From: Candidatus Aminicenantes bacterium UBA2190
GTDB lineage: Bacteria; Acidobacteriota; Aminicenantia; UBA2199
Reading direction: 5' to 3'
NCBI GenBank assembly: GCA_002335385.1
Contig: DCVK01000061.1
Location: 4,370-68,369, forward strand
DNA: 64,000 nt
A program made the position numbers and the translations under genes. This document shows, piece after piece, positions 1 through 64,000 of the stretch (within the stretch, counting starts at the first letter, position 1; every line of letters starts with the position of its first letter). Under the pieces are notes generated by a model that worked only from the letters and a program-made list of their open reading frames with translations, had not been told where the DNA came from and ran no database searches.

Positions 1-281
1 AGGCAGAAGACGAGCTCCACCAGGGCCGGCTTCAAGCGGAAAAAAATGTCGTTCTCCAGCAGCAGCGACACGCCGCCCATGACCACGATCAGCAGGGTGT
101 CCAGGATAACGAAGCGGTCCCACGTCCTGTCCCGGACATAGGAGATCGCCAGCTCGACGATGCCGGAGGCCACGGCAACGACCAGGCCGACCTGCGTGCC
201 CCACAGGGCGTCGGCGGCGATGAAGACCAGAAGCGGCAGGAAGCCGGGCGCCAGGGCCTTGAGCAGTTGCAGCCGGCTCAA
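1..281 (-). CDS. Intracellular septation protein A (YciB/IspZ) family, N-terminal part; the 3' end runs off the window
   Basis: The minus-strand frame is open from TTG at 281 (overlapping the upstream stop as TTGA) to the window edge. The translation SRLQLLKALAPGFLPLLVFIAADALWG...VVMGGVSLLLENDIFFRLKP resembles the YciB N-terminus (FLPLvvF ... GGltL.f.ND.F). It is missing from the ORF track because its stop lies outside the window. Confidence 0.55.
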   Translation of the reverse strand, partial: MSRLQLLKALAPGFLPLLVFIAADALWGTQVGLVVAVASGIVELAISYVRDRTWDRFVILDTLLIVVMGGVSLLLENDIFFRLKPALVELVFC

Positions 282-1255
282 TGGTGCTTCAGGATGAAGG
301 CCAACCTTTCCAGGAGCTCATCCAGTCCGACCTGCGAGGTGCCCACGCGCTCGACCACGATGGAGGCAGCGGCGTTGGCCAGGGCCACGGCCTCGCGCAG
401 GTCGGCCCCGGCCACCAGGGCCAGGGTCAGCACCGCGACGACGGTGTCGCCGGCGCCGGTCACGTCGAACACCTCGCGGCTGAAGGCGGGCAGGTGGAAC
501 ATGCGGCGGCCCGTTTCCGCCGCCGATATCCCCTGGCTGCCGCGGGTGATGAGCGTGAAGCGGCTGCCGAACTTGCGGCGGATGCGCTGGAGGGCCAGGG
601 CGAGGTCGTCGTCGCTGCCGATGGCCCGGCCGGCCATTTCCGCGGCTTCCTTCAGGTTGGGTGTCAGGCCGGTCACGCCGCGGTAGAGGCCGAAATGGGG
701 CGGCTTGGGATCGACCACGATGGGGATGCCGGCGGCGGCGGCCCGGGCCTTGAGCAGCGCCATGACCTCGGCGTTCACCGTGCCCTTGGCATAGTCGGAA
801 ACGATGATGCCGTCGATCCTCTCGGCGGCAATGGCGGCACGCAGCCGCTCCAGGACGTCCGCCTGCAGGCGGATGCGGCCGTCGCGGTCGATGCGCACGA
901 TCTGCTGGCGCTGGGAAATTACGCGCGTCTTGACGATGGTGCGGCTCTCCGGGTCGCGGACCACCAGGTCGCCCTCGGCCTTGAGGCGGGCGATCTCGGC
1001 GGCGAAGCCGTCGTCCCCCGCCACGCCCAGCAGCAGCCCGCGCGCGCCCAGGCGGTCGATATTGGCCGCCACGTTGCCGGCGCCGCCCAGGCGCGACTCC
1101 TCGAGCTCGACCGAGACCACCGGCACCGGGGCCTCGGGAGATATGCGCTCGACCTGGCCGAAGATGTAGCGATCGAGGATCACGTCCCCGTAGACCAGGA
1201 GCCTGCGGCCGGCGAAACGGGAGCAGATCTCAGCGAAGCGGTTCAGTTGGCGCAT
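278..1255 (-). CDS. rfaE: D-glycero-beta-D-manno-heptose-7-phosphate kinase (RfaE domain I, PfkB family)
   Basis: 325-aa ORF with an N-terminus of VYGDVILDRYIFG..RISPEAPVPVV and a C-terminal DVTGAGD ribokinase-type motif. No adenylyltransferase domain is present. Confidence 0.85.
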   Translation of the reverse strand: MRQLNRFAEICSRFAGRRLLVYGDVILDRYIFGQVERISPEAPVPVVSVELEESRLGGAGNVAANIDRLGARGLLLGVAGDDGFAAEIARLKAEGDLVVRDPESRTIVKTRVISQRQQIVRIDRDGRIRLQADVLERLRAAIAAERIDGIIVSDYAKGTVNAEVMALLKARAAAAGIPIVVDPKPPHFGLYRGVTGLTPNLKEAAEMAGRAIGSDDDLALALQRIRRKFGSRFTLITRGSQGISAAETGRRMFHLPAFSREVFDVTGAGDTVVAVLTLALVAGADLREAVALANAAASIVVERVGTSQVGLDELLERLAFILKHH

Positions 1256-2423
1256 GGGCCTCCCCCGGCAATGCCAAAAAAGGCAGGCTGATGAAAAAGA
1301 ACAGCATGAACTTGATCTCGCTGTCGCCGAAATTGTATTCGAACAAGCCGGCGACCAGGAAGCCGATGAAGGCGAACAACACCCCCGCGGCCAGGGCCCG
1401 TGCCTCGCCCTTCTGCTCCTTCAGCCGTTTCAGGACCTGCAGGAGGATGAACAGGCAGGCCAGCACGAAACTGGCCAGGGCGAATAGGCCCCTCTCGGCG
1501 AGGATCTGCAGGAAATTGTTGTGCAGGTGCAGGTTGACCTGCTCGGCGTCCGGGTGACGGTAGCGGGCCTCGTCGCCCAGGATGGCCTTCTCGATGTTGT
1601 GGCTGCCCACCCCGGTCCAGGGCCGGTCCTGGAATATCTTCCAGCCCGACCAGGCCATGTAGATGCGGTCGCGGTTGGAGCGGTCCTGGAGATCGACGAT
1701 GGAGAGGACGCGGCTTTTCACTGCGGCCGGCGCCAGCAGCACCAGCACCAGCAGCAGCGGCGCCAGCGCCATGAAATACCCGGGCCTGAAGAAAAGCAGG
1801 AACAGGGCCAGGGAAAAGGCGATGCCCAGCCAGACGTTGCGGGTCAGGGAAAAGGCGATGGCGGCCAGCATGGCGACCAGGGCCAGGAAGACGACGGCCG
1901 CTTCCCTCCTGTTGTCGTGGCGCAGCACCAGGCGGACGATGAAAAAAATGAAGGGCAGCATCAGCAGGCCGGCATAGGTCATCCAGTGCGACGTGAAGCC
2001 GGTCAAACGATCGTTCAGTTCGATCCCCCTGCTCCAGACGCTGAATATCCCCGCCAGCGAGGAGAAGACCGCCGAAGCCAACAGGACCCACAGGGCAATG
2101 CGGACCCGCTTCCAGGAATCGAGCAGCCAGTGGTAGATCGGGATCAGCAGGAAGATCAGCAATTCCTTGTTATCGCGGATGCTGGCGGCCCGATCCAGGG
2201 AAAAAACCGTCGCCAGCAGGGTGAAGACGATGTAAGCGGCGAAAAACCAGTTATACGAGGGCAGCGTCGGCAAGCGGCCGCCGCGCAGCAGGTGAAGCAG
2301 GAACAGCGCCAGAATGATCGTCCCCAGGATATAGCAGGCGGCGATGGACACGTCGATCAGGAAGAGGAACCCGAGGAGGAGGGCGAAGGCCGTTTCGCTA
2401 GATGAATTTACTGACCGCTTCAT
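1230..2423 (-). CDS. O-antigen ligase (Wzy_C) family membrane protein
   Basis: Polytopic membrane ORF with the periplasmic loop GVGSHNIEKA...HLHNNFLQILAERG typical of O-antigen ligase-like proteins. MKRSV at 2423 is preferred over the track start at 2468. Confidence 0.75.
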   Translation of the reverse strand: MKRSVNSSSETAFALLLGFLFLIDVSIAACYILGTIILALFLLHLLRGGRLPTLPSYNWFFAAYIVFTLLATVFSLDRAASIRDNKELLIFLLIPIYHWLLDSWKRVRIALWVLLASAVFSSLAGIFSVWSRGIELNDRLTGFTSHWMTYAGLLMLPFIFFIVRLVLRHDNRREAAVVFLALVAMLAAIAFSLTRNVWLGIAFSLALFLLFFRPGYFMALAPLLLVLVLLAPAAVKSRVLSIVDLQDRSNRDRIYMAWSGWKIFQDRPWTGVGSHNIEKAILGDEARYRHPDAEQVNLHLHNNFLQILAERGLFALASFVLACLFILLQVLKRLKEQKGEARALAAGVLFAFIGFLVAGLFEYNFGDSEIKFMLFFFISLPFLALPGEAHAPTEPLR

Positions 2424-3417
2424 GGACCCTGTCCGTGCTGATGTTCCGCATGCAGGCGATTGTACCATACTTGCAGCGCCTTTGGGAACACGGGCGGCAG
2501 CCCATCTCCAGCTCGACGATCTCCAGCGCCTCGCGCCGCCAGGGTCCGCTGACGGCGGGGCTGTTGGGTCCGTACAATGCCACCAGTGGGGTCGCGGTCA
2601 GGGAAGCCAGGTGCAGGGGGCCCGAATCGGCGCCCACATAGACCGCCGCATCTGCGATCAGCGCCAGCAGTTCGCGCACGGGCAGGGGGCCTGACAGATC
2701 GTGCACGCCAGGCAAACGGCTCAGGCGCGCGGCCCGCTGTTGTTCCTCGGAACTGCCGCCGATCAGGACGACCGTCGCCCGGTCCGCGGCCAGGCGCTGG
2801 GCCAGGTCAGTGAAATGCTCCTCGCCCCAATCGCGGAAGCGGTTCCCCGCCCCCAGGTGGAGCACCACCTTGGGGCGCACGCCGATGAGCGGGGCCAGGC
2901 GGGAAGAGACGGGGAAGGCGCGCGCGGCGATCGGCGGATACGGCGGCGGGTCGGCGGCGGCGACGCCCACGGCTTCCAGCAGCCGCGTTTGGCTGCGCAC
3001 GGAATGGACCGGCGGCCCGGGGAGGGAGCGGTCGACCAGGAGATTGTACGCCCAATTGCGGTTCGGCGTGCGATAGCCGACCCGGCGCCGGGCGCCGCTG
3101 GCCAGCGTCAGCAGCGCCGATCCCGGGCCTGAATGAAAATCGACGACGGTGCGCACGCCCAGCTCACGGACCCGGCGGCGGAAGGTCAGGACATCCCGCC
3201 AGCGGCGGCGGCGGGGGACGGTGAGGACGTTGTCCACACCCGGGATCAGGGCGGCGACCTCGCCGAAGCGATCCTCCACGACGTAATGCAGGCGCGAGGC
3301 GGGGAAGCGTTGCTTGAACAGGGCGACCGCGGGGATGGTGAATACGATATCGCCGAGGAGGCGCAGGCGGATGAAGAGCACGTCGCTTTCGCAAGAATCG
3401 TCCAGGTTCCCGGTCAA
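2398..3417 (-). CDS. Glycosyltransferase family 9 (ADP-heptose:LPS heptosyltransferase)
   Basis: 339-aa ORF with IRLRLLGDIVFTIPAV and GADSGPLHLA motifs. The TTG start is uncertain. It overlaps the downstream gene, which suggests an operon with the ligase-like gene and the heptose kinase. Confidence 0.8.
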   Translation of the reverse strand: MTGNLDDSCESDVLFIRLRLLGDIVFTIPAVALFKQRFPASRLHYVVEDRFGEVAALIPGVDNVLTVPRRRRWRDVLTFRRRVRELGVRTVVDFHSGPGSALLTLASGARRRVGYRTPNRNWAYNLLVDRSLPGPPVHSVRSQTRLLEAVGVAAADPPPYPPIAARAFPVSSRLAPLIGVRPKVVLHLGAGNRFRDWGEEHFTDLAQRLAADRATVVLIGGSSEEQQRAARLSRLPGVHDLSGPLPVRELLALIADAAVYVGADSGPLHLASLTATPLVALYGPNSPAVSGPWRREALEIVELEMGCRPCSQRRCKYGTIACMRNISTDRVHEAVSKFI

Positions 3418-3756
3418 GTCCAGCCTCCAGCGTGTTGAATCACCGGTCCCGACAGGAGCGCGTGCAACGATGATACAGGGCGAGGCCGGAGGTTATGATT
3501 TTCTCACTTCCATGCGGGCTTTGTCAACTCTCCGGCGAATCGGGGATTGGCGTGGTTGAAATTCGCGGACCGTTATCCCATGAACGTCTTAAGAATTTCC
3601 ATTTGATATAGCCATTTCCTAAGTATAGAAAGTATGCAATCCAACGAAAACCACATCCCATCATGTTCTATGGCGCTTGCCGGAGGGATTTCCACAGTCA
3701 TTGGCAAAATTGCGGAGCGCAACGCCGCCGCGGATGGATCAACGATGACCGGCAGG

Positions 3757-5745
3757 CTATTTGAGTGTGAAGGAAAAGACCTTGTCGCTGCGATTGCCGC
3801 CCAGGTCGGCCACCTGGACCCGCAGCTCGTTCCTGCCTGTTCTCAGGCTTGCCAGGTCCGTGACCAGGACATGGCCCCAATCGGGATCGAATTCAGCATC
3901 CAGCTGGCGGCCGTTCAGCCGCAGCGACAGGGATTCGTCGTCGATGCCCTTGCCCCGGTCGCTGAGGCGGACCACCAGCCGGCGCAGCTTGTCGAGCTGC
4001 CGCGAACCCGGCCGCTGCAGGGAGACGGCGGGGGGGTAGACATCCCGCAGCAGCGCGAACGTCCCGGCGGTCAGGACGCGGCAGCTCACGGTCCCTTCCC
4101 CGCGTTCATGGAGGGTCGGCACGTAGCTCCAGCCTCTCGTCGCCGGCCGGTATTTGAATATCCCCAGCTGGGCGATGCGCTCGGTCCCGGCGGGTACGCG
4201 GAACGAATATCGCACCGCGTCCAGGAAGGCGAAGTGAGAGGGCTCTGAGCGGACCGGGACGCCCAGCATCGGCAGGTCGGGGCACAGGGCCACCTCCTCC
4301 AGCAGCAGCACGGTCGGCTCGCGCACCGTCGTGGCGCCGAATTCAGCCGCGAATTCCCCGAAACGCACGCTCTGCGCCATGTGGTTCTTCAGCCAGACCA
4401 GCCGCAGGATCTTTTGCCGGGCTTCCACGACCAGGCCGGAGACGGTCATCTCGAAGCGCAACTGCAGATGCGGCTCGTGGTTCAGCGGCTGGAAGCTGAA
4501 AAAGAGGCCCTGTTCGTATTCACGGGCCGGAATGACCTTTTCCTCCTTTCCCTGGATGACCCTCAGCCTCAGCTGCGCGGACGCTGCCGGGAAATCCTCG
4601 GCCTTGACCATCACGTCGCCGCGGTTGGCATGGACCGAAAACTCGGTGCACTGCATCCGTCCGCTGCCGGGAGCGTCCGGCGCGACGCGGCGCCGGAAGG
4701 ACCGGGGCTCGCCGTCGGGATCCCTGCTCAGCGGCAGGACGGCCAGCGAGCGGTTTCCCTGCACGTCGCTGACCTGCACCCGGAGCTCGTGCCGGCCGGG
4801 TGCCAGGCGCTGCAGTTCATCGGCCAGCCGCGCCCGGGAATTTTCCAGCGCAAAGCCCTCCTGGGAACAAAGGTTGAAAAAATAGGTCGAAGGCCCCGAA
4901 TAGGACATGTCGTACAGCATGCCCAGCTGGTTGTTATCGTCCCGGCTCAAGCGGTCGAAGGAAATGTTGAACACCGAACGTCCGTCCAGGCTGGCTTCCA
5001 GGCGGTAGGGGGCGACCACATGGGAGACGCCGGAGAGGTCGACGGCATGCAGGACGACGTCGCAGGGGCCATTGATCCTCAAGGGCTCCGTCGGCGTGCA
5101 GGCGTCACCGGCCCGGCGCAGCCGGAAATAGAACTCGCCGATATCGCCGTTGACCAGAGTGCCCGCCCGGCTGCGCAGCAGCACCCCCTTCAACAGGGGC
5201 GCCTGCCGGTCGGGAGACGGGGGGGTGATCAACGTCAGGGGATTGACGGCCCGGTCGGCGGCATCACGGATCTCCAGGTGCAGGTGGGCGAAGCCGGCGC
5301 CGCTCTCGCCGCTGTAGCCGATGACCTCGCCGCGGCGCACGGCCACGGGGCCGGCCAGCATGTGGTCGCCGAAGTATTTTTTCCCCGACACAGACCGCAC
5401 GCGGGCGACCACGGCCTCGAGGTCGGGGCGGAACCTGTCCAGGTGGGCGTACAGCGAAGTGACGCCGCCGGCATGGCGCAGCAGCAGGCAGCGCCCGTAG
5501 CCGCGCCGGGACACGGTCAGGCGCACGATCGCCCCGTCGGCAACGGCCAGCACCGGGAAGCCCGTCCGCTTCATGGTGCGCAGGTCGATGCCGGCATGGA
5601 AATGGTTGGCGCGGAATTCCTGGAACGCCGAGCTGATGCCGTCGTCGATGGCCAGCGGCCAGGCGTATTTCCCGTCCGGGTCCTGGGCGGACAGCCAGCA
5701 GGCCGCCGCCAGGAAAAACAGGAATGCGCTGAGCCGAGTACTCAT
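3757..5745 (-). CDS. M23 family metallopeptidase with a long C-terminal extension
   Basis: HFHAGIDL and GESGAGFAHLHLEIRD motifs are present. The signal peptide MSTRLSAFLFFLAAACWLSAQ argues for a start at 5745. The C-terminal half contains two G.HELRVQV.D..GN.S repeats of Ig-like type. Confidence 0.85.
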   Translation of the reverse strand: MSTRLSAFLFFLAAACWLSAQDPDGKYAWPLAIDDGISSAFQEFRANHFHAGIDLRTMKRTGFPVLAVADGAIVRLTVSRRGYGRCLLLRHAGGVTSLYAHLDRFRPDLEAVVARVRSVSGKKYFGDHMLAGPVAVRRGEVIGYSGESGAGFAHLHLEIRDAADRAVNPLTLITPPSPDRQAPLLKGVLLRSRAGTLVNGDIGEFYFRLRRAGDACTPTEPLRINGPCDVVLHAVDLSGVSHVVAPYRLEASLDGRSVFNISFDRLSRDDNNQLGMLYDMSYSGPSTYFFNLCSQEGFALENSRARLADELQRLAPGRHELRVQVSDVQGNRSLAVLPLSRDPDGEPRSFRRRVAPDAPGSGRMQCTEFSVHANRGDVMVKAEDFPAASAQLRLRVIQGKEEKVIPAREYEQGLFFSFQPLNHEPHLQLRFEMTVSGLVVEARQKILRLVWLKNHMAQSVRFGEFAAEFGATTVREPTVLLLEEVALCPDLPMLGVPVRSEPSHFAFLDAVRYSFRVPAGTERIAQLGIFKYRPATRGWSYVPTLHERGEGTVSCRVLTAGTFALLRDVYPPAVSLQRPGSRQLDKLRRLVVRLSDRGKGIDDESLSLRLNGRQLDAEFDPDWGHVLVTDLASLRTGRNELRVQVADLGGNRSDKVFSFTLK

Positions 5746-5754
5746 CCGCTGCCG

Positions 5755-5784
5755 ATTGTACCCCAGGTCGGCGGCGGGGGGCAA
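5755..5784 (-). promoter_or_regulatory. Sigma-70-like promoter, TTGCCC-18-TACAAT, 9 nt upstream of the M23 peptidase ATG
   Basis: The minus strand reads TTGCCC (5784-5779), an 18-nt spacer, TACAAT (5760-5755), then 9 nt to ATG 5745. No SD sequence lies in between. Confidence 0.4.
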
Positions 5785-5798
5785 GTCCGAGAGATTTC

Positions 5799-6443
5799 TC
5801 AGCCGCCCGGGCCGCGATTCTCGATGTAGGAACGGATATGGTCGCGCACGGACTGGTGCGTGCTTTCGTCGCGAAACAGCTTTTGCAGCCGGGCCAGCCC
5901 CAGGTGGGGAATGATTTTCAGCAGGATGCGGACCGGAGCCTCCGGGTCATGGGCGACGGCCTCGGCCACGGCCGGGCTCTGGAACCAGGAAGTTTCGGCA
6001 AGGGCCTGGTAGAAGCGGCTGCGGTCGAGGCTGCGGTTGACGAAGCGCAGCACGACCTCCTCGCTGCAGCTGGGATTCTGCAGGATGGTCTGGATAAGCT
6101 GGGGTTGGTCCTCGTCACTGAGGGCCAGGAGCAGGGAGTTCGAGGCCATCTTCAGCAGGGATGTTTTTTCTCCCAGGGCCAGCCGCTTGTAGCGCTGCAG
6201 GAATTCCAGCTCGGCCTTCTTGCGGACGAAGGGATTGGCCTTGACGTTCTTGATGACTCGTACCAGGTCGGCGGCGAACAGCTTGCTGAGGATGCCCAGC
6301 GCCAGGCCCTGGGGGAAGCGGGGATGCTGCGCCAGGCCCAGCTGCACGCGGTAATCGTCCTTGTGCCGGCGGTGGATGTCCTCCAGTTCCTCCTGGCTGA
6401 CGGCGGATGACTGCAGCCTTTTGATGACGTCCAGGCTGACCAA
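5799..6443 (-). CDS. Hypothetical alpha-helical repeat protein
   Basis: 214-aa ORF on the same strand and tightly spaced (7 nt) after the UbiA-family gene. Its composition is helical-repeat-like and I recognise no family motif. Confidence 0.55.
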   Translation of the reverse strand: MVSLDVIKRLQSSAVSQEELEDIHRRHKDDYRVQLGLAQHPRFPQGLALGILSKLFAADLVRVIKNVKANPFVRKKAELEFLQRYKRLALGEKTSLLKMASNSLLLALSDEDQPQLIQTILQNPSCSEEVVLRFVNRSLDRSRFYQALAETSWFQSPAVAEAVAHDPEAPVRILLKIIPHLGLARLQKLFRDESTHQSVRDHIRSYIENRGPGG

Positions 6444-6450
6444 TGCCGCC

Positions 6451-7332
6451 TCAGCGCGTCACCAACAGGATGAAGACGCTGACCCAGAGGACCAGGTTCA
6501 GGGTGAAGGGCAGGTCACTGGCAATGATGTCGGCAGGGCTTTCGCCCTCGCCTTTCGCATAGGAGAGGAACAGGTAGCGGAAGATGCCGAAGATGACGAA
6601 CGGGACCGTGAAAAACAGATTGTCCGTATGGAATTTCAACTGCACGTCCGGGGAGAGCACGTACATGATGTACGAGATCAGGGTGGTGGCCGTGGCGACG
6701 CTGATCATCTGGTCCAGCATGCCGATGTTGTAGCTTTCCAGTGTCTTGCGCGTGACCACCTCGGGATGAAGCTCCTGGACCTTGAGCAACTCCTGCCGGC
6801 GCTTGATCAGGGCCAGGAAAATGGCCAGCAGGAAGGTGGAGATGAGGATCCAGGGATAGAGGACGACCGAGTTCACCGCCCCGCCGATCATGACCCGCAG
6901 CACGAAGCCCAGGGCGATGACCATGATATCGATGATGACCACCCGCTTCAGGAAAAGCGAGTAGAACACGTTCAGGACGACATAGAAAACGGTGATCAGG
7001 AGGAACTCCCGGTTGAAGCGGGCGATCAGCAGCAACACGACGGCGATCAACGCCGCCGCGACCGCCAGCGTCCAGCGCACGTCCAGGCGGCCGCAGGCGA
7101 TGGGCCGGTCCTTCTTCACCGGGTGCAGCCTGTCCTGCTCGCGGTCCAGGACGTCGTTGAACACGTACATGCAGCCCGTGACCAGGCTGAAAAGCAGGAA
7201 GGCCAGCAGGCTCCTCCATACGTAGGAAACATGGAACATGTGCAGGGAGAAGATCATGGGGGCGAAGATGAAGACATTCTTCATCCATTGCTTCGGCCGC
7301 AGCGAGATCAGGAAATATTTCAGGGCTTGCAT
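6451..7332 (-). CDS. UbiA prenyltransferase family protein (decaprenyl-phosphate phosphoribosyltransferase-like)
   Basis: LRPKQWMKNVFIFAP and NDVLDREQDRLHPVKKDRPIA motifs in a multi-pass membrane protein. The start is moved to MQALKY (7332) because a TGgTATAAT box sits exactly 6 nt upstream of it. Confidence 0.8.
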   Translation of the reverse strand: MQALKYFLISLRPKQWMKNVFIFAPMIFSLHMFHVSYVWRSLLAFLLFSLVTGCMYVFNDVLDREQDRLHPVKKDRPIACGRLDVRWTLAVAAALIAVVLLLIARFNREFLLITVFYVVLNVFYSLFLKRVVIIDIMVIALGFVLRVMIGGAVNSVVLYPWILISTFLLAIFLALIKRRQELLKVQELHPEVVTRKTLESYNIGMLDQMISVATATTLISYIMYVLSPDVQLKFHTDNLFFTVPFVIFGIFRYLFLSYAKGEGESPADIIASDLPFTLNLVLWVSVFILLVTR

Positions 7333-7338
7333 TGGGAC

Positions 7339-7347
7339 ATTATACCA
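7339..7347 (-). promoter_or_regulatory. Extended -10 promoter (TGgTATAAT) 6 nt upstream of ATG 7332; likely leaderless
   Basis: The minus strand reads tTGGTATAATgtcccaATG. Confidence 0.45.
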
Positions 7348-7374
7348 AAAAAGGACCGATTTCATGTAATTGAT

Positions 7375-7501
7375 GTAAAGTCAAAATTGAAAAGTGAATT
7401 GAGAAACTCAAGGGGAAGAAATGTATAGGTGGAATTTATATTATTTTTCTTTGATCTTGCCATTGCGCTTTACATTTCACTTTTCACTATTCACTTTTCA
7501 C
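7375..7501. repeat. Heptad-periodic palindromic intergenic element (locus A)
   Basis: The left arm is GTAAAGT CAAAATT GAAAAGT GAATTGA. The right arm is TTTCAC TTTTCAC TATTCAC TTTTCAC. The arms are roughly complementary (about 14 of 17). The right arm overlaps the pgi stop codon. Confidence 0.7.
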
Positions 7502-9125
7502 TAGGATTCTTGTCTCTGCAATATTCGATCAACGCCCGGGTCGAACCGTCCTCATCGTCGGCGGGCAACTCGCCCTTGATCTTGGGCAACAGGCGGCCGG
7601 CGATCTTCTTCCCCAGCTCCACGCCCCACTGATCGAAGGAAAAGACATTCCAGAGCACTCCCTGGGCGAACACCTTGTGCTCGTAGAGGGCGATCAGCTT
7701 GCCCAGGGTGGCGGGGGTGAGTTCCTCGGCGAGGATGGTGTTGCTCGGGCGGTTTCCGGCGAATTCGCGGAACGGCTGGAGCGCTGCAGGGACTTTCTCG
7801 CGGGCCAGTTCCTCCCGGGTCCTGCCGAAGGCCAGCGCCTGCGCCTGGGCGAACATGTTGGCCAGCAACTGTTCGTGATGATCGCGGAACGGTTCCAGCG
7901 AACGGCGGTAGCCGATGAAATCGCAGGGGACCGCCTGGGTGCCCTGGTGCAGCAGCTGGAAAAACGCGTGCTGGCCCCCTGTGCCCGGTTCTCCCCAGAG
8001 CACCGGCGCGGTCGCGTAGTCCACCTCCCTGCCGCCGCGGTCGACGCCCTTGCCGTTGGACTCCATCTCCAGCTGCTGCAGGAAGGCCGGAAAGAGTCGG
8101 AGGTACTGGCTGTACGGCAGGACGGCATGAGTGGCGGCCCCCATGAAATCGGCGTGCCAGACGCCCAGCAGCGCCAGCAGCAGCGGCAGGTTCTCTCGCG
8201 GCGGCGCGCTGCGGAAATGGCGGTCCATGGCCGCACAGCCGCTCAGCATGTCGATGAAGCGCTCGGGACCGACAGCCATCATCAGCGGCAGGCCGACCGC
8301 CGAGGAAAGCGAAAAGCGCCCGCCCACCCAATCCCAGAATTCGAAGACATTCTCGGCGGCAACGCCCCATGCCAGCGCCGCCTGCGGATGGGCGGTCACG
8401 GCAGCGACGTGGCGGACCAGGGCGGCCCGGTCCTGAAAATGTTCGAGCAGCCAGTCGCGGGCAGCGCCGGCGTTGGCCATGGTTTCCTGGGTGGTGAAGG
8501 TCTTGGAAGCGATGATGAACAGCGTCGTCTCCGGGGAGAGGAAGCGCAGCGTCTCGGACAAGTGGCTGGGATCAAGGTTGGACACGAAATGGACCTGCAG
8601 GTCGCGCTGGGAGTAGAAGCGCAGGGCGGCGCAGGCCATGCGCGGGCCCAGGTCGGAGCCGCCGATGCCGATGTGAACGACATGGCGCAGGGGGCGGCCG
8701 CCATGGCCGATCCAGTTCCCCGAGCGGATGCGTCCGGCGGCGGCGGCCATCTGCTCCCTCACCTCGCGGATGCGCGGCATGACGTCGGCGCCGTCGACCC
8801 GCTGCGGGCGACCGGAAGAATCGCGCAGCGCCCAGTGCAGGGCCGGCCGGCCCTCGGTCTCGTTGACCGCCTCGCCGGCGAACAGTCGCCGGACTTCCTG
8901 CTCCAGGCCGCAGGCTGCGGCCAGGGCGAACAGCAGGTCCAGGGTCTCGTCGTTGACCGGGTTTTTCGCAAAGTCGAGATAAATGCCCTCGGCCTGGAGC
9001 GCGTAGCGCCGGCCGCGCCCGGGGTCGGCGGCGAAAAGGTCGCGCAGGTGCAGCTTCTTCATCCCCACCGCATGCTTTCTCAAGGCCAGCCACTCGGGCA
9101 TCGTCGACCTGCATCGCCGGTTCAT
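7491..9125 (-). CDS. pgi: Glucose-6-phosphate isomerase
   Basis: 544-aa ORF with clear PGI similarity throughout (HLRDLF..D..R, IGIGGSDLGP, WGEPGTGGQHAFFQLLHQGT). A GGGAGAAG RBS lies upstream of ATG 9125. Confidence 0.95.
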   Translation of the reverse strand: MNRRCRSTMPEWLALRKHAVGMKKLHLRDLFAADPGRGRRYALQAEGIYLDFAKNPVNDETLDLLFALAAACGLEQEVRRLFAGEAVNETEGRPALHWALRDSSGRPQRVDGADVMPRIREVREQMAAAAGRIRSGNWIGHGGRPLRHVVHIGIGGSDLGPRMACAALRFYSQRDLQVHFVSNLDPSHLSETLRFLSPETTLFIIASKTFTTQETMANAGAARDWLLEHFQDRAALVRHVAAVTAHPQAALAWGVAAENVFEFWDWVGGRFSLSSAVGLPLMMAVGPERFIDMLSGCAAMDRHFRSAPPRENLPLLLALLGVWHADFMGAATHAVLPYSQYLRLFPAFLQQLEMESNGKGVDRGGREVDYATAPVLWGEPGTGGQHAFFQLLHQGTQAVPCDFIGYRRSLEPFRDHHEQLLANMFAQAQALAFGRTREELAREKVPAALQPFREFAGNRPSNTILAEELTPATLGKLIALYEHKVFAQGVLWNVFSFDQWGVELGKKIAGRLLPKIKGELPADDEDGSTRALIEYCRDKNPSEK

Positions 9126-9304
9126 GGTTCTTCTCCCTGCGCTTTATACATGAAGGGCCTGGTCAAAGTCAATGCAGCGGTATCGCTGCCGGATAGGAGG
9201 CAACAGCCTCCCGAGCTCGGATCCGCGGACGGGAGGTTGGATCCCCCCGCCTTTCAAATCCGTGAACGGAAGGGTGTAAAACCCTCCCTGCATTACTCCA
9301 TATC

Positions 9305-9333
9305 TTGACGGCACCCGGCCGATAAGGTATAAA
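9305..9333 (+). promoter_or_regulatory. Sigma-70-like promoter TTGACG-17-TATAAA, 6 nt upstream of the larC ATG (leaderless geometry)
   Basis: TTGACG at 9305-9310, a 17-nt spacer, TATAAA at 9328-9333, ggcgcc, then ATG at 9340. No SD sequence. Confidence 0.55.
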
Positions 9334-9339
9334 GGCGCC

Positions 9340-10524
9340 ATGGCGCGCGAACTGCTTTTCCAGACCGAAAGCGGGGCATCGGGAGACATGATCCTGGCCG
9401 CCCTCATCGACCTGCTCGACGCCGGCGCCGAATTCAAGACGACGTTCGAGGCCATCGGCCTTGACGTCACGATCTCGATCGCCGACACGGAGAAGAGCCA
9501 TCTGCGCTGCAAGCAGGTCACGATCGAGGCGCCGCCGGCGGCCCACGCCGTCACCTGGACCGAGATCGAGGCGTTCATCGCCGAAGTCCCCCTTTCGGCA
9601 AAGGTCCGCCACGACGCCGGGCTCATCTTCAAGACCATCTTCGCGGCCGAGGCCGCCGTCCATGGGCAGGAGCTGAAGAACGTCCACCTGCACGAGGTCG
9701 GCGCCGACGATTCGCTGGTCGACATCCTGGGATTCTGCTGGCTGTGGGAGAAGCTGGAGCGCTGCCCGATCATTTTCACCACCCTGGTCACCGGCTTCGG
9801 CAGCGTGCGCACCCGTCACGGCCTGCTGCCGGTGCCGCCGCCGGCGGTGCTGCACATGGTCCAGGGCCTCGCCTGTCGCGCCGGCGACATCGAGGACGAA
9901 CGGCTGACCCCGACCGCGGCAGCGATCCTGACCACGTTCGGACGCCAGGCCCCCTCGCGCGGCAGCGCCCGCCCCTTGCGGGCCGGCTACGGCTGCGGCC
10001 ACAAGTCGTTCGCCGCGGCGCCCAACCTGCTGCGGGCCATTCTGGAAGAAAAGGAGGATGCCCGGTCCGACGCCGGCGTCTGGGTGCTGGAGAGCTTTCT
10101 CGACGACATCAGCCCCGAGCTGCTCGCCCATGCCTCCGAGCGCATCGTCCAGGCCGGGGCCCTGGACATCTTTATCGCCCCGGGCCAGATGAAGAAGGGG
10201 CGGCCGGGTTTCCAGCTGACCGTCCTGTGCCCCGATGAGGCGCATGAGATGGTCAGCGCCGCCATCTTCGCCGAAAGCACGGCCATCGGCCTGCGTCAGC
10301 GCTTCTCCGACCGCGTGGTCCTGACGCGCGAGACGCGCTCGCTGCGGGTGGCCGGACGCGAGGTGCGGCTGAAATCCGCGTTGTTCCAGGGCCGCGCCAT
10401 GAACGTCAAACCCGAGTTCGACGATGTCCGCCGCCTCGCCGCCGAGCTGGGCATTCCGGCCAAGGAGGCCATGCGCCTGGTATGGGGAGTCATTCATGAA
10501 GAAAATGGACCTGGAAAAGATTAA
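9340..10524 (+). CDS. larC: LarC family nickel insertion protein (DUF111)
   Basis: 394-aa ORF with an N-terminus of ESGASGDMILAALIDL and HLHEVGADDSLVDI motifs characteristic of LarC. Confidence 0.85.
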   Translation: MARELLFQTESGASGDMILAALIDLLDAGAEFKTTFEAIGLDVTISIADTEKSHLRCKQVTIEAPPAAHAVTWTEIEAFIAEVPLSAKVRHDAGLIFKTIFAAEAAVHGQELKNVHLHEVGADDSLVDILGFCWLWEKLERCPIIFTTLVTGFGSVRTRHGLLPVPPPAVLHMVQGLACRAGDIEDERLTPTAAAILTTFGRQAPSRGSARPLRAGYGCGHKSFAAAPNLLRAILEEKEDARSDAGVWVLESFLDDISPELLAHASERIVQAGALDIFIAPGQMKKGRPGFQLTVLCPDEAHEMVSAAIFAESTAIGLRQRFSDRVVLTRETRSLRVAGREVRLKSALFQGRAMNVKPEFDDVRRLAAELGIPAKEAMRLVWGVIHEENGPGKD

Positions 10525-11074
10525 GCGCGGCGTCACGTTGATCCTGGAGGGCATCGGCGAGGACTCCGCCTCGGAGCGGCTGCAGGAGACGCCGCGCCGG
10601 GCGGCGGCCATGTTCGCCGAAGTCCTGTCGGGCACGGGCCAGGAGCCGGCCGACTTCCTTAAGTGCCTGACCGAGGAAAAGCACGATGAGATGGTCATCC
10701 TCAAGGACATCCCCATCTATTCCATGTGCGAGCACCACCTGCTTCCCTTCTCGGGCAAGGCCAGCATCGCCTATATCCCCAAGAAAGGGCGCATCATCGG
10801 GCTGAACAACCTGGGCTACCTGGTCGATTACCTGGCCCGGCGCCTGCAGCTGCAGGAGCGCCTGACCAAGCAGATCGCCGACTATCTGGTGCAGGCCCTC
10901 GACCCCATGGGGGTGATGGTGGTGATCAAGGCCGAGCACCTGTGCATGACCATGCGCGGAGTGAAGAAGCCGGGATCGCTGACCATCACCTCGGCCGTGC
11001 GCGGGGTGTTCCGCGAAAACCTCGGCCCGCGCCAGGAGGCCATGTCGCTGCTGATGAACCCGGAGAGCCGCTGA
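10496..11074 (+). CDS. folE: GTP cyclohydrolase I (type 1)
   Basis: ETPRRAAAMF, SMCEHHLLPF and HLCMTMRGV motifs are present. The start is taken as MKKMDLEK at 10496, which overlaps the larC 3' end by 29 nt. Confidence 0.92.
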   Translation: MKKMDLEKIKRGVTLILEGIGEDSASERLQETPRRAAAMFAEVLSGTGQEPADFLKCLTEEKHDEMVILKDIPIYSMCEHHLLPFSGKASIAYIPKKGRIIGLNNLGYLVDYLARRLQLQERLTKQIADYLVQALDPMGVMVVIKAEHLCMTMRGVKKPGSLTITSAVRGVFRENLGPRQEAMSLLMNPESR

Positions 11075-11103
11075 GCCGGCATTCAATAAAAGGAGGAGGC
11101 AAC

Positions 11104-11667
11104 ATGACCGAAGTCAAAGGCGTGGTCATCGCATCGACCCCCAAGATGATCCTGGACAAATTCGGCCAGTACGGGTTGAAGAAGTGGCTGGAGCTGATCT
11201 CGCCCGCCGCCCGCAGGGTCTATTCGTCCGAAGTCAACCCCGAGGCCTGGTTCCCGCTGAAGGAGATGCTGATCGAGCCCATGGCCAACATCGCCCAGCT
11301 CTTCTACGACTGGGACCTGAAGAAGGCCGCCTGGGACTTCGGCCGCATGAGCGCCGACAACCGCTTCCATGGCCTGCTCAAGCTGCTGGTCAAGATCCCC
11401 AAGACCAACACCCTGGTGGAAAAGGCCGGCGAGTACCTGGGTTCCTATTACCGCCCCTGCACCATCACCGTGCCCATCAGCGACACGAACTACTGCCTGC
11501 TGCGCATCAGCCACTTCCCGGAGATGGACAAGACCACTGAGTTCCGCATCTGCGGCTGGATCGAGCGCTCCCTGGAGATCTCCGGCGGCAAGAACGTGAA
11601 AGTGGAGATCATCAAGTCGCTGACGAATCTTCAGCCCATCTCGGAGTACGAGCTGCGCTGGGGCTAG
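11104..11667 (+). CDS. Hypothetical protein (187 aa)
   Basis: An AGGAGGAGG RBS lies 5 nt before ATG 11104. The codon usage looks coding and I recognise no motif. The long N-terminal extension in the track (from 10726) overlaps folE in another frame and is rejected. Confidence 0.6.
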   Translation: MTEVKGVVIASTPKMILDKFGQYGLKKWLELISPAARRVYSSEVNPEAWFPLKEMLIEPMANIAQLFYDWDLKKAAWDFGRMSADNRFHGLLKLLVKIPKTNTLVEKAGEYLGSYYRPCTITVPISDTNYCLLRISHFPEMDKTTEFRICGWIERSLEISGGKNVKVEIIKSLTNLQPISEYELRWG

Positions 11668-11680
11668 GGCTTGCAGCAAT

Positions 11681-11945
11681 CGGTTTGCGGTTGACGGTGC
11701 ACGGTGTAGGGCAAGAAAAGAAAGCAATAATAAGAATTAACCGCCAAATCCCAAATTCCAATGACCCAATCCCCTAGCGGGGACTTTGACCCAAACGAAG
11801 AGAATGCCCATTTCAAGGGGCTTTCGTTTGGGAAATTGGAATTTGGAGCTTGGAATTTATTTGGAATTTGGTGCTTGAGATTTGGAATTCAAGTCTTACG
11901 ATTGCCTCTTCTCTTCCCGTCAACCGTCAACCGTTTACCGTATGC
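11681..11945. repeat. Nested heptad-periodic palindromic element (locus C)
   Basis: The outer arms are CGGTnnn x4 (11681-11708) and CCGTnnn x4 (11917-11944). The inner arms are CCAAnnn x4 (11744-11771) and a TTGGnnn array (11830-11890). The centre is a perfect 10-bp stem, 11790-11799 with 11823-11832. Confidence 0.8.
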
Positions 11946-11962
11946 CGAGTTCGCAGCGGCGC

Positions 11963-13651
11963 CTAGAAGCAGCGCAGGGCAAACGGCATGGCCATGGCCG
12001 GGAAGAAGTGCTGGTAGGCCTGCAGCCGCGCCCTGGCGTCCAGCGGGTTCTGCGCCTTGACATCGGTCATCGCGAAGATCATCTCGAAGAACGATTTCTT
12101 CTGCGGGTAAACGCGCACGCCGAACCTCTCGCTGGCCGGGATGCGGGCCAGCTTTCTGGCCTCCTCCAAGGCGTCGCTCAATCCCCCCAGGCCGTCAATT
12201 AGTCGCAGCGTCAGCGCCGCGCGCCCGCTCCATACGCGGCCGCGCGCGATCCGGTCCACATCCTTGGCCTCCATCTTGCGGTTGCGCGCCACCTTGCTCA
12301 GGAAATCGTCGTAAATGCGCTGCATGTCGCCGAGGACCTTCTCTTTTTCCCGCTCGTTGAAGGGCCGGTAATCGGAGTACATGCCGGCGAATTCCGAGGT
12401 CGAGAGGATCTCCTTGCTGATCCCGATCTTGTCGTACAGCCCCTTGAGCACGAACTTGCCGGAGATGACGCCGATCGAGGCGGTGATGGTCTCGGGGTGG
12501 GCGAAGATCTTGTGGGCCGAGAGCGATATCCAGTACCCACCGGAAGCGGCCAAGTCGGACATGGAAATGACCAGGGGTTTCTTCTGGGACAGCAGCTCGG
12601 CTTCGCGCAGGATGACGTCGGAGGCGACGGCCGAGCCGCCGGGGCTGTCGACCCGCAGCACCACCGCCTTGACCGACGAATTGTTCCGGACCTGGCGCAG
12701 CTGCTCGGCCAGGGTATCGGCGCCCAGGACGTCGCCGCCGAACAGCGAGTCGCCGCCGCTGCGCCCCATATTGATCTCGCCGGAGGCGAAGATGACGGCG
12801 ATCTTCTTGGAACCGCTGAACGGCAGCGGCGAGCGGGTCTTGGCGTAGGTGCGGAATTTCACTTCGGGATAGGTGGCCGGCATCAGCTTGAACAGGTCGT
12901 CCTCGTAGCCCAGGGAATCGACCAGCTTGGCCTTGACGTATTCCTCCTGGGGCTGCGGCGAGCGGTCGAGGAGTTCCTTGACCTTCGCCGCGTCCAGCTT
13001 GCGGTTGACGGCGATGCCCTCGATGACCGCCTGATAGAGGTCATCGATGAGCGCCTGGGTGGATTCGCGGTGAGCCGGGGTCATGCGCTCCTCGGTGAAC
13101 GTATTGCTCGCGGTCTTGTAGTCGCCGATATGATAGACATCGGCCTGCACCCCCAGCTTGGAGAGGGTATTCTTCAGGAAGAGGGCCTCGGCGCCGATGC
13201 CGCTGATCGAGAGGGCGCCGCCCTTGAACATGACGACCTTGTCGGCGAAGGAGGCAAGGTAATATTCTTTCAAGCCGCCGTCGATGATGAATGCCGCCAC
13301 CGGCTTCTTGCTGGCGGCGAATCTCTCGAGCAGGCGTCCGATCTCCTCGATCTTGGCGAAGCCGGCGTCCAGGTACTGGATGCGCAACAGTACGCCGCGA
13401 ATGCGCTCGTCGCGCGCGGCCCGCTCCAGGTGGAACCACAGATCGTGGATGGAAATCCCGGAACCGGTCATGGCCGGGAAACGCGAATGCGTGGTCTCGC
13501 TGATGGTGCCCCCCAGGTCGATCTTCAGGTAGGCCTTCTGGGGAACAAAGGGCTCCTGGGTGAACTGCAGGTAGATGAACCCGCCCACGATGAAAAGACC
13601 CAGCAGGATGACAATGATCACCAACAGGGCGATCAGCGCGCCTCGTTTCAT
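11963..13651 (-). CDS. sppA: Signal peptide peptidase SppA, 67K type
   Basis: Two S49 peptidase repeats (DSPGGSAVASD, ASGGYWIS) and an N-terminal TM segment. The start is taken as MKRGALI (13651), which is preceded by AAGGAG. Confidence 0.88.
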   Translation of the reverse strand: MKRGALIALLVIIVILLGLFIVGGFIYLQFTQEPFVPQKAYLKIDLGGTISETTHSRFPAMTGSGISIHDLWFHLERAARDERIRGVLLRIQYLDAGFAKIEEIGRLLERFAASKKPVAAFIIDGGLKEYYLASFADKVVMFKGGALSISGIGAEALFLKNTLSKLGVQADVYHIGDYKTASNTFTEERMTPAHRESTQALIDDLYQAVIEGIAVNRKLDAAKVKELLDRSPQPQEEYVKAKLVDSLGYEDDLFKLMPATYPEVKFRTYAKTRSPLPFSGSKKIAVIFASGEINMGRSGGDSLFGGDVLGADTLAEQLRQVRNNSSVKAVVLRVDSPGGSAVASDVILREAELLSQKKPLVISMSDLAASGGYWISLSAHKIFAHPETITASIGVISGKFVLKGLYDKIGISKEILSTSEFAGMYSDYRPFNEREKEKVLGDMQRIYDDFLSKVARNRKMEAKDVDRIARGRVWSGRAALTLRLIDGLGGLSDALEEARKLARIPASERFGVRVYPQKKSFFEMIFAMTDVKAQNPLDARARLQAYQHFFPAMAMPFALRCF

Positions 13652-13738
13652 ATTGAATCTCCTTGGCTCCATGCGATTGGACAGGCTATTATACTGAATT
13701 TCGCCCTGAAAAGTTTAATTTCCCTTGCTTCTCGCGGG

Positions 13739-13849
13739 AAAAAAGTGATCGTGACAGCGGTCGTCACAGCAACGCAGCGATTGATCGCCTTTAACGGGTC
13801 GGGAAATTGCGTTTTTCGATGCGTGCAAGGTTTTGCCGCCACGATCACT
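13739..13849 (-). terminator. Long stem-loop closed by a 10-bp helix and followed by a T-run (3' of the EamA gene)
   Basis: On the minus strand, AGTGATCGTG (13849-13840) pairs with CACGATCACT (13753-13744) and is followed by TTTTT. The enclosed 86 nt is far larger than a normal terminator loop. Confidence 0.35.
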
Positions 13850-13863
13850 GCTGCCGCCATGGA

Positions 13864-14712
13864 TCATTTCGCTGGGGAACGGGCATTCAGGTAAAGGGCC
13901 AAAAGAACGGCACTGCCGCCGCCGGCCAGGCGCAGCAGATCGGCGGACTCCCGAAAAAACAGCAGCGAGACGGCCACAGCGAGAGGCACCTTGAGGTTGT
14001 TCATCACGGCCAGCGTCCCGGCGGAAACGCGGGAAGAGCCGATATTCCATAGGAAAAAGCCCATCCCTGAAGCCAGCAACCCGAGGTAGAGCAGGACCAG
14101 GCTCTGGCCGCTGTCCAGCCGCAATTCGAGCGCTCCCGGTGACAGGAACATGGCCAGCGCCGCTGCCGCCGCGCCGCCCAGGTACAGCCAGGCAAAGACG
14201 TCGCGGTCCCTCCATTCGCGGCCGGGGCCGGCAAGCCGGCGGTACCAGACCTGTCCGACGGCAAAACAGGCGTTGGATGCCTGAACCAGCAGAAAGCCCG
14301 CCAGCAGACCGCTCCTCCCCCACCCCGAGTACACGATCACGGCGGTGCCGGCCACGGCCAGCAGCGAGGTCCAAAGGTGCAGCGGCCGGAAGCGGCGCTC
14401 CAGAAGGTCGTCGAATACCGCCACGTACAGCGGGGTGAAGACGGTGAACAGGGCGACCTGGTGGGCGGCCAGGAAATGGAACGACTGGATGTAGAAAACG
14501 TACATCAGCCCGAACTCGACCATGCCGATGCCGAACAAACGCCATGGCAAAGGACCTGGAGACCGGCGCGGACGCCACAGCGGCAGGAACAGCAGCAGGG
14601 CCAGGGCCAGACGGGCGAAGGCGACGAAGGCGGCATCGACGCCACCCAGGTATTTCTTCACCAGCCCGAACGAGAACGCCCAGATGAACGACGTGATGAG
14701 CAGCGGCGCCAT
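13864..14712 (-). CDS. EamA/DMT family transporter
   Basis: About 10 TM segments with two EamA-like halves. The start is moved to MAPLLITSFIWAFSF (14712) because TATAGT sits exactly 6 nt upstream of it. Confidence 0.75.
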   Translation of the reverse strand: MAPLLITSFIWAFSFGLVKKYLGGVDAAFVAFARLALALLLFLPLWRPRRSPGPLPWRLFGIGMVEFGLMYVFYIQSFHFLAAHQVALFTVFTPLYVAVFDDLLERRFRPLHLWTSLLAVAGTAVIVYSGWGRSGLLAGFLLVQASNACFAVGQVWYRRLAGPGREWRDRDVFAWLYLGGAAAAALAMFLSPGALELRLDSGQSLVLLYLGLLASGMGFFLWNIGSSRVSAGTLAVMNNLKVPLAVAVSLLFFRESADLLRLAGGGSAVLLALYLNARSPAK

Positions 14713-14718
14713 GGCCAG

Positions 14719-14747
14719 ACTATAGCACAAAGTGAATTTCCTGACAC
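14719..14747 (-). promoter_or_regulatory. Sigma-70-like promoter GTGTCA-17-TATAGT, 6 nt upstream of ATG 14712 (leaderless geometry)
   Basis: The minus strand reads GTGTCA (14747-14742), a 17-nt spacer, TATAGT (14724-14719), ctggcc, then ATG. Confidence 0.4.
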
Positions 14748-14846
14748 GTGACGCGCCGCGTTCGCCGCCGACTTGCAATTCACTTCACGATGGACTATAT
14801 TTTGATTTGACCTTTAACGATTCAAGCCATCGACAAGGAGGATGCC

Positions 14847-16082
14847 GTGATCAATTACGAGCCGTTTTTTTCGAATAACGCCAAGGGCATGAAACGTTCC
14901 GAGATCCGCGAGCTGCTGAAGCTCACCGCCAGGCCGGGTATCATCTCTTTTGCCGGCGGCCTGCCCGCCCCCGACCTTTTCCCGGTCGAGGAGATCAAGG
15001 AGATGTCGCGCGTCATCATGGAGCGCGAGGGCAAGACCGCCCTGCAGTACGGCCCCACCGAGGGCGACACCCGCCTGCGCGAGGAACTGGCCAAGATGAT
15101 GCAGAGGGACGGGGTGAACATCACCAGCAACCACCTGCTGATCGTCACCTCCTCGCAGCAGGGGCTGGACCTGACGGGCAAGATATTCATCGACCCGGGC
15201 GACGTGGTCATGACCAGCCGCCCCACGTATGTCGGCGCCATCCAGGCCTTCCACTCCTACGGGGCGAAGATGATCGGCGTCGAGCAGGACGATGAGGGGA
15301 CGCAGACGGCCCAGCTGGAGGCGGAGATCGAAAAGCTGGCCGCCAAGGGTGTCAAGCCGAAGTTCATCTACGAGATCCCCGACTTCCAGAACCCCTCGGG
15401 CATCACCATGAGCCTGAAGCGCCGCCAGGAGCTCCTGCGCATCGCGGAAAAATACGACCTGGTCATCGTCGAGGACTCCCCCTACCGCCAGCTGCGCTTC
15501 GAGGGCAAGACCGAGCCCTCGCTGCTGGGCATGCACCCGGAGCGGGTCCTCGGCCTCTATACCTTCAGCAAGATCCTGCTGCCCGGCTTCCGTTTGGGCT
15601 GGATGGCCGGCCCCAACGAACTGATCCAGAAAGCGGTGACCGCCAAGCAGTCGGTCGACCTGTGCTCGCCCCCCTTCAACCAGGCCATCCTCTATGAATA
15701 CCTGAGCCGCGGGCTGCTGGAGAAGCAGATCGAGGTCATCATCAAGGCCTACCGGGAAAAGCGCGACTTCATGCTGGCCATGCTCGGCAAATACATGCCC
15801 AAGCTTCCCGGCCTGACGTGGACCCGGCCCCACGGCGGCCTTTTCCTGTGGGTCACCCTGCCGGAGAGCATGGATACCGCCGAGATGTTCCACAGCGCCA
15901 TCGAAAAGCAGGTAGCCTACGTGGTCGGCACGGCGTTCTATCCCGACGGCGGCGGCCGCAACTCGTTCCGCATGAACTTCTCCTACTCCAGCCAGGCCGA
16001 GATCGAGGAGGGCGTCAAGCGCCTGAGCCAGGTCATTTCCTCCTGGAAGGGCGGCCGCGAGGCGTCGATCATCTCCCCCTGA
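14847..16082 (+). CDS. PLP-dependent aminotransferase, class I/II (2-aminoadipate/aromatic aminotransferase-like)
   Basis: 411-aa ORF with EIRELLKL..GIISFAGGLPAP at the N-terminus and a FSKILLPGFRLGW PLP-lysine region. A GTG start is preceded by AAGGAGGA. Confidence 0.85.
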   Translation: MINYEPFFSNNAKGMKRSEIRELLKLTARPGIISFAGGLPAPDLFPVEEIKEMSRVIMEREGKTALQYGPTEGDTRLREELAKMMQRDGVNITSNHLLIVTSSQQGLDLTGKIFIDPGDVVMTSRPTYVGAIQAFHSYGAKMIGVEQDDEGTQTAQLEAEIEKLAAKGVKPKFIYEIPDFQNPSGITMSLKRRQELLRIAEKYDLVIVEDSPYRQLRFEGKTEPSLLGMHPERVLGLYTFSKILLPGFRLGWMAGPNELIQKAVTAKQSVDLCSPPFNQAILYEYLSRGLLEKQIEVIIKAYREKRDFMLAMLGKYMPKLPGLTWTRPHGGLFLWVTLPESMDTAEMFHSAIEKQVAYVVGTAFYPDGGGRNSFRMNFSYSSQAEIEEGVKRLSQVISSWKGGREASIISP

Positions 16083-16228
16083 GAAAATGGCGCCCGGTGG
16101 ACGGCGGGAAAGAAGCCCCGCACGGGAGTCAAGCCCCCGATTCCCAATCAGTTCCAGCCTGTGAATTCCGCTGTCCCCACCTTGGCGATTCCCCGAAATT
16201 CTCATGGTAATCGTCAATCGCCCTGCTG

Positions 16229-16331
16229 TTTGGACATTGGGTCATTGGTGCTTGGAGCCTGCCGGGAATTTGCAGCTTGGAGCCTGGCGCTGTTCTTTCT
16301 GGCCGGCCGCCGTCAACCGCTGACCGTTTCC
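16229..16331. repeat. Heptad-periodic element, right-half type (locus D)
   Basis: TTGGnnn-type units are followed by CCGTCAA CCGCTGA CCGTTTC and abut the mglA stop. It shares an exact 13-mer (in reverse complement) and a 10-mer with locus C. Confidence 0.65.
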
Positions 16332-16921
16332 TAGCCGATCTTGTTCTTGACCTCGGACATGATCAGCTTGGAGATGGCCTTCAGCGTATCGACCACCCCG
16401 TCGCCGCGGTAAGCGACCGCTTCCAGCACCGGCTCTTCCTTCTTCCTCAGGGCGCTGATCAGCTCGTTGGCCGGCGTGACGTTGGGCAGGTCGCGCTTGT
16501 TCAACTGCAGGACATAGGGGATGGTGGAGAAATCGATCTTGTAGTCGCGCAGGTTCTCCAGCATGTCCTGGATGCTCTCGAGGTTGGCCTCGAAGCGCTC
16601 GGTCTGGGAGTCGGCCACGAAGACCAGGCCGTCCACGCCCTTCAGGATGAGCTTGCGCGAGGCGCTGTAGTAGATCTGACCGGGGACGGTGTACAGGTGG
16701 AAGCGCACCTTGTAGTCCTTGATGGTGCCCAGGTCGAGGGGGAAGAAATCAAAGAACAGCGTGCGCTCGGTTTCGGTGGCCAGGCTGACCAGCTTGCCCT
16801 TGTTGTCCTTCTTGATCTTCTCGTAGATATACTTGATGTTGGTGGTCTTGCCGCTGAGTCCGGGGCCGTAGTAAACGATCTTGAAGTTGATCTCGCGCGT
16901 GGAGTAGTTCAGGAATGACAA
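16331..16921 (-). CDS. mglA: Ras-like small GTPase MglA
   Basis: Near-colinear similarity to Myxococcus MglA: MSFLNYSTREINFKIVYYGPGLSGKTTN..., RFHLYTVPGQ, LQLNKRDLP. Confidence 0.93.
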   Translation of the reverse strand: MSFLNYSTREINFKIVYYGPGLSGKTTNIKYIYEKIKKDNKGKLVSLATETERTLFFDFFPLDLGTIKDYKVRFHLYTVPGQIYYSASRKLILKGVDGLVFVADSQTERFEANLESIQDMLENLRDYKIDFSTIPYVLQLNKRDLPNVTPANELISALRKKEEPVLEAVAYRGDGVVDTLKAISKLIMSEVKNKIG

Positions 16922-16923
16922 GG

Positions 16924-17412
16924 TCAGTCTCCAAATATGCGGTCGATGTCCTCGTCGGACACACCTTCGAACGGCGAACCGACCGGCGCCTTGTCGCTGG
17001 ATTTCAGCTTCTTGTTGATGGTCTGGAACACCTTGACCAGTTCCTCCAGGGCGGCACGCACGCGGAACCGCACCAGGCCGAGGTTGGAAGAGTTGTCAAA
17101 GATGACCACCAGCATGGTGCGGTCGTTGATCAGCGAGATATGCAGGCATTCCTTGGAGGACTCGTTGAGCACGGCGGTGAAGTTCTCGATCTTCAGCATC
17201 TGGGCGATGCTGTTGATGGCGGCCACGCTGCCGGCGATCAGGGAAGAGATGGAGTTGAGGTTGACGTCGTCCATCTCTCCGGAAGAAGCGATGCAATGCC
17301 CCTCCGAGTCGGTGATGAAGACGGCCTTGGAGTTGGTGTTGCCCTTCAGCTTGCGGAGGATCTCCTTGATCAGGACATATTCCTCGTTGTAAATGATGAA
17401 ATTTTCTTGCAT
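16924..17412 (-). CDS. mglB: Roadblock/LC7 domain protein MglB (GAP of MglA)
   Basis: 162-aa ORF lying 2 nt upstream of mglA with a Roadblock/LC7-like core (AVFITDSEGHCIASSG...ISSLIAGSVAA). This is the classic mglBA arrangement. Confidence 0.85.
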   Translation of the reverse strand: MQENFIIYNEEYVLIKEILRKLKGNTNSKAVFITDSEGHCIASSGEMDDVNLNSISSLIAGSVAAINSIAQMLKIENFTAVLNESSKECLHISLINDRTMLVVIFDNSSNLGLVRFRVRAALEELVKVFQTINKKLKSSDKAPVGSPFEGVSDEDIDRIFGD

Positions 17413-17483
17413 GTTATCTTCTTCCCCGCCAATTATAGCATTGCCGGTAAAAAATCACCAACCTCTCCCTGCACCCGCACCTC

Positions 17484-18086
17484 CTACTTCACTTCCAGGC
17501 GGCCCTCGATCGCCTTGGCGATCGTCACTTCGTCGGCATAGTCCAGGTCGGCCCCGACCGGCAGGCCGAGGGCGATCCGTGAAATGGTGATTTTATACTG
17601 CCGCAGTATTTCTGTCAAATAATGGGCCGTGGCGCTGCCCTCGGTGGTTGGGCTGGTGGCCAGGATGATCTCGCGGAACCCCCCGCCCCGGATGCGCTGC
17701 AGCAGGCCGGCGATGCGCAGTTCATCGGGGCCGATGCCGCGTATCGGCGAAAGATTGCCCATCAGGACGTGGTAATGGCCGCGGTATAGACCGGTCTTCT
17801 CGATGGAGTGGATGTTGAACGGCTCCTCGACCACGCAGATCTTCTCGGAGTCGCGCTCGGGATCGGAGCAGATCTCGCAGGGGTCGGAAACGGTGATGTT
17901 GTTGCAGCGCGAGCAGTAAAAGGTCTTCTCCCGGGCCTGGACGATGGCCTCGGCCAGGGCCAGGGCGCTCTTTCTTTCGCCGCGCAGCAAAAAAAAGGCG
18001 ATGCGCTGGGCCGACTTGCGGCCGATGCCGGGGATCTTCTTCAGCTCCTCGATCAGCCGGGCCAGCGGCGGCGTGTACTCAGCCAT
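17484..18086 (-). CDS. recR: Recombination protein RecR
   Basis: A helix-hairpin-helix N-terminus (LIEELKKIPGIGRKSAQRIAF), a C4 zinc finger (CSRCNN...CEICSD) and a Toprim domain. Confidence 0.95.
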   Translation of the reverse strand: MAEYTPPLARLIEELKKIPGIGRKSAQRIAFFLLRGERKSALALAEAIVQAREKTFYCSRCNNITVSDPCEICSDPERDSEKICVVEEPFNIHSIEKTGLYRGHYHVLMGNLSPIRGIGPDELRIAGLLQRIRGGGFREIILATSPTTEGSATAHYLTEILRQYKITISRIALGLPVGADLDYADEVTIAKAIEGRLEVK

Positions 18087-18101
18087 GGCTTTCCGGGCGT
18101 T

Positions 18102-18422
18102 TCACATCGCCCCGAAGGGGAAACCGCCCGGCAGGCCGCCGGCTATCCCGCCCATGCTGTCCTTCAGCTTCTCCTCGACCCTGGCCCGGGCATCGTTGAC
18201 CGCGGCCAGGATCAGGTCCTGCAGCATCTCGACGTCGGAGGGATCGACCGCTTCCGGGGCGATGCGCAGGGACTTCAGATGCTTGTGCCCGTCCATGCCC
18301 ACCGTCACCATGCCGCCGCCGGAGTGGCCCTCGACCACCAGGGCGTCCATCTCTTCCTCCATGCGCTTGGCCATGCTCTGGGCCATGCCCATCATCTGGT
18401 TCATGTTCGGCAATTTAGGCAT
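18102..18422 (-). CDS. ybaB: YbaB/EbfC family nucleoid-associated protein
   Basis: MPKLPNMNQMMGMAQSMAKRMEEEM...GGGMVTV typical of YbaB. It lies between dnaX and recR as in many bacteria. Confidence 0.9.
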   Translation of the reverse strand: MPKLPNMNQMMGMAQSMAKRMEEEMDALVVEGHSGGGMVTVGMDGHKHLKSLRIAPEAVDPSDVEMLQDLILAAVNDARARVEEKLKDSMGGIAGGLPGGFPFGAM

Positions 18423-19998
18423 CCTTCCCTCCCTTGACGCTCTCGACGGCAATGACGCTGCCCTTGATCCGGTCCTTGAGGCTTTTGATCTTCTTGTCGT
18501 TCTTCAGTTCCTGGATGATCCGCTCGCCGTCGCTTTTGGCCTGCCCCTCCTTCAGGACGACCTCCAGCCCGAGCTCGCGCCCCGCCAGGCCCTGGGCCAG
18601 TTCGAGCAGATAGGGCCGGTTCTCCTTCATCATCTTCCAGGCGTTCTCCAAATGGGCGGCCACCTCGATGACCAGCGTGTTGCCGCGCAGCGTCAGGCGC
18701 GACGAGCTCAGGACCGAGGCCATGCGCGGCTTCTCCTTCTCGACCCTCCCCTTGAGCTCGGCGAGCCACTCATCCCCTTCCTCCCTGGCGGCAGCGGGCG
18801 CGGCGGCCTTGGGCTCGGGAACGGGCGGCGGCATCGCCGCGGCGATCTGCCGGGGCGCCGCCTCGGGCTTGGCGTCGCGCAGGCGCTTCAGGTATTCCTC
18901 GATGCTGACAAGTGCAGAGAAGTAGCTCAGCTTGAGGAACATGTATTCCAGGATGATCGAGGGGTGCTCGGTGTTGCGGATGGTCTGCTCCAGCTCCTTG
19001 ACGGCGTTGAAGAAGCGCAGCAGCTCGACCTCGCTGACCTCCTTGATCATTTCGCGGATCACCGGGACATTCTCGGGATTGAGATTGTGCAGCCGCTCGC
19101 ACTCGGGGATCGACTTGATGACGATCACGTCGCGGATGAAACGCAGGTACTCGGTATAAAAGAATCTCAGGTCCGTGCCGCGCTCGATCAGCTGGTTGAC
19201 CTGCTCGATGATCCCCTTGCGGTCCTGGCTGAGCACGCAGCGGGTCAGGGCGATGAACGTTTCCTCGGCGATGATGCCCAGGATGGCCACCACGTCGTCG
19301 TCCTTGACGTCGCCGCTGGAGATGGCGATGGCCTGGTCGAGGATCTTCTTGGCGTCGCGCAGGCTGCCCTCGGCCGAGCGCGAGATCAAGTACAGGGCAT
19401 AGTCGGAAACGCGGATGCCCTCCTTCTGGCAAATGTCCTTCAGCACCCCCTTGATCACCTCGAAGGGGATGCGCTTGAACTCGAAGTGCTGGCAGCGCGA
19501 GACGATGGTGGCCGGGATCTTGTGGAAATCGGTGGTGGCCATGATGAAGATCGTATGCTCCGGCGGCTCCTCCACGGTCTTGAGCAGGGCGTTCCAGGCC
19601 GCGTTGGACAGCATGTGCACCTCGTCGATGACCACGATGCGGTAGCGGTTCTTCAGCGGCTTGTACTTGACCGTTTCGCGCAGGCTGCGCACTTCATTGA
19701 CCCCGTTGTTGGAGGCGCCGTCGATCTCCATGTAGTCGGCCGAGTTGTCGTCGGTGATCTCCAGGCAGGTCGGGCACTCGTTGCAGGGCTCGATGGCCGG
19801 CCCCTTTTCGCAGTTCAGGGCCTTGGCCAGGATGCGCGCCGAGGAAGTCTTGCCCACCCCCTTCATGCCGGAAAAAATGAGCGCCGGATAGACCTTGTTC
19901 ATGGCGATGGCGTTCTGCAGCGTCTTGCAGATGGCGGCCTGGCCGATCAGGTCGGCGAACTTCTGCGGCCGGTATTTCCGGGCTAAGGCTAGGTACAT
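18415..19998 (-). CDS. dnaX: DNA polymerase III subunit gamma/tau
   Basis: MYLALARKYRPQKFADLIGQ, GMKGVGKTSSARILAKALNC and a C4 motif CNECPTC. The start is set at 19998 because the 740-aa track ORF reads through the SRP RNA and tRNA-Ser. Confidence 0.93.
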   Translation of the reverse strand: MYLALARKYRPQKFADLIGQAAICKTLQNAIAMNKVYPALIFSGMKGVGKTSSARILAKALNCEKGPAIEPCNECPTCLEITDDNSADYMEIDGASNNGVNEVRSLRETVKYKPLKNRYRIVVIDEVHMLSNAAWNALLKTVEEPPEHTIFIMATTDFHKIPATIVSRCQHFEFKRIPFEVIKGVLKDICQKEGIRVSDYALYLISRSAEGSLRDAKKILDQAIAISSGDVKDDDVVAILGIIAEETFIALTRCVLSQDRKGIIEQVNQLIERGTDLRFFYTEYLRFIRDVIVIKSIPECERLHNLNPENVPVIREMIKEVSEVELLRFFNAVKELEQTIRNTEHPSIILEYMFLKLSYFSALVSIEEYLKRLRDAKPEAAPRQIAAAMPPPVPEPKAAAPAAAREEGDEWLAELKGRVEKEKPRMASVLSSSRLTLRGNTLVIEVAAHLENAWKMMKENRPYLLELAQGLAGRELGLEVVLKEGQAKSDGERIIQELKNDKKIKSLKDRIKGSVIAVESVKGGKDA

Positions 19999-20015
19999 GC
20001 TCTCTCTCTCAACAA

Positions 20016-20114
20016 GGGCCCAGGAGGTCCCGGTCACCTGCGGGATCCTGCTGATTGCTGCTACCTCTCGGTCCTGACAAGGTTCGCAGGCCCGCACCGC
20101 CGGGCTCCTGGGCC
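20016..20114 (-). ncRNA. ffs: Small (4.5S-type) signal recognition particle RNA
   Basis: The minus strand reads GGCCCAGGAG...CCUUGUCAGGACCGAGAGGUAGCAGCAAUCAGCAGG...CUCCUGGGCC. It has the domain IV motif GUCAGG..GNRA..AGCAGC and a 10-bp terminal helix. It sits immediately upstream of dnaX, which is a conserved synteny. Confidence 0.8.
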
Positions 20115-20164
20115 GTTTGTCCTTTTTAACCGGGGCCTTTCCGGCCCCGTGGAACTGGCGAAAA

Positions 20165-20251
<87 letters not shown>

Positions 20252-20422
20252 AGGCGCGTGGACATTGTATAATGATATCGCCCCAAAAGCAAGAGCCGAT
20301 TCGTATATTCGCCGCGCGTCGCGGCAGTTCGCTGTTCGCCTTGCCGTCCTCCGGCAGCCGCAAACCAGGCCCATGGCCATGAGAACGGGGCCTTTGCCGG
20401 ACAAGCCCCGTCCTTGTGCTCT

Positions 20423-23400
20423 TCAAAAAGCGGACAACTTGGCTTTGAAAGGAGCCAATCTGAATTTTGCCTGGAGCGCCAAGGCAGGGAGAAAATAAAA
20501 AAGCTCTTCCACCTCTGAGATCGGCTCGCTGTATCGCGTCTCTGCCGCTCCTGCCAGGCGCTGGATCTCCCCGACCAATTGCTCGGCCAGCCGTTCGCAG
20601 AAGCGAATGAACCATTCCTTGCTGAAGTAGAGTTCATTCCGGAAGCGGTTCACCTGGATGAATTCCCGGACCGGCCCCTGGTCCAGCAAGGCGACAACCA
20701 GTTGGGCGGCGGTGGAGGCGGATCGCTCTCCTCCGCCGCTCGCCGCCGCGGCACAGGCGGCGATCCTTTCCGCGTTCTCGCAGGCGGCGCGCAGCCAGTG
20801 CAGTTCGGGCCCGATCGAATTTTCCTCATCTCCCCGCTCGCGCAGGACGGCCGCCGCGGCCATGTCGAGCCGCCGCTCTTCCCAGAGGACGGAAGCCGGC
20901 GTACCCGCCGGGTGGGCCGTCAACTGGCGCAGGCAGGTGAACAGGATGAAGCGGCGCGCGCGGTCCGGGTCAAGGGCAAGCGGCCGGAGCCGACGGGCCG
21001 TCACGCGGTCATCCTCCCTTTCGCCGCGGCGGCTCCCCCGCGACTGCGCGGACAGTTCGCGCCTGGCCATCAGGTCGGCGATGATCCCCTGGGCAACGGA
21101 ACGGCCCGCGGAGTCGCTGACCAGCTCCGCGGCGCGATCGGCCAGCTCAGCGGCCTTCTGCTCCAGCTCCAGCCACAGGGCGTTCTCGTCCATTCCCCCG
21201 GGGATGGAGTCAAGGAATGAAGCGAAGCGATCGGCCAGTCCCGGCCGGCACATCTCGCGCAGGGCATCGTGCAATGGCTGCAGCGCCAGCTCACGGCACG
21301 CTCCCTCCACGCTGACGACGCCCCTCCCCTGCAGATGGCCGGCCAGCCGCCCGAGGCACCCGCCGGCGTCGTCGGCCAGCTCGCGGAAATCGAGGAACAC
21401 ATGGGTCTGGTAGGCCTCCAGCTCGATGAACATCCCCCGCGTGCACAGTTCCTGGCAGGAGCGGATGTATTCCAGCCCCGAGACCTGGTCGCGGTAGACG
21501 GCGTACCAGCCGGGCTCGTCGCGCAGCCCCAATCCCCTGCCCAGGTCCTCCTGCCGGAGGCGGCGCGGACCGCCGAAGGGATCGTCGCCGGCAAAGGCGG
21601 CCGAGACGCGGATCCAGCCGGCGGTCGCTGCGAAGCGGTTGTGGAACACCACCAGGCTGCGCTCGCTTGCGCTGCGGTTGGAGAAGGCGACGACGTTCTC
21701 GTCGACGCCGGCGGCGGCGAAGAAATCGTACAGGCGAAAGTCCTCCACGCCGGCGAAAAGCGCCCGCCGGCGCAGCAGGGGGAAGACCTGGCGCTCGTGG
21801 CGACGGACCAGATTCTCGTCGGGGCGCTCGTCCAGGTAGGCCCGGCGGTACTCCATGCCGTATTTTTCGCTGAACCCCTCGACCTGGCCGTGGCCGAACA
21901 TCGGCAGCCCCGGGAGAGCCGCCAGCAGCGTGCAGGCGCCGAAATACTTGTCGCCGTCGCCGAATTGCGCCAGCGCCGTATCCTCGTCGGGATTGTTCAT
22001 GAAGTTGACGAAGCGCTTGAGGATCTCGGGATTGAACTCCAACGCGTTCTTCAGCGACTGGCGGAACTTGGCGTTCTCCTCCATCTTCAGGAAGTTCATG
22101 AAGGCGCTGTTGTAGACGCGGTGCATGCCCAGGGTGCGCACGAAATAGGACTCCATCAGCCAGAAGGCCTCGGCCAGCAGCAGGGTGTCGGGGTTCTCCC
22201 GGGCCATGCGATCGACCACTTCGCGCCAGAACTCCCAGGGCATGACCCGGTGGAACTGCTCCTGGGTCATCCCCATGCCGGCGCGCGAGGGAATGTCGCC
22301 CCCGCTCCCCGGCGGGGGGAACCACAGCCGCTGATAGTGCCGGCGCGCCAGGGTCATGGCCGCGTCAAAGCGGATGATGGGGAACTTGCGGGACACCTCC
22401 AGGATGCCCTGCAGGACGGCCTCGCGCACGTCGGGCCGCAGGTAGTTCAGCTGGGCCGTGTCGTTCCAGGGCATGCGCGTGCCGTCGTTGCCGTGGTAGA
22501 TGTAGCGCTCGCGGCCGCTGCGGCGGTCGACCCATTTGAACACCACGGCGGCATCGCTGCGGTCGTAGTAGTGGTCCTCGAGGTAGATGCCCACCCGCGG
22601 GTCGTGCGACAGGTCCTCGCCCGTGAAACGGTAGGAGGGAAAGGGGCTGTGATCGAGCGATACGAACCATTCAGGGTGCTCCACCACCCAGGGCGAGTCG
22701 ATGCCCATGTGATTGGGGACCATGTCCGAGGCCAGGCGGATGCCCCGGGACCAGGCGCGGCGCCGCAGGTTCTCCAGGGCCGCCTCGCCTCCCAGGTCGG
22801 CGGCGATCTCGTAGCGGTAGAGTGAATAGGCCGAGGCCATGGCCTCAGGGTTGCCGCACTTCTGCTTGATGCGCCGCGAGGCGGGGCTGCGCTCCCAGAC
22901 GCCGATCAGCCAGAGGCCGGTGAAGCCCCAGCGGGCCAGCATATCCAGCTCTTCGTCGGGGATGCCGTCCAGGGTGGCGATGGGCCGGTCGTATCTGCGG
23001 CTGAGCTGGTCGAGCCACACATAGACGGTCTTGGCCATCAGCACCAGGCGCGGCATCCAGTCGCGGTCGGGCGAGAAGCGTTCGGCCTCCTCGCTGTCCC
23101 GGCCCTGCTCCTCCGTTTGGGCGGCGTCGAAGACCTGGGCGGGACCTGGACCCGGGAAGAATTTTTTCTCATCCTCGCGGATCAGGTCGCCGCCCAGGAG
23201 GATGCGCTCCAGGAACTTGCCCAGCAGCAGCCCCCATTTTTCGCGGATGAACTGCAGCTGCCCCGCCAGCGACCCGGGGAACGCCAGCGCCGGGCTGCGC
23301 AGCATGTCGACCAGGTTCTGTCCGTCGGGGCCGAAGGGCGGCAGGCGGGAAAAGAAATTCCGCGCCAGGTCCGGCAGGCTCGGGTACACCGAGTCCCGGG

Positions 23401-23998
23401 CCAGCCCCTCGTCGGCGAACAGCTCGCGGAAGGGAGCGAAAGCGGGGTTGGCGTTGGCCAGCCAAAGCAGCAGCAGCTCCTCCAGGACCGTCTCGCGGTT
23501 GGGGACCCCCTGGGTCGTTCCCAGCAGGTACTCCTCCGGGGCGATGCGGCCCTGGTACACGTCCAGCGGGGGGAAATCCTGGCAGAAGCGCAGCAGAGCC
23601 CGGCGCACCTCGCCGGCGCCGGCCTTTTTTTCCAGCTCGGCGGTCAATTCCCTGAAAACCTGGGGGCGCACCTGCGCCGCATAGAGGGAGGCCACGTAGT
23701 GCAGGATCTCGTCGATCAGACCCATGGCGTTCAAGGCCCCGGCGCGCACCGTTCCCTGCGGAGCCTCCTGGCCGCGGCCTTCGTTCATTTTCTGGGCGAA
23801 GATGCGCACGGCCTGGTAGTCGGCCAGGATCACGTTGCCGGAGAGGGAGAACAGGGCCTGGTTGAACTGGAAGCGCGTGCGGCAGGCGCGGGAGACATGG
23901 AACTCCCTGGCGGCACGCGGCAGTTCAAGCCGCAGGCCGGCGAACGGCTCCAGGTTGATCAGGCGCAGCCGCAGGCACGCTCGACCCGGTTTTCGCAT
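20423..23998 (-). CDS. Large alpha-amylase (GH13-like) family protein with N- and C-terminal extensions
   Basis: GH13-type regions DMVPNH, IIRFDAAMTL, LLLAEAFW and FMNNPDED lie in the centre of an 1191-aa ORF. The start is set at MRKPGRA (23998) so that it does not overlap the MFS gene. Confidence 0.75.
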   Translation of the reverse strand: MRKPGRACLRLRLINLEPFAGLRLELPRAAREFHVSRACRTRFQFNQALFSLSGNVILADYQAVRIFAQKMNEGRGQEAPQGTVRAGALNAMGLIDEILHYVASLYAAQVRPQVFRELTAELEKKAGAGEVRRALLRFCQDFPPLDVYQGRIAPEEYLLGTTQGVPNRETVLEELLLLWLANANPAFAPFRELFADEGLARDSVYPSLPDLARNFFSRLPPFGPDGQNLVDMLRSPALAFPGSLAGQLQFIREKWGLLLGKFLERILLGGDLIREDEKKFFPGPGPAQVFDAAQTEEQGRDSEEAERFSPDRDWMPRLVLMAKTVYVWLDQLSRRYDRPIATLDGIPDEELDMLARWGFTGLWLIGVWERSPASRRIKQKCGNPEAMASAYSLYRYEIAADLGGEAALENLRRRAWSRGIRLASDMVPNHMGIDSPWVVEHPEWFVSLDHSPFPSYRFTGEDLSHDPRVGIYLEDHYYDRSDAAVVFKWVDRRSGRERYIYHGNDGTRMPWNDTAQLNYLRPDVREAVLQGILEVSRKFPIIRFDAAMTLARRHYQRLWFPPPGSGGDIPSRAGMGMTQEQFHRVMPWEFWREVVDRMARENPDTLLLAEAFWLMESYFVRTLGMHRVYNSAFMNFLKMEENAKFRQSLKNALEFNPEILKRFVNFMNNPDEDTALAQFGDGDKYFGACTLLAALPGLPMFGHGQVEGFSEKYGMEYRRAYLDERPDENLVRRHERQVFPLLRRRALFAGVEDFRLYDFFAAAGVDENVVAFSNRSASERSLVVFHNRFAATAGWIRVSAAFAGDDPFGGPRRLRQEDLGRGLGLRDEPGWYAVYRDQVSGLEYIRSCQELCTRGMFIELEAYQTHVFLDFRELADDAGGCLGRLAGHLQGRGVVSVEGACRELALQPLHDALREMCRPGLADRFASFLDSIPGGMDENALWLELEQKAAELADRAAELVSDSAGRSVAQGIIADLMARRELSAQSRGSRRGEREDDRVTARRLRPLALDPDRARRFILFTCLRQLTAHPAGTPASVLWEERRLDMAAAAVLRERGDEENSIGPELHWLRAACENAERIAACAAAASGGGERSASTAAQLVVALLDQGPVREFIQVNRFRNELYFSKEWFIRFCERLAEQLVGEIQRLAGAAETRYSEPISEVEELFYFLPALALQAKFRLAPFKAKLSAF

Positions 23999-24060
23999 GG
24001 TTTGGTTCACCCGCTCACGATAGCATACTGCCGGGCAAAAAGGAACGCGGCGGGCGGCTT

Positions 24061-25281
24061 TCACGGCCTGGAGGATGCAGGGCGCCATTTGGCGATGAGC
24101 AGCAGCGCCAGCAGGGCCATGGCCGCTCCGAAATAGAAGGGAGCCGCCGGTCCGAAACCGCCCCACTTGCCCGTCCCGTCCCAGAGGATGCCGGCAAGGT
24201 AGGAAGCGGGCAGGTCGGTCAGACCGAGCACGGCGTTGTACGTGCCATAGGCCATGCCGCGGGACTCGGCCGGAACCAGATCGGCGACCAGCGCCTTGCC
24301 GGTGCCATAGCTCAATCCGTAGTAGGCGCCGTAGACGACGAAGAGGACGATGATATGCGCGGTCGAGCGGGCCATGGCCAGTCCCAGGTAGGCCAGGGCA
24401 TAGATGGCCCAGCCGGCCATGAGTACGCGGCGGCGGCCGACGCGGTCCGAGAGCTTGCCGGCGGGCAGTGATACCGCGGTATAGACGAAATTGAAGGCCA
24501 GCAGCATGGCCAGGATGCCCACGACCGACAAACCGCGCTCCTGGGCGCGCAGGATGATGAAGGCGTCGGAAGAGTTGCCCAATTCGAAGATCCCGACCAT
24601 GATGACGAAATACCTGAAATCCCTGCCCAGGGAGAGGAAGGCGAATTTCGGCAGGCGCGCGACACCGGGCACCGCGATCTCCCGGACGCCCACGGCCAGC
24701 ACGATCACCGCAATGAAGGCCGGCAGCAGGCTGGCCAGGACGATGATGCGGAACGTCCCGCCCAGCAGCTCGTTGCCACCTCGCTGCAGGAACCAGGTGA
24801 GGGCCAGGGCGATGAGCAGGCCGCAGAAGGCGCCGGCGGTATCGGCGGCGCGGTGGAAGCCGAAGGCATAGCCGCGCTGCGCGGGGGGAGTGGAGTCGGC
24901 CACCAGGGCGTCGCGCGGGGCGGTGCGGATCCCCTTGCCGACCCGGTCGCTCCAGCGGGCGGCGGCCACCACGCCCCAGGAGCGGGCAAAATAGAACAGC
25001 GGCTTGCTCAGCGCCGAAATGCCGTAGCCGAGCACGGCCAGCGCCTTTCTTTTCCGCAACTTGTCGGAGAGCCAGCCGGAGAACATCTTCAGCAGGCTGG
25101 AGGAGGATTCGGCCACCCCCTCGATGAGGCCGATGACGCTGGTCTTCACTCCCAGGACGTTCTTCATGAAGAGAGGCAGGGTGTTCATCACCATCTCGCT
25201 GGAGATGTCGGTGAGGAAGCTCGTGACCGCCACGATCCTGACATTGCGCGGCAATTTCCGCAGCGGTTCGTTTTCAGCCAT
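24061..25281 (-). CDS. MFS transporter
   Basis: About 12 TM segments and the loop motif GWLSDKLRKRK between TM2 and TM3. The start is MAENEPLRKLP (25281), preceded by GAGGTG. Confidence 0.8.
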   Translation of the reverse strand: MAENEPLRKLPRNVRIVAVTSFLTDISSEMVMNTLPLFMKNVLGVKTSVIGLIEGVAESSSSLLKMFSGWLSDKLRKRKALAVLGYGISALSKPLFYFARSWGVVAAARWSDRVGKGIRTAPRDALVADSTPPAQRGYAFGFHRAADTAGAFCGLLIALALTWFLQRGGNELLGGTFRIIVLASLLPAFIAVIVLAVGVREIAVPGVARLPKFAFLSLGRDFRYFVIMVGIFELGNSSDAFIILRAQERGLSVVGILAMLLAFNFVYTAVSLPAGKLSDRVGRRRVLMAGWAIYALAYLGLAMARSTAHIIVLFVVYGAYYGLSYGTGKALVADLVPAESRGMAYGTYNAVLGLTDLPASYLAGILWDGTGKWGGFGPAAPFYFGAAMALLALLLIAKWRPASSRP

Positions 25282-25368
25282 GTGTGCACCTCGCGCTGAT
25301 TGGGAAAAGGCGATTATACCCCAAATGAAGCGACGACGAAAATTTACTCGCCGCGGCGATTCTGCTAC

Positions 25369-25385
25369 AATGAAAATGATCATGA
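25369..25385 (+). promoter_or_regulatory. Fur-family (Zur?) box-like sequence overlapping the znuA -10 region and start
   Basis: AATGAAAATGATCATGA contains the perfect palindrome ATGATCAT. By hand it matches about 12 of 16 positions of the classical Fur box core AATGATAATCATTATC. It overlaps TACAAT (25366-25371). Confidence 0.3.
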
Positions 25386-26287
25386 GGGCTTATCGCGTTT
25401 TCCCCGTGGCCATGCTGCTGGCCGTCCTGCTGCCGGGAGACCTGACGGCCGGCGCTGCCGACAAGCCGCTGGTGCTGGCCGCGACCATTTTCCCTGCCGT
25501 CGACATCGTCCGCCGCGTCGCCGGCCCCGACGTACGCGTCATTCAGGTCCTGCCCGCCGGCGCCTCGCCCCATACCTTCGACCTGACGCCGGCGAGGATC
25601 AGGGAACTCCAGGCGGTCCGCGTCATTTTCAAGATCGGCGGCATCGATGACTGGATCGACGGCGTCGGCGAAAGCCTGCCGCGCGCGGCCGTCGTCGCGC
25701 TGCACAAGGGCATCGTCCGGCGGCCGTTTCACGGGCATGGTCACGGCCACGATCACGGCTCTCCGCAGCACGGGGAGGATTTCGACCCGCATTACTGGCT
25801 GAACGCGGAAAACGGGATGATCATGGCCCGGAATGTCGCGGCGGCGCTGGCGGCCCTCGATCCCGGTCGGGCGGCCGTCTATGAGGAAAATCGCCGCGGA
25901 TATTCCCGGGAACTGGCGCGCCTGCACGATGAATTGAAAACCGTCCTGTCCGGCCTGAAACAGAACCGCATGATCGTGTTCCACGACGCCTGGCGCTATT
26001 TCGCCGCCGCCTACGGGCTGGAGATCGCGGCGGTCTTTCAGGCGTCGCCGGGCCAGGAACCCACCCCGCGCAGCCTGCAGAAAATTTACGAACTGGCCGA
26101 AACGTCTGGGACCCGGGTGATCTTTTCCGAGCCGCAACTGCCGGCCACCAGTATAGAACCCCTGCGGCGCGATCTGGGATTGCGGCTGGTCGTCCTCGAT
26201 CCCCTCGGCGGGGCCGCTCCCGGCGATTCCTACGCCGGCATGCTGCGCCGCATCGCGCGGGCGGTGCGCCTCGCCCTGGAGCGCTGA
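25370..26287 (+). CDS. znuA: Zinc ABC transporter substrate-binding protein
   Basis: Cluster A-I SBP with a signal peptide and the His-rich loop HGHGHGHDHGSPQHGEDFDPHYW characteristic of ZnuA. The start could be 25370, 25376 or 25382. Confidence 0.88.
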   Translation: MKMIMRAYRVFPVAMLLAVLLPGDLTAGAADKPLVLAATIFPAVDIVRRVAGPDVRVIQVLPAGASPHTFDLTPARIRELQAVRVIFKIGGIDDWIDGVGESLPRAAVVALHKGIVRRPFHGHGHGHDHGSPQHGEDFDPHYWLNAENGMIMARNVAAALAALDPGRAAVYEENRRGYSRELARLHDELKTVLSGLKQNRMIVFHDAWRYFAAAYGLEIAAVFQASPGQEPTPRSLQKIYELAETSGTRVIFSEPQLPATSIEPLRRDLGLRLVVLDPLGGAAPGDSYAGMLRRIARAVRLALER

Positions 26288-26289
26288 CC

Positions 26290-27051
26290 ATGGCCCCCGT
26301 CCTGGAAGTGAAAGACCTCAGCGTGCGCTTCGCCGGCGTCGCGGCGCTGGAGCACGTCAGCTTCACCATTGAAAAAGAGGCCATCATCGCCGTGATCGGC
26401 CCCAACGGCTCGGGCAAAACCACCCTGCTGAAGGCGATCCTCGGGCTGGTGCCCTGCCAGGGCCAGGTCCGCCTCTACTCCAGGCCGGTGCGACAGATGC
26501 TGCCGCAGCTGGGTTATGTGCCGCAGCATTTCGCCTTCGACAGCACGTTCCCGCTGACCGTCGAGGAGTTCATCGCCCTGACCTGCCGCACCCCGGAGCG
26601 CCTGCCCGTCCACGGCATCCTCGCCGAGGTGGGCATGAACGCATTCAAGGGCAAGCTGATCGGCGAATTGTCGGGCGGGCAGCTGCAGCGCGTGCTGCTG
26701 GCCCATGCCCTGCTGCACCGCCCGCGCATCCTGTTCCTCGACGAGGCCACCAGCGGCATCGACATCGAGGGTCAGGGAGACTTCTATGCGACCATCCAGA
26801 GACTGAACCGCGAGCACGGCGTGACCGTCATGATGGTCTCCCACGAGATCAGCATGGTCTACAGGTTCACCGACCGCATCATCTGCCTGAACCGCGACCT
26901 GATCTCCCACGGCGAGACGCGCAGCACCCTGACCGCCGAGGTTCTCAAGAAGCTGTATGGCGAGAACGCCGGCTTCACCGTCCACGGCCACGAGGCCGTA
27001 CTGCCGCGCTCCGAGGCGGCCCGCGCCGGCAGCGGGCGGGGCCATGGCTGA
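26290..27051 (+). CDS. znuC: Zinc ABC transporter ATP-binding protein
   Basis: Walker A GPNGSGKTT, signature LSGGQLQR and Walker B LFLDEATSGID. Confidence 0.9.
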   Translation: MAPVLEVKDLSVRFAGVAALEHVSFTIEKEAIIAVIGPNGSGKTTLLKAILGLVPCQGQVRLYSRPVRQMLPQLGYVPQHFAFDSTFPLTVEEFIALTCRTPERLPVHGILAEVGMNAFKGKLIGELSGGQLQRVLLAHALLHRPRILFLDEATSGIDIEGQGDFYATIQRLNREHGVTVMMVSHEISMVYRFTDRIICLNRDLISHGETRSTLTAEVLKKLYGENAGFTVHGHEAVLPRSEAARAGSGRGHG

Positions 27052-27850
27052 ACTGCTGCAACTGCCCTTCATGCAGCGGGCGCTGCTGGCCGGGCTGGTC
27101 CTGGGGCTGCTCCTCTCGCACCTGGGCATTTTCGTCACCCTACGGCGCATGGCCTTTTTCAGCGACGGCATCGCCCACGCCGCCCTGGCCGGGGCCGCCA
27201 TCGGCCTGCTCCTCCACCGCGATCCTTTGCACACGGCACTGATCTTCAGCGCCCTGCTGGCGGTGGTGATCTTCTTCCTGGAAAAAAGGAGTCGCCTGCC
27301 CATCGACTCGATCATCGGCATCATGTTCACCTCGAGCATGGCGCTGGGCGTCGTGCTGATCAGCCTGCGCCAGGGCTATCAGCCCGAACTGATCGGCTAC
27401 CTGTTCGGCAACATCCTGGCCATCCGCGTCCCGGACCTGATGCTGATCGTGGTGCTGGGCACCGCGATCCTGGCCTTCCTCTTCCTGCAGCGGCGCAAGC
27501 TGACCCTGCTGGCCCTCGACCGCGAGATGGCCGCCATGGCCGGAGTCAACCCGGGCCGCTACGAGCTTCTCCTCTATGTCATGCTGGCCTGCGCCCTGGT
27601 GCTGGGCATCCGCGTCCTGGGCATCGTCCTGGTCAGCGCCATCCTGATCATTCCCGTCTCGACCGCTCGCCTGCTCAGCCGCTCCTTCCGGGCGCTCACG
27701 CGGTGGACGGTGCTGATCGCCGAGTGCACCGTCCTGGCCGGGATCTTCCTTTCCTATTTCCTGGACCTGCCCACCGGCGCGGTGATCGTCCTGACCGGCA
27801 GCGTTTTGTTCGTCCTGGCGTTCCTGGCCTCATCCCTCCGCCGCCCCTGA
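27044..27850 (+). CDS. znuB: Zinc ABC transporter permease
   Basis: ABC-3 family permease (FMQRALLAG...). ATG 27044 overlaps the znuC stop (ATGGCTGA). Confidence 0.88.
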   Translation: MAELLQLPFMQRALLAGLVLGLLLSHLGIFVTLRRMAFFSDGIAHAALAGAAIGLLLHRDPLHTALIFSALLAVVIFFLEKRSRLPIDSIIGIMFTSSMALGVVLISLRQGYQPELIGYLFGNILAIRVPDLMLIVVLGTAILAFLFLQRRKLTLLALDREMAAMAGVNPGRYELLLYVMLACALVLGIRVLGIVLVSAILIIPVSTARLLSRSFRALTRWTVLIAECTVLAGIFLSYFLDLPTGAVIVLTGSVLFVLAFLASSLRRP

Positions 27851-27928
27851 AAGGCGGCGGAATTAATTGTCCGCGGGGATCCGCATGGGGTTCGTCGGGA
27901 TAACTCGCTCTGAAGGTAGGATGAAAAA

Positions 27929-28004
27929 TGGCTCCTCAGGAGGGACTTGAACCCCCAACCTAATGGTTAACAGCCATCCGCTCTGCCGATTGAGCTACTG
28001 AGGA
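27929..28004 (-). tRNA. tRNA-Asn (anticodon GTT)
   Basis: The hand-folded cloverleaf has an acceptor stem TCCTCAG/CTGAGGA, an anticodon loop CTGTTAA and a T-arm GGGGG-TTCAAGT-CCCTC. CCA is encoded. Confidence 0.9.
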
Positions 28005-28264
28005 ACCCGATTGGAATTATAGCATCCCGCTGAAAAAGTGTCAATTGATTTTTTGAGCCCTTGACCCGCCACGGGGGCGGACCGGGAAATCCGCCGGGGC
28101 CGCCCTGCCGACCGCGCGGCGGCAGGACCGGGAAAAAATTATCGCAAGGGGGAATGCTTTTTCCCGGATTTTCTGGAATAATCATCTTTTCGGGAATGCG
28201 AAGCGAGTCCATTGCGCGGAAAAAATCGCCAAAAGGTGCAGCCAACATTAGACTTGCCGATTAC

Positions 28265-28711
28265 ATGGACAGAAAACTGATCTTTTTGGACCTGCAGGCG
28301 GATTCAAAAGAAGAAGCCATCCGGGAGATCGTCGGGCGCATGAAGGAAAACCATGCGATCCGGGATGAAGAATCGGTGCTGGAAGAGATTTTCAGCCGCG
28401 AGTCCCGCGGCGGCACCTCGCCGGGAAACGGCGTCGCCGTTCCCCACGCCCGGGTGAAGACGATCGACCGCATCATCATGGCCATGGCCAGGCTGTCCAC
28501 CGGCGTAAGCTTCTCCGCGGAGGATCGTCAGCCGGTGCGGATCGTGTTCATCCTGATCACCCCGCTGGAAAAACTGAACGAGTACTGGAAGGTCCTGGCC
28601 GGCCTGGCGAAATTCCTGAAGGACCGCAAGCTGCTCAAGCAGCTTCTCGCGGTCGATTCCGTCGAAGCCGCCTGGGAGTTGTTCGACACGCTCGCTCCGC
28701 GGGACCAGTAA
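28265..28711 (+). CDS. ptsN: PTS EIIA type-2 domain protein (EIIA-Ntr / PtsN-like)
   Basis: 148-aa ORF with the phosphorylatable His region GNGVAVPHARV and a LIFLDLQADSKEEAIREI N-terminus typical of PtsN. Confidence 0.8.
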   Translation: MDRKLIFLDLQADSKEEAIREIVGRMKENHAIRDEESVLEEIFSRESRGGTSPGNGVAVPHARVKTIDRIIMAMARLSTGVSFSAEDRQPVRIVFILITPLEKLNEYWKVLAGLAKFLKDRKLLKQLLAVDSVEAAWELFDTLAPRDQ

Positions 28712-28755
28712 GAGAAGCCGGGCCGCCGCATTCCGTCGCCCGCCCCGCCCCGCCT

Positions 28756-28784
28756 TTGGCAAATCGCCCGGAATCGCATATAAT
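28756..28784 (+). promoter_or_regulatory. Duplicated leaderless-type promoter TTGGCA-17-TATAAT, 6 nt upstream of ATG 28791
   Basis: It has the same geometry as the promoter at 35755-35783. It now faces the truncated gene fragment and the NtrC-like regulator. Confidence 0.45.
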
Positions 28785-28790
28785 ATCGCC

Positions 28791-28937
28791 ATGCCGGCCG
28801 AGAGCAAGAAACTTTTCCTGAAACCGCATGAAGAGAAGCGCATCCTCGACGGCGAATTCTGGGCCTACGGCGAAGAAATCCGCATTCAACGGAGGAAAGG
28901 GGCATCCACCATAAATTTGCCGGTTGTCCCTGAGTGA
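28791..28937 (+). pseudogene. Truncated duplicate of the 5' end of the rRNA methyltransferase gene at 35790
   Basis: MPAESKKLFLKPHEEKRILDGEFWAYGEEIR matches MPTEYMKLFLKPHEEKRILDGEFWAYDNEIR at 25 of 31 aa. At nucleotide level 80 of 93 nt are identical, with a 37-nt perfect core. Similarity then ends and a stop follows at 28935-28937. Confidence 0.8.
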
Positions 28938-30295
28938 ACATGGGTGACACGGAGAGATTTTTCCGCTTGAATGTCCTGATCGTGGACGATGAAGCCAATA
29001 TCCGCAAGACGCTCTCATACTGCCTGGAAGCCGATGGAAACAGGGTCATCGCCGTGAGCAATCCGGCGGACGCCGTAAAGGAGGCCCGCAGGCGTTCCTT
29101 CGATCTGGCGTTCGTCGATCTCAAGCTGGGTGAAGAGAACGGCATGGATTTGATCCCGATATTGCTCATGGATTCTCCCTGGATCAAGATCGTTGTCATC
29201 ACCGCGCATGCCTCCATCGAGAGCGCCGTCGAGGCCATCCAGCGCGGCGCCACCGACTATATCGCCAAACCCTTCACTCCGGATCAGGTCAAGCTCATCA
29301 CCCGGAGGATCGGCAGGATCAGAGAGCTGGAAACCGAGATCGCGGTACTCAAGGAGAACATGCAGCGGCTGGGTCCGGAGGATCGGCTTCAGAGTCTGAG
29401 TGCCGGCATGCAAAGAGTCATTGAAACCGCGAAAAAGGCCGCAGCCTCGGAGGCGATCGTCTTGCTTTGCGGTGAAAGCGGCACGGGAAAATCAGTGTTT
29501 GCCAGGGCGATCCACCACTGGAGTCCGCGAGCGGCAAAACCCATGGGCGTTGTGGCTTGTCCAGCGGTTCCTCCCGATCTTCTTGAGAGTGAGTTGTTCG
29601 GGCATGCCAAAGGGGCATTTACCGGCGCAATTCGGGATAATCCGGGACGCATCGCCGCATGTGAAGGCGGTACGCTTTTCCTGGATGAGATCGGCGATAT
29701 GGCTCCTGCCGTGCAGGCCAAATTGCTGCGGTTCATCCAGGACAAGGAATATGAGCGCCTGGGGGAATCGCAGGTACGCAAGGCGGATGTCCGCATCATC
29801 GCCGCCACGAATGCCGACCTCAAAAAGCGCGTAGCCGAGGGTCGATTCCGGGAAGACCTGTTCTATCGGCTGAACGTAATTTGCCTGACGATTCCCCCGC
29901 TTCGTGATCGACCGGATGACATTGTGCCACTGGCCAGGGATTTTCTCAGGCATCTCTGCCAGGCCAACCATAAGGCGATTCTTGGGTTTACCTCCGGAGC
30001 CGAGAAATTCTTGTTAAGCCAGGCTTGGCCGGGAAATGTTCGGGAACTCCGCAACACCATCGAGCGGGTGGTCATCCTGGGCGGCGGCGAATGGATCGAT
30101 TTGTCCGATTTTCCCGAAAAAACGGTTTCCAGCTCCGGCACTCCAGCCCTTGGCGACAAGGTGCCGTTGGCCACCATCGAAGAATTGCACATCAAAAGAG
30201 TCATTGCCAATACCGCCTCACTCCAGGAAGCTGCGGATGTTCTGGGTATCGACCAGGCAACGCTCTGGCGCAGGAGAAGGATTTACGGAATTTGA
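28934..30295 (+). CDS. Sigma-54-dependent response regulator (NtrC family)
   Basis: A receiver domain (LIVDDE...DLAFVDLKL), an AAA+ domain with GESGTGKS and the GAFTGA loop (KGAFTGA), and a C-terminal Fis-type HTH. The start is GTG 28934 or ATG 28940, overlapping the stop of the gene fragment. Confidence 0.92.
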   Translation: MNMGDTERFFRLNVLIVDDEANIRKTLSYCLEADGNRVIAVSNPADAVKEARRRSFDLAFVDLKLGEENGMDLIPILLMDSPWIKIVVITAHASIESAVEAIQRGATDYIAKPFTPDQVKLITRRIGRIRELETEIAVLKENMQRLGPEDRLQSLSAGMQRVIETAKKAAASEAIVLLCGESGTGKSVFARAIHHWSPRAAKPMGVVACPAVPPDLLESELFGHAKGAFTGAIRDNPGRIAACEGGTLFLDEIGDMAPAVQAKLLRFIQDKEYERLGESQVRKADVRIIAATNADLKKRVAEGRFREDLFYRLNVICLTIPPLRDRPDDIVPLARDFLRHLCQANHKAILGFTSGAEKFLLSQAWPGNVRELRNTIERVVILGGGEWIDLSDFPEKTVSSSGTPALGDKVPLATIEELHIKRVIANTASLQEAADVLGIDQATLWRRRRIYGI

Positions 30296-30319
30296 TTCCG
30301 CGTTTTCTTGCCATCCACC

Positions 30320-30359
30320 TTGCAATTCGCAAGACATTTCTTTGTCAGATATTGCAATT
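30320..30359 (+). promoter_or_regulatory. Candidate enhancer (UAS): two TTGCAATT sites 32 bp apart
   Basis: TTGCAATT occurs at 30320-30327 and 30352-30359, and each contains the palindromic hexamer TTGCAA. The sites lie 60-100 nt upstream of the sigma-54 promoter. Confidence 0.3.
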
Positions 30360-30417
30360 TTCAAAGCCCGTCATCCTGGCTGCAAGAATAAGCCAGGGAA
30401 AACGTGGTCCTGATATA

Positions 30418-30432
30418 TGGCACGCCTTTTGC
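30418..30432 (+). promoter_or_regulatory. Sigma-54 (-24/-12) promoter
   Basis: TGGCACgccttTTGC matches the consensus TGGCAC-N5-TTGC exactly. It lies 45 nt upstream of the kinase gene start and directly downstream of the NtrC-type activator gene. Confidence 0.7.
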
Positions 30433-30476
30433 CTGTACTAAGGTGACAACGGTTGCCATTTGGAGGAATGCATCCA

Positions 30477-32309
30477 ATGACGTTAAAGAAAAAGATTCTC
30501 ATCGGGTATGGCGTCGCGTTCGCCCTCATGGTGCTCGTGGTGGCTTGGGCGATAACGAACCTGGTGTCGCTGGGCAGGGCGACCGACGCCATCCTCAGCG
30601 ATAACTACCGCAGCATCCTCGCCGCCGAGAACATGGTGGATGCCTTGGAGCGGCAGGACAGCGGGACGCTGCTCCTGTTCCTGGGCGAAAACGAAAAGGG
30701 GATCGCGCAGTTTCGGGAAAACGAAGCCGTCTTCCTGGAATGGCTGGCCAGGGCGAAAGACAACATCACGATTCAGGGAGAGGCGGGACTTGTCCAATCC
30801 ATCGAGACGAATTACTCGGCTTATCGAAAGCAATTCTCCGCGCTGACCGACTTCAGTGAAACGAACAAAGCGGCCTTGGTGCCCACCCATTATCAGGACA
30901 AAGTCTACCCCCCCTTCATCCAGGTTCGTGAGGCGTGTGTCGGCCTGCGCAACCTCAACGAGGAGACCATGTACGCCGCCAGCCTCGGGGCCGGCGCCGT
31001 GGCCAGGCGCGCGATCTGGTCAACGGCTCTCGTGGCCGCGTCGGCACTGATCGTGGCCTTGATGTTCAGCTTGTTTCTCGCCGAGCGGATTGCCCAACCG
31101 ATCCGCCGCTTCATGGAGGCGTCGCGGAGAATCTCCTCGGGCGACTATTCCGTCCAGGTGCCCGTTAAAACCGACGACGAGCTTGGGCATCTGGCCAGAG
31201 AGTTCAATCAGATGTCCCTTCAGCTTGGCCGCTACCACGAAATGAACTTCGACCAAATCATTGCTGAAAAGAACAAGGGCGAGGCGATTCTCTCGAGCAT
31301 CGAGGATGGCTTGGTGGTTTTCGACATCCAGCTCAAGGTGGCCGGCATCAATCCCGCCGCCCGCCGGATGCTGAAGCTGGAATTCACTGAAAGCTCCTCG
31401 TTACGCTGCATGGACATTCTGCCGGATCAGCAGGTCTGCGATCTGATCCACAAGACAGTCGAGACGGGAGCACAGCCGAACATCCCGGACGAACAACGGA
31501 TTATCGTTCTCCCGGATAATGAAGGTTCCAGGCATTACTTTTTTTCGGTTACGGCGATTCGCGGAAGGGACCAAAAACTGTCCGGCATTGTGCTCCTGCT
31601 CAGGGACGTGACTCGCCTGAAGGAAGTGGAGCGACTCAAGAGTGAGTTCATTATGGCCGCGTCTCATGAGCTGCGCACGCCACTGACCAGCCTGAGCATG
31701 AGCGTGGACCTGCTCATGGAACATGCAACCGGCAATCTGGCTGAAAGGGATCGGGATCTCCTGCAAGCAGCTCACGAGGAAGTCCACCGCATGAAGGAGC
31801 TCGTGAATGACTTGCTTGACCTCTCAAAAATCGAGGCGGGCCGGATCGAACTTGAGTTCGAAAATGTTCCGGTTGCAACCTTGTTCGGGCACGTCGAAGC
31901 GGTTTTCAAAAGCCAGACAGACATGAAACAGGTTTCGCTTGAATCGGCGCTCACCCATGATTCGCTCAAGGTCCGCGCCGATACCAACAAGATCACATGG
32001 GTATTGTCCAATCTGATTTCCAATGCCCTGCGCTATGTGAGCAGGGGTGGCCAGATAAGTCTGAAGGCTCTTCAGATCGGACATCACGTCCATCTCTCCG
32101 TGCGTGATAACGGGCCGGGAATTCCTCTCGAGTATCAATCCAAGTTATTTCAGAAATTCGTCCAGGTGAGAGGGCAGGAATCAAGTGGAACAGGGCTGGG
32201 ACTGTCCATTTGCAAGGAGATCGTGCGCGCTCATGGCGGCACGATCTGGGTGGAATCATCCGCAGGTCAGGGAAGCACATTCACCTTTTCCCTGCCGGTG
32301 GCCCAATAG
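30477..32309 (+). CDS. Sensor histidine kinase (TM-sensor, HAMP, PAS, HisKA, HATPase_c)
   Basis: H-box SHELRTPLTSL, N-box SNLISNALRY and G-boxes RDNGPGIP and GTGLGLSICKEIV, with two TM segments flanking an approximately 170-aa periplasmic region. The start MTLKKK (30477) lies 9 nt after GGAGGA. Confidence 0.9.
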   Translation: MTLKKKILIGYGVAFALMVLVVAWAITNLVSLGRATDAILSDNYRSILAAENMVDALERQDSGTLLLFLGENEKGIAQFRENEAVFLEWLARAKDNITIQGEAGLVQSIETNYSAYRKQFSALTDFSETNKAALVPTHYQDKVYPPFIQVREACVGLRNLNEETMYAASLGAGAVARRAIWSTALVAASALIVALMFSLFLAERIAQPIRRFMEASRRISSGDYSVQVPVKTDDELGHLAREFNQMSLQLGRYHEMNFDQIIAEKNKGEAILSSIEDGLVVFDIQLKVAGINPAARRMLKLEFTESSSLRCMDILPDQQVCDLIHKTVETGAQPNIPDEQRIIVLPDNEGSRHYFFSVTAIRGRDQKLSGIVLLLRDVTRLKEVERLKSEFIMAASHELRTPLTSLSMSVDLLMEHATGNLAERDRDLLQAAHEEVHRMKELVNDLLDLSKIEAGRIELEFENVPVATLFGHVEAVFKSQTDMKQVSLESALTHDSLKVRADTNKITWVLSNLISNALRYVSRGGQISLKALQIGHHVHLSVRDNGPGIPLEYQSKLFQKFVQVRGQESSGTGLGLSICKEIVRAHGGTIWVESSAGQGSTFTFSLPVAQ

Positions 32310-32318
32310 GAGGAACAC

Positions 32319-33044
32319 ATGGAAAAGGATTCCATCCTGGTCGTTGACGATGAGAAGAACATCCGTCTGACCATGTCGCAGTCATTGGAACCACTGGAGA
32401 TTCCAGTCCAGACTGCCGTGAATGGCGAGGAGGCACTTCAGAAACTTCGCAAGACTTCATACAGTCTGGTTTTCCTGGATTTAAAAATGCCTGGAATAGA
32501 CGGGATGGAGGTCCTTCGGCAAATCAAGGACAGCTGGCCCAAAGTCCGGGTAATCATCATCACTGCCCACGGGACGATTGAATCCGCCGTGGAGGCCATG
32601 AAATACGGCGCGGTAGATTTCATTCAGAAGCCTTTCAGTCCCGTTGAGATTCGGGAGTTGGCCACTCGGGTGCTGCGGCGCGAGGCGCTGCTGGAGAAGG
32701 ACGCGTTCGATTATTTCTCCTTGATCGAACTCACCAAAAAATACATCTCAGATCGCGGATTCTCGGCTGCCCGGGAAACCGTTCGGAAGGCCATGGCGGC
32801 GGACCCGACCCAGCCGGAGGCGTACAACCTTCTCGGGGCATTGCATGAAATCAAGGGTAATAGGTTGGAGGCCCAAAAATTCTACCGGGCGTCCTTGGAT
32901 ATCGACTCCTCATTCAAACCGGCCCGAGCGAACCTGGATCGTATCACGTCCTGGGAAAAAAAAGGCAGGATCGATCTCGGTCCCGACAGGAAAACCGCCG
33001 ATTTGCCGGACGAAGGCATCAAGGATGGCGCGGATGAAGAATAA
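32319..33044 (+). CDS. Response regulator receiver domain fused to a TPR-like C-terminal region
   Basis: A CheY-like domain (LVVDDE...LVFLDLKMPG...KPF) is followed by AYNLLGALHEIKGNRLEAQKFYRASLDID, which is TPR-like. An AGGAGG RBS is present. Confidence 0.85.
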   Translation: MEKDSILVVDDEKNIRLTMSQSLEPLEIPVQTAVNGEEALQKLRKTSYSLVFLDLKMPGIDGMEVLRQIKDSWPKVRVIIITAHGTIESAVEAMKYGAVDFIQKPFSPVEIRELATRVLRREALLEKDAFDYFSLIELTKKYISDRGFSAARETVRKAMAADPTQPEAYNLLGALHEIKGNRLEAQKFYRASLDIDSSFKPARANLDRITSWEKKGRIDLGPDRKTADLPDEGIKDGADEE

Positions 33045-33474
33045 CCGCTACATCGTGATCGTGGGCTGCGGCAGGCTGGGATCGCATCTGGCCAACCATC
33101 TCAGTCGTAGCGGCAATTCGGTGGTGGTGATTGATAAGAACGAGCCCACTTTCAAAGACCTGTCGCCAGATTTCAGCGGTTTTCGAGTTCACGGGGATGC
33201 CACGCAGATGGCCGTTCTGAAAGAGGCCAAGGTCAACCAAGCGGATATTCTGATCGCCACCACCCACGAGGACAACGTCAATTTGATGGTGGCTCAAGTG
33301 GCGCAGGGTATTTTCAGGGTTCCCCATGTGCTGGCCAGGGTTTTCGATCCCAAAAGAATGGAGGTTTATGCGCAACTGGGCATCGACACCATATGCCCGA
33401 CATCTGTGGCCGCGGAGATGTTTCTTCAAGCCGTTGCCAATGGCGCGGCCGGACGCAGGGGAGCCAATCCATGA
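33034..33474 (+). CDS. TrkA-N (RCK N-terminal, NAD-binding) domain protein
   Basis: IVIVGCGRLGSHLANHL Rossmann motif in a protein of about 146 aa with no RCK_C domain. The start is 33025 or 33034, overlapping the upstream gene. Confidence 0.8.
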   Translation: MKNNRYIVIVGCGRLGSHLANHLSRSGNSVVVIDKNEPTFKDLSPDFSGFRVHGDATQMAVLKEAKVNQADILIATTHEDNVNLMVAQVAQGIFRVPHVLARVFDPKRMEVYAQLGIDTICPTSVAAEMFLQAVANGAAGRRGANP

Positions 33475-34133
33475 AAGTGCTCATCGTCGGAAGCGGCAAA
33501 ACGCTATATTTTTTATCCCGGAATTTTTCTGCGCGCGGATACCAGGTCGTCATCATCAACCGCAACCCGGAAGAATGTATCCAACTGTCCCGCCAACTGA
33601 CTGCCACGGTGGTTTGCGGCGACGGAAGCGATGACGACATTCTCAAGGATGCCGGCGCCATGGGCGCCGATGCCGTGCTCGCCATCACTCCGAACGACCA
33701 GGACAATCTGGTCATCTGTCAACTTGCCTCCCGCAAATTCAGTGTTCCCAGAACCATGGCTCTGGCCAACGATCCAGACAATGCCGAAGTTTTCGAAAAG
33801 TTGGGAGTCTCGGGCTTTTCCACAACCCACATCGTCGGCAGTCTGATCGAGCAACGGGCCTCCTTGGAACAGATTACCAACTTGTTGCCCGTAGGAGAAG
33901 GCCGGGTGAACGTGACGGAAATCGTGCTTACTGGAGACTCCCCGGTCGTAGGGAAGCTCTTGAAGGATATCGACCTGCCTGAAAACGCCTTGGTGGCCGT
34001 GGTGATCCGCGACAAAAAGCCGATCATCCCCCGCGGAGCCACTGTCATGCTGGCAGGCGACCGAGTCGTACTGATTACACTTCCGGAAAATCATGGTCCG
34101 GTGCTCAAGGCGTTCACCGGCGAACGGTTATAG
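33471..34133 (+). CDS. TrkA/KtrA-like protein (RCK_N plus RCK_C)
   Basis: 220 aa. The N-terminus VLIVGSGKTLYFL has a degenerate GxGxxG motif. The C-terminal TrkA_C-like region is VTEIVLTGDSPVVGKLLKDIDLPE...VVIRD. It overlaps the upstream gene as ATGA. Confidence 0.8.
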   Translation: MKVLIVGSGKTLYFLSRNFSARGYQVVIINRNPEECIQLSRQLTATVVCGDGSDDDILKDAGAMGADAVLAITPNDQDNLVICQLASRKFSVPRTMALANDPDNAEVFEKLGVSGFSTTHIVGSLIEQRASLEQITNLLPVGEGRVNVTEIVLTGDSPVVGKLLKDIDLPENALVAVVIRDKKPIIPRGATVMLAGDRVVLITLPENHGPVLKAFTGERL

Positions 34134-34147
34134 GGGGGGACCGGCCC

Positions 34148-35623
34148 TTGCGAGAGAAAGAATATCTCAAACAGCGCTATTCCTCGATCATTTCCGCAGT
34201 CGGAATGATTCTGCTTCTGTCCAGCGTTATGATGTTGACACCACTTTTAATTCTCATTTCACATCCCGAAGAGGCCATCTACTTGTGGGCCTTCTGTATA
34301 CCCGCGGCCAGTCTTTTTTTTATGGGATTTTTCTTGTGGAAGGCATTCCGTTCTCCACTCAGCATCACGCTCACCGTCCAGGAGGGCGGCATCACGATTT
34401 TGTTGAGTTGGATTGTCGTCATCCTCTTTTCCGCATGGCCGTTTGCATCCGCCTTGGATCTGCCGTATTCACAGGCCATATTTGAATCGGTCAGCGGATG
34501 GACCACCACCGGACTCACGGTCGTGAACGTGGCCAGCACCGGCAAAATGGTTCTGATCTGGCGCAGCATCATCCAATTGGCCGGTGGCGCAGGGTTGGCC
34601 ATCATCATGATGTCGGCCATCGTCGGTCCGGTTGGCGTCGGCATTGCGAGCGCAGAGGGCCGAAGTGACCAACTCGTGCCGCAAGTGAAACAGTCGGCAC
34701 GCCTGGTTCTGATCATCTATGCCGGCTACGCCCTCGCCGGAACCATCGCCTATCGGATAGCGGGGATGTCTCTATTTGACGCGGTCAACCATTCCTTTGC
34801 CGCGATTTCCACCGGCGGTTTCTCCACGCGAGCGGAAAGTATCGGATACTGGGATTCAGCCGCCGTTGAAGCCGTGACCCTGCCGCTTATGCTTCTCGGT
34901 AATCTGAGCTTTGTCAGCGCATGGCTGCTGTGGCACGGCAAGCTGCGCACGGTGGTGCGGAACGGCGAAGTGCGCCTATTGGCCGTGCTCATTCCCTTGT
35001 CGGCCGCGGCAGTGTTCCTCCTGACGAGCCAGGCGCTATATCCCCAGCTCGGAAAATCAATTCGCGTCGCTGTCTTCGAAACAGTGACCGCCATAACCAC
35101 CACGGGCTTTTCAACAGTGAATTACGGCAGTTGGAATTCCGCTGGATTATTCCTGTTGATCCTTCTGATGCTGATCGGCGGCGGCACATGTTCCACCGCC
35201 GGTGGCATCAAGCAATATCGCGTCTATTTGTTCTGGAGGACTCTGCGCTGGGACATCCAGCGCGCCATCATGCCGCGCACAGCGATTTTAGAGCGTTCGC
35301 TCTGGGAAGGGAACCGACGCGTCTTTTTGGACGATGCCCGAATCCGTCAAGTGCTGACTTTCATCCTCATGTATCTCATGACCTATCTGTTCGGCGTGCT
35401 GGTTTTATGCGCCTGCGGCTGCCCTCTCGTCGACTCCCTGTTTGAATTCGCCTCCGCTCTTGGAACCGTTGGGCTTTCCGTTGGCGTCACCAGCGCCGGC
35501 ATGCCGGATGCCGCTTTGTGGTCGGAAATCATTGCTATGTTTCTAGGTCGCCTGGAGTTCATTGTCGTGATTGTCAGTGTCATCAAGATCAGCAGCGATG
35601 TGCGAATTCTGAAAAAAGGCTAG
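34148..35623 (+). CDS. trkH: TrkH/KtrB family cation (K+) transporter
   Basis: 491-aa polytopic protein with repeated selectivity-filter-like motifs (SGWTTTGL, ISTGGFS, ITTTGFS, GTVGLSVG). It has a TTG start. Confidence 0.88.
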   Translation: MREKEYLKQRYSSIISAVGMILLLSSVMMLTPLLILISHPEEAIYLWAFCIPAASLFFMGFFLWKAFRSPLSITLTVQEGGITILLSWIVVILFSAWPFASALDLPYSQAIFESVSGWTTTGLTVVNVASTGKMVLIWRSIIQLAGGAGLAIIMMSAIVGPVGVGIASAEGRSDQLVPQVKQSARLVLIIYAGYALAGTIAYRIAGMSLFDAVNHSFAAISTGGFSTRAESIGYWDSAAVEAVTLPLMLLGNLSFVSAWLLWHGKLRTVVRNGEVRLLAVLIPLSAAAVFLLTSQALYPQLGKSIRVAVFETVTAITTTGFSTVNYGSWNSAGLFLLILLMLIGGGTCSTAGGIKQYRVYLFWRTLRWDIQRAIMPRTAILERSLWEGNRRVFLDDARIRQVLTFILMYLMTYLFGVLVLCACGCPLVDSLFEFASALGTVGLSVGVTSAGMPDAALWSEIIAMFLGRLEFIVVIVSVIKISSDVRILKKG

Positions 35624-35641
35624 ACCCCGGACGGACTGTAA

Positions 35642-35663
35642 GCCAACAAACCGTTTTGTTGGC
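35642..35663 (+). terminator. Hairpin 3' of trkH
   Basis: GCCAACAAA-ccgt-TTTGTTGGC forms a 9-bp perfect stem 18 nt after the stop. The U-tract that follows is weak (gtggtttcc). Confidence 0.4.
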
Positions 35664-35754
35664 GTGGTTTCCACGAAGGACGCTCCAATGGCGACGTCAA
35701 TCGTACTGAACCAATCTCTCCCGAGTCACTAATAAGTCAGTCACCTGAAAACAT

Positions 35755-35783
35755 TTGGGAATTTCTTCAAAATTTCTTATAAT
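35755..35783 (+). promoter_or_regulatory. Sigma-70-like promoter TTGGGA-17-TATAAT, 6 nt upstream of ATG 35790 (leaderless geometry)
   Basis: TTGGGA at 35755-35760, TATAAT at 35778-35783, actccc, then ATG. Confidence 0.5.
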
Positions 35784-35789
35784 ACTCCC

Positions 35790-36977
35790 ATGCCCACCGA
35801 GTACATGAAGCTTTTCCTGAAGCCGCACGAGGAGAAGCGCATCCTCGACGGCGAATTCTGGGCCTACGACAACGAGATCCGCTCCCTGAAGGGGTTCGTA
35901 CCCGGCGAGATCTGCAGGCTGTACTCGGCCGAAGGGATGTATGTCGCCAGCGGTTACGTCAATCCCCTCTCCACCATCGCCTTCCGCGTGCTCAGCTACG
36001 ACCCCGACGACGTGATCGACCGCGAGTTCCTGCGCCAGCGCATCGAGGCCGCCGACCGCCAGCGCCGGGTTCTCCGCCCCGAAAATGCTTACTACCGCAT
36101 GGCCTACGGCGAGGCCGACTTCCTGCCCGGCCTGGTCATCGACCGCTTCGCCGATCACTTCATCGTCCAGATCACCACCGCCGGCATGGAGAATTTCAAG
36201 GAGGACGTATTCGCCGTCATCGCCGAGATGTACCCCGGCGCCGTCATCATCGAGAAATCGCTGGTGGCGGCGCGCGAGAAGGAAGGGCTGCCGCTCATCA
36301 ACCGCATGGTCACCCCGGGAGCGGCGCCCGAGAAGGTGATCGAGGTCAACGGCGTGAAGTTCCGGGTGGATTTCCTCAAGAGCCAGAAGACCGGGTTCTT
36401 CCTCGACCAGCGCGACAACTACATGCTGCTGGAGCCCATTTCCCGGGGCCGGGAGGTGCTGGACGCCTTTTCCTATGCCGGCGCCTGGGGCCTGCATGCC
36501 GGCCGCTTCGGCGCCCGCCATGTGGAGTTCATCGAGATCTCGGGCGACTACATGGCCCAGGCCCGCGAGAACGCCGCCTTGAACGGCTTCGCCGCCGAGG
36601 GTCTCTCCTTCGTCCAGGACGACGCCATCAAGGTCTTGAAGGAAATGAGCAGGGCCGGGGAGGGTAAGGACATCGTCATCCTCGATCCGCCGGCCTTCGT
36701 CAAGTCGCGCGCCAAGCTGAAGGAGGCGCTGCGCGGCTACAAGGAGATCAACCTGCGGGCGCTGAAAATGCTCCGCCCCGGCGGCTTCCTGGTCAGCTGC
36801 TCGTGCTCCCACTTTTTGGGCAGGGACGACTTCATCGCCGTCATCCAGGATGCCGCGCGCGACGCCGGCCGCCGCGTCAAGCTCATCGAGCTGCGCGGCC
36901 AGCCCTACGATCACGCCGTGCTGCTGCCGCTGTTCCAGTCGGATTACCTGAAATGCGCATTGTTCAATGTGTACTGA
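35790..36977 (+). CDS. Class I SAM-dependent rRNA methyltransferase (RlmI-like, PUA-like N-domain)
   Basis: 395-aa ORF. The N-terminus KPHEEKRILDGEFWAYDNEI is like RlmI-family proteins. The SAM-binding region VLDAFSYAGAWGL, DPPAF and the C-terminal YLKC are all typical of the family. Confidence 0.85.
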   Translation: MPTEYMKLFLKPHEEKRILDGEFWAYDNEIRSLKGFVPGEICRLYSAEGMYVASGYVNPLSTIAFRVLSYDPDDVIDREFLRQRIEAADRQRRVLRPENAYYRMAYGEADFLPGLVIDRFADHFIVQITTAGMENFKEDVFAVIAEMYPGAVIIEKSLVAAREKEGLPLINRMVTPGAAPEKVIEVNGVKFRVDFLKSQKTGFFLDQRDNYMLLEPISRGREVLDAFSYAGAWGLHAGRFGARHVEFIEISGDYMAQARENAALNGFAAEGLSFVQDDAIKVLKEMSRAGEGKDIVILDPPAFVKSRAKLKEALRGYKEINLRALKMLRPGGFLVSCSCSHFLGRDDFIAVIQDAARDAGRRVKLIELRGQPYDHAVLLPLFQSDYLKCALFNVY

Positions 36978-37033
36978 AATTAAATGGCTGCATGTAGGGC
37001 CGGGCTTTCAACCCGCCCGCGATTGAAAAGCAC

Positions 37034-37987
37034 ATGACACGGAATGAAAAGCCCCATCAGACCCGCCACGTCTTCGGCCCCGTGCCGTCGCGGCGCCTGG
37101 GGATCTCCCTGGGTGTGGACATCATCCCTTTCAAAACCTGCAGCCTAGACTGCCTTTACTGCGAATGCGGCCGCACCACGCTCCGGACCATCGAGCGGCA
37201 GAGTTTCTTCCCACCGCGCCGTGTCCTGGATGAGCTGCAAGCCATTCTGCCGGGCATCCCGCACCTCGATTTCATCACTTTTTCCGGATCCGGCGAGCCG
37301 ACGCTGAACTCTGACCTGGGGTGGCTGATCGGCGGGATCCGCGGGCTCAGCACCGCGCCGATCGCCGTATTGACCAACGGCACCCTGCTCAGCCGCGCCG
37401 ATGTCCGCCGGGAACTGCTCGGCGCCGACGTCGTCCTGCCTTCGCTCGATGCCGCCCTGGCCGCCGGCTTCGCCCGCATCAACCAGCCCGCTCCGGGCCT
37501 GGACGTGGGATGCATCGTCGCCGGGATGGAGGCGTTCCGCCGTGAATACGCCGGGAAGATCTGGCTGGAGGTTTTCATCCTCAAGGGGGTCAACGACGGT
37601 GAGGCCGATATCGCGGCCCTGGGTGCGGCCCTGTGCCGCATCCGCCCCGACAAGGTTCAGTTAAACACCCTGGACCGCCCGCCCGCCTACCCCGGCGTCG
37701 AGTCGGCCGATTTTGCCCTGCTGGAAAGCGTGCGCCGGAACTGGTCCGGACTGCCGGTGGAGATCATCAAGCGTGCCGGACGCCGCGAGGAGATCCCCGC
37801 CTTCAGCTCCAACCTGGAGAACAGCCTGCTGAACACCATCCGCCGCCGGCCGCTGACCATCGACGACCTGAGGACGCTGACCGGGAAAAGCGAGGAGGAC
37901 CTGCGCCGCTACCTGGAGGTCCTGGAAACTGAAAAAAAGGTCAAGCCCGTGATCGAGGGCGGCCGGATATTCTATACGTCGGTTTGA
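37034..37987 (+). CDS. Radical SAM protein (COG0731-like)
   Basis: A CSLDCLYCEC (CxxxCxxC) cluster motif follows VPSRRLGISLGVD, and the C-terminal region is winged-helix-like. Confidence 0.8.
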   Translation: MTRNEKPHQTRHVFGPVPSRRLGISLGVDIIPFKTCSLDCLYCECGRTTLRTIERQSFFPPRRVLDELQAILPGIPHLDFITFSGSGEPTLNSDLGWLIGGIRGLSTAPIAVLTNGTLLSRADVRRELLGADVVLPSLDAALAAGFARINQPAPGLDVGCIVAGMEAFRREYAGKIWLEVFILKGVNDGEADIAALGAALCRIRPDKVQLNTLDRPPAYPGVESADFALLESVRRNWSGLPVEIIKRAGRREEIPAFSSNLENSLLNTIRRRPLTIDDLRTLTGKSEEDLRRYLEVLETEKKVKPVIEGGRIFYTSV

Positions 37988-38209
37988 ATCCTTTTTTTGC
38001 CCGATCGGTCAAATTCGCCTTGGCATTCACGTCTTCCTGTCGCATCCTCTCTTCCCGGACACCGGCCATGGTAAACCGATTGCGCATCATGCCTTTTTTG
38101 CAGCGGCGGTGCAAATCGTCCGCCGACCCCGGTGGATGCAATTCGTCCCCTGGGAACGGGATTTACCCGCCCAGCGGGGGCGTGATGGCCGCGCCCCTGC
38201 CGTTGAATT

Positions 38210-40213
38210 TCATTCGATCCTTTCCTTGATGCGGCCGTCGCGCAGGAAGACGAAGCGGCCGGGGAGCAGCTCCTGCAATTTGGCTTTCAGGTTCAGCAGC
38301 CCGGGATCGCGGAGATCCTCCCGGGCGACCGGACGCTCGTCCAGGTACCACTCCTCCTGGAAGCCGCGGTCGCCGGGCATGTAGACATACTTCCGGCCGT
38401 TCCACTGGATGCCGCGGTGCTTGGCCTGGATCACCACGTCCTTGAATTCCTTTTTCAGCACGATCTCCCCCGTTCCCGGGACCAGCTCGATGACCTTCAT
38501 GATCCCGGGGTAGGTCATGCGCACCCGGCCCGCGATGTAGGGCGTCTCCATGGTGTACCACAGCTCGGTCTCCATGTAGGCCGGATAGCCGGGGAAATCG
38601 GCCCCGCGCATGACCGGCAGCAGCGAGACGCCGCGGAACGAGGCGGGCGGGCGGATGCCGGCCAGGTCCAGCAGGGTGGGGGCGATATCGATGTCGCGTA
38701 CGGTCGGGACGATGCGCCGGCCGGCGAAATCCTCGTAGGGCGAGCTGACGCCGAAGGTCATGTTGTTGGAAAAGGGGCCGCGCAGATGGTCGCCGTGGCC
38801 GGTGCCGTAGCCGTTCTCGTACAGGCTCTCGCCGTGGTCGGAGAAAAGGACGACGATCGTGTTCTCCGCCAGCCCGCATCGCTGCAGAAAGTCCAGCATC
38901 TCCCCCACCTGGTCGTCGAACATGCGCACCGTGCCATCGTAGAGGTCGACAATCTGCTCCCTGTCCGCGGAGCTGAGGTCGTACCCCGAATAGGTCTTCA
39001 TCATGTCGACCTTGCGGTACTTGTGCGGGCCGCGGTACTCAGGCCGTGTATAGCGCCGGTAATAGGGATACTGGCTGCCGTAGGGAAAGTGGCTGTTGGA
39101 GCTGAAGTGGAACAGGAAGAACGGCTTGCCGGCCTTGAGCGCCCTGCGGATGAAACGCATGCTGGCGTTGGTCACGTAATAGGGATCGATGTTCAGCGGC
39201 ATCAGCCACATCACCGGGAACAGCTCGCGCCCGGCCGGGTGGATCAAGAAGCTGAGCAGCGAATAATGCAGCTCCAAACAGCGCTGCCGGATCAGGTTCT
39301 GCAGGGTGAGGCGCGGCGCCTGGACGTGATCGAAGCCGAAGCCCAGGCGGGAGAATATGTCGCCGGCGAAATCGCTGATCATGCCCGTGTCGTAGCCTTC
39401 CTTCCTGAAGGACTGGATCAGGGTCGGCAGCTTCAGCTGCAGCTCCTCCGGCCGGGGGAACATATGCCGCACCTTGTGCTCGGGGGGGAAGTTCGAGGTG
39501 AAGACCGAGGTGAAGGAGGAGAAAGTGCGGGCCAGCGACGACTTGGCGTTGAGGAAATTGGCGCCGCGCCGCAGCAGGCGGTCGATGTGGGGCGTCGGCC
39601 GGCGATAGCCATTGTACCCCAGGTGGTCGGGCCGCAGCGAATCGGTCCCCAGGACCAGGATATTGGGCCGGCCTCCCGCCGGCGGCGCCTTCAGTGCCGG
39701 CGTCTTGAAGGGAAAGATGAAGACGACGACCAGGGCGATGACGACCGCGCCGTGCCAGGGGCGCCGCTTCCGGCAGGCGGCCAGCATGACCACCAGGGGA
39801 AAGGCGATGCGGATCAACCACAGGGGCAGTGCGTCGGTGATGAACGCCTGCAACTTCATGGGCAGCCCCCCCCTGGCATACAGGGGCTCCACGAAAAGCT
39901 GGGGCGAAACCTTGACGGCCAGCAGCAGGAACCAGGCCCAGACGAACAGCTGGAAAAGGAAGATCATCCCGCGGCGCTCGATCCCCAGCAGCATGGTGAA
40001 CAGGGCGATGAAGAGGGCGACCAGGGCGTATACCGCAATGATCTTCAGGTTGAAGAGGACGATCACCGTCTTGAAGCCGCCGGTGATGACCTGTTCCGCG
40101 GCCGGGTCGCGTTCGCCCATGTAGGAAAAATCGAAGAACAGGATGAAGGAGGAGGCGAACAGCATGGCGGCCAGAAAGAGAGATATGCCGATGTGTTTTT
40201 TGGCGGTTTTCAT
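38210..40213 (-). CDS. Sulfatase-like hydrolase/transferase with an N-terminal membrane domain (LTA-synthase/phosphotransferase-like)
   Basis: About 5 N-terminal TM segments are followed by a sulfatase fold (NILVLGTDSLRPDHLGYNGY, FSDHGE). Confidence 0.8.
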   Translation of the reverse strand: MKTAKKHIGISLFLAAMLFASSFILFFDFSYMGERDPAAEQVITGGFKTVIVLFNLKIIAVYALVALFIALFTMLLGIERRGMIFLFQLFVWAWFLLLAVKVSPQLFVEPLYARGGLPMKLQAFITDALPLWLIRIAFPLVVMLAACRKRRPWHGAVVIALVVVFIFPFKTPALKAPPAGGRPNILVLGTDSLRPDHLGYNGYRRPTPHIDRLLRRGANFLNAKSSLARTFSSFTSVFTSNFPPEHKVRHMFPRPEELQLKLPTLIQSFRKEGYDTGMISDFAGDIFSRLGFGFDHVQAPRLTLQNLIRQRCLELHYSLLSFLIHPAGRELFPVMWLMPLNIDPYYVTNASMRFIRRALKAGKPFFLFHFSSNSHFPYGSQYPYYRRYTRPEYRGPHKYRKVDMMKTYSGYDLSSADREQIVDLYDGTVRMFDDQVGEMLDFLQRCGLAENTIVVLFSDHGESLYENGYGTGHGDHLRGPFSNNMTFGVSSPYEDFAGRRIVPTVRDIDIAPTLLDLAGIRPPASFRGVSLLPVMRGADFPGYPAYMETELWYTMETPYIAGRVRMTYPGIMKVIELVPGTGEIVLKKEFKDVVIQAKHRGIQWNGRKYVYMPGDRGFQEEWYLDERPVAREDLRDPGLLNLKAKLQELLPGRFVFLRDGRIKERIE

Positions 40214-40227
40214 GGAAGCGAGGATGT

Positions 40228-40256
40228 ATGATAGCGGAAAGAGCCCCGGCTGTCAA
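40228..40256 (-). promoter_or_regulatory. Sigma-70-like promoter TTGACA-17-TATCAT upstream of the sulfatase-like gene
   Basis: The minus strand reads TTGACA (40256-40251), a 17-nt spacer, TATCAT (40233-40228), then 14 nt without an SD to ATG 40213. Confidence 0.5.
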
Positions 40257-40351
40257 TCCATCATTGCCCGTGGCCGTTGCCGTGTCGGCAAGGCATTGCG
40301 GCGAATGAAGGAAATCCATATCCTATCGCAACCTTGCCTTGACCGGCAAAG

Positions 40352-41833
40352 TCATGGACACGGCGATCGTTTCAGGGACCTGAGTTCCTTGGGCAAGTCA
40401 CGGGAATGGATCCACTCGTTCAGCCGCGGGCGCAGGCTCGGGTCATCGCCGCACAGCAGGTTCAGGAACTCTTCGGTGTTCAGGCTGCGGCAGCGGCGCG
40501 TTTCCAGGATGGAGCGCAGGCGCCGCAGCAGTTCGGTCTCGCCGAGGGTATCGGCGAGTTCGGCCAGCATCAGCGCCGGCTTGGCATAGACCTGGGACTG
40601 GTACACGGCGGGATCCTTGAACAACAGCCGCAGCTTGCCGCCGGCGGACGGGGTGGCGATGCCGGCGAAGCGCTTCACGAAGAGTCGCAGCCGCCGCCGG
40701 ATCCGCGCATACTCCTTCTCGCCCAGGAGGTCCTTCATATAGATGAGGCTGCAGTATGTCGCCAGTCCCTCGGTGATCCAATTGTCCGCGGTCGTTTCCC
40801 AGGAAACGATCCCGCCCCACCATTGGTGGGCGATCTCATGGGCCAGGAGGTCGGTGCCGGCGTCGCTCATCGCCAGCGCCGACTCCAGGCCCGGCCGACG
40901 GCGCGCCGCGGCCGTCCGCAGGGGCTTGGCCGCATCGACGCTCATGACGATGAGGCCGCTGTAGCTGACGCCGCCGAGCCCCCGGCTGCGGCGGAAGAGG
41001 ATATTCAGCTCGCTGACGGCGAGAGGGCCGAAGCGCTGCTCATAAAAGGAAAGGATGCGGCTGATATCCGGGGCGTTGAAATACTCGCCGAGGCTGAACC
41101 CCGGCCAGCCGTACAGGCGAACGGCCAATGGCCCGGGCACGACCCCGATGGGACGGAAGCGCCCGCAAACCAGCGCCATGCCCTTGGCATTGGGATTCTC
41201 GAACTGGAAGTCATTGCCGCCGTCCGCGGAGCGTACGCCGCGCAGGATGCCGCTGCCCAGGCAATTCCAGCCCTCGGGGAGGCGCAGGCTCATCTGCAGC
41301 GCGGAGAAATCGAGCCGCGGATGCGGATAAAAATCACTGACATAGGAGAGGAAGCGGCAATCATCGCCCGACCCCGCTGCCGTTGCCGCTTGCCGGTCCG
41401 CTCCCGGAGAGCCGCCGGGCACGACGAAAGGATCTAAGGGCGGCTCCAGGCGTCCGCTGTAGCTGAGTTCGAGATCGCTGCCTCCCGGGCAGCGTGCCAG
41501 CAACTCCCCGGCTTCATGGGAGAAGTCCAGCACCGGATCAGCGGCGGCGCGCAGTGAAATCAGCTGCATCCCCTCAGCCAGCCACAGCCGCCGTTCGCCG
41601 GCGGGCTGGGCGAAGGAAAGCCGCGCGGTCGCCTGCAGAAAGCCGCGGTCAGGGTCGTAGGCTCCATCCAGGCGCAGCGCCAGCAGGCGGTCCTGGGTCA
41701 AGGCCGGCGAATTCCCCTCGTCGGCCGCCGCGCACAGGAATCCCGCCAGGCCCACCAAGAGGATGATCAAGCGGGGAAAAAGCGCGCCGGGATTGCTCCG
41801 TCGCCTGGCCGCCACGCATTGCTCATTTCTCAT
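40352..41833 (-). CDS. M1 family (gluzincin) aminopeptidase-like protein
   Basis: The HEIAHQWWG zinc motif and a downstream WITEGLATY glutamate are present, with a signal peptide and a GGAGGAGGG RBS. Confidence 0.85.
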   Translation of the reverse strand: MRNEQCVAARRRSNPGALFPRLIILLVGLAGFLCAAADEGNSPALTQDRLLALRLDGAYDPDRGFLQATARLSFAQPAGERRLWLAEGMQLISLRAAADPVLDFSHEAGELLARCPGGSDLELSYSGRLEPPLDPFVVPGGSPGADRQAATAAGSGDDCRFLSYVSDFYPHPRLDFSALQMSLRLPEGWNCLGSGILRGVRSADGGNDFQFENPNAKGMALVCGRFRPIGVVPGPLAVRLYGWPGFSLGEYFNAPDISRILSFYEQRFGPLAVSELNILFRRSRGLGGVSYSGLIVMSVDAAKPLRTAAARRRPGLESALAMSDAGTDLLAHEIAHQWWGGIVSWETTADNWITEGLATYCSLIYMKDLLGEKEYARIRRRLRLFVKRFAGIATPSAGGKLRLLFKDPAVYQSQVYAKPALMLAELADTLGETELLRRLRSILETRRCRSLNTEEFLNLLCGDDPSLRPRLNEWIHSRDLPKELRSLKRSPCP

Positions 41834-42118
41834 TCTGCCCTCCTCCAGCCCGAAGGCGGCTGAAGATCAAGTCGATCATGGATCTCTCCATCAGCGACTC
41901 GTGGCTTTCTCCCCCCGAAGGGATGACGCATGCGGGAGCAACCCTGCTTACGATCGCAAGTATGAATTCCCAGAATCAGACCAAAGGACTACCCGGGCAC
42001 GGCGCCGAGATTTCCTTTTTTGAATTTTCCTTTCGCCGATTCAGAAATCTGAACGCTGCGGTCGAAATGCCGTGCCGGCCGCTTCCCGCCCACTGCCCTC
42101 TCCCGCCCGGCCCGTTCG

Positions 42119-42147
42119 TTGACTTGGGCAGGGAAAAGAATTAGAAT
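42119..42147 (+). promoter_or_regulatory. Sigma-70-like promoter TTGACT-17-TAGAAT, 6 nt upstream of the hslV ATG (leaderless geometry)
   Basis: TTGACT at 42119-42124, TAGAAT at 42142-42147, cgggtc, then ATG 42154. No SD sequence. Confidence 0.55.
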
Positions 42148-42153
42148 CGGGTC

Positions 42154-42690
42154 ATGAAAGAGAAACTCCGCGGCACCACCGTGCTGTGCGTCCGCCAGGG
42201 CGGCCGGGTGGTCATCGGCGCCGACGGCCAGGTGACGCTGCAGAACACCGTATTGAAGCACACGGCCCGCAAGATCCGCCGCCTCTACAATGACCAGGTC
42301 CTGGCCGGATTCGCCGGCTCCACCTCGGACGCCTTCTCCCTCTTCCAGCGCTTCGAGGCCAAGCTGGAGGAATACAACGGCAACATCTCCCGCGCCGCGG
42401 TGGAGCTTTCCAAGGACTGGCGCACCGACAAGGTCCTGCGCCACCTGGAGGCCATGCTGGTCGTGGCCAACGGCGAGAAGATGTATCTGCTTTCAGGAAC
42501 GGGCGACATCATCGAGCCCGACGAGAACGTCCTGGCCATCGGCTCGGGCGGCCCTTTCGCCCAGGCCGCGGCGCTGGCCCTGAGCCGCGAGACGAAGCTG
42601 GACGCACGCGCCATCGTCGAGAGGTCCCTGGCCATCGCCGCCGCTCTCTGCATCTACACCAACGCGAACTTCACCATCGAGGAGCTTTGA
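42154..42690 (+). CDS. hslV: ATP-dependent protease subunit HslV
   Basis: The N-terminus [22 protein letters not shown] carries the Thr nucleophile after processing. [11 protein letters not shown] is also present. Confidence 0.95.
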
Positions 42691-44069
42691 CCATGGGGGA
42701 GACCGTCACTGCCAAGGGCGACGAGCTGACCCCGCGGCAGATCGTCCGCGAGCTGGACCGCTTCATCATCGGCCAGAACAAGGCCAAGAAGGCGGTGAGC
42801 ATCGCACTGCGCAACCGCTACCGCCGCCAGAAGCTGCCGCCGGACATCGCCGACGACATCATCCCCAAGAACATCCTGATGATCGGCGCCACCGGCGTGG
42901 GCAAGACCGAGATCGCCCGCCGCCTGGCCAAGCTGACCCGCTCGCCCTTCCTCAAGGTGGAGGCATCGAAGTTCACCGAGGTCGGCTACGTGGGCCGCGA
43001 CGTGGAATCGCTGGTCCGCGACCTGGTGCGCATCGCCGTCGACCTGGTCAAGGCCGAGAAAATGGCCGAAAACGATGAAAAGGCCCGGCGCCACACCGAG
43101 GAGAAGATCCTCGCCATCCTGCTGCCAGCGCCCAAGGAGGCCAAAGAGCCCGCCCCGGGGGAGGAGGGCGAAGCCGAGAACTTCGCCAAGAGCCGCGAAA
43201 AGCTGCGCCAGCTGCTGCGCGCCGGCAAGCTGAACGACCGGGTCATCGAGGTCGAGGTCAAGGCCAATCCCTTCACGCCCCTCGAGATATTCTCCGCCTC
43301 CGGCGTCGAGGAGATCGGCATCCAGATCAGCGAGATGATGCCCAACATTCTCGGCTCGCGGGGATCCAGGAAACGCAAGATGCCCCTGGAAGACGCCTTT
43401 CACCACATGCTGCAGGACGAGCAGAACCGCCTGCTGGACATGGACCAGGTGGCCAAGGTGGCCATCCAGCGCACCGAGCAGATGGGCATTGTCTTCCTCG
43501 ACGAGATCGACAAGATCGCCGGCCGCGAAAGCGGCGGCCACGGCCCCATGGTCTCGCGCGAGGGCGTCCAGCGCGACCTGCTGCCGATCATCGAGGGCAC
43601 CACGGTCAACACCAAGTACGGCATGGCCCGCACCGACCACATCCTTTTCATCGGCGCCGGCGCCTTCCACGTGGCCAAACCATCCGACATGATCCCCGAA
43701 CTGCAGGGGCGCTTTCCCATCCGCGTTGAACTGGAATCGCTGAGCCGGGAAGACTTCGTGCGCATCCTGACCGAGCCGCAGAACGCGCTGGTCAAGCAAT
43801 ACCAGAACCTGCTGGGCACCGAGGGGCTGGAGGTCGAGTTCACCCGGGACGCCGTCGATGAGATCGCCACCATGGCCGTGGAGGTCAACAGCGCTTCGGA
43901 GAATATCGGCGCCCGGCGTTTGCATACCATCATGGAGAAGGTGATGGAGGACATCTCCTTCGAGGCCTCCGACCTGGAGCACGGCCAGGTGCGCATCGAC
44001 GGCGACTACGTGCGGCGCAAGGTAGAGGGCATCGTCAAGGACAGCGACTTGAGCAAATACATCCTGTGA
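42687..44069 (+). CDS. hslU: ATP-dependent protease ATPase subunit HslU
   Basis: [32 protein letters not shown] and [10 protein letters not shown] motifs. It overlaps the hslV stop. Confidence 0.95.
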
Positions 44070-44074
44070 GCGAC

Positions 44075-45145
44075 ATGAAAAAACAAATCCTTTCCCTGGC
44101 GGCGATCGTCGTGCTGCTGTGGAGTTGCGGCAAGAAGGGACCCCTGGTCCTCGCGCCGGAGAACCTGCCGCCGGCGGTGTCCAGTCTGGAACTGCGGCAG
44201 ATCGGCCACGAGATCGTGCTCTCATGGAAATACCCGGCCCAGTTTTCCGACCAGCAGACCCCCCTGCAGGCGTCCCAGGTGCGCAGCGTGGCCGTGTACC
44301 ACCTGTCCAAGCCCCACAGCCCCGGCAGCTTCGAGAAGAAAAGCGAGCTCCTGGCCCGGCCCAAGGCCGCAGAGATCACCGCCAGCGGCGACGCCCATTC
44401 CTTCGCCGTCCCCTTCAGGGTCAAGATGCTCAAGGACAGGGAGCATGCCTTTGCCGTGGCCTACTATTACGGCAGGACGCGCTCGCCCCTCAGCACCGTT
44501 GCGAAGATCACCACGCGCACGCCCCCCGAGGCGGTGCGTGACCTGAAGATCGGCCGCGAGGGCAAGGTCGTGGTGCTGAACTGGAGCCCGCCCCGGGCCG
44601 ACAGCGAGGGCCAGCCCCTCCCCGCCCTCCTGGGCTACCGCGTCTACCGCCGTATCGTGGCCGCGTCTTCGTCGGCCCAGAACGTCCCGGGGAAGGATCC
44701 CGGCGCCTTCATTCTTGCCAACGCCAAGCCCGCCAAGGGGGAATACTTCGAGGACGGCGATACCGGCGTGGACGGCGACTACGAGTACCGGGTATCCAGC
44801 CTCCTCGACGAGCGCAGCGAAAGCGAACCTTCCCCCATCGTGACAACGAGCATCCAGGACACCTTTCCACCCGACCCCCCGACCAACCTGGTCACCTTCA
44901 CCGCCAAGGACCATCTATTCATCACCTGGGAAGCCGTGCGCGACCATGACCTGGACCACTACGTCGTTTTCCGCAAGTCGTCCGCGGAGGAGGAGTTCAA
45001 GGTCCTGGAAGCCTCCGTGTCCGAGAATTTCTATCGCGACCGCCAGGCGGTGAAGGGGCAGGCGTACACCTACGCCGTCGCCGCCGTCGATCGCAAGGGC
45101 AACCAGAGCGAGCCTGGCCGTCCCGCTCGCCACAAGTTCGAATAA
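44075..45145 (+). CDS. Lipoprotein with fibronectin type III-like repeats
   Basis: A lipobox signal, MKKQILSLAAIVVLLWSC, and two FN3-like modules (LNWSPP...GYRVYRR; ITWEAV...HYVVFRK...YTYAVAAVD). Confidence 0.7.
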   Translation: MKKQILSLAAIVVLLWSCGKKGPLVLAPENLPPAVSSLELRQIGHEIVLSWKYPAQFSDQQTPLQASQVRSVAVYHLSKPHSPGSFEKKSELLARPKAAEITASGDAHSFAVPFRVKMLKDREHAFAVAYYYGRTRSPLSTVAKITTRTPPEAVRDLKIGREGKVVVLNWSPPRADSEGQPLPALLGYRVYRRIVAASSSAQNVPGKDPGAFILANAKPAKGEYFEDGDTGVDGDYEYRVSSLLDERSESEPSPIVTTSIQDTFPPDPPTNLVTFTAKDHLFITWEAVRDHDLDHYVVFRKSSAEEEFKVLEASVSENFYRDRQAVKGQAYTYAVAAVDRKGNQSEPGRPARHKFE

Positions 45146-45159
45146 ACGGGCGCCGGGCC

Positions 45160-46329
45160 ATGAACGGTCCCGCTCCGGATCGCGCCGCGAAGACCGCCGT
45201 CGCCCTGGTCGCCTGTCCCGACTACGACGAGGACCGGGTAGAGGCGGCATTGCGGCGGGGAGTCGACCTGCTGGGCGGCATCGGCCGCTTCGCTTCCGCC
45301 GCCGAGCACATCCTGCTCAAGCCCAACGTACTCACCGGCGCTGTTGCGGAGAAGCATGTCACGACCCACCCCGCCGTCTTCAAGGCCATGGGCCGGTTGC
45401 TGCTGGAAAAAGGCGTCCATGTCCGCTACGGCGACTCGCCGGGATTCGGAGGCTTCACGGCGGCAGCCGTCAAGTCGGGCCTGGCCAAGGCCGCAGGCGA
45501 GATCGGCATCGAGATGGCCGATTTTTCCTCCGCCGTCCAGGTCAGCTTCAGCGAAGCCCTGATCGCCAAGCAGCTGGTGCTGGCCCGGGAGGCGCTGGAC
45601 GCCGACGGCATCATCGGCCTGTCCAAGATGAAGACCCACGGCTTCATGCGCGTCACCGGCGCCGTAAAAAATCAGTTCGGCTGCGTGCCGGGCCTGCGCA
45701 AGGGCGAATACCACGTCAAGATGCCGCGCAGCGAGCACTTCGCCGCCATGCTGGTCGATGTCTGCCGCCGACTGAAGCCGCGCTTGAACGTCATGGACGG
45801 CATCGTGGCCATGGAGGGCAACGGCCCGGGCTCCGGGACACCGCGACCCATGAACGTCCTGCTTCTTTCCGCCGACCCGCTGGCCCTGGACGCCGTATTC
45901 TGCCGGCTGGTGCACATGCCGCCGCTGAACGTCCCGACCATGAAGCCCGGGGCCGAGAGCGGCCTGGGCACCTGGGCCGAGGACACGATCGCGGTCCTGG
46001 GAGACGACCCGGCGCGCTTCGCCTGCCCGGGATTCAAGGTGGTGCGCCAGCCTCCCGTCCCCTTTGACCGCTCCTTCCCCTATTACCTGAAAAAATGGAT
46101 CACGCCGCGACCGGTCATCGACCCCGGCCGCTGCCAACAATGCGGGGTCTGCAGCGAAGTGTGCCCGCTGGAGCCCAAGGCCGTCGCAACCGCTGCGCCG
46201 GCGGACCAGAACTCGCCGCCCGTCTACGACTACCGGCGCTGCATCCGCTGCTACTGCTGCCAGGAGATGTGCCCGCACGGCGCCATCGCCATCCGCCGGC
46301 CCGTTCTGAGCCGGCTCATCCATCCCTGA
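45160..46329 (+). CDS. DUF362 domain protein with a C-terminal 2x[4Fe-4S] ferredoxin domain
   Basis: A DUF362-like N-terminus (VALVACPDYDEDRVEAALRRGVDLLGG) and CQQCGVCSEVCP plus CIRCYCCQEMCP cluster motifs. Confidence 0.75.
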   Translation: MNGPAPDRAAKTAVALVACPDYDEDRVEAALRRGVDLLGGIGRFASAAEHILLKPNVLTGAVAEKHVTTHPAVFKAMGRLLLEKGVHVRYGDSPGFGGFTAAAVKSGLAKAAGEIGIEMADFSSAVQVSFSEALIAKQLVLAREALDADGIIGLSKMKTHGFMRVTGAVKNQFGCVPGLRKGEYHVKMPRSEHFAAMLVDVCRRLKPRLNVMDGIVAMEGNGPGSGTPRPMNVLLLSADPLALDAVFCRLVHMPPLNVPTMKPGAESGLGTWAEDTIAVLGDDPARFACPGFKVVRQPPVPFDRSFPYYLKKWITPRPVIDPGRCQQCGVCSEVCPLEPKAVATAAPADQNSPPVYDYRRCIRCYCCQEMCPHGAIAIRRPVLSRLIHP

Positions 46330-46341
46330 AGGGTGCTTCCT

Positions 46342-46359
46342 GCCGCGCCCTAGCGCGGC
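46342..46359. terminator. Shared hairpin between convergent genes
   Basis: GCCGCGC-ccta-GCGCGGC forms a perfect 7-bp stem. The loop contains the stop codon of the minus-strand Pat-like gene. No U-tract follows. Confidence 0.3.
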
Positions 46360-49043
46360 CGCAACTCCATCACGGCATCGATCACTGAGCCGTCCTCCGT
46401 GGGCGTGGTAACGAAGCCCAGGCGCTTGAAAAGGGCCAGCATCCACGTGTTGTCGCGGCCGGTCTGGGCGACCACCCGCCGCAATCCCCAATGGCCGGCG
46501 ATCTCCAGACAGCATTCGGTCAATACGCTCCCCAGCCCCCTGTTCTGCCACTTGTCGCCCACCAGGACGGCGTATTCCACGCTCTCGTGGTCGGGATCGG
46601 CGACCAGGCGCCCCACCCCCAGCAACTGGCGCCGGCCATCCCGCTCCAGCTCGGCGACCATGGCGATCTCGCGGTCGTAGTCGATGAAGCAGTAGCGGAC
46701 CGCCGCCTGGTGCGACTGCCACTGGAAAAAATGGCGGAAGCGGGCGTAGATGGACTCGCGCGAACAGCCGGCCAGGAGCTCCATCCATAACGGCTCGTCC
46801 TCGGGGCGGATGGGGCGCAGCAGAACGGGCGTTCCGTCGGGCAGGCTCGCCTTGCGGGCGTATTCCTCGGGATAGGGGCGCAGGGCCAGGTGGGAGTAGG
46901 AGCGCCCGCCGGCTGCCGGCGCCGGCCCCTCGATGACCAGGCGCGCATCCAGGGCGATCACCCTCTCCGGGGTGACCAGCAGCGGGTTGATGTCCAGCTC
47001 GGCGATCTCGGGATAATCGGCGGCGAAATACGACAGCCGGATCAGGATCTCCAGCAGGCGGTCGACGGCGAGCGTCCGGCGGCCGCGGTAGCCGTTGAGC
47101 AGGGGCCAGATCTTCAGCGACTCGAGCATGCGCCGGGCCAGGCGCTCGTTGAGCGGCGGGAACCCCAGGCTGCGGTCGGCGAACAATTCGGCCTCGATGC
47201 CTCCGCGGCCGGCCAGAACGACGGTGCCGAACACCGGGTCCTTCTTGATGCCCAGGATCAGCTCCACCCCCTCATGATGGCGGACCATGGACTGGACGGT
47301 CACCCCGGCCACTCGCGCCGCCGGTGCCTGCTGCCGGGCCCGCTCCAGGATTGTTGTGAAAGCCCGGCGCACCGCGCCCTCGTCCTCCAGGTCGAGGAGC
47401 ACTCCCCCCACATCGCTTTTGTGGCTGATGTCGGGGGAGAGGATCTTCAGTACGACCGGGAAGCCGATCTGCCGGGCCAGGAACGCGGCCTCGTCGGCGC
47501 TGCCCGCCGCCCGCGGCATGGCGGTCGGGATGCCGTAGGCTTCCAGCAATGACTTGGAATCGTCCTCGGCGAGGGTCCGCCGTTCGTCCCCCGCAAGCTT
47601 TTTGAACTCGGCATGGAGACTCAGGCGCTCCGAGGTGAAGGCCAGGGGAATGTCCCGGGGTGTCTCGTACAGGCTCTCCAGGTTGCGGGCGTAGGCCACC
47701 AGGGTCATGAAGGCGCGCACCGCCTGCTCGGGGGTGCGGTAGCCGGCGATGCCGGCCTCGGCCAGCACCCGCCTGCCCTCGGTCATGCTTTCCCCGCCCA
47801 GCCAGGCAGCCAGGATCGGCTTGGCCGACAGGTCCTTGAGCTGCGCCAGCGCCTGGGCCATCGCCGTCGGGTTGGTCATGGCCTGCGGCGTGACGATCAC
47901 CAGCACGGCGTCTGCACCCGGGTCCTGCAGAACGATCTCCACCGCCTTGGCCAGTCGCTTGGAACGGGCATCGCCCAGCACGTCGACCGGATTGCCGTGC
48001 GACCAGCAGGGCGGCAGTACCTCGTCCAGCCGGGACAGCGTATCGGCGGCCAGCTTCGCCAGGGAACCGCCGGCCTGGATCAGGGCATCGGCGGCCATCA
48101 CGCCGGGTCCGCCGGCATTGGTCACGACGGCCAGCCGCGGGCCCAGGGGAACCTTCTGGCGGCCGATGAGCTCGGCGCAGTCGAAGATCTCGCCAATATC
48201 CAGCACCCGCGCCAGGCCGGCACGCTGAAAGGCGGCGTCATAAACGGCATCCTCGGCAGCCAGGGCGCCGGTATGCGAGGCAGCCACCTGCGCCGATTCG
48301 GGAAAACGCCCCGCCTTGTAGGCCACGATGGGCTTGCCGCGGGCAAAGGCGCGGGCGGCGGTCATGAACTTCCGCGCCTGGCCGATCGATTCCACGTAGA
48401 GGATGATCGAGCGCGTCCTCTCGTCCTCGCCCAGGTAGTCGATCAGGTCGCCGAAGTCGATGTCCAGGGCGTTGCCGATCGAGGCCACGCAGGAAAAGCC
48501 GATGCTCTCCGCCCGCGCCCAGTCCAGGACGGCGGCGCAGAGGGCGCCCGACTGGGAAATAAATGCCACGTGGCCGCTCTTGGGCATGGCGCCGGCAAAG
48601 CTCATGTTGAGCTGGCGGTTGGGGACGATGACACCCAGGCAATTGGGGCCGAGGATGCGCATGGCGCCGAAGCGGCGCGCCTCGGCCAGGACCTGCTCCT
48701 CCAGGGCGCGGCCCGCCGGTCCGGTCTCGCGGAAGCCGGAGGAGACGATGACGACGCCGGGAATGCCCGCCTCGCCGCATTCACGCACCAGTGCCGGCAC
48801 CTTGGCCGCCGGAGCGCAGATGACGCCCACGTCAACGGGACGCGGCAGCTGGCGGACAGAGGCGAAGCAGGAGATGCCCATGACCGCCTCGAAATCGGGG
48901 TTGACCGGATAGACGACACCGCGGTAGCCGCTGCCGACCAGGTTGCCGAGCACCTTGCCGCCGACGCTCTTGGGATTGGCAGTGACGCCGATCAATGCGA
49001 TGCGCTGCGGATTGAAGATGTTCTCCAAGCGATGGATGGCCAT
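46350..49043 (-). CDS. Bifunctional ADP-forming acetyl-CoA synthetase-like / GNAT acetyltransferase (Pat-type protein acetyltransferase)
   Basis: A CoA-binding N-terminus (IALIGVTANPKSVGGKV), succinyl-CoA-synthetase-like and ATP-grasp regions, and a C-terminal GNAT domain (VGDKWQNRGLGSVL). The start is MAIHRLENIF (49043), preceded by AGGAG. Confidence 0.85.
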   Translation of the reverse strand: MAIHRLENIFNPQRIALIGVTANPKSVGGKVLGNLVGSGYRGVVYPVNPDFEAVMGISCFASVRQLPRPVDVGVICAPAAKVPALVRECGEAGIPGVVIVSSGFRETGPAGRALEEQVLAEARRFGAMRILGPNCLGVIVPNRQLNMSFAGAMPKSGHVAFISQSGALCAAVLDWARAESIGFSCVASIGNALDIDFGDLIDYLGEDERTRSIILYVESIGQARKFMTAARAFARGKPIVAYKAGRFPESAQVAASHTGALAAEDAVYDAAFQRAGLARVLDIGEIFDCAELIGRQKVPLGPRLAVVTNAGGPGVMAADALIQAGGSLAKLAADTLSRLDEVLPPCWSHGNPVDVLGDARSKRLAKAVEIVLQDPGADAVLVIVTPQAMTNPTAMAQALAQLKDLSAKPILAAWLGGESMTEGRRVLAEAGIAGYRTPEQAVRAFMTLVAYARNLESLYETPRDIPLAFTSERLSLHAEFKKLAGDERRTLAEDDSKSLLEAYGIPTAMPRAAGSADEAAFLARQIGFPVVLKILSPDISHKSDVGGVLLDLEDEGAVRRAFTTILERARQQAPAARVAGVTVQSMVRHHEGVELILGIKKDPVFGTVVLAGRGGIEAELFADRSLGFPPLNERLARRMLESLKIWPLLNGYRGRRTLAVDRLLEILIRLSYFAADYPEIAELDINPLLVTPERVIALDARLVIEGPAPAAGGRSYSHLALRPYPEEYARKASLPDGTPVLLRPIRPEDEPLWMELLAGCSRESIYARFRHFFQWQSHQAAVRYCFIDYDREIAMVAELERDGRRQLLGVGRLVADPDHESVEYAVLVGDKWQNRGLGSVLTECCLEIAGHWGLRRVVAQTGRDNTWMLALFKRLGFVTTPTEDGSVIDAVMELRPR

Positions 49044-49259
49044 GGTTCGCTCGCTCCTTTTCCTTTCGGGCCCGGGTCGGCACGGGATCGTGGCGCATCC
49101 GCCACGGAGCAACGCCGTGCGGAAGGAAAAAGTATAGGGAATCCGACCGGCGAAGTCAAACGGGGCGAAGATCCGCTGGGCAACGCCGGGCATGCAATTC
49201 GTTCACGTCTCTGCTATCATGAGCGGCAGGAATGACGGAGGTCGCCATGCCCAGCCGGG

Positions 49260-51221
49260 ATGATTGCCCATGACCCGCGGTGTCCCATGCCGCTGAATAT
49301 CGTATGGCTCAAGATCATCGCCATCCCCACCCTGCATTTCCTTTTTTTCATCGTTTTGCCTGGAGCGGGGTTGTGGATCATCCTGCAGGACCGGCTGGGG
49401 GACAGCAAGCTCCCCGGCGCCGCGCAGTTCCTCAGCGCGGTTGCCCTGGGGATCCTGTACAATGCCCTGCAGTTCCTTCTGGTTGTGCTCGTTTACCGCA
49501 ATTTCCCGTTGACCGGCCGCATCTGGCTGAGCATTGGCAAGTACGCCATGGACGTTGCGTTACTGATATGCGTTTCCCTGGCCTACCCCCAAAAGAGCCG
49601 CGACCTTTTGCTGCGGCTTTCGTCCGTCTGCGTCCGCCGCGCCGACGCCCTGCTGCTGCTGTTCGCACTGCTGCTGGGAGTGCTGGCCATCACCCACTTT
49701 CCCCATGTCCACGACTCCGGCCAGTTGATCGCCACCAACCGCATGCTGCTGGGCGGATTTGATTTCTGGCACGCCAAGCGGTATGCACTCGGGTTCTCCG
49801 CCCTGTGCTATTTCCCGGCGGCGATTTTCCCGGGCATTCCCATGGCCACGCTGGCCTCGGGATACAAGGCGTCACTGGTTGTTCTGCTCGGCCTCGCGGT
49901 GATCTACGGCCTGGACAGGATGGCCGTTGCCCGGCGGGCCGCCGGCATATTCCTTCTCTTTTTCATTTTCATCAGCAGTTTTTTCGGGCTTTACGGTGTC
50001 ATGGAACTCGGGAAGGACAGCGCCTGGTCGGTGCTGTTCAGCGTTATTTTCATGTTCAGCCTCATGGGCCGCGAAAAGACGGCCGCTAAAAACGCCTCCC
50101 CGCTGTTCCTGCTCGCCGCCATTGCTTTGGGAATGATTGCCATCCCCTATCTGTGCCTATTTTGCCTTGTTCTCGCCGTGCTGCGCCTGCTGCCCGAAAG
50201 GATCTCTGCCCATCGCCTGCTCCTGCCCGCGGCGGTGATCCTGCTTCTGGCAGGCGGCGCCATGATGATGCCGGTCAAGATGGCCGTGCGCGCGCCGCCG
50301 CACACTCGCCCGCAGGTGGGAACATTCGTTTCCTGGTATCCCAGCGACGGCAAGACGCCTTTTTTTCAGTACTATTTCCACTACGAGAGGCACGGATACC
50401 GGAATTCGGCGCTGATCGCCATAGCCGGCCTGCTGGGCATCTTCCTGCTGCCCAGGGCCGGGGCACGACACAGGGATGCGGCCGTGCGCAGCACGGCCTT
50501 GTTTCTGCCGGTCGCCACTCTGAGCTGCCTGTTCCTTTCCTTCCTGGCCCGTGGGCAATTGCCGGCCAGCCGCGCGCAAAAAATTCCCCTGACGCCCTTC
50601 TCCACGCGCCAGGCATGGGACCTGATCAAGGACATTCCCCAGTGGTACGTGCAGCTCATCAGCGGCATTATTATCGTGATCGTGCTCGATGCCTGGATCA
50701 GTAAGCTCCCTTTCTCCCACAAGGCCAGGCAGGCGTTTTTCACCGGCATTGCCCTGCTGGCCGCCGGGGCGGCGCTCAGCGCCAATCTGCCCCGGGTGGC
50801 GGCGCTGAAGGTCCCGGCCCATTTTTACCGCTACGGCGGCAACCGGGATGACCGCTTCGCCCGCACGCTGGAGAGCATCTATCTCCATCCCGAAGTGAAC
50901 CAACTATTCATCGCCAGGGATCTGTCCTCGCTGAACGCCAACCATTTTCATTTCGACCTCCAGGGCTATTTCCCGAAAAAAAAGCTGCATATCCTCGCGG
51001 CAGCCCCCGGAGAAGGCCTGCGGTTCCATCCGCCGCCGGGATCCTCGATCCTGATCGCCGATCATGACCGCATTTGGAAATTCCAGGCGACAGGGCGCAT
51101 GCGCAACCGGATGAGCGTCCGCCGGCTGGAACATTTCCCGGGAACCGGCGAGGGCGTTTATCTGATCGAAAGGAGGAAGGAAAACCCGCAGCGAAGCCTG
51201 ATGCGACAACCGGAAGAATAA
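49260..51221 (+). CDS. Hypothetical polytopic membrane protein (possibly a GT-C-type glycosyltransferase)
   Basis: 653-aa ORF with more than 12 predicted TM segments and a soluble C-terminal domain of about 130 aa. I recognise no firm motif, and the start is uncertain (49260 or 49287). Confidence 0.55.
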   Translation: MIAHDPRCPMPLNIVWLKIIAIPTLHFLFFIVLPGAGLWIILQDRLGDSKLPGAAQFLSAVALGILYNALQFLLVVLVYRNFPLTGRIWLSIGKYAMDVALLICVSLAYPQKSRDLLLRLSSVCVRRADALLLLFALLLGVLAITHFPHVHDSGQLIATNRMLLGGFDFWHAKRYALGFSALCYFPAAIFPGIPMATLASGYKASLVVLLGLAVIYGLDRMAVARRAAGIFLLFFIFISSFFGLYGVMELGKDSAWSVLFSVIFMFSLMGREKTAAKNASPLFLLAAIALGMIAIPYLCLFCLVLAVLRLLPERISAHRLLLPAAVILLLAGGAMMMPVKMAVRAPPHTRPQVGTFVSWYPSDGKTPFFQYYFHYERHGYRNSALIAIAGLLGIFLLPRAGARHRDAAVRSTALFLPVATLSCLFLSFLARGQLPASRAQKIPLTPFSTRQAWDLIKDIPQWYVQLISGIIIVIVLDAWISKLPFSHKARQAFFTGIALLAAGAALSANLPRVAALKVPAHFYRYGGNRDDRFARTLESIYLHPEVNQLFIARDLSSLNANHFHFDLQGYFPKKKLHILAAAPGEGLRFHPPPGSSILIADHDRIWKFQATGRMRNRMSVRRLEHFPGTGEGVYLIERRKENPQRSLMRQPEE

Positions 51222-51236
51222 TCGGGATCGCCCTCG

Positions 51237-52187
51237 TTACCTGCCGTGCCGCTGGGAACGGCGCAGAAGAAGCAGAACGGAGCCGGCCAATGCCGGCAAC
51301 GCCGTATTCAGGGAAAAAAGCATCAGTGCGGAGGATACCGCCGGCGCCCTGGGCACTCCAAAAGGGGAGAGAAGGGCGATCGCGGCACCCTCGCGAATTC
51401 CCAGCCCGCCGATGGTGAACGGCAGGATATTGGTGAGCATGATCAGCGGCTGCGCCAGCACGGCCGTCCACAGCCGGGAAGAATGATAATTGTTCAGGAG
51501 AGCGTGGAATTGCAGGATCACCACGCCATAACCGAGCAAGGCGAGCCCCATCTGCTTGCGCTTGACGCCCGTGGGGACGGCCTGGAGCTGCAGCGTCATG
51601 CGGGCTGCTCTTTCCCGAAAGGCGGCGAAGCGGCTGGACTGCGGCAGCAATCGCTGGAGCCAGCGCAGCGGGAAATCCGGCCAAACCAGCAGTAGCCACA
51701 GAAAGGCCAGGAGGATGGCGGCCGCCGCCCCGACCAGGGGATTGGCATAGAAAACAATTCCGGGCACAGCCAGGAGCACCACCGCGGCGACCTCGAATAC
51801 CCGGTCCACCATCACCAGGTAGGCGATGAGCCCGCGCTCGTGCCTTTCCAGGAAGATCGCGCGGGCGACCTCCCCCACCCGTCCCGGCGTGAGCAGGCCT
51901 CCCGCCATCCCGACAAGATAGGATTTCGCCGCGTCCGACAGCGAAGCCCCCCCGCCCGCCGCCGCCATGACCAGGCGATGCCATTTCAGCACTTTAAGGA
52001 AAGTGAACAGCAGCGCCAGGGCCAGGGCCGCTCCGAGTGAAGGCCCGACGGTCCGCAGGGAAGCGGCGATGCCGCCAAGGCCCGCCTTGGCGATGACCAG
52101 GTAGAGCAGGAGGAGCGACAAGACCAGCTTCGCGGCAAAGAGGACCTTGCCGTTGATCCCTTTCACGATCGCGCCTCCCTTCCCCAC
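51237..52187 (-). CDS. UPF0104 / lysylphosphatidylglycerol-synthase-TM (flippase-like) domain protein
   Basis: The N-terminus KLVLSLLLLYLVIAKAGLGGIAASL and a topology of about 8 TM segments are typical of the family. It overlaps the upstream gene by 25 nt. Confidence 0.7.
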   Translation of the reverse strand: MGKGGAIVKGINGKVLFAAKLVLSLLLLYLVIAKAGLGGIAASLRTVGPSLGAALALALLFTFLKVLKWHRLVMAAAGGGASLSDAAKSYLVGMAGGLLTPGRVGEVARAIFLERHERGLIAYLVMVDRVFEVAAVVLLAVPGIVFYANPLVGAAAAILLAFLWLLLVWPDFPLRWLQRLLPQSSRFAAFRERAARMTLQLQAVPTGVKRKQMGLALLGYGVVILQFHALLNNYHSSRLWTAVLAQPLIMLTNILPFTIGGLGIREGAAIALLSPFGVPRAPAVSSALMLFSLNTALPALAGSVLLLLRRSQRHGR

Positions 52188-53476
52188 CGGTACAAGTTGA
52201 ATTCCCTGGCCAGGGTAAAGCTGGTGTTCATGCAGCGGCTACGCGGATAAAACTGGCTGCTATCGACGAGAAACAGGTTTTTGATCGGCGTGGCAAACGG
52301 AGGCAGGACCCTGGAGAAATGGGCTTTGAAAATGGGCTGAGTATGGAGGTCGCGGTTGACATGGAAGCCCAGGACATGCGAATCGCGGAAATTCGCGAAC
52401 ATTCGCCTCAGGTGGCCGCAATAGACATCCAACAGCTCGGCATCCGGCGTTCTCCAGGCGAAGTCATCGCCGCAGTCGCAGTAACGGGACAGGTACACCA
52501 AATGCTGGCCCCCAGGATCGTCGCCTCCCATCCAGTTCGTGTGCTCCACGATCACCGCGAACGGGACATTCTCGTCCCCGACGTTGATCCAGTAATGCGG
52601 GCTGAGCGGCTCCTGCAAACGCAGGATCATGCAGACGGAATGAGAGTATTCGATCCGCGCAAGTTGCTCGCGGTAATCCCGAGGCAGTGCCGGAACGATC
52701 TCGGCGAAGCGCGGCAGGGGCAATGTGACGATGCAGGCATGGAAGGGACTGGCCGTGTCGCCGTTCAGGATGAATGACCCGTTCGGGCCGGCCTTCTCGA
52801 TGGCGCTGACCGGGTGTCCGGTCATGATCCGCCCCCCGTGTCTCACGATTTCGGCCTCCAGCCGCTCGAACAAGAGTCCAAATCCGCCTCGCAGGTATCC
52901 CAGCGCCCCCGACGACCGTCCGAGCCTTCCGCGGGTCCTGCTCTGCAGGCGGTCCCAGAGCCAGGTTGCGGACACTTCGGATGAGTGGGTGCCGAATTTG
53001 TTTTTCAGCAGCGGTTCCCAGAACCGGGCGTAGCCCCGATTGCCGCAGCGTTTTTTAAGCAGGGCGGCCGCTGTCACGCCATCGAAAGCCCGCCAGTCCC
53101 TCTTCAAGATCAGAGTCGACGTGCTGATCCCGACGCGCAGCCGTTCCGCCAAGGTCAGCGGCCGGAAGCGCAGCAGGTCGATGGCCGAGTTCAGGGGATA
53201 GATTTTTCCCCGGGAATAGTAGGCCATGGCGGCCTTTTTGAAAACCAGCCGATCCTCCAGGCCCAGGGTGCGGATCACATCCAGCAATTCAGTGTGCGCG
53301 GTGAAAATGTGGCGGTAGTATCTGTCGATCACCGCGGATCCGGACATGAAAGCGGCCGCCAGCCCACCGGTGCACTTTTCTTTTTCGAAAACCGTCACAT
53401 CCAGATCTTCCCCGGCCAGGGAATAGGCCAGGGCCAGCCCGGTGATGCCGCCGCCGACAACGGCTATTCTTTTCAG
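52163..53476 (-). CDS. NAD(P)/FAD-dependent oxidoreductase (amine oxidase/phytoene desaturase-like)
   Basis: The Rossmann motif KRIAVVGGGITGLALAYSLAGEDLDVTVFEKE lies upstream of the first canonical start (GTG 53398). The only in-frame start candidates before it are CTG 53476 and ATA 53467. Confidence 0.75.
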   Translation of the reverse strand: MKRIAVVGGGITGLALAYSLAGEDLDVTVFEKEKCTGGLAAAFMSGSAVIDRYYRHIFTAHTELLDVIRTLGLEDRLVFKKAAMAYYSRGKIYPLNSAIDLLRFRPLTLAERLRVGISTSTLILKRDWRAFDGVTAAALLKKRCGNRGYARFWEPLLKNKFGTHSSEVSATWLWDRLQSRTRGRLGRSSGALGYLRGGFGLLFERLEAEIVRHGGRIMTGHPVSAIEKAGPNGSFILNGDTASPFHACIVTLPLPRFAEIVPALPRDYREQLARIEYSHSVCMILRLQEPLSPHYWINVGDENVPFAVIVEHTNWMGGDDPGGQHLVYLSRYCDCGDDFAWRTPDAELLDVYCGHLRRMFANFRDSHVLGFHVNRDLHTQPIFKAHFSRVLPPFATPIKNLFLVDSSQFYPRSRCMNTSFTLAREFNLYRWGREARS

Positions 53477-53486
53477 TTTCCTTCCT

Positions 53487-54743
53487 TCAGCGGATCCGCA
53501 GCAGGGTGCTCAAAAAACGCTCCACTTCCGCCTCGTTGTTGTAGAGCGAAAGCCCGGCGCGCACGGCACCGCCCCGTTCACTCAGGCCGAGGAAGCGCAT
53601 GGCTTCCCAGGCGTAGTAATCGCCATCCCAAACATGGATGCCTTCCTCTCCCAGCCGCTGAGCCACTTCGGCCGGTGTCATGCCGGCGAGCGTGAAGCAG
53701 GCGGTGGGCGTGCGCTCGTGGAGACGCCCCGGGTCGGTGATGCCGTAGATGCGCACTCCCGGGATCTCCTGCAGTCCCGCGAGCAGGCGGGAGAAGAGGA
53801 GCGATTCATGATCGCTGATGGCGGCCAGGGCCTGCTTCAGAAGCCGCCTGCGCCCCGCGGGATACGACTCGCAGCCCGTACCGAGCTCCTGCCCCAGGGC
53901 GGCAAGGAAATCGATCGCCGCGGCGACGCCGGCGATCGCCTCATGGCTCTTGGTGCCGGTCTCGAAGCAATCCGGGATGGCGGCGGCGGACGGCCGCACC
54001 TTGTAAGGCTGCAGTCGCTCCAGGACCTCGCGCCTGCCATAGAGGACTCCGGAGTGCGGGCCATAGAACTTGTAGGGCGAACAGGCCAGGAAATCGCAGC
54101 CCAGCTGCTGGACGTCGACGGGACGATGCGGGGCGAAATGCACGGCGTCCACGAAAGTCAGCGCGCCGGCCCGGCGGGCGGCGGCCAGGATGCGCGGCAG
54201 GTCGTTGACCGTGCCAAAGGCGTTGGAAGCGCCGCCGACGGCCACCAGCCGCGTCCGTTCCGTGATCATCCCTTCCAGGTCCTCCAGCATCAGGGTGCAG
54301 TCGGCGGGATCGAACTCCAGCCAGCGGATGAGGACGCCTTGCTCCTGCAGGTGGAGCCAGGGGGCGATGTTGGCGTCATGGTCGAGACGGGTGACGACGA
54401 TCTCATCGCCGGGCTGCAGATCCCGGCCGATGATGCGCGCCAGGTGCAGGGTCAGGGTGGTCATGTTGGCGCCGAAGATGATCTCGGCCTCTGAGCGGGC
54501 GTTGAGCAGGTCGGCCATGGCCGCGCGCCCGGCGGCGATGATGGCATCGCTGCGCCGCGAGAAGGCGAACTGGCCGTGCTCGTTGGCGTTGGCTTCGCGG
54601 TAATAGGCGGCGACGGCATCGATGACGGCTTGCGGCACCTGCGTGCCCCCGGGACCGTCGAAGAATACGGCACCGGGGGCCAGCGCCGGAAATCGGCTGC
54701 GGATGCCTTCAACGGGATATTTCATGGCCACTCCTTTGTCCAA
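53487..54743 (-). CDS. Cysteine desulfurase-like class V aminotransferase
   Basis: FFDGPGGTQVPQAVIDAV and the PLP-lysine region FLACSPYKFYGPHSGVLYG. It resembles the cysteine desulfurase-related family rather than IscS or SufS proper. Confidence 0.8.
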   Translation of the reverse strand: MDKGVAMKYPVEGIRSRFPALAPGAVFFDGPGGTQVPQAVIDAVAAYYREANANEHGQFAFSRRSDAIIAAGRAAMADLLNARSEAEIIFGANMTTLTLHLARIIGRDLQPGDEIVVTRLDHDANIAPWLHLQEQGVLIRWLEFDPADCTLMLEDLEGMITERTRLVAVGGASNAFGTVNDLPRILAAARRAGALTFVDAVHFAPHRPVDVQQLGCDFLACSPYKFYGPHSGVLYGRREVLERLQPYKVRPSAAAIPDCFETGTKSHEAIAGVAAAIDFLAALGQELGTGCESYPAGRRRLLKQALAAISDHESLLFSRLLAGLQEIPGVRIYGITDPGRLHERTPTACFTLAGMTPAEVAQRLGEEGIHVWDGDYYAWEAMRFLGLSERGGAVRAGLSLYNNEAEVERFLSTLLRIR

Positions 54744-54759
54744 AGACCGCAGGCGCCGC

Positions 54760-55974
54760 TCAACGGCGCAGAGAGGTATTTTTCAATGCCAGGGCGGCGA
54801 TCGACTCGCCGATGCTGATCGAGGCGGTCGCGGCCGGCGACGGCGCGTTCAGCACATGGACCATGCGTTCCGCCTCGCGGATGCGGAAATCGTCGGCCAG
54901 GAAGCCGTTGGCCTCCAGGGCCTGAGCGCGGACCCCGGCCCCGCCCGGAACCAGGTCAGCGGCCTGGATTTCGGGGAGCAGGCGCTGCAGGGCCTTGACG
55001 AAAGCTCGCTTGCAAAAGGAGCGGTAGAATTCGCCGAAGCCCATTTTCCAGAACTTCAGGCCCATGATCCAGAACCCGGGATAAAGGATCATTTGCGCCG
55101 TGTCGCGCAGGGAAAAGCTCGTCTTGTCATAACCGTGGCGCTTGAAAGCCAGGACGGCGTTGGGCCCCGCCTCCACGCCGCCGCCGATCATGCGCGTGAA
55201 GTGCACCCCCAGGAAGGGGAAGCGGGCATCGGGGACCGGGTAGATCAGGTTGCGCACCAGGCCGTGGCGTGCCGGCACCAGCTTGAAGTACTCGCCGCGA
55301 AAGGGGATGATCTGCAGGCCGGGCTGGACGCCGCACAGGCGCGCGACGCGATCGGACTGCAAACCGGCGCAATTGACCAGGCTGCGGCAGCGCACCCTGC
55401 CGGCGCGGGAGAACAGCAGCAGCTCCGCGCCATCGCGCCGGCAGCCGCTGACCTTGAAATTCAGGCGGATCTCGCCGCCCCCCTTCTGGATGATTTCGGC
55501 ATATTTGGCGCAGACCTGGGCATAGTCGACGATGCCCGTCTCCCCCACCCAGAGCCCGGCGATGCCGGCTACGCCGGGCTCGTACTCCTTCAGCTCAGCG
55601 GGGCCCAGGCGGCGCAGTTTCTGCAGGCCATTGGCGCGGCCTTTCGCCTCGACGGCGTCCAGCGCGGGAATTTCATCCGCCCGCGTGGCCACGACCAGCT
55701 TGCCGCATGCATCGTGGGCGATGCCGTGCTCGCGGCAGAAGCGGTAAAGGGCTTCGCGTCCGGCCACGCAGTTCTTCGCCTTGAGCGATCCCGGTTTGTA
55801 GTAAAGGCCGGAATGGATCACGCCGCTGTTGTTGCCGGTCTGGTGGGCGGCCAGCTTTTCCTCGGCCTCGAGGATCACCACCGAGTTCGCGCCGGCCTTG
55901 ACCAGGGCCATGGCCGTGGCCAGGCCGACGATGCCGCCGCCGATGATCCCCACGTCGTATGTACGCTCGCCCAT
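54760..55974 (-). CDS. lhgO: L-2-hydroxyglutarate oxidase-like FAD-dependent oxidoreductase
   Basis: YDVGIIGGGIVGLATAMAL, HQTGNNSGVIHSGLYYKPGS and a C-terminal VHVLNAPSPAATASISIG are typical of LhgO/YgaF. The start is MGERTYD (55974), 6 nt after AAGGAG. Confidence 0.85.
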   Translation of the reverse strand: MGERTYDVGIIGGGIVGLATAMALVKAGANSVVILEAEEKLAAHQTGNNSGVIHSGLYYKPGSLKAKNCVAGREALYRFCREHGIAHDACGKLVVATRADEIPALDAVEAKGRANGLQKLRRLGPAELKEYEPGVAGIAGLWVGETGIVDYAQVCAKYAEIIQKGGGEIRLNFKVSGCRRDGAELLLFSRAGRVRCRSLVNCAGLQSDRVARLCGVQPGLQIIPFRGEYFKLVPARHGLVRNLIYPVPDARFPFLGVHFTRMIGGGVEAGPNAVLAFKRHGYDKTSFSLRDTAQMILYPGFWIMGLKFWKMGFGEFYRSFCKRAFVKALQRLLPEIQAADLVPGGAGVRAQALEANGFLADDFRIREAERMVHVLNAPSPAATASISIGESIAALALKNTSLRR

Positions 55975-56069
55975 GACTCGCTCCTTTTTATCCATTGTGT
56001 TGCGCTTGCGATTGGAAACAAGGATGGAATATAGCAGAAGCGTTCCGGTGAGTCAAACCCGGTTCGCTC

Positions 56070-56173
56070 GGTGAAAAAGTGAAAAGTGAAAAGTAAAATG
56101 CAAAGAAAAGACTATGGATGAATTTCTCATTGCCTTCTCTTCACCTTTCACTTTTCACTTTTCACATTTCACC
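56070..56173. repeat. Heptad-periodic palindromic element (locus B)
   Basis: GGTGAAAAAGTGAAAAGTGAAAAGT pairs with ACTTTTCACTTTTCACATTTCACC in a stem of about 24 bp with one bulge. The core motifs GCAAAGAAAAGAC and ATTGCCTTCTCTTCAC are shared with locus C. Confidence 0.8.
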
Positions 56174-56202
56174 GGGTCCTGCAGGATAGCCATTTTACTC
56201 GT

Positions 56203-56231
56203 TTGCCCAAGTGGCCCATCTACGGTATAAT
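56203..56231 (+). promoter_or_regulatory. Sigma-70-like promoter TTGCCC-17-TATAAT for the phosphomannomutase gene
   Basis: TTGCCC at 56203-56208 and TATAAT at 56226-56231, followed by a 26-nt leader containing GGAGG. Confidence 0.55.
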
Positions 56232-56257
56232 ATCAATCTATCTGGAGGTTACCCACC

Positions 56258-57622
56258 ATGCTGAACGAAGCGATCTTTAGGGAATACGACATCCGTGGCC
56301 TGGCCGCAAGCGAGCTGGCCGACCCGGCGGTGGAGCGCATCGCCATGGCCGTCGCCGCCATTTTCGTGCGCGAGGGGAAAAAAGAGATCGCCGTCGGCAT
56401 GGACGGCCGGCCCAGCTCGCCGCACATCAAGGAGCTGTTCTGCCGCACCCTGGCCCGCTACGGCCTGCAGGTGATCGACCTGGGCCTGGTGCCGACGCCG
56501 GTGGTCTATTATGCCGCCTTCCGCCACGATATGGGGGGCGCCGTCATCATCACCGCCTCGCACAACCCCAGTGAGTACAACGGCTTCAAGATCATGCTCG
56601 GCACCGCCGCCCTCTACGGCGACCAGGTCAGGGAGATCTACCGCCTCGCCGTCTCCGGCCCCTTCCCTTCCGAAACGCAGGGAAGCGTCCGCAAGAAGGA
56701 CATCCTGCCCGAGTACATGCAGTACATCGTGGACAACATCCAGCTAAAGAAAAAGCTGCGCGTCGTCGTCGACGCTGGCAACGGCACCGGCGGCATCACC
56801 GCCCCCGCCCTCTACCGCCGCCTGGGCGCCGAGGTCATCCCGCTGTTCTGCGACGTGGACGGCCGCTTCCCCAACCACCACCCCGACCCGACGGTGGCCA
56901 AGAACCTGCAGGACATGATCGCCAAGGTCAGGGAGAGCGGCGCCGACCTGGGCATCGGCCTCGACGGCGACGCTGACCGCATCGGCGTCGTCGACAACCT
57001 GGGACGCATCCTCTGGGGCGACCAGCTCCTGCTCATCTTCGCCCGCGACATCCTGAAGGACCACCCGGGCGCCACGATCATCTCCGAGGTCAAGGCCTCG
57101 GAGGTCTTCTACAGCGAGGTGCGCCGGCTCGGCGGCAACCCCATCATGTGGAAGGCCGGCCACTCGCTGATCAAGAAAAAGCTCTTCGAAGTGAACGCCC
57201 TCGCCGCCGGCGAAGTGAGCGGCCATGTCTTTTTCAACGACAAGTGGTTCGGATTTGACGACGCCGTCTACGCCGGCGCCCGGCTGCTGGAGATCCTCGG
57301 CGGGTCCGCCGCCAGCCTGGCCGACATGTTCGACGCCATCCCCAAGGTCTGCAATACCCCCGAGATCCGCATCGACGCCGGCGACGACGTTAAGTTCCAA
57401 GTCGTCGACGAGGTGCGCGAACATTTCCGCAAGATCCTGCCGGTGATCGACATCGACGGCGCCCGCGTGCAATTTCCCCGCGGCTGGGCGCTGGTACGCG
57501 CCTCCAACACCCAGCCTGCGCTGGTGGTGCGCTACGAGGCCGACACGCAGGATGAACTGGAGCGCATCCAGGCCCAGGTGGACGCGGTCATCCGCCGCGC
57601 CCTGGTTGCGGCCGCGAAGTAA
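56258..57622 (+). CDS. Phosphomannomutase/phosphoglucomutase
   Basis: The active-site loop TASHNPSEYNGFK, the metal site GLDGDADR and the GEVSGH sugar-binding loop. Confidence 0.92.
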   Translation: MLNEAIFREYDIRGLAASELADPAVERIAMAVAAIFVREGKKEIAVGMDGRPSSPHIKELFCRTLARYGLQVIDLGLVPTPVVYYAAFRHDMGGAVIITASHNPSEYNGFKIMLGTAALYGDQVREIYRLAVSGPFPSETQGSVRKKDILPEYMQYIVDNIQLKKKLRVVVDAGNGTGGITAPALYRRLGAEVIPLFCDVDGRFPNHHPDPTVAKNLQDMIAKVRESGADLGIGLDGDADRIGVVDNLGRILWGDQLLLIFARDILKDHPGATIISEVKASEVFYSEVRRLGGNPIMWKAGHSLIKKKLFEVNALAAGEVSGHVFFNDKWFGFDDAVYAGARLLEILGGSAASLADMFDAIPKVCNTPEIRIDAGDDVKFQVVDEVREHFRKILPVIDIDGARVQFPRGWALVRASNTQPALVVRYEADTQDELERIQAQVDAVIRRALVAAAK

Positions 57623-57624
57623 AA

Positions 57625-58386
57625 GTGCCCTTCGCCATCCAGGTCATCCTGCTGGCCATCGTCCAGGGTTTCACCGAGTTCTTCCCGGTCAGCTCCAGCG
57701 GCCACCTGCTGCTGTTCCAGAAGCTTCTGGGCTTCAGCACCCTGCCGCTGGTCTACGACATCTTCTTCCATGTCGGCACCTTGCTGGCGGTCGTTTTCTT
57801 CTTCTTCAAGGACCTCAGGGAACTGGCGCTGCGCTTCTATGAAAAGGAGAATGCCCGCCTGCTGGGGCTCCTGGCCGCCGCCACCCTGCCGACGGCGCTG
57901 ATCGGCTTCCTGTTCAAGGATTTCTTTGAGTCGCTTTTCAGCGGCACATCCTACCTGGGGTTCGCCTTTTTCCTCACCGCCGCCGGGCTCCTGGCCGCGA
58001 AATACCTGCGCCTGAAGAAAAAGATGCCCGATCTTCCCGCCGCCGTGCTCATCGGCGTGGCCCAGGGCATCGCCATCATCCCCGGCGTCTCCCGCTCGGG
58101 CATGACCATCGCCGTCGCCCTGGTCCTCGGCCTAGGCTTCGGGTTCTCGTTCCGCTTCTCCTTCCTTCTTTCCATCCCGGCGGTGCTGGGCGCCCTGCTG
58201 CTGGAAGCCGGCCATATCCCCTGGAGCGGAGGCCACTGGCCGCAGCTGGCGCTGGCGGTGGCGGTGGCGGCCCTGGCTGGTTTCCTGGCCCTCGGGCTGC
58301 TGAGGAAGATCGTGGTGCAGGACCATTTCCACCGCTTCGCTTACTATGTTCTGGCCCTCGGCGCGTTCTCGTTCCTTTTCCTCTAG
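57625..58386 (+). CDS. uppP: Undecaprenyl-diphosphate phosphatase
   Basis: VQGFTEFFPVSSSGHL and PGVSRSGMTI motifs. It has a GTG start 2 nt after the upstream stop. Confidence 0.92.
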   Translation: MPFAIQVILLAIVQGFTEFFPVSSSGHLLLFQKLLGFSTLPLVYDIFFHVGTLLAVVFFFFKDLRELALRFYEKENARLLGLLAAATLPTALIGFLFKDFFESLFSGTSYLGFAFFLTAAGLLAAKYLRLKKKMPDLPAAVLIGVAQGIAIIPGVSRSGMTIAVALVLGLGFGFSFRFSFLLSIPAVLGALLLEAGHIPWSGGHWPQLALAVAVAALAGFLALGLLRKIVVQDHFHRFAYYVLALGAFSFLFL

Positions 58387-58510
58387 CCGAGCCACGGCTT
58401 GGCCCCTGGACCGCTTCGTTCTGCTTTCCGTCAGAATTTGAGGCCGGCGGCAGCGGCCTGCTTTCCGGCGCCGGGTACCTGTTCGCTGTTTCCGGGAAAG
58501 AGCAGCGCGG

Positions 58511-60028
58511 CTAGGCCTGCAGCTTCTGGCGCACCATCTCGGTGATGGAGCGGAAATCGATCTTGCCGCTGCCCATCTTGGGAAACTCGTTGAGCACGAC
58601 GAACTGCTTGGGCAGCGCGATCGCGGGCAGCTCGCCGGCCATGGCCTTGAGCAGCTTGCGCTCGTTGACCTCGCCGGTGATGGCGGCGACGATCTTCGCA
58701 CCCTTGAGCGAGTCGGGAACCTCCACCACGCAGCAGTCCACATCCTCGGGCAGGAGTCCCAGCATGACGCTCTCGACCCGGACCAGCGAGACCATCTCGC
58801 CGCCGATCTTGACGAAGCGCTTCAGGCGGCCGCGGTGCCACAAAAAGCCCTCTTCGTCGAGCATGCCCATGTCGCCCGTTTCGTACCAGCCGTCCTTGAT
58901 GCGCAGCGAGGTCTCCTCCAGGTCGTCAAAATAGCCTTTCATCACCAGGTCGCCCTTGACCAGGATCTTGCCCTCGCACCCCGGGGGCAGCGCCTCGCCG
59001 GAATTGATGTCCACGATCTTGACGCGCACGCCGGGCAGCACCCGGCCCACGCTCCCCGGCTTGTTGGCCCCGGGAAGGTTGGTGGCGACCACCGGGCTGG
59101 TTTCGGTGGTTCCATATCCCTCGCAAAGCTCGAGGCCATGCTGCTGCAGGAAGCCCGCGCGCAGCGAATCGGGCGTCTTGTCGGCGCCGGCGACGGCGAC
59201 GCGCAGCGAGGAGAAGTCGCCGGGGTCGGACTGGCGCAGGTAGCCGGCAAAAAAGCTGGGTGTACCCACCATCAGCGACACTTTTTCCTCGCGGACGATG
59301 GCGCAGATCTTCTTGTATTCCAGGGGATTGGCGTAGGCGACGATGGTCATGCCATAGAGCAGCGGCAGCCAGAAGTCGACGTTGTGGCCGAAGACGTGGA
59401 ACAGCGGCAGGTTGGCCAGCATGACGTCCGCGCTGGTCACGGTCAGGACCCGGCCGATGTCCAGGACATTCGAGCCGATGTTGCGGTGGGTCAATTGCAC
59501 CGCCTTGGGGTCTTTCTCGCTGCCCGAGGTGAAAAGGATGACCAGGTTGTCGTCGGGATCGCCCTGGTGGACCGCCTTGAGCAGGAGCGGCAGCGGCAGC
59601 TTGGACTTGACCAGCGCCCCCACCTTGTCGACCGGGCCCACGCCGGCCATGATGTCCTCGATGAAAACCATGCCCGGCACCAGGCGGCAGCCGATCTTCT
59701 CCAGCAGCGCCCGCGAGGCGATGATGGTCTTGAAACCGCATTTTTTCTGGGCATACTCGGCGTTGCCGGCGGCGCCGGTGGAATAGTTGATCATCACCGG
59801 TACCTTCCCGGCCAGGAGCACTCCCAGCACCGAGAGCATGCAGCCCGCCGAGGTGGGGACCATGATGCCGATGAAGCCGTCATGGTATTTCCTGAATTTT
59901 GCAGCCAGTATCAGCGACGCGATCAGCGCCTTGCCGTAGCTGACGTTCTTGTCCAGGAAGCGGTCGATGATGGCCGGTTTGGCCCCGAATTTCTTGGCGT
60001 TCTTGATGAATTCCTGATGCAGGAGCAC
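58511..60028 (-). CDS. AMP-dependent synthetase/ligase (acyl-CoA or acyl-ACP synthetase-like)
   Basis: ILFTSGSEKDPKAV (AMP-binding motif I), GYGTTETS and YETGDMG motifs. The GTG start lies 6 nt after GGAGG. Confidence 0.85.
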   Translation of the reverse strand: MLLHQEFIKNAKKFGAKPAIIDRFLDKNVSYGKALIASLILAAKFRKYHDGFIGIMVPTSAGCMLSVLGVLLAGKVPVMINYSTGAAGNAEYAQKKCGFKTIIASRALLEKIGCRLVPGMVFIEDIMAGVGPVDKVGALVKSKLPLPLLLKAVHQGDPDDNLVILFTSGSEKDPKAVQLTHRNIGSNVLDIGRVLTVTSADVMLANLPLFHVFGHNVDFWLPLLYGMTIVAYANPLEYKKICAIVREEKVSLMVGTPSFFAGYLRQSDPGDFSSLRVAVAGADKTPDSLRAGFLQQHGLELCEGYGTTETSPVVATNLPGANKPGSVGRVLPGVRVKIVDINSGEALPPGCEGKILVKGDLVMKGYFDDLEETSLRIKDGWYETGDMGMLDEEGFLWHRGRLKRFVKIGGEMVSLVRVESVMLGLLPEDVDCCVVEVPDSLKGAKIVAAITGEVNERKLLKAMAGELPAIALPKQFVVLNEFPKMGSGKIDFRSITEMVRQKLQA

Positions 60029-60149
60029 GCAGCACCTCCGGGTCGAATATTTTTAACGATTCCTTATAACACAATGGCCTCCGGCTTGGCAACGGCCAAC
60101 AGATGGAAAAATGAGATCGTCGCCGCCGGGACGCGGAGCGGGGGCCGGT

Positions 60150-60425
60150 TTATTTCACCTTCGCCTTCTTCTCCTTGATCTTCATCTTTTTCATCTTTTT
60201 CGCAATGGTGTTCCGATGCAGCTTGACGCTGGTCGACATCTTCAACAGATTGTAGTCGTACTTTTCCAGCAGCGCCTGCAGCAGTGTCTTCTCGAATTCA
60301 TCGGTGATCTCCTTGTAGAACAGGAAGCGGGAATTCACCGCCTTGCCGGCCAGGATCTTCATCTGGTTCTTGATGGTCAGGGCTTCAAATTGTTCGGCCA
60401 GTTCGATTATTTTTTTTGCTGTCAT
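60150..60425 (-). CDS. Small Fis-type helix-turn-helix protein with a lysine-rich tail
   Basis: 91-aa ORF. The C-terminal YNLLKMSTSVKLHRNTIAKKMKK resembles the Fis-family HTH_8 domain. It overlaps the cvpA-like 3' end by 41 nt. Confidence 0.55.
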   Translation of the reverse strand: MTAKKIIELAEQFEALTIKNQMKILAGKAVNSRFLFYKEITDEFEKTLLQALLEKYDYNLLKMSTSVKLHRNTIAKKMKKMKIKEKKAKVK

Positions 60426-60930
60426 GGGTTTGTATGACGTTCAGCCTGTCCCGCAGGGCGGGGGGCAGCACCTGGATGCCGGCGACAAGCACCCGGGTCA
60501 GGACGGGCGCCAGTTGCGAGCGTTGCAGCGGTTCCTGGCGGAGGGGGAAAGCCAGGAAACTGTAGATGACGAGGCCGCAGAGGAGAATGCCGCGCAACAG
60601 CCCGAACGCGGCTCCCAGGAGGCGGTCGAGCCCCTTGAGCGGGCCGACGACCAGGAGTTTGCTCACCAGCATGGTCAACAGGGCGCCGGCGGCGGCGACC
60701 AGCGCCAGCACCAGCAAAAAGCCGACGAAATCGGCCAGGCCGCGGTTACGGATCAGGCCGCTCAGCAGCAGTGCGGCATCACGGTAATGGACAAAGGCCA
60801 GTACCAGGGCGGCGACCAGGAAGAGCAGGGACAGCAATTCGCGCACCAGGCCGCGGATGAGGCCGAAAAGGAAGGAAAAGAACAGGATGACGATGAAAAG
60901 CAGGTCCAGGATGTTCAGTTCCCCGTTCAT
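60385..60930 (-). CDS. cvpA: CvpA family membrane protein
   Basis: 181-aa protein with 4 TM segments and an N-terminus of ILDLLFIVILFFSFLFGLIRGLVRELLSL typical of CvpA. It lies downstream of a purine gene, as in many genomes. Confidence 0.75.
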   Translation of the reverse strand: MNGELNILDLLFIVILFFSFLFGLIRGLVRELLSLLFLVAALVLAFVHYRDAALLLSGLIRNRGLADFVGFLLVLALVAAAGALLTMLVSKLLVVGPLKGLDRLLGAAFGLLRGILLCGLVIYSFLAFPLRQEPLQRSQLAPVLTRVLVAGIQVLPPALRDRLNVIQTHDSKKNNRTGRTI

Positions 60931-61847
60931 GGCTGGCGGCCGGTCAGGATGCGGAAGATCTCCCCGTATTTTTCGGCGGTGGCGGTGATCACGTCGTGAG
61001 GGAGCGCCGGGGGAGCCGATCGCTGGTCCCAGGAAGAGGCCAGCAGGTGGTTGCGCACGTACTGCTTGTCCAGGGATGGCGGCTCCTGACCTGGGCGGTA
61101 GTCCGCCAGCTTCCAGAAGCGCGAGGAATCCGGGGTGAAAATCTCGTCGATGACGACGATCTTTCCCTGCTCATCGCGCCCGAACTCGAACTTGGAGTCG
61201 GCGATGATGATCCCGCGCTCCAGGGCATAGGCGCTGGCAAAGGCGAATAGCTTGAGGGACAGTTCGCGCAGTTGATCGGCCGTGTCACGTCCCAGCCGTT
61301 CCGCCAGTTGATCGAGAGTGATGTCCTCGTCGTGGCCTTTATCGGCCTTGGTCGTGGGCGTAAAAATGGCTTGCGGCAGGCGCGCGCCATAGCCGAGACC
61401 GCGGGGCAACTCGACCCCGCAGATCGCCCCCTGCCCGCGATAGGTGTTCCAGCCCGACCCCACGAGGTAAGCGCGGACGATGGCCTCGACCGGGAAGGCG
61501 TCCAGCTTGCGCGCCAGCAGCGAGCGCTGCTCCAGAATGGGGGCGTAGGCCTTGAATTCGGGAAGCTTCTCCGGCTCTGCACTGAGCACGTGGTTGGGGA
61601 TCAAGTCCTTTGTCCGCTCGAACCAGAAGGCGGCGATGCGATTCAGGATGCGGCCCTTGCCCGGGATCAGCGAGGGCAGGATGAAATCAAATGCCGAGAT
61701 GCGGTCGCTGGATACGATCAGCAGACGGCCGTCCACTTCAAAAACATCGCGGACCTTGCCGCGCTTGAATAACTGGAAAGGCAGTTCTGCCTTTGGCAGC
61801 GATTGCAATATTCCTCTCCTCATTGCGGTTTGGTGAATCAGAAGCAT
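60927..61847 (-). CDS. purC: Phosphoribosylaminoimidazole-succinocarboxamide synthase
   Basis: GKVRDVF, SDRISAFD and ADSKFEFG motifs of the long form. The start is uncertain (61847 or the MRRGIL start at 61823). Confidence 0.9.
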   Translation of the reverse strand: MLLIHQTAMRRGILQSLPKAELPFQLFKRGKVRDVFEVDGRLLIVSSDRISAFDFILPSLIPGKGRILNRIAAFWFERTKDLIPNHVLSAEPEKLPEFKAYAPILEQRSLLARKLDAFPVEAIVRAYLVGSGWNTYRGQGAICGVELPRGLGYGARLPQAIFTPTTKADKGHDEDITLDQLAERLGRDTADQLRELSLKLFAFASAYALERGIIIADSKFEFGRDEQGKIVVIDEIFTPDSSRFWKLADYRPGQEPPSLDKQYVRNHLLASSWDQRSAPPALPHDVITATAEKYGEIFRILTGRQP

Positions 61848-61891
61848 TTATTTTATTTGAATCCTATTGGTTTGTCAATCAGCATGCAGAA

Positions 61892-61996
61892 GACATCTGA
61901 CCCCTGACGTCTAACCTCTGACATCTAACGTCAGGCGTCTACCGTCTGACATCTGACATCTGTCGTCTGACATCTGACGTCTAGGGTCTAACATCT
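61892..61996. repeat. Tandem array of 15 heptamers, consensus GAC(A/G)TCT (locus E)
   Basis: It is exactly 105 nt in register: GACATCT GACCCCT GACGTCT AACCTCT GACATCT AACGTCA GGCGTCT ACCGTCT GACATCT GACATCT GTCGTCT GACATCT GACGTCT AGGGTCT AACATCT. It contains an internal 8-bp inverted repeat, 61903-61910 with 61928-61935. Confidence 0.85.
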
Positions 61997-62000
61997 TCTT

Positions 62001-63032
62001 CTAGGCAATGAGCAGCGCATCGCCGTACGAGAAAAAGCGATATTTTTCGGCGATCGCCTGGCGATACGCTTCACGGAGCACATCCAGTCCGGCAAAGGCG
62101 CTGGTCAGGATGAACAGCGACGATCTGGGCAGGTGGAAGTTAGTCAGCAGCTTGTCCACCATGCGGAAGCGGAAACCCGGGCTGATGAAGATATCCGAGC
62201 TGAAATCCTCGCGGGGCCCGGCCAGCCGGGCGTAGCTTTCCAGCGCGCGCACCGTGGTCGTGCCCACCGCCAGCAGCCGCCCGCCGCTTGCCCGCAACTC
62301 GCGAATGCGTTGCGCCGCGGCGGCGCTGATGCGGATGCGCTCACTGCCCAACCGGTGTTGGGTGATATCCTCGGTCTCGATCTTCTGGAACGTGGCTTCG
62401 CCCACATCCAGGGTGATCTCCAGCAACGGATGGCGCTCGCGGAGCCCGGCCAGGAGCTCGGGCGTGAAATGCAGCCCGGCGGTCGGCGCGGCGATGGAGC
62501 CGGGATCGCGGGCATAGACCGTCTGGTAGCGCTCCAGATCGAAGCGGCGCCGGGCGGCCGCCTCCCCTCCCCGGCGCTTGATATAGGGCGGAAGCGGCGC
62601 GTAGCCGTGCTCGAGAACACGGGCGTAGTCACGGTCGAAGCGCAACCGGCGCCGGCCGTGGACGCCGACGGCGATGATCTCACCTCTCGCCCCGCCCTCG
62701 GCGACAAACGAGGCGCCACGCGTGAATCGCGCCGCCGGACGGCACAGGGCCTCGAGCTGACCGCCCCCCAGGTCCCTGACCACCAGCATCTCCGCCGTCC
62801 TGCCGTCGACCTGGCCCAGGAGCCGGGCGGATACCACGCGCGAATTGTTCATGACCAGGAAATCGCCGGCGGCCAGCAGCCGGGGGAGGTCGGCGAAGCG
62901 GTGGTGGGATATCCGCCCGCCGGCACGCTCCAGGAGCAAAAGCCGCGAGCCGTCGCGGCGCTCGGCCGGGTAGCGCGCGATCAATTCCGCAGGCAGGTCA
63001 AAGTCAAACTCGGATAGCTTCATCCCCTGCAA
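62001..63032 (-). CDS. queA: tRNA preQ1(34) S-adenosylmethionine ribosyltransferase-isomerase
   Basis: FDFDLPAELIA, TAGLHFT, VGTTTVRALE and FFSYGDA motifs. Confidence 0.93.
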   Translation of the reverse strand: MQGMKLSEFDFDLPAELIARYPAERRDGSRLLLLERAGGRISHHRFADLPRLLAAGDFLVMNNSRVVSARLLGQVDGRTAEMLVVRDLGGGQLEALCRPAARFTRGASFVAEGGARGEIIAVGVHGRRRLRFDRDYARVLEHGYAPLPPYIKRRGGEAAARRRFDLERYQTVYARDPGSIAAPTAGLHFTPELLAGLRERHPLLEITLDVGEATFQKIETEDITQHRLGSERIRISAAAAQRIRELRASGGRLLAVGTTTVRALESYARLAGPREDFSSDIFISPGFRFRMVDKLLTNFHLPRSSLFILTSAFAGLDVLREAYRQAIAEKYRFFSYGDALLIA

Positions 63033-63045
63033 CCGCTCGATCTAT

Positions 63046-63166
63046 CGTGATTCGTGATTCGAAACGGCATGAGGCCGATCCATTGCATCTGCTCGTCACT
63101 TGTCACTCGTCACGGGTCAAAATAGTTCCTTGAGCTTCTTGCTGACACTGACACTGACACTGTCAC
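63046..63166. repeat. Short-period (7-nt and 6-nt) tandem arrays (locus F)
   Basis: CGTGATT x2 (63046-63059), then CTCGTCA CTTGTCA CTCGTCA CGGGTCA (63092-63119), then TGACAC x3 plus TGTCAC (63143-63166). The last array abuts the EF-G-like stop codon. Confidence 0.65.
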
Positions 63167-64000
63167 TATTCTTCTTCTTCTTTAACCCTTCCTTCCTTGA
63201 CGGCCTCGTCAATGATCTTCTTCTGCAGGTGGCCCGGCACCTCCTCGTAATGCGAAAACTCCATGAAGTAGCTGCCGCGACCGCCGGTGATCGAGGTCAG
63301 CGTCGGCTCGAAGTCGAGCATCTCCGACATGGGCACCACGGCCTTGACCACGTGGTTCTTGCCCTTGATCTCCATGCCCTGGATCTTGCCGCGGCGGCCG
63401 CTGAGGTTGCCGTTGATCTCGCCCATGAACTCCTCGGGAATGACCACTTCCACTTTGACCACCGGCTCGAGGATGGTGGGCTTGGCCGCCTTCATGGCCA
63501 GCTTGAAGGCCATGGAGGAGGCCATCTTGAAGGCCATGTCCGACGAGTCGACCTCGTGGTGGCTGCCGTCGTACAGCTCCACCTTGAAGTCAACCACCGG
63601 GTAGCCGGCCAGCACGCCGGTGTTCTTCGATTCGACGATGCCCTTCTCGATGGCCGGCACGAAGTTGCGCGGAACGGACATGCCCACCAGGGCGTTGACG
63701 AACTCGAAGTCGCCCCCGCGCGGCAGGGGTTCCATGCGGATCAGGACATGGCCGTACTGGCCGCGGCCGCCGCTCTGCTTCTTGTATTTCTTCTCCACGT
63801 CCGACTTGCCCAGCACGGTCTCGCGATAGGCGATCTTCGGGTGCTTCATTGACACGTCCACGCCGTACTTGCGTTTCAGCTTGTTGACCACCATCTCGAT
63901 ATGCAACTGGCCGTTGCCCGAGAGGACCAGCTCCTTGGTCTGCGGGTCGCGCAACATCTTGATGGTGGGATCCTCCTCCATGATGCGCTGCAGGGCGGTG
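63166..64000 (-). CDS. Elongation factor G family protein, C-terminal part (the 5' end lies outside the window)
   Basis: The frame is open to the window edge. Domains III-V of EF-G are recognisable (KQSGGRGQYGHV, AGYPVVDFKV, AFKMA, EPVVKVEV, RRGKIQGME). The acidic tail ends in KEEEE. Confidence 0.88.
   Translation of the reverse strand, partial: TALQRIMEEDPTIKMLRDPQTKELVLSGNGQLHIEMVVNKLKRKYGVDVSMKHPKIAYRETVLGKSDVEKKYKKQSGGRGQYGHVLIRMEPLPRGGDFEFVNALVGMSVPRNFVPAIEKGIVESKNTGVLAGYPVVDFKVELYDGSHHEVDSSDMAFKMASSMAFKLAMKAAKPTILEPVVKVEVVIPEEFMGEINGNLSGRRGKIQGMEIKGKNHVVKAVVPMSEMLDFEPTLTSITGGRGSYFMEFSHYEEVPGHLQKKIIDEAVKEGRVKEEEE

Follow-up and report, generated by a model that had tools for sequence, protein, structure and literature searches.

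For decades intergenic heptamer repeats have been known from cyanobacteria, Xanthomonas and Beggiatoaceae, and there is no consensus on what they do or how they arose. In the cyanobacterial STRRs the repeated units are CCCCAGT, TTGGTCA and CAACAGT. Heptanucleotide repeats are the commonest class of long SSRs in many bacterial genomes, and polymerase slippage has been proposed to account for their excess (Mrazek 2007, as quoted in PMC4679880 and PMC4692102). Related species of Xanthomonas have GGGAATC arrays at shared intergenic sites; the arrays vary extensively, and are in some cases arranged as inverted pairs (PMC4692102). In Nostoc, expression may be modulated by heptamers that lie close to promoters (bioRxiv 10.1101/2022.06.06.494920). 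For REPs, the suggested roles are termination and the stabilisation of mRNA, and the RAYT-like transposases encoded by Acidobacteria have long terminal inverted repeats on either side (PMC3733652). The sequences described here place the 7-nt periodicity in an unrelated, largely uncultured phylum, where heptamer arrays make up both arms of long hairpins.

The array under study lies between queA and purC in the window, i.e. the whole 64-kb stretch of Aminicenantes DNA that was analysed (GC content, 63%). Both genes are on the minus strand, queA at 62001-63032 (Pfam Queuosine_synth, 7e-111) and purC at 60927-61847 (Pfam SAICAR_synt, 1e-72), and the array is located downstream of the former and upstream of the latter. 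In the sense direction the queA stop codon, TAG (62001..62003; CTA on the plus strand), is followed by 4 nt, by the 15 units AGA[C/T]GTC of the array, by 13 nt, by the hexamers TTGACA-17-TAAAAT and by the purC leader. The 4-nt distance (TCTT) between the end of the array and the stop codon had been given exactly in the original prediction. The queA ORF is 343 aa long and has no exact database entry, public gene calls being of 340 aa. The purC protein is 85% identical in amino acid sequence to that of Aminicenantes bacterium UBA6072.

Exactly 105 nt (61892..61996) parse into 15 consecutive in-register heptamers with the plus-strand consensus GAC[A/G]TCT, corresponding to the sense, minus-strand unit AGAYGTC with its palindromic core GACGTC. 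Tandem Repeats Finder detects the same period (period 7, 13 copies, 71% matches, score 77), and identities at lag 7 are 68 out of 98, a value to be compared with a mean of 25, a standard deviation of 4.7 and a maximum of 47 in 20,000 dinucleotide-preserving shuffles (z = 9.2). Parse, repeat finder and shuffles all bear out the heptamer array as first described. Column counts agree with the presence of T at position 7 in 14 of the 15 plus-strand units; of the further claim that TC occupies positions 5-6 in every unit, the C at position 6 holds (15/15) and the T at position 5 does not (14/15), unit 2 being GACCCCT. C at position 3 is found in 14/15 units as well. The pattern (AGAYGTC)3, searched with up to 3 mismatches, has 9 overlapping matches in the array versus 0 expected. 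The units are degenerate, and no stretch of identical adjacent units is longer than two. The array is partly self-complementary, as had been noticed, and the pairing then cited is exact, CCTGACGT (61903-61910) being the reverse complement of ACGTCAGG (61928-61935). Clustering of GACGTC (AatII) sites is unremarkable, since 2 of the 18 sites of the window fall inside the array. Seven assemblies, made from different samples and all representing one clone, agree over the entire 156-nt spacer, so that an assembly artefact can be discarded. The array falls outside all ORFs, consistent with the earlier statement that it is not in a coding frame. A 28-codon ORF on the sense strand, starting from an ATG inside the array, was dismissed because, on reading the sequence by eye, it lacks SD spacing and is unconserved in relatives.

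The original prediction held that the array fills most of the space in which a purC promoter would be expected. An intact, near-consensus promoter, TTGACA-17-TAAAAT (61850..61878, minus strand; 11/12 matches), is instead found between the array and purC. It is conserved: GATTGACAA...AATAAAATA is kept in every relative with the queA-purC arrangement, one subclade featuring the CATACAAT variant of the -10 hexamer. Being placed between the queA stop and an intact purC promoter, the array therefore neither occupies nor replaces the promoter; it sits in the queA 3' UTR, upstream of the purC -35. The first ATG of the purC ORF (61847) overlaps the -10 region. The true purC start is probably the TTG at 61806-61808, which lies 4 nt from the SD sequence GGAGAGG (61806..61819 for SD and start together, minus strand). 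The corresponding product is 293 aa long, and 293 aa is the length at which the purC product is called in public assemblies of the same sequence.

The RNA transcribed from the array is predicted to fold into a hairpin of 43 bp, 10 of which are G.U (61888..61999, minus strand; MFE -53.8 kcal/mol, z = -6.1). Helices of about 6 bp, formed by the palindromic GACGUC cores, are separated by 1x1 mismatches, and the base of the hairpin is closed by the flanks AGAAGA/UCUUCU. The structure starts 5 nt past the queA stop, placing a stable predicted stem-loop directly 3' of the gene. When the order of the units was permuted, 14 of 1000 arrangements folded as well as the real one, which is better than 98.6% of the permutations. 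Sense unit 2 (AGACCCT) pairs with sense unit 14 (AGGGGTC), the two being compensatory variants, and this pair and the closing flanks are in register agreement with each other. RNA from the opposite strand folds at -43.2 kcal/mol. The C/U variation at position 4 of the sense unit always falls opposite G, and results in G.U pairs on the sense strand and in A.C mismatches on the opposite one. The energy gap between sense and antisense strands is equal in the permutations, and is therefore a property of the unit composition. When DNA parameters are used, neither strand does better than -18 to -20 kcal/mol, which makes an RNA hairpin more plausible than a DNA cruciform; the cruciform was rejected as the main structure on these values. 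No U-tract was found after the stem, the tail being UCUUCUGCAU, and a consensus terminator scan revealed no canonical terminator at the array. In searches against Rfam 15 the whole window yielded at the gathering score only the SRP RNA and two tRNAs, with the array unmatched, and by E-value, at the locus and over the whole window, the array had only sub-threshold miRNA-like matches (E >= 0.6). Any tandem array whose unit has a palindromic core would fold.

Loci from relatives were retrieved from genome and metagenome collections by using the purC protein, and the searches reported below cover 169 loci. Ten distinct orthologous queA-purC spacers hold hairpin elements, and 9 of the 10 are built of heptamers. 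Five unit types could be distinguished: AGACGTY (spacers L002, L003, L004 and L082), ACGGCRT (L015 and L087), GTGACGC (L005 and L088, the former hosting in addition a nested GGAATTT element), ATTCGTR (L089 and L090) and GTGATSA (L007). The L084 spacer carries a C-rich hairpin devoid of heptamers. Where relatives carry elements, these measure 125-254 nt. Short, element-free spacers occur in five relatives; in L006, L086, L091 and L094 the stop codon and the -35 are about 15-35 nt apart, and the spacers of L006, L091 and L094 are 23-26 nt long. Elements of the AGACGTY family conform to the scheme GAAGAAGA-(AGACGTY)n-AGCAAGAG...loop...CTTGCTAAC-(RACGTCT)n-TCTTCTTC. The element is duplicated in tandem in L004 and L082, has three left arms in L002, and is followed by T-runs in L002 and L082.

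The queA-purC array of the window has the two ends that typify the AGACGTY family, namely TAG-AAGAAGAYGT and, on the opposite side, ...GTCTTCT...CTGATTGACAA. Between them only AGAYGTC units of the left-arm type are found, and the AGCAAGAG/CTTGCTAAC core is missing. The array would thus derive from a member of the AGACGTY family by loss of the core. The AGAYGTY unit was found nowhere else among the 169 loci, being confined to the queA-purC spacer. L168, which shares 94% identity with the window where the two align, has a GTGACGC-type right arm at the site in place of the AGAYGTC array. Elsewhere among related genomes, orthologous spacers carry unlike heptamers or nothing at all.

This pattern bears on the notion that the array binds a protein controlling purC, be it an operator, an iteron or an UP-like element upstream of the -35. 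The array and the -35 hexamer are 13 nt apart, and a regulatory role has been suggested for the promoter-near heptamers of Nostoc (bioRxiv 10.1101/2022.06.06.494920), both facts in line with such a function. Yet the sequence ahead of the conserved promoter in relatives consists of unrelated heptamers, of a C-rich hairpin or of no more than about 15 nt. The site of a sequence-specific purine regulator would be conserved, and control of purC is for this reason disfavoured; we regard it as very unlikely. The units could be read alternatively at the RNA level, the array serving as a periodic platform for an oligomeric, HutP-like RNA-binding protein which contacts a short motif every 7 nt. HutP recognises UAG triplets spaced by 4 nt (NAG-N4 repeats), and (C/U)AGA recurs at a strict 7-nt spacing in 13 of the 15 sense units. 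Still, the motif is missing in other families, such as GGAATTT, unrelated units are present at orthologous sites, the RNA of the array is predicted to be almost wholly base-paired, and no candidate binding protein has been identified. The hypothesis of a protein platform is thus most improbable.

How fast these spacers may change is illustrated by L087 and L088, which are 99.6-99.9% identical over 10.9 kb and free of indels, except for the queA-purC spacer. The latter is entirely different in the two, being of the ACGGCRT type and 114 nt long in L087, of the GTGACGC type and 138 nt long in L088. Seven synonymous differences fall within the last ~36 nt of queA, and their clustering at the end of the gene indicates a recombination tract at the spacer. 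The contexts upstream of purC differ even among strains in which the sampled 600-nt stretch of purC is 100% identical. The GGAATTT element can be aligned over about 150 nt at three loci in three genomes, and is also found nested in other elements. Dispersal is hence seen for sister families, and not for the AGAYGTY family.

The original prediction also raised the possibility of a contingency, or phase-variable, tract. In such a reading frequent changes in the number of units would switch expression, and the presence of a 15-unit tandem repeat close to a promoter speaks for it. However, only 71% of the positions match, and identical neighbours never exceed two; since the array is outside both ORFs and the -35/-10 spacer, a change in copy number would alter neither frame nor spacing. 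Copy-number variation was looked for across the 7 assemblies, and at the assembly level the array is identical in all of them, which come from several samples and represent one clone; to the extent that assemblies reveal it, this is the uniformity which the original prediction had named as refuting a contingency role. In the L087/L088 pair the four other heptamer arrays are without copy-number change. The degenerate units and the uniform copy number argue against a contingency or slippage tract, a possibility which we judge barely tenable. Neither a purC operator nor a phase-variable tract is therefore favoured.

All the element-bearing orthologous spacers fold as long hairpins, and the sense strand folds better than the antisense one in 10 of 11. 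RNAalifold analysis of six elements of the AGACGTY family revealed 31 conserved pairs and no double compensatory change, and G.U cells (about 10) and A.C cells (about 8) are roughly equal in number. The sense RNA shows only weak signs of selection, and the advantage of the sense strand may be compositional. These data may fit a neutral origin, according to which the array is a heptanucleotide microsatellite made by slippage, folds by virtue of its palindromic core, and plays no role for queA or purC. Neutrality would agree with the existence of element-free sites among relatives, with a turnover that is fast and unconstrained in sequence even between near-identical strains, with the lack of covariation within the AGACGTY family, and with a strand energy gap explained by unit composition. 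It would also agree with the attribution of the excess of heptamer SSRs to polymerase slippage (PMC4679880, PMC4692102, quoting Mrazek 2007). On the other hand, nearly all permutations fold less well than the real unit order, and a single register accommodates both the flanks and the unit 2/14 pair. Moreover, the arms remain complementary from family to family, unrelated as their heptamers are, an outcome which template switching could also produce in the absence of selection, and slippage alone does not explain dispersed, nested copies of about 150 nt. A neutral by-product is the main rival, a possible, if rather doubtful, explanation.

The array is not isolated. The window contains at least five further hairpin elements made of hepta- or hexamer arrays, and its longest inverted repeats are all built from short tandem units. 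Inverted GTGAAAA/TTTCACT arrays form E1 (7374..7504) and E3 (56071..56175), which belong to one family; the right arm of E1 supplies pgi with its final three codons and its stop, and E3 is located between divergent DAO oxidoreductase and PGM/PMM genes. E2 (11668..11946; RNA MFE -121 kcal/mol) resides between convergent genes, and has TTGACGG/CCGTCAA outer arms and an AAATTCC/GGAATTT element nested in its interior, at ~11735-11890. E6 (16082..16332), similarly flanked by convergent genes, is a diverged, decayed copy of the E2 composite. E5 (63040..63167) includes arrays of TCGTGAT, of CTCGTCA and of the hexamer CTGACA, spans the fusA (EF-G)-queA spacer, and begins at the base directly after the EF-G stop. 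RNA MFEs of the sister elements range from -31 to -121 kcal/mol. A stop codon is adjoined by 5 of the 6 window elements (E1, E2, E5, E6 and the queA-purC array); the location of E3 between divergent genes implies that this class of elements is not limited to 3' ends. At a common threshold, the 64 kb host 6 arrays at lag 7 (9.4 per 100 kb) versus 0 at lags 5, 8, 9, 10 and 11. Their units are locus-specific, in agreement with the initial remark that the period is constant while the heptamer changes from locus to locus. The interpretation of the array as a member of a family, which hinged on the presence of period-7 arrays elsewhere, survives, as other such arrays exist in the window and in relatives.

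The same periodicity is widespread in the lineage. Loci of Aminicenantes with a purC identity of at least 70% feature 28 lag-7 arrays per 100 kb and 0 at lags 5, 8, 10 and 11; counted over 114 kb, close relatives contain 32 lag-7 arrays versus 0-1 at neighbouring periods. Lower-GC Aminicenantes, with a purC identity of 57-67%, have 0 lag-7 arrays per 100 kb. All the other loci have 4.9 per 100 kb, nearly all contributed by other Acidobacteriota. Heptamer arrays were found at the purC loci of 10 of the 15 Acidobacteriota-labelled entries versus 2 of the 51 from other phyla. In Pyrinomonadaceae near-perfect hairpins with TTTTAGA, ATTACGA, GAATTAA or GGCAGTA arms are located within a few nt of the purC stop, and in L032 a hairpin with CCGTGAA arms is located upstream of purC. 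Intergenic hairpins with tandem-heptamer arms are thus a common type of element in the lineage. Among the papers searched, none joined Acidobacteria with intergenic heptamer repeats.

Dispersed, structured repeats may call to mind mobile DNA. The array could be a non-autonomous element of the MITE or REP kind, which inserts beside stop codons and is moved in trans by a transposase, for example a RAYT-like TIRYT. Presence/absence polymorphism at orthologous sites, the recurrence of families at different loci and their nesting in one another, the tandem duplicates in L004 and L082 and the stop codons adjoining 5 of the 6 window elements are all compatible with mobility, and tyrosine transposases associated to TIRs are encoded by Acidobacteria (PMC3733652). 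Against mobility, the swap between L087 and L088, with its divergent tract that extends into queA, looks more like homologous recombination than like a precise insertion. In addition, neither target-site duplications nor GTAG or CGTC tags were recognised, and the AGAYGTY family resides at one site only in the 169 loci. Pfam detected no transposase or reverse transcriptase among the 20 window genes scanned. Similarly, phmmer detected no significant IS200/RAYT-like ORF in the window and in the 169 loci, in a weak test made with IS200/IS608 TnpA queries. A mobile element is, on balance, unlikely.

The best-supported reading, of about even likelihood, takes the array as an STRR/REP-like structured intergenic element whose role, supposing it has one, would probably be that of a 3'-terminal hairpin on the queA mRNA. 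The palindromic GACGTC core would allow AGAYGTC units to pair with one another, and transcription of queA would generate the predicted, imperfect RNA hairpin of ~43 bp just past the stop codon. The hairpin may block 3' exonucleases, or act as a weak terminator devoid of a U-tract, or both. The 3' end of the queA mRNA would be defined in this way, and read-through into the purC promoter limited. Since element-free sites occur in relatives, any function must be dispensable. Template switching within palindromes is an established mechanism. Elements of this type may plausibly have originated, and be kept, through slippage of heptamers, template switching in the palindrome, and replacement of spacers by homologous recombination.

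A bolder scenario may be envisaged for Acidobacteriota, including the Aminicenantes clade. Hairpins with heptamer arms could be interchangeable cassettes of a dedicated system, placed at set positions beside stop codons and swapped, or re-created, between near-identical strains, their 7-nt register being set by a specific machine and not by generic slippage. The machine could be a transposase, a template-switching enzyme, or an oligomeric protein reading RNA or DNA in 7-nt steps. Such a system is improbable. Intergenic heptamer SSRs and palindromic intergenic repeats are already known; what appears undescribed is a combination of features, in that hairpin arms are made of heptamers, the units fall into many unrelated families, elements are swapped between strains, and they occur across Acidobacteriota. 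The unit sequence changes freely, and the period and the complementarity of the arms stay. This provides a comparative handle on two questions, whether the preference for 7 nt is mutational or selected, and whether hairpins set mRNA 3' ends. In addition, short-read assemblies will probably break at heptamer hairpins, and gene ends annotated near them are likely to be wrong; the pgi stop lies in E1.

Among known systems, similarities are shared with the LSSRs (Mrazek et al. 2007) and the cyanobacterial STRRs (Mazel et al. 1990), both as reported in PMC4679880 and PMC4692102. They too are intergenic and consist of 7-nt tandem units, with many arrays and several unit families per genome and a dominant period of 7. 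Strict identity to the STRR1-3 units is however lacking, the units found here being AGAYGTC, GTGAAAA, GGAATTT, CCGTCAA and others, and the host phylum is different (Aminicenantes/Acidobacteriota, with 63% GC). Furthermore, the arrays described in this work are degenerate, and mostly constitute the two arms of a hairpin, often around a non-repeat core. The GGGAATC repeats of Xanthomonas and the GGGGAYT repeats of Nostoc (Rehm et al. 2015, PMC4692102) similarly include some inverted pairs able to form stem-loops. Those repeats are G-rich and quadruplex-forming, with one dominant unit per genome, whereas the present elements have no G4 potential, are made of many unrelated units, and are swapped as a whole between near-identical strains. 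The TAACTGA repeats of Beggiatoaceae, Cyanobacteria and Bacteroidetes (MacGregor 2015, PMC4679880) are likewise short intergenic heptamer arrays near gene ends, but have one conserved unit, nearly always in direct orientation, for the most part lack structure, and are found immediately before start codons (PMC4679880). The contingency loci of Haemophilus, Neisseria and other host-adapted pathogens are comparable as short tandem repeats near the start of a gene; the array, in contrast, is degenerate, is unable to shift frame or promoter spacing, and exhibits no length variation among the 7 assemblies. REPs and BIMEs, along with stem-loop MITEs (GTAG- and CGTC-tagged REPs, PMC3733652), are as well intergenic imperfect palindromes polymorphic for presence or absence. 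They come in dispersed families, clusters and dimers, and a part in termination and in stabilising mRNA has been proposed for them (PMC3733652). REPs measure 20-40 bp, and have stems of 5-13 bp and an unpaired GTAG or CGTC tag (PMC3733652); the elements described here measure 100-280 nt and have tandem-heptamer arms, with no recognised tag, TIR and target-site duplication, or link to RAYTs. Taken as a whole, the queA-purC array resembles STRRs and LSSRs in its repeat unit, REPs and MITEs in its palindromic form and turnover.

The queA-purC spacer, which in the window hosts the 15-heptamer array (61892-61996, minus strand), is occupied by unrelated elements even in nearly identical genomes. Two metagenome contigs, L087 and L088, share 10.9 kb at 99.6-99.9% identity, but the heptamer-hairpin elements in their queA-purC spacers (L087:4828-4941 and L088:4804-4941) are wholly different. 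Seven clustered synonymous changes distinguish the last ~36 nt of queA in the two contigs, and this clustering points to a recombination tract. Another type of spacer is found in L084 (~850-1050) and L085, where a C-rich/G-rich hairpin (CCCCCC...GGGGGG) is present, without heptamer periodicity. This type is that of one Aminicenantes lineage, and resides at the same site as heptamer elements elsewhere.

A hairpin element of ~150 nt, made by AAATTCC and GGAATTT units, sits nested within other heptamer-arm elements. It recurs in three genomes, each time at a different locus, and its core CCCAAACGAAGA is conserved. In the window it resides within E2 (11668-11946), where it is enclosed by TTGACGG/CCGTCAA arms; the whole E2 composite has a second, decayed copy in E6 (16082-16332). 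The other sites are L005:1760-1945 and L004:5750-5930, in purC-bearing loci retrieved from genome and metagenome collections.

Arrays located directly behind the EF-G stop codon have period 6, not 7 (AGTGTC, AGTGAT, AGTGTT), and are followed by either AGCAAGAAG or AGCAGCAGC. They occur in the window (63139-63171), L004 (2480-2520) and L089 (990-1030), and the element class is therefore not strictly heptameric. When units are read in tandem, GTGA/TCAC is present in ~7 of the ~25 unit families of the window and of Acidobacteriota loci vs ~1.4 expected (GTGAAAA, GTGACGC, GTGATGA, ATTCGTG, AGTGAC, CTCGTCAC and CCGTGAA). Common descent could account for the excess, as could a recognition motif. The phosphoglucose isomerase gene pgi takes its final three codons and its stop codon (...SEK*, AGT GAA AAG TGA; 7491-7504, minus strand) from the heptamer array of hairpin element E1, and the C-terminus of pgi is thus set by the repeat element.

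Within 61806-61847, the ATG that opens the longest purC ORF overlaps the -10 hexamer. Translation probably begins instead at the TTG at 61806-61808, behind the SD sequence GGAGAGG, yielding a product of 293 aa. In 60150-60930, cvpA follows purC with a 4-nt overlap and precedes a gene for a 91-aa Fis-type HTH protein, an order retained in related assemblies. Rfam, searched at gathering score, found in the window a small SRP RNA (69 bits) adjoining a tRNA (20015-20251) and a second tRNA (27932-28004), and nothing else. Third-position GC is clearly lower in the plus-strand gene run 28061-35623, at 0.67-0.73 vs 0.8-0.9 elsewhere. This run, which may have been acquired, includes genes for PTS EIIA, a sigma-54 activator, a PAS/HAMP histidine kinase and a response regulator.

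Heptamers are found next to purC outside Acidobacteriota as well. In a Competibacteraceae MAG, ~20 tandem TAAAGG[C/T] units (L016:3864-4006) reach right to the purC start, and this gammaproteobacterial direct-repeat array resembles the TAACTGA repeats of Beggiatoaceae.
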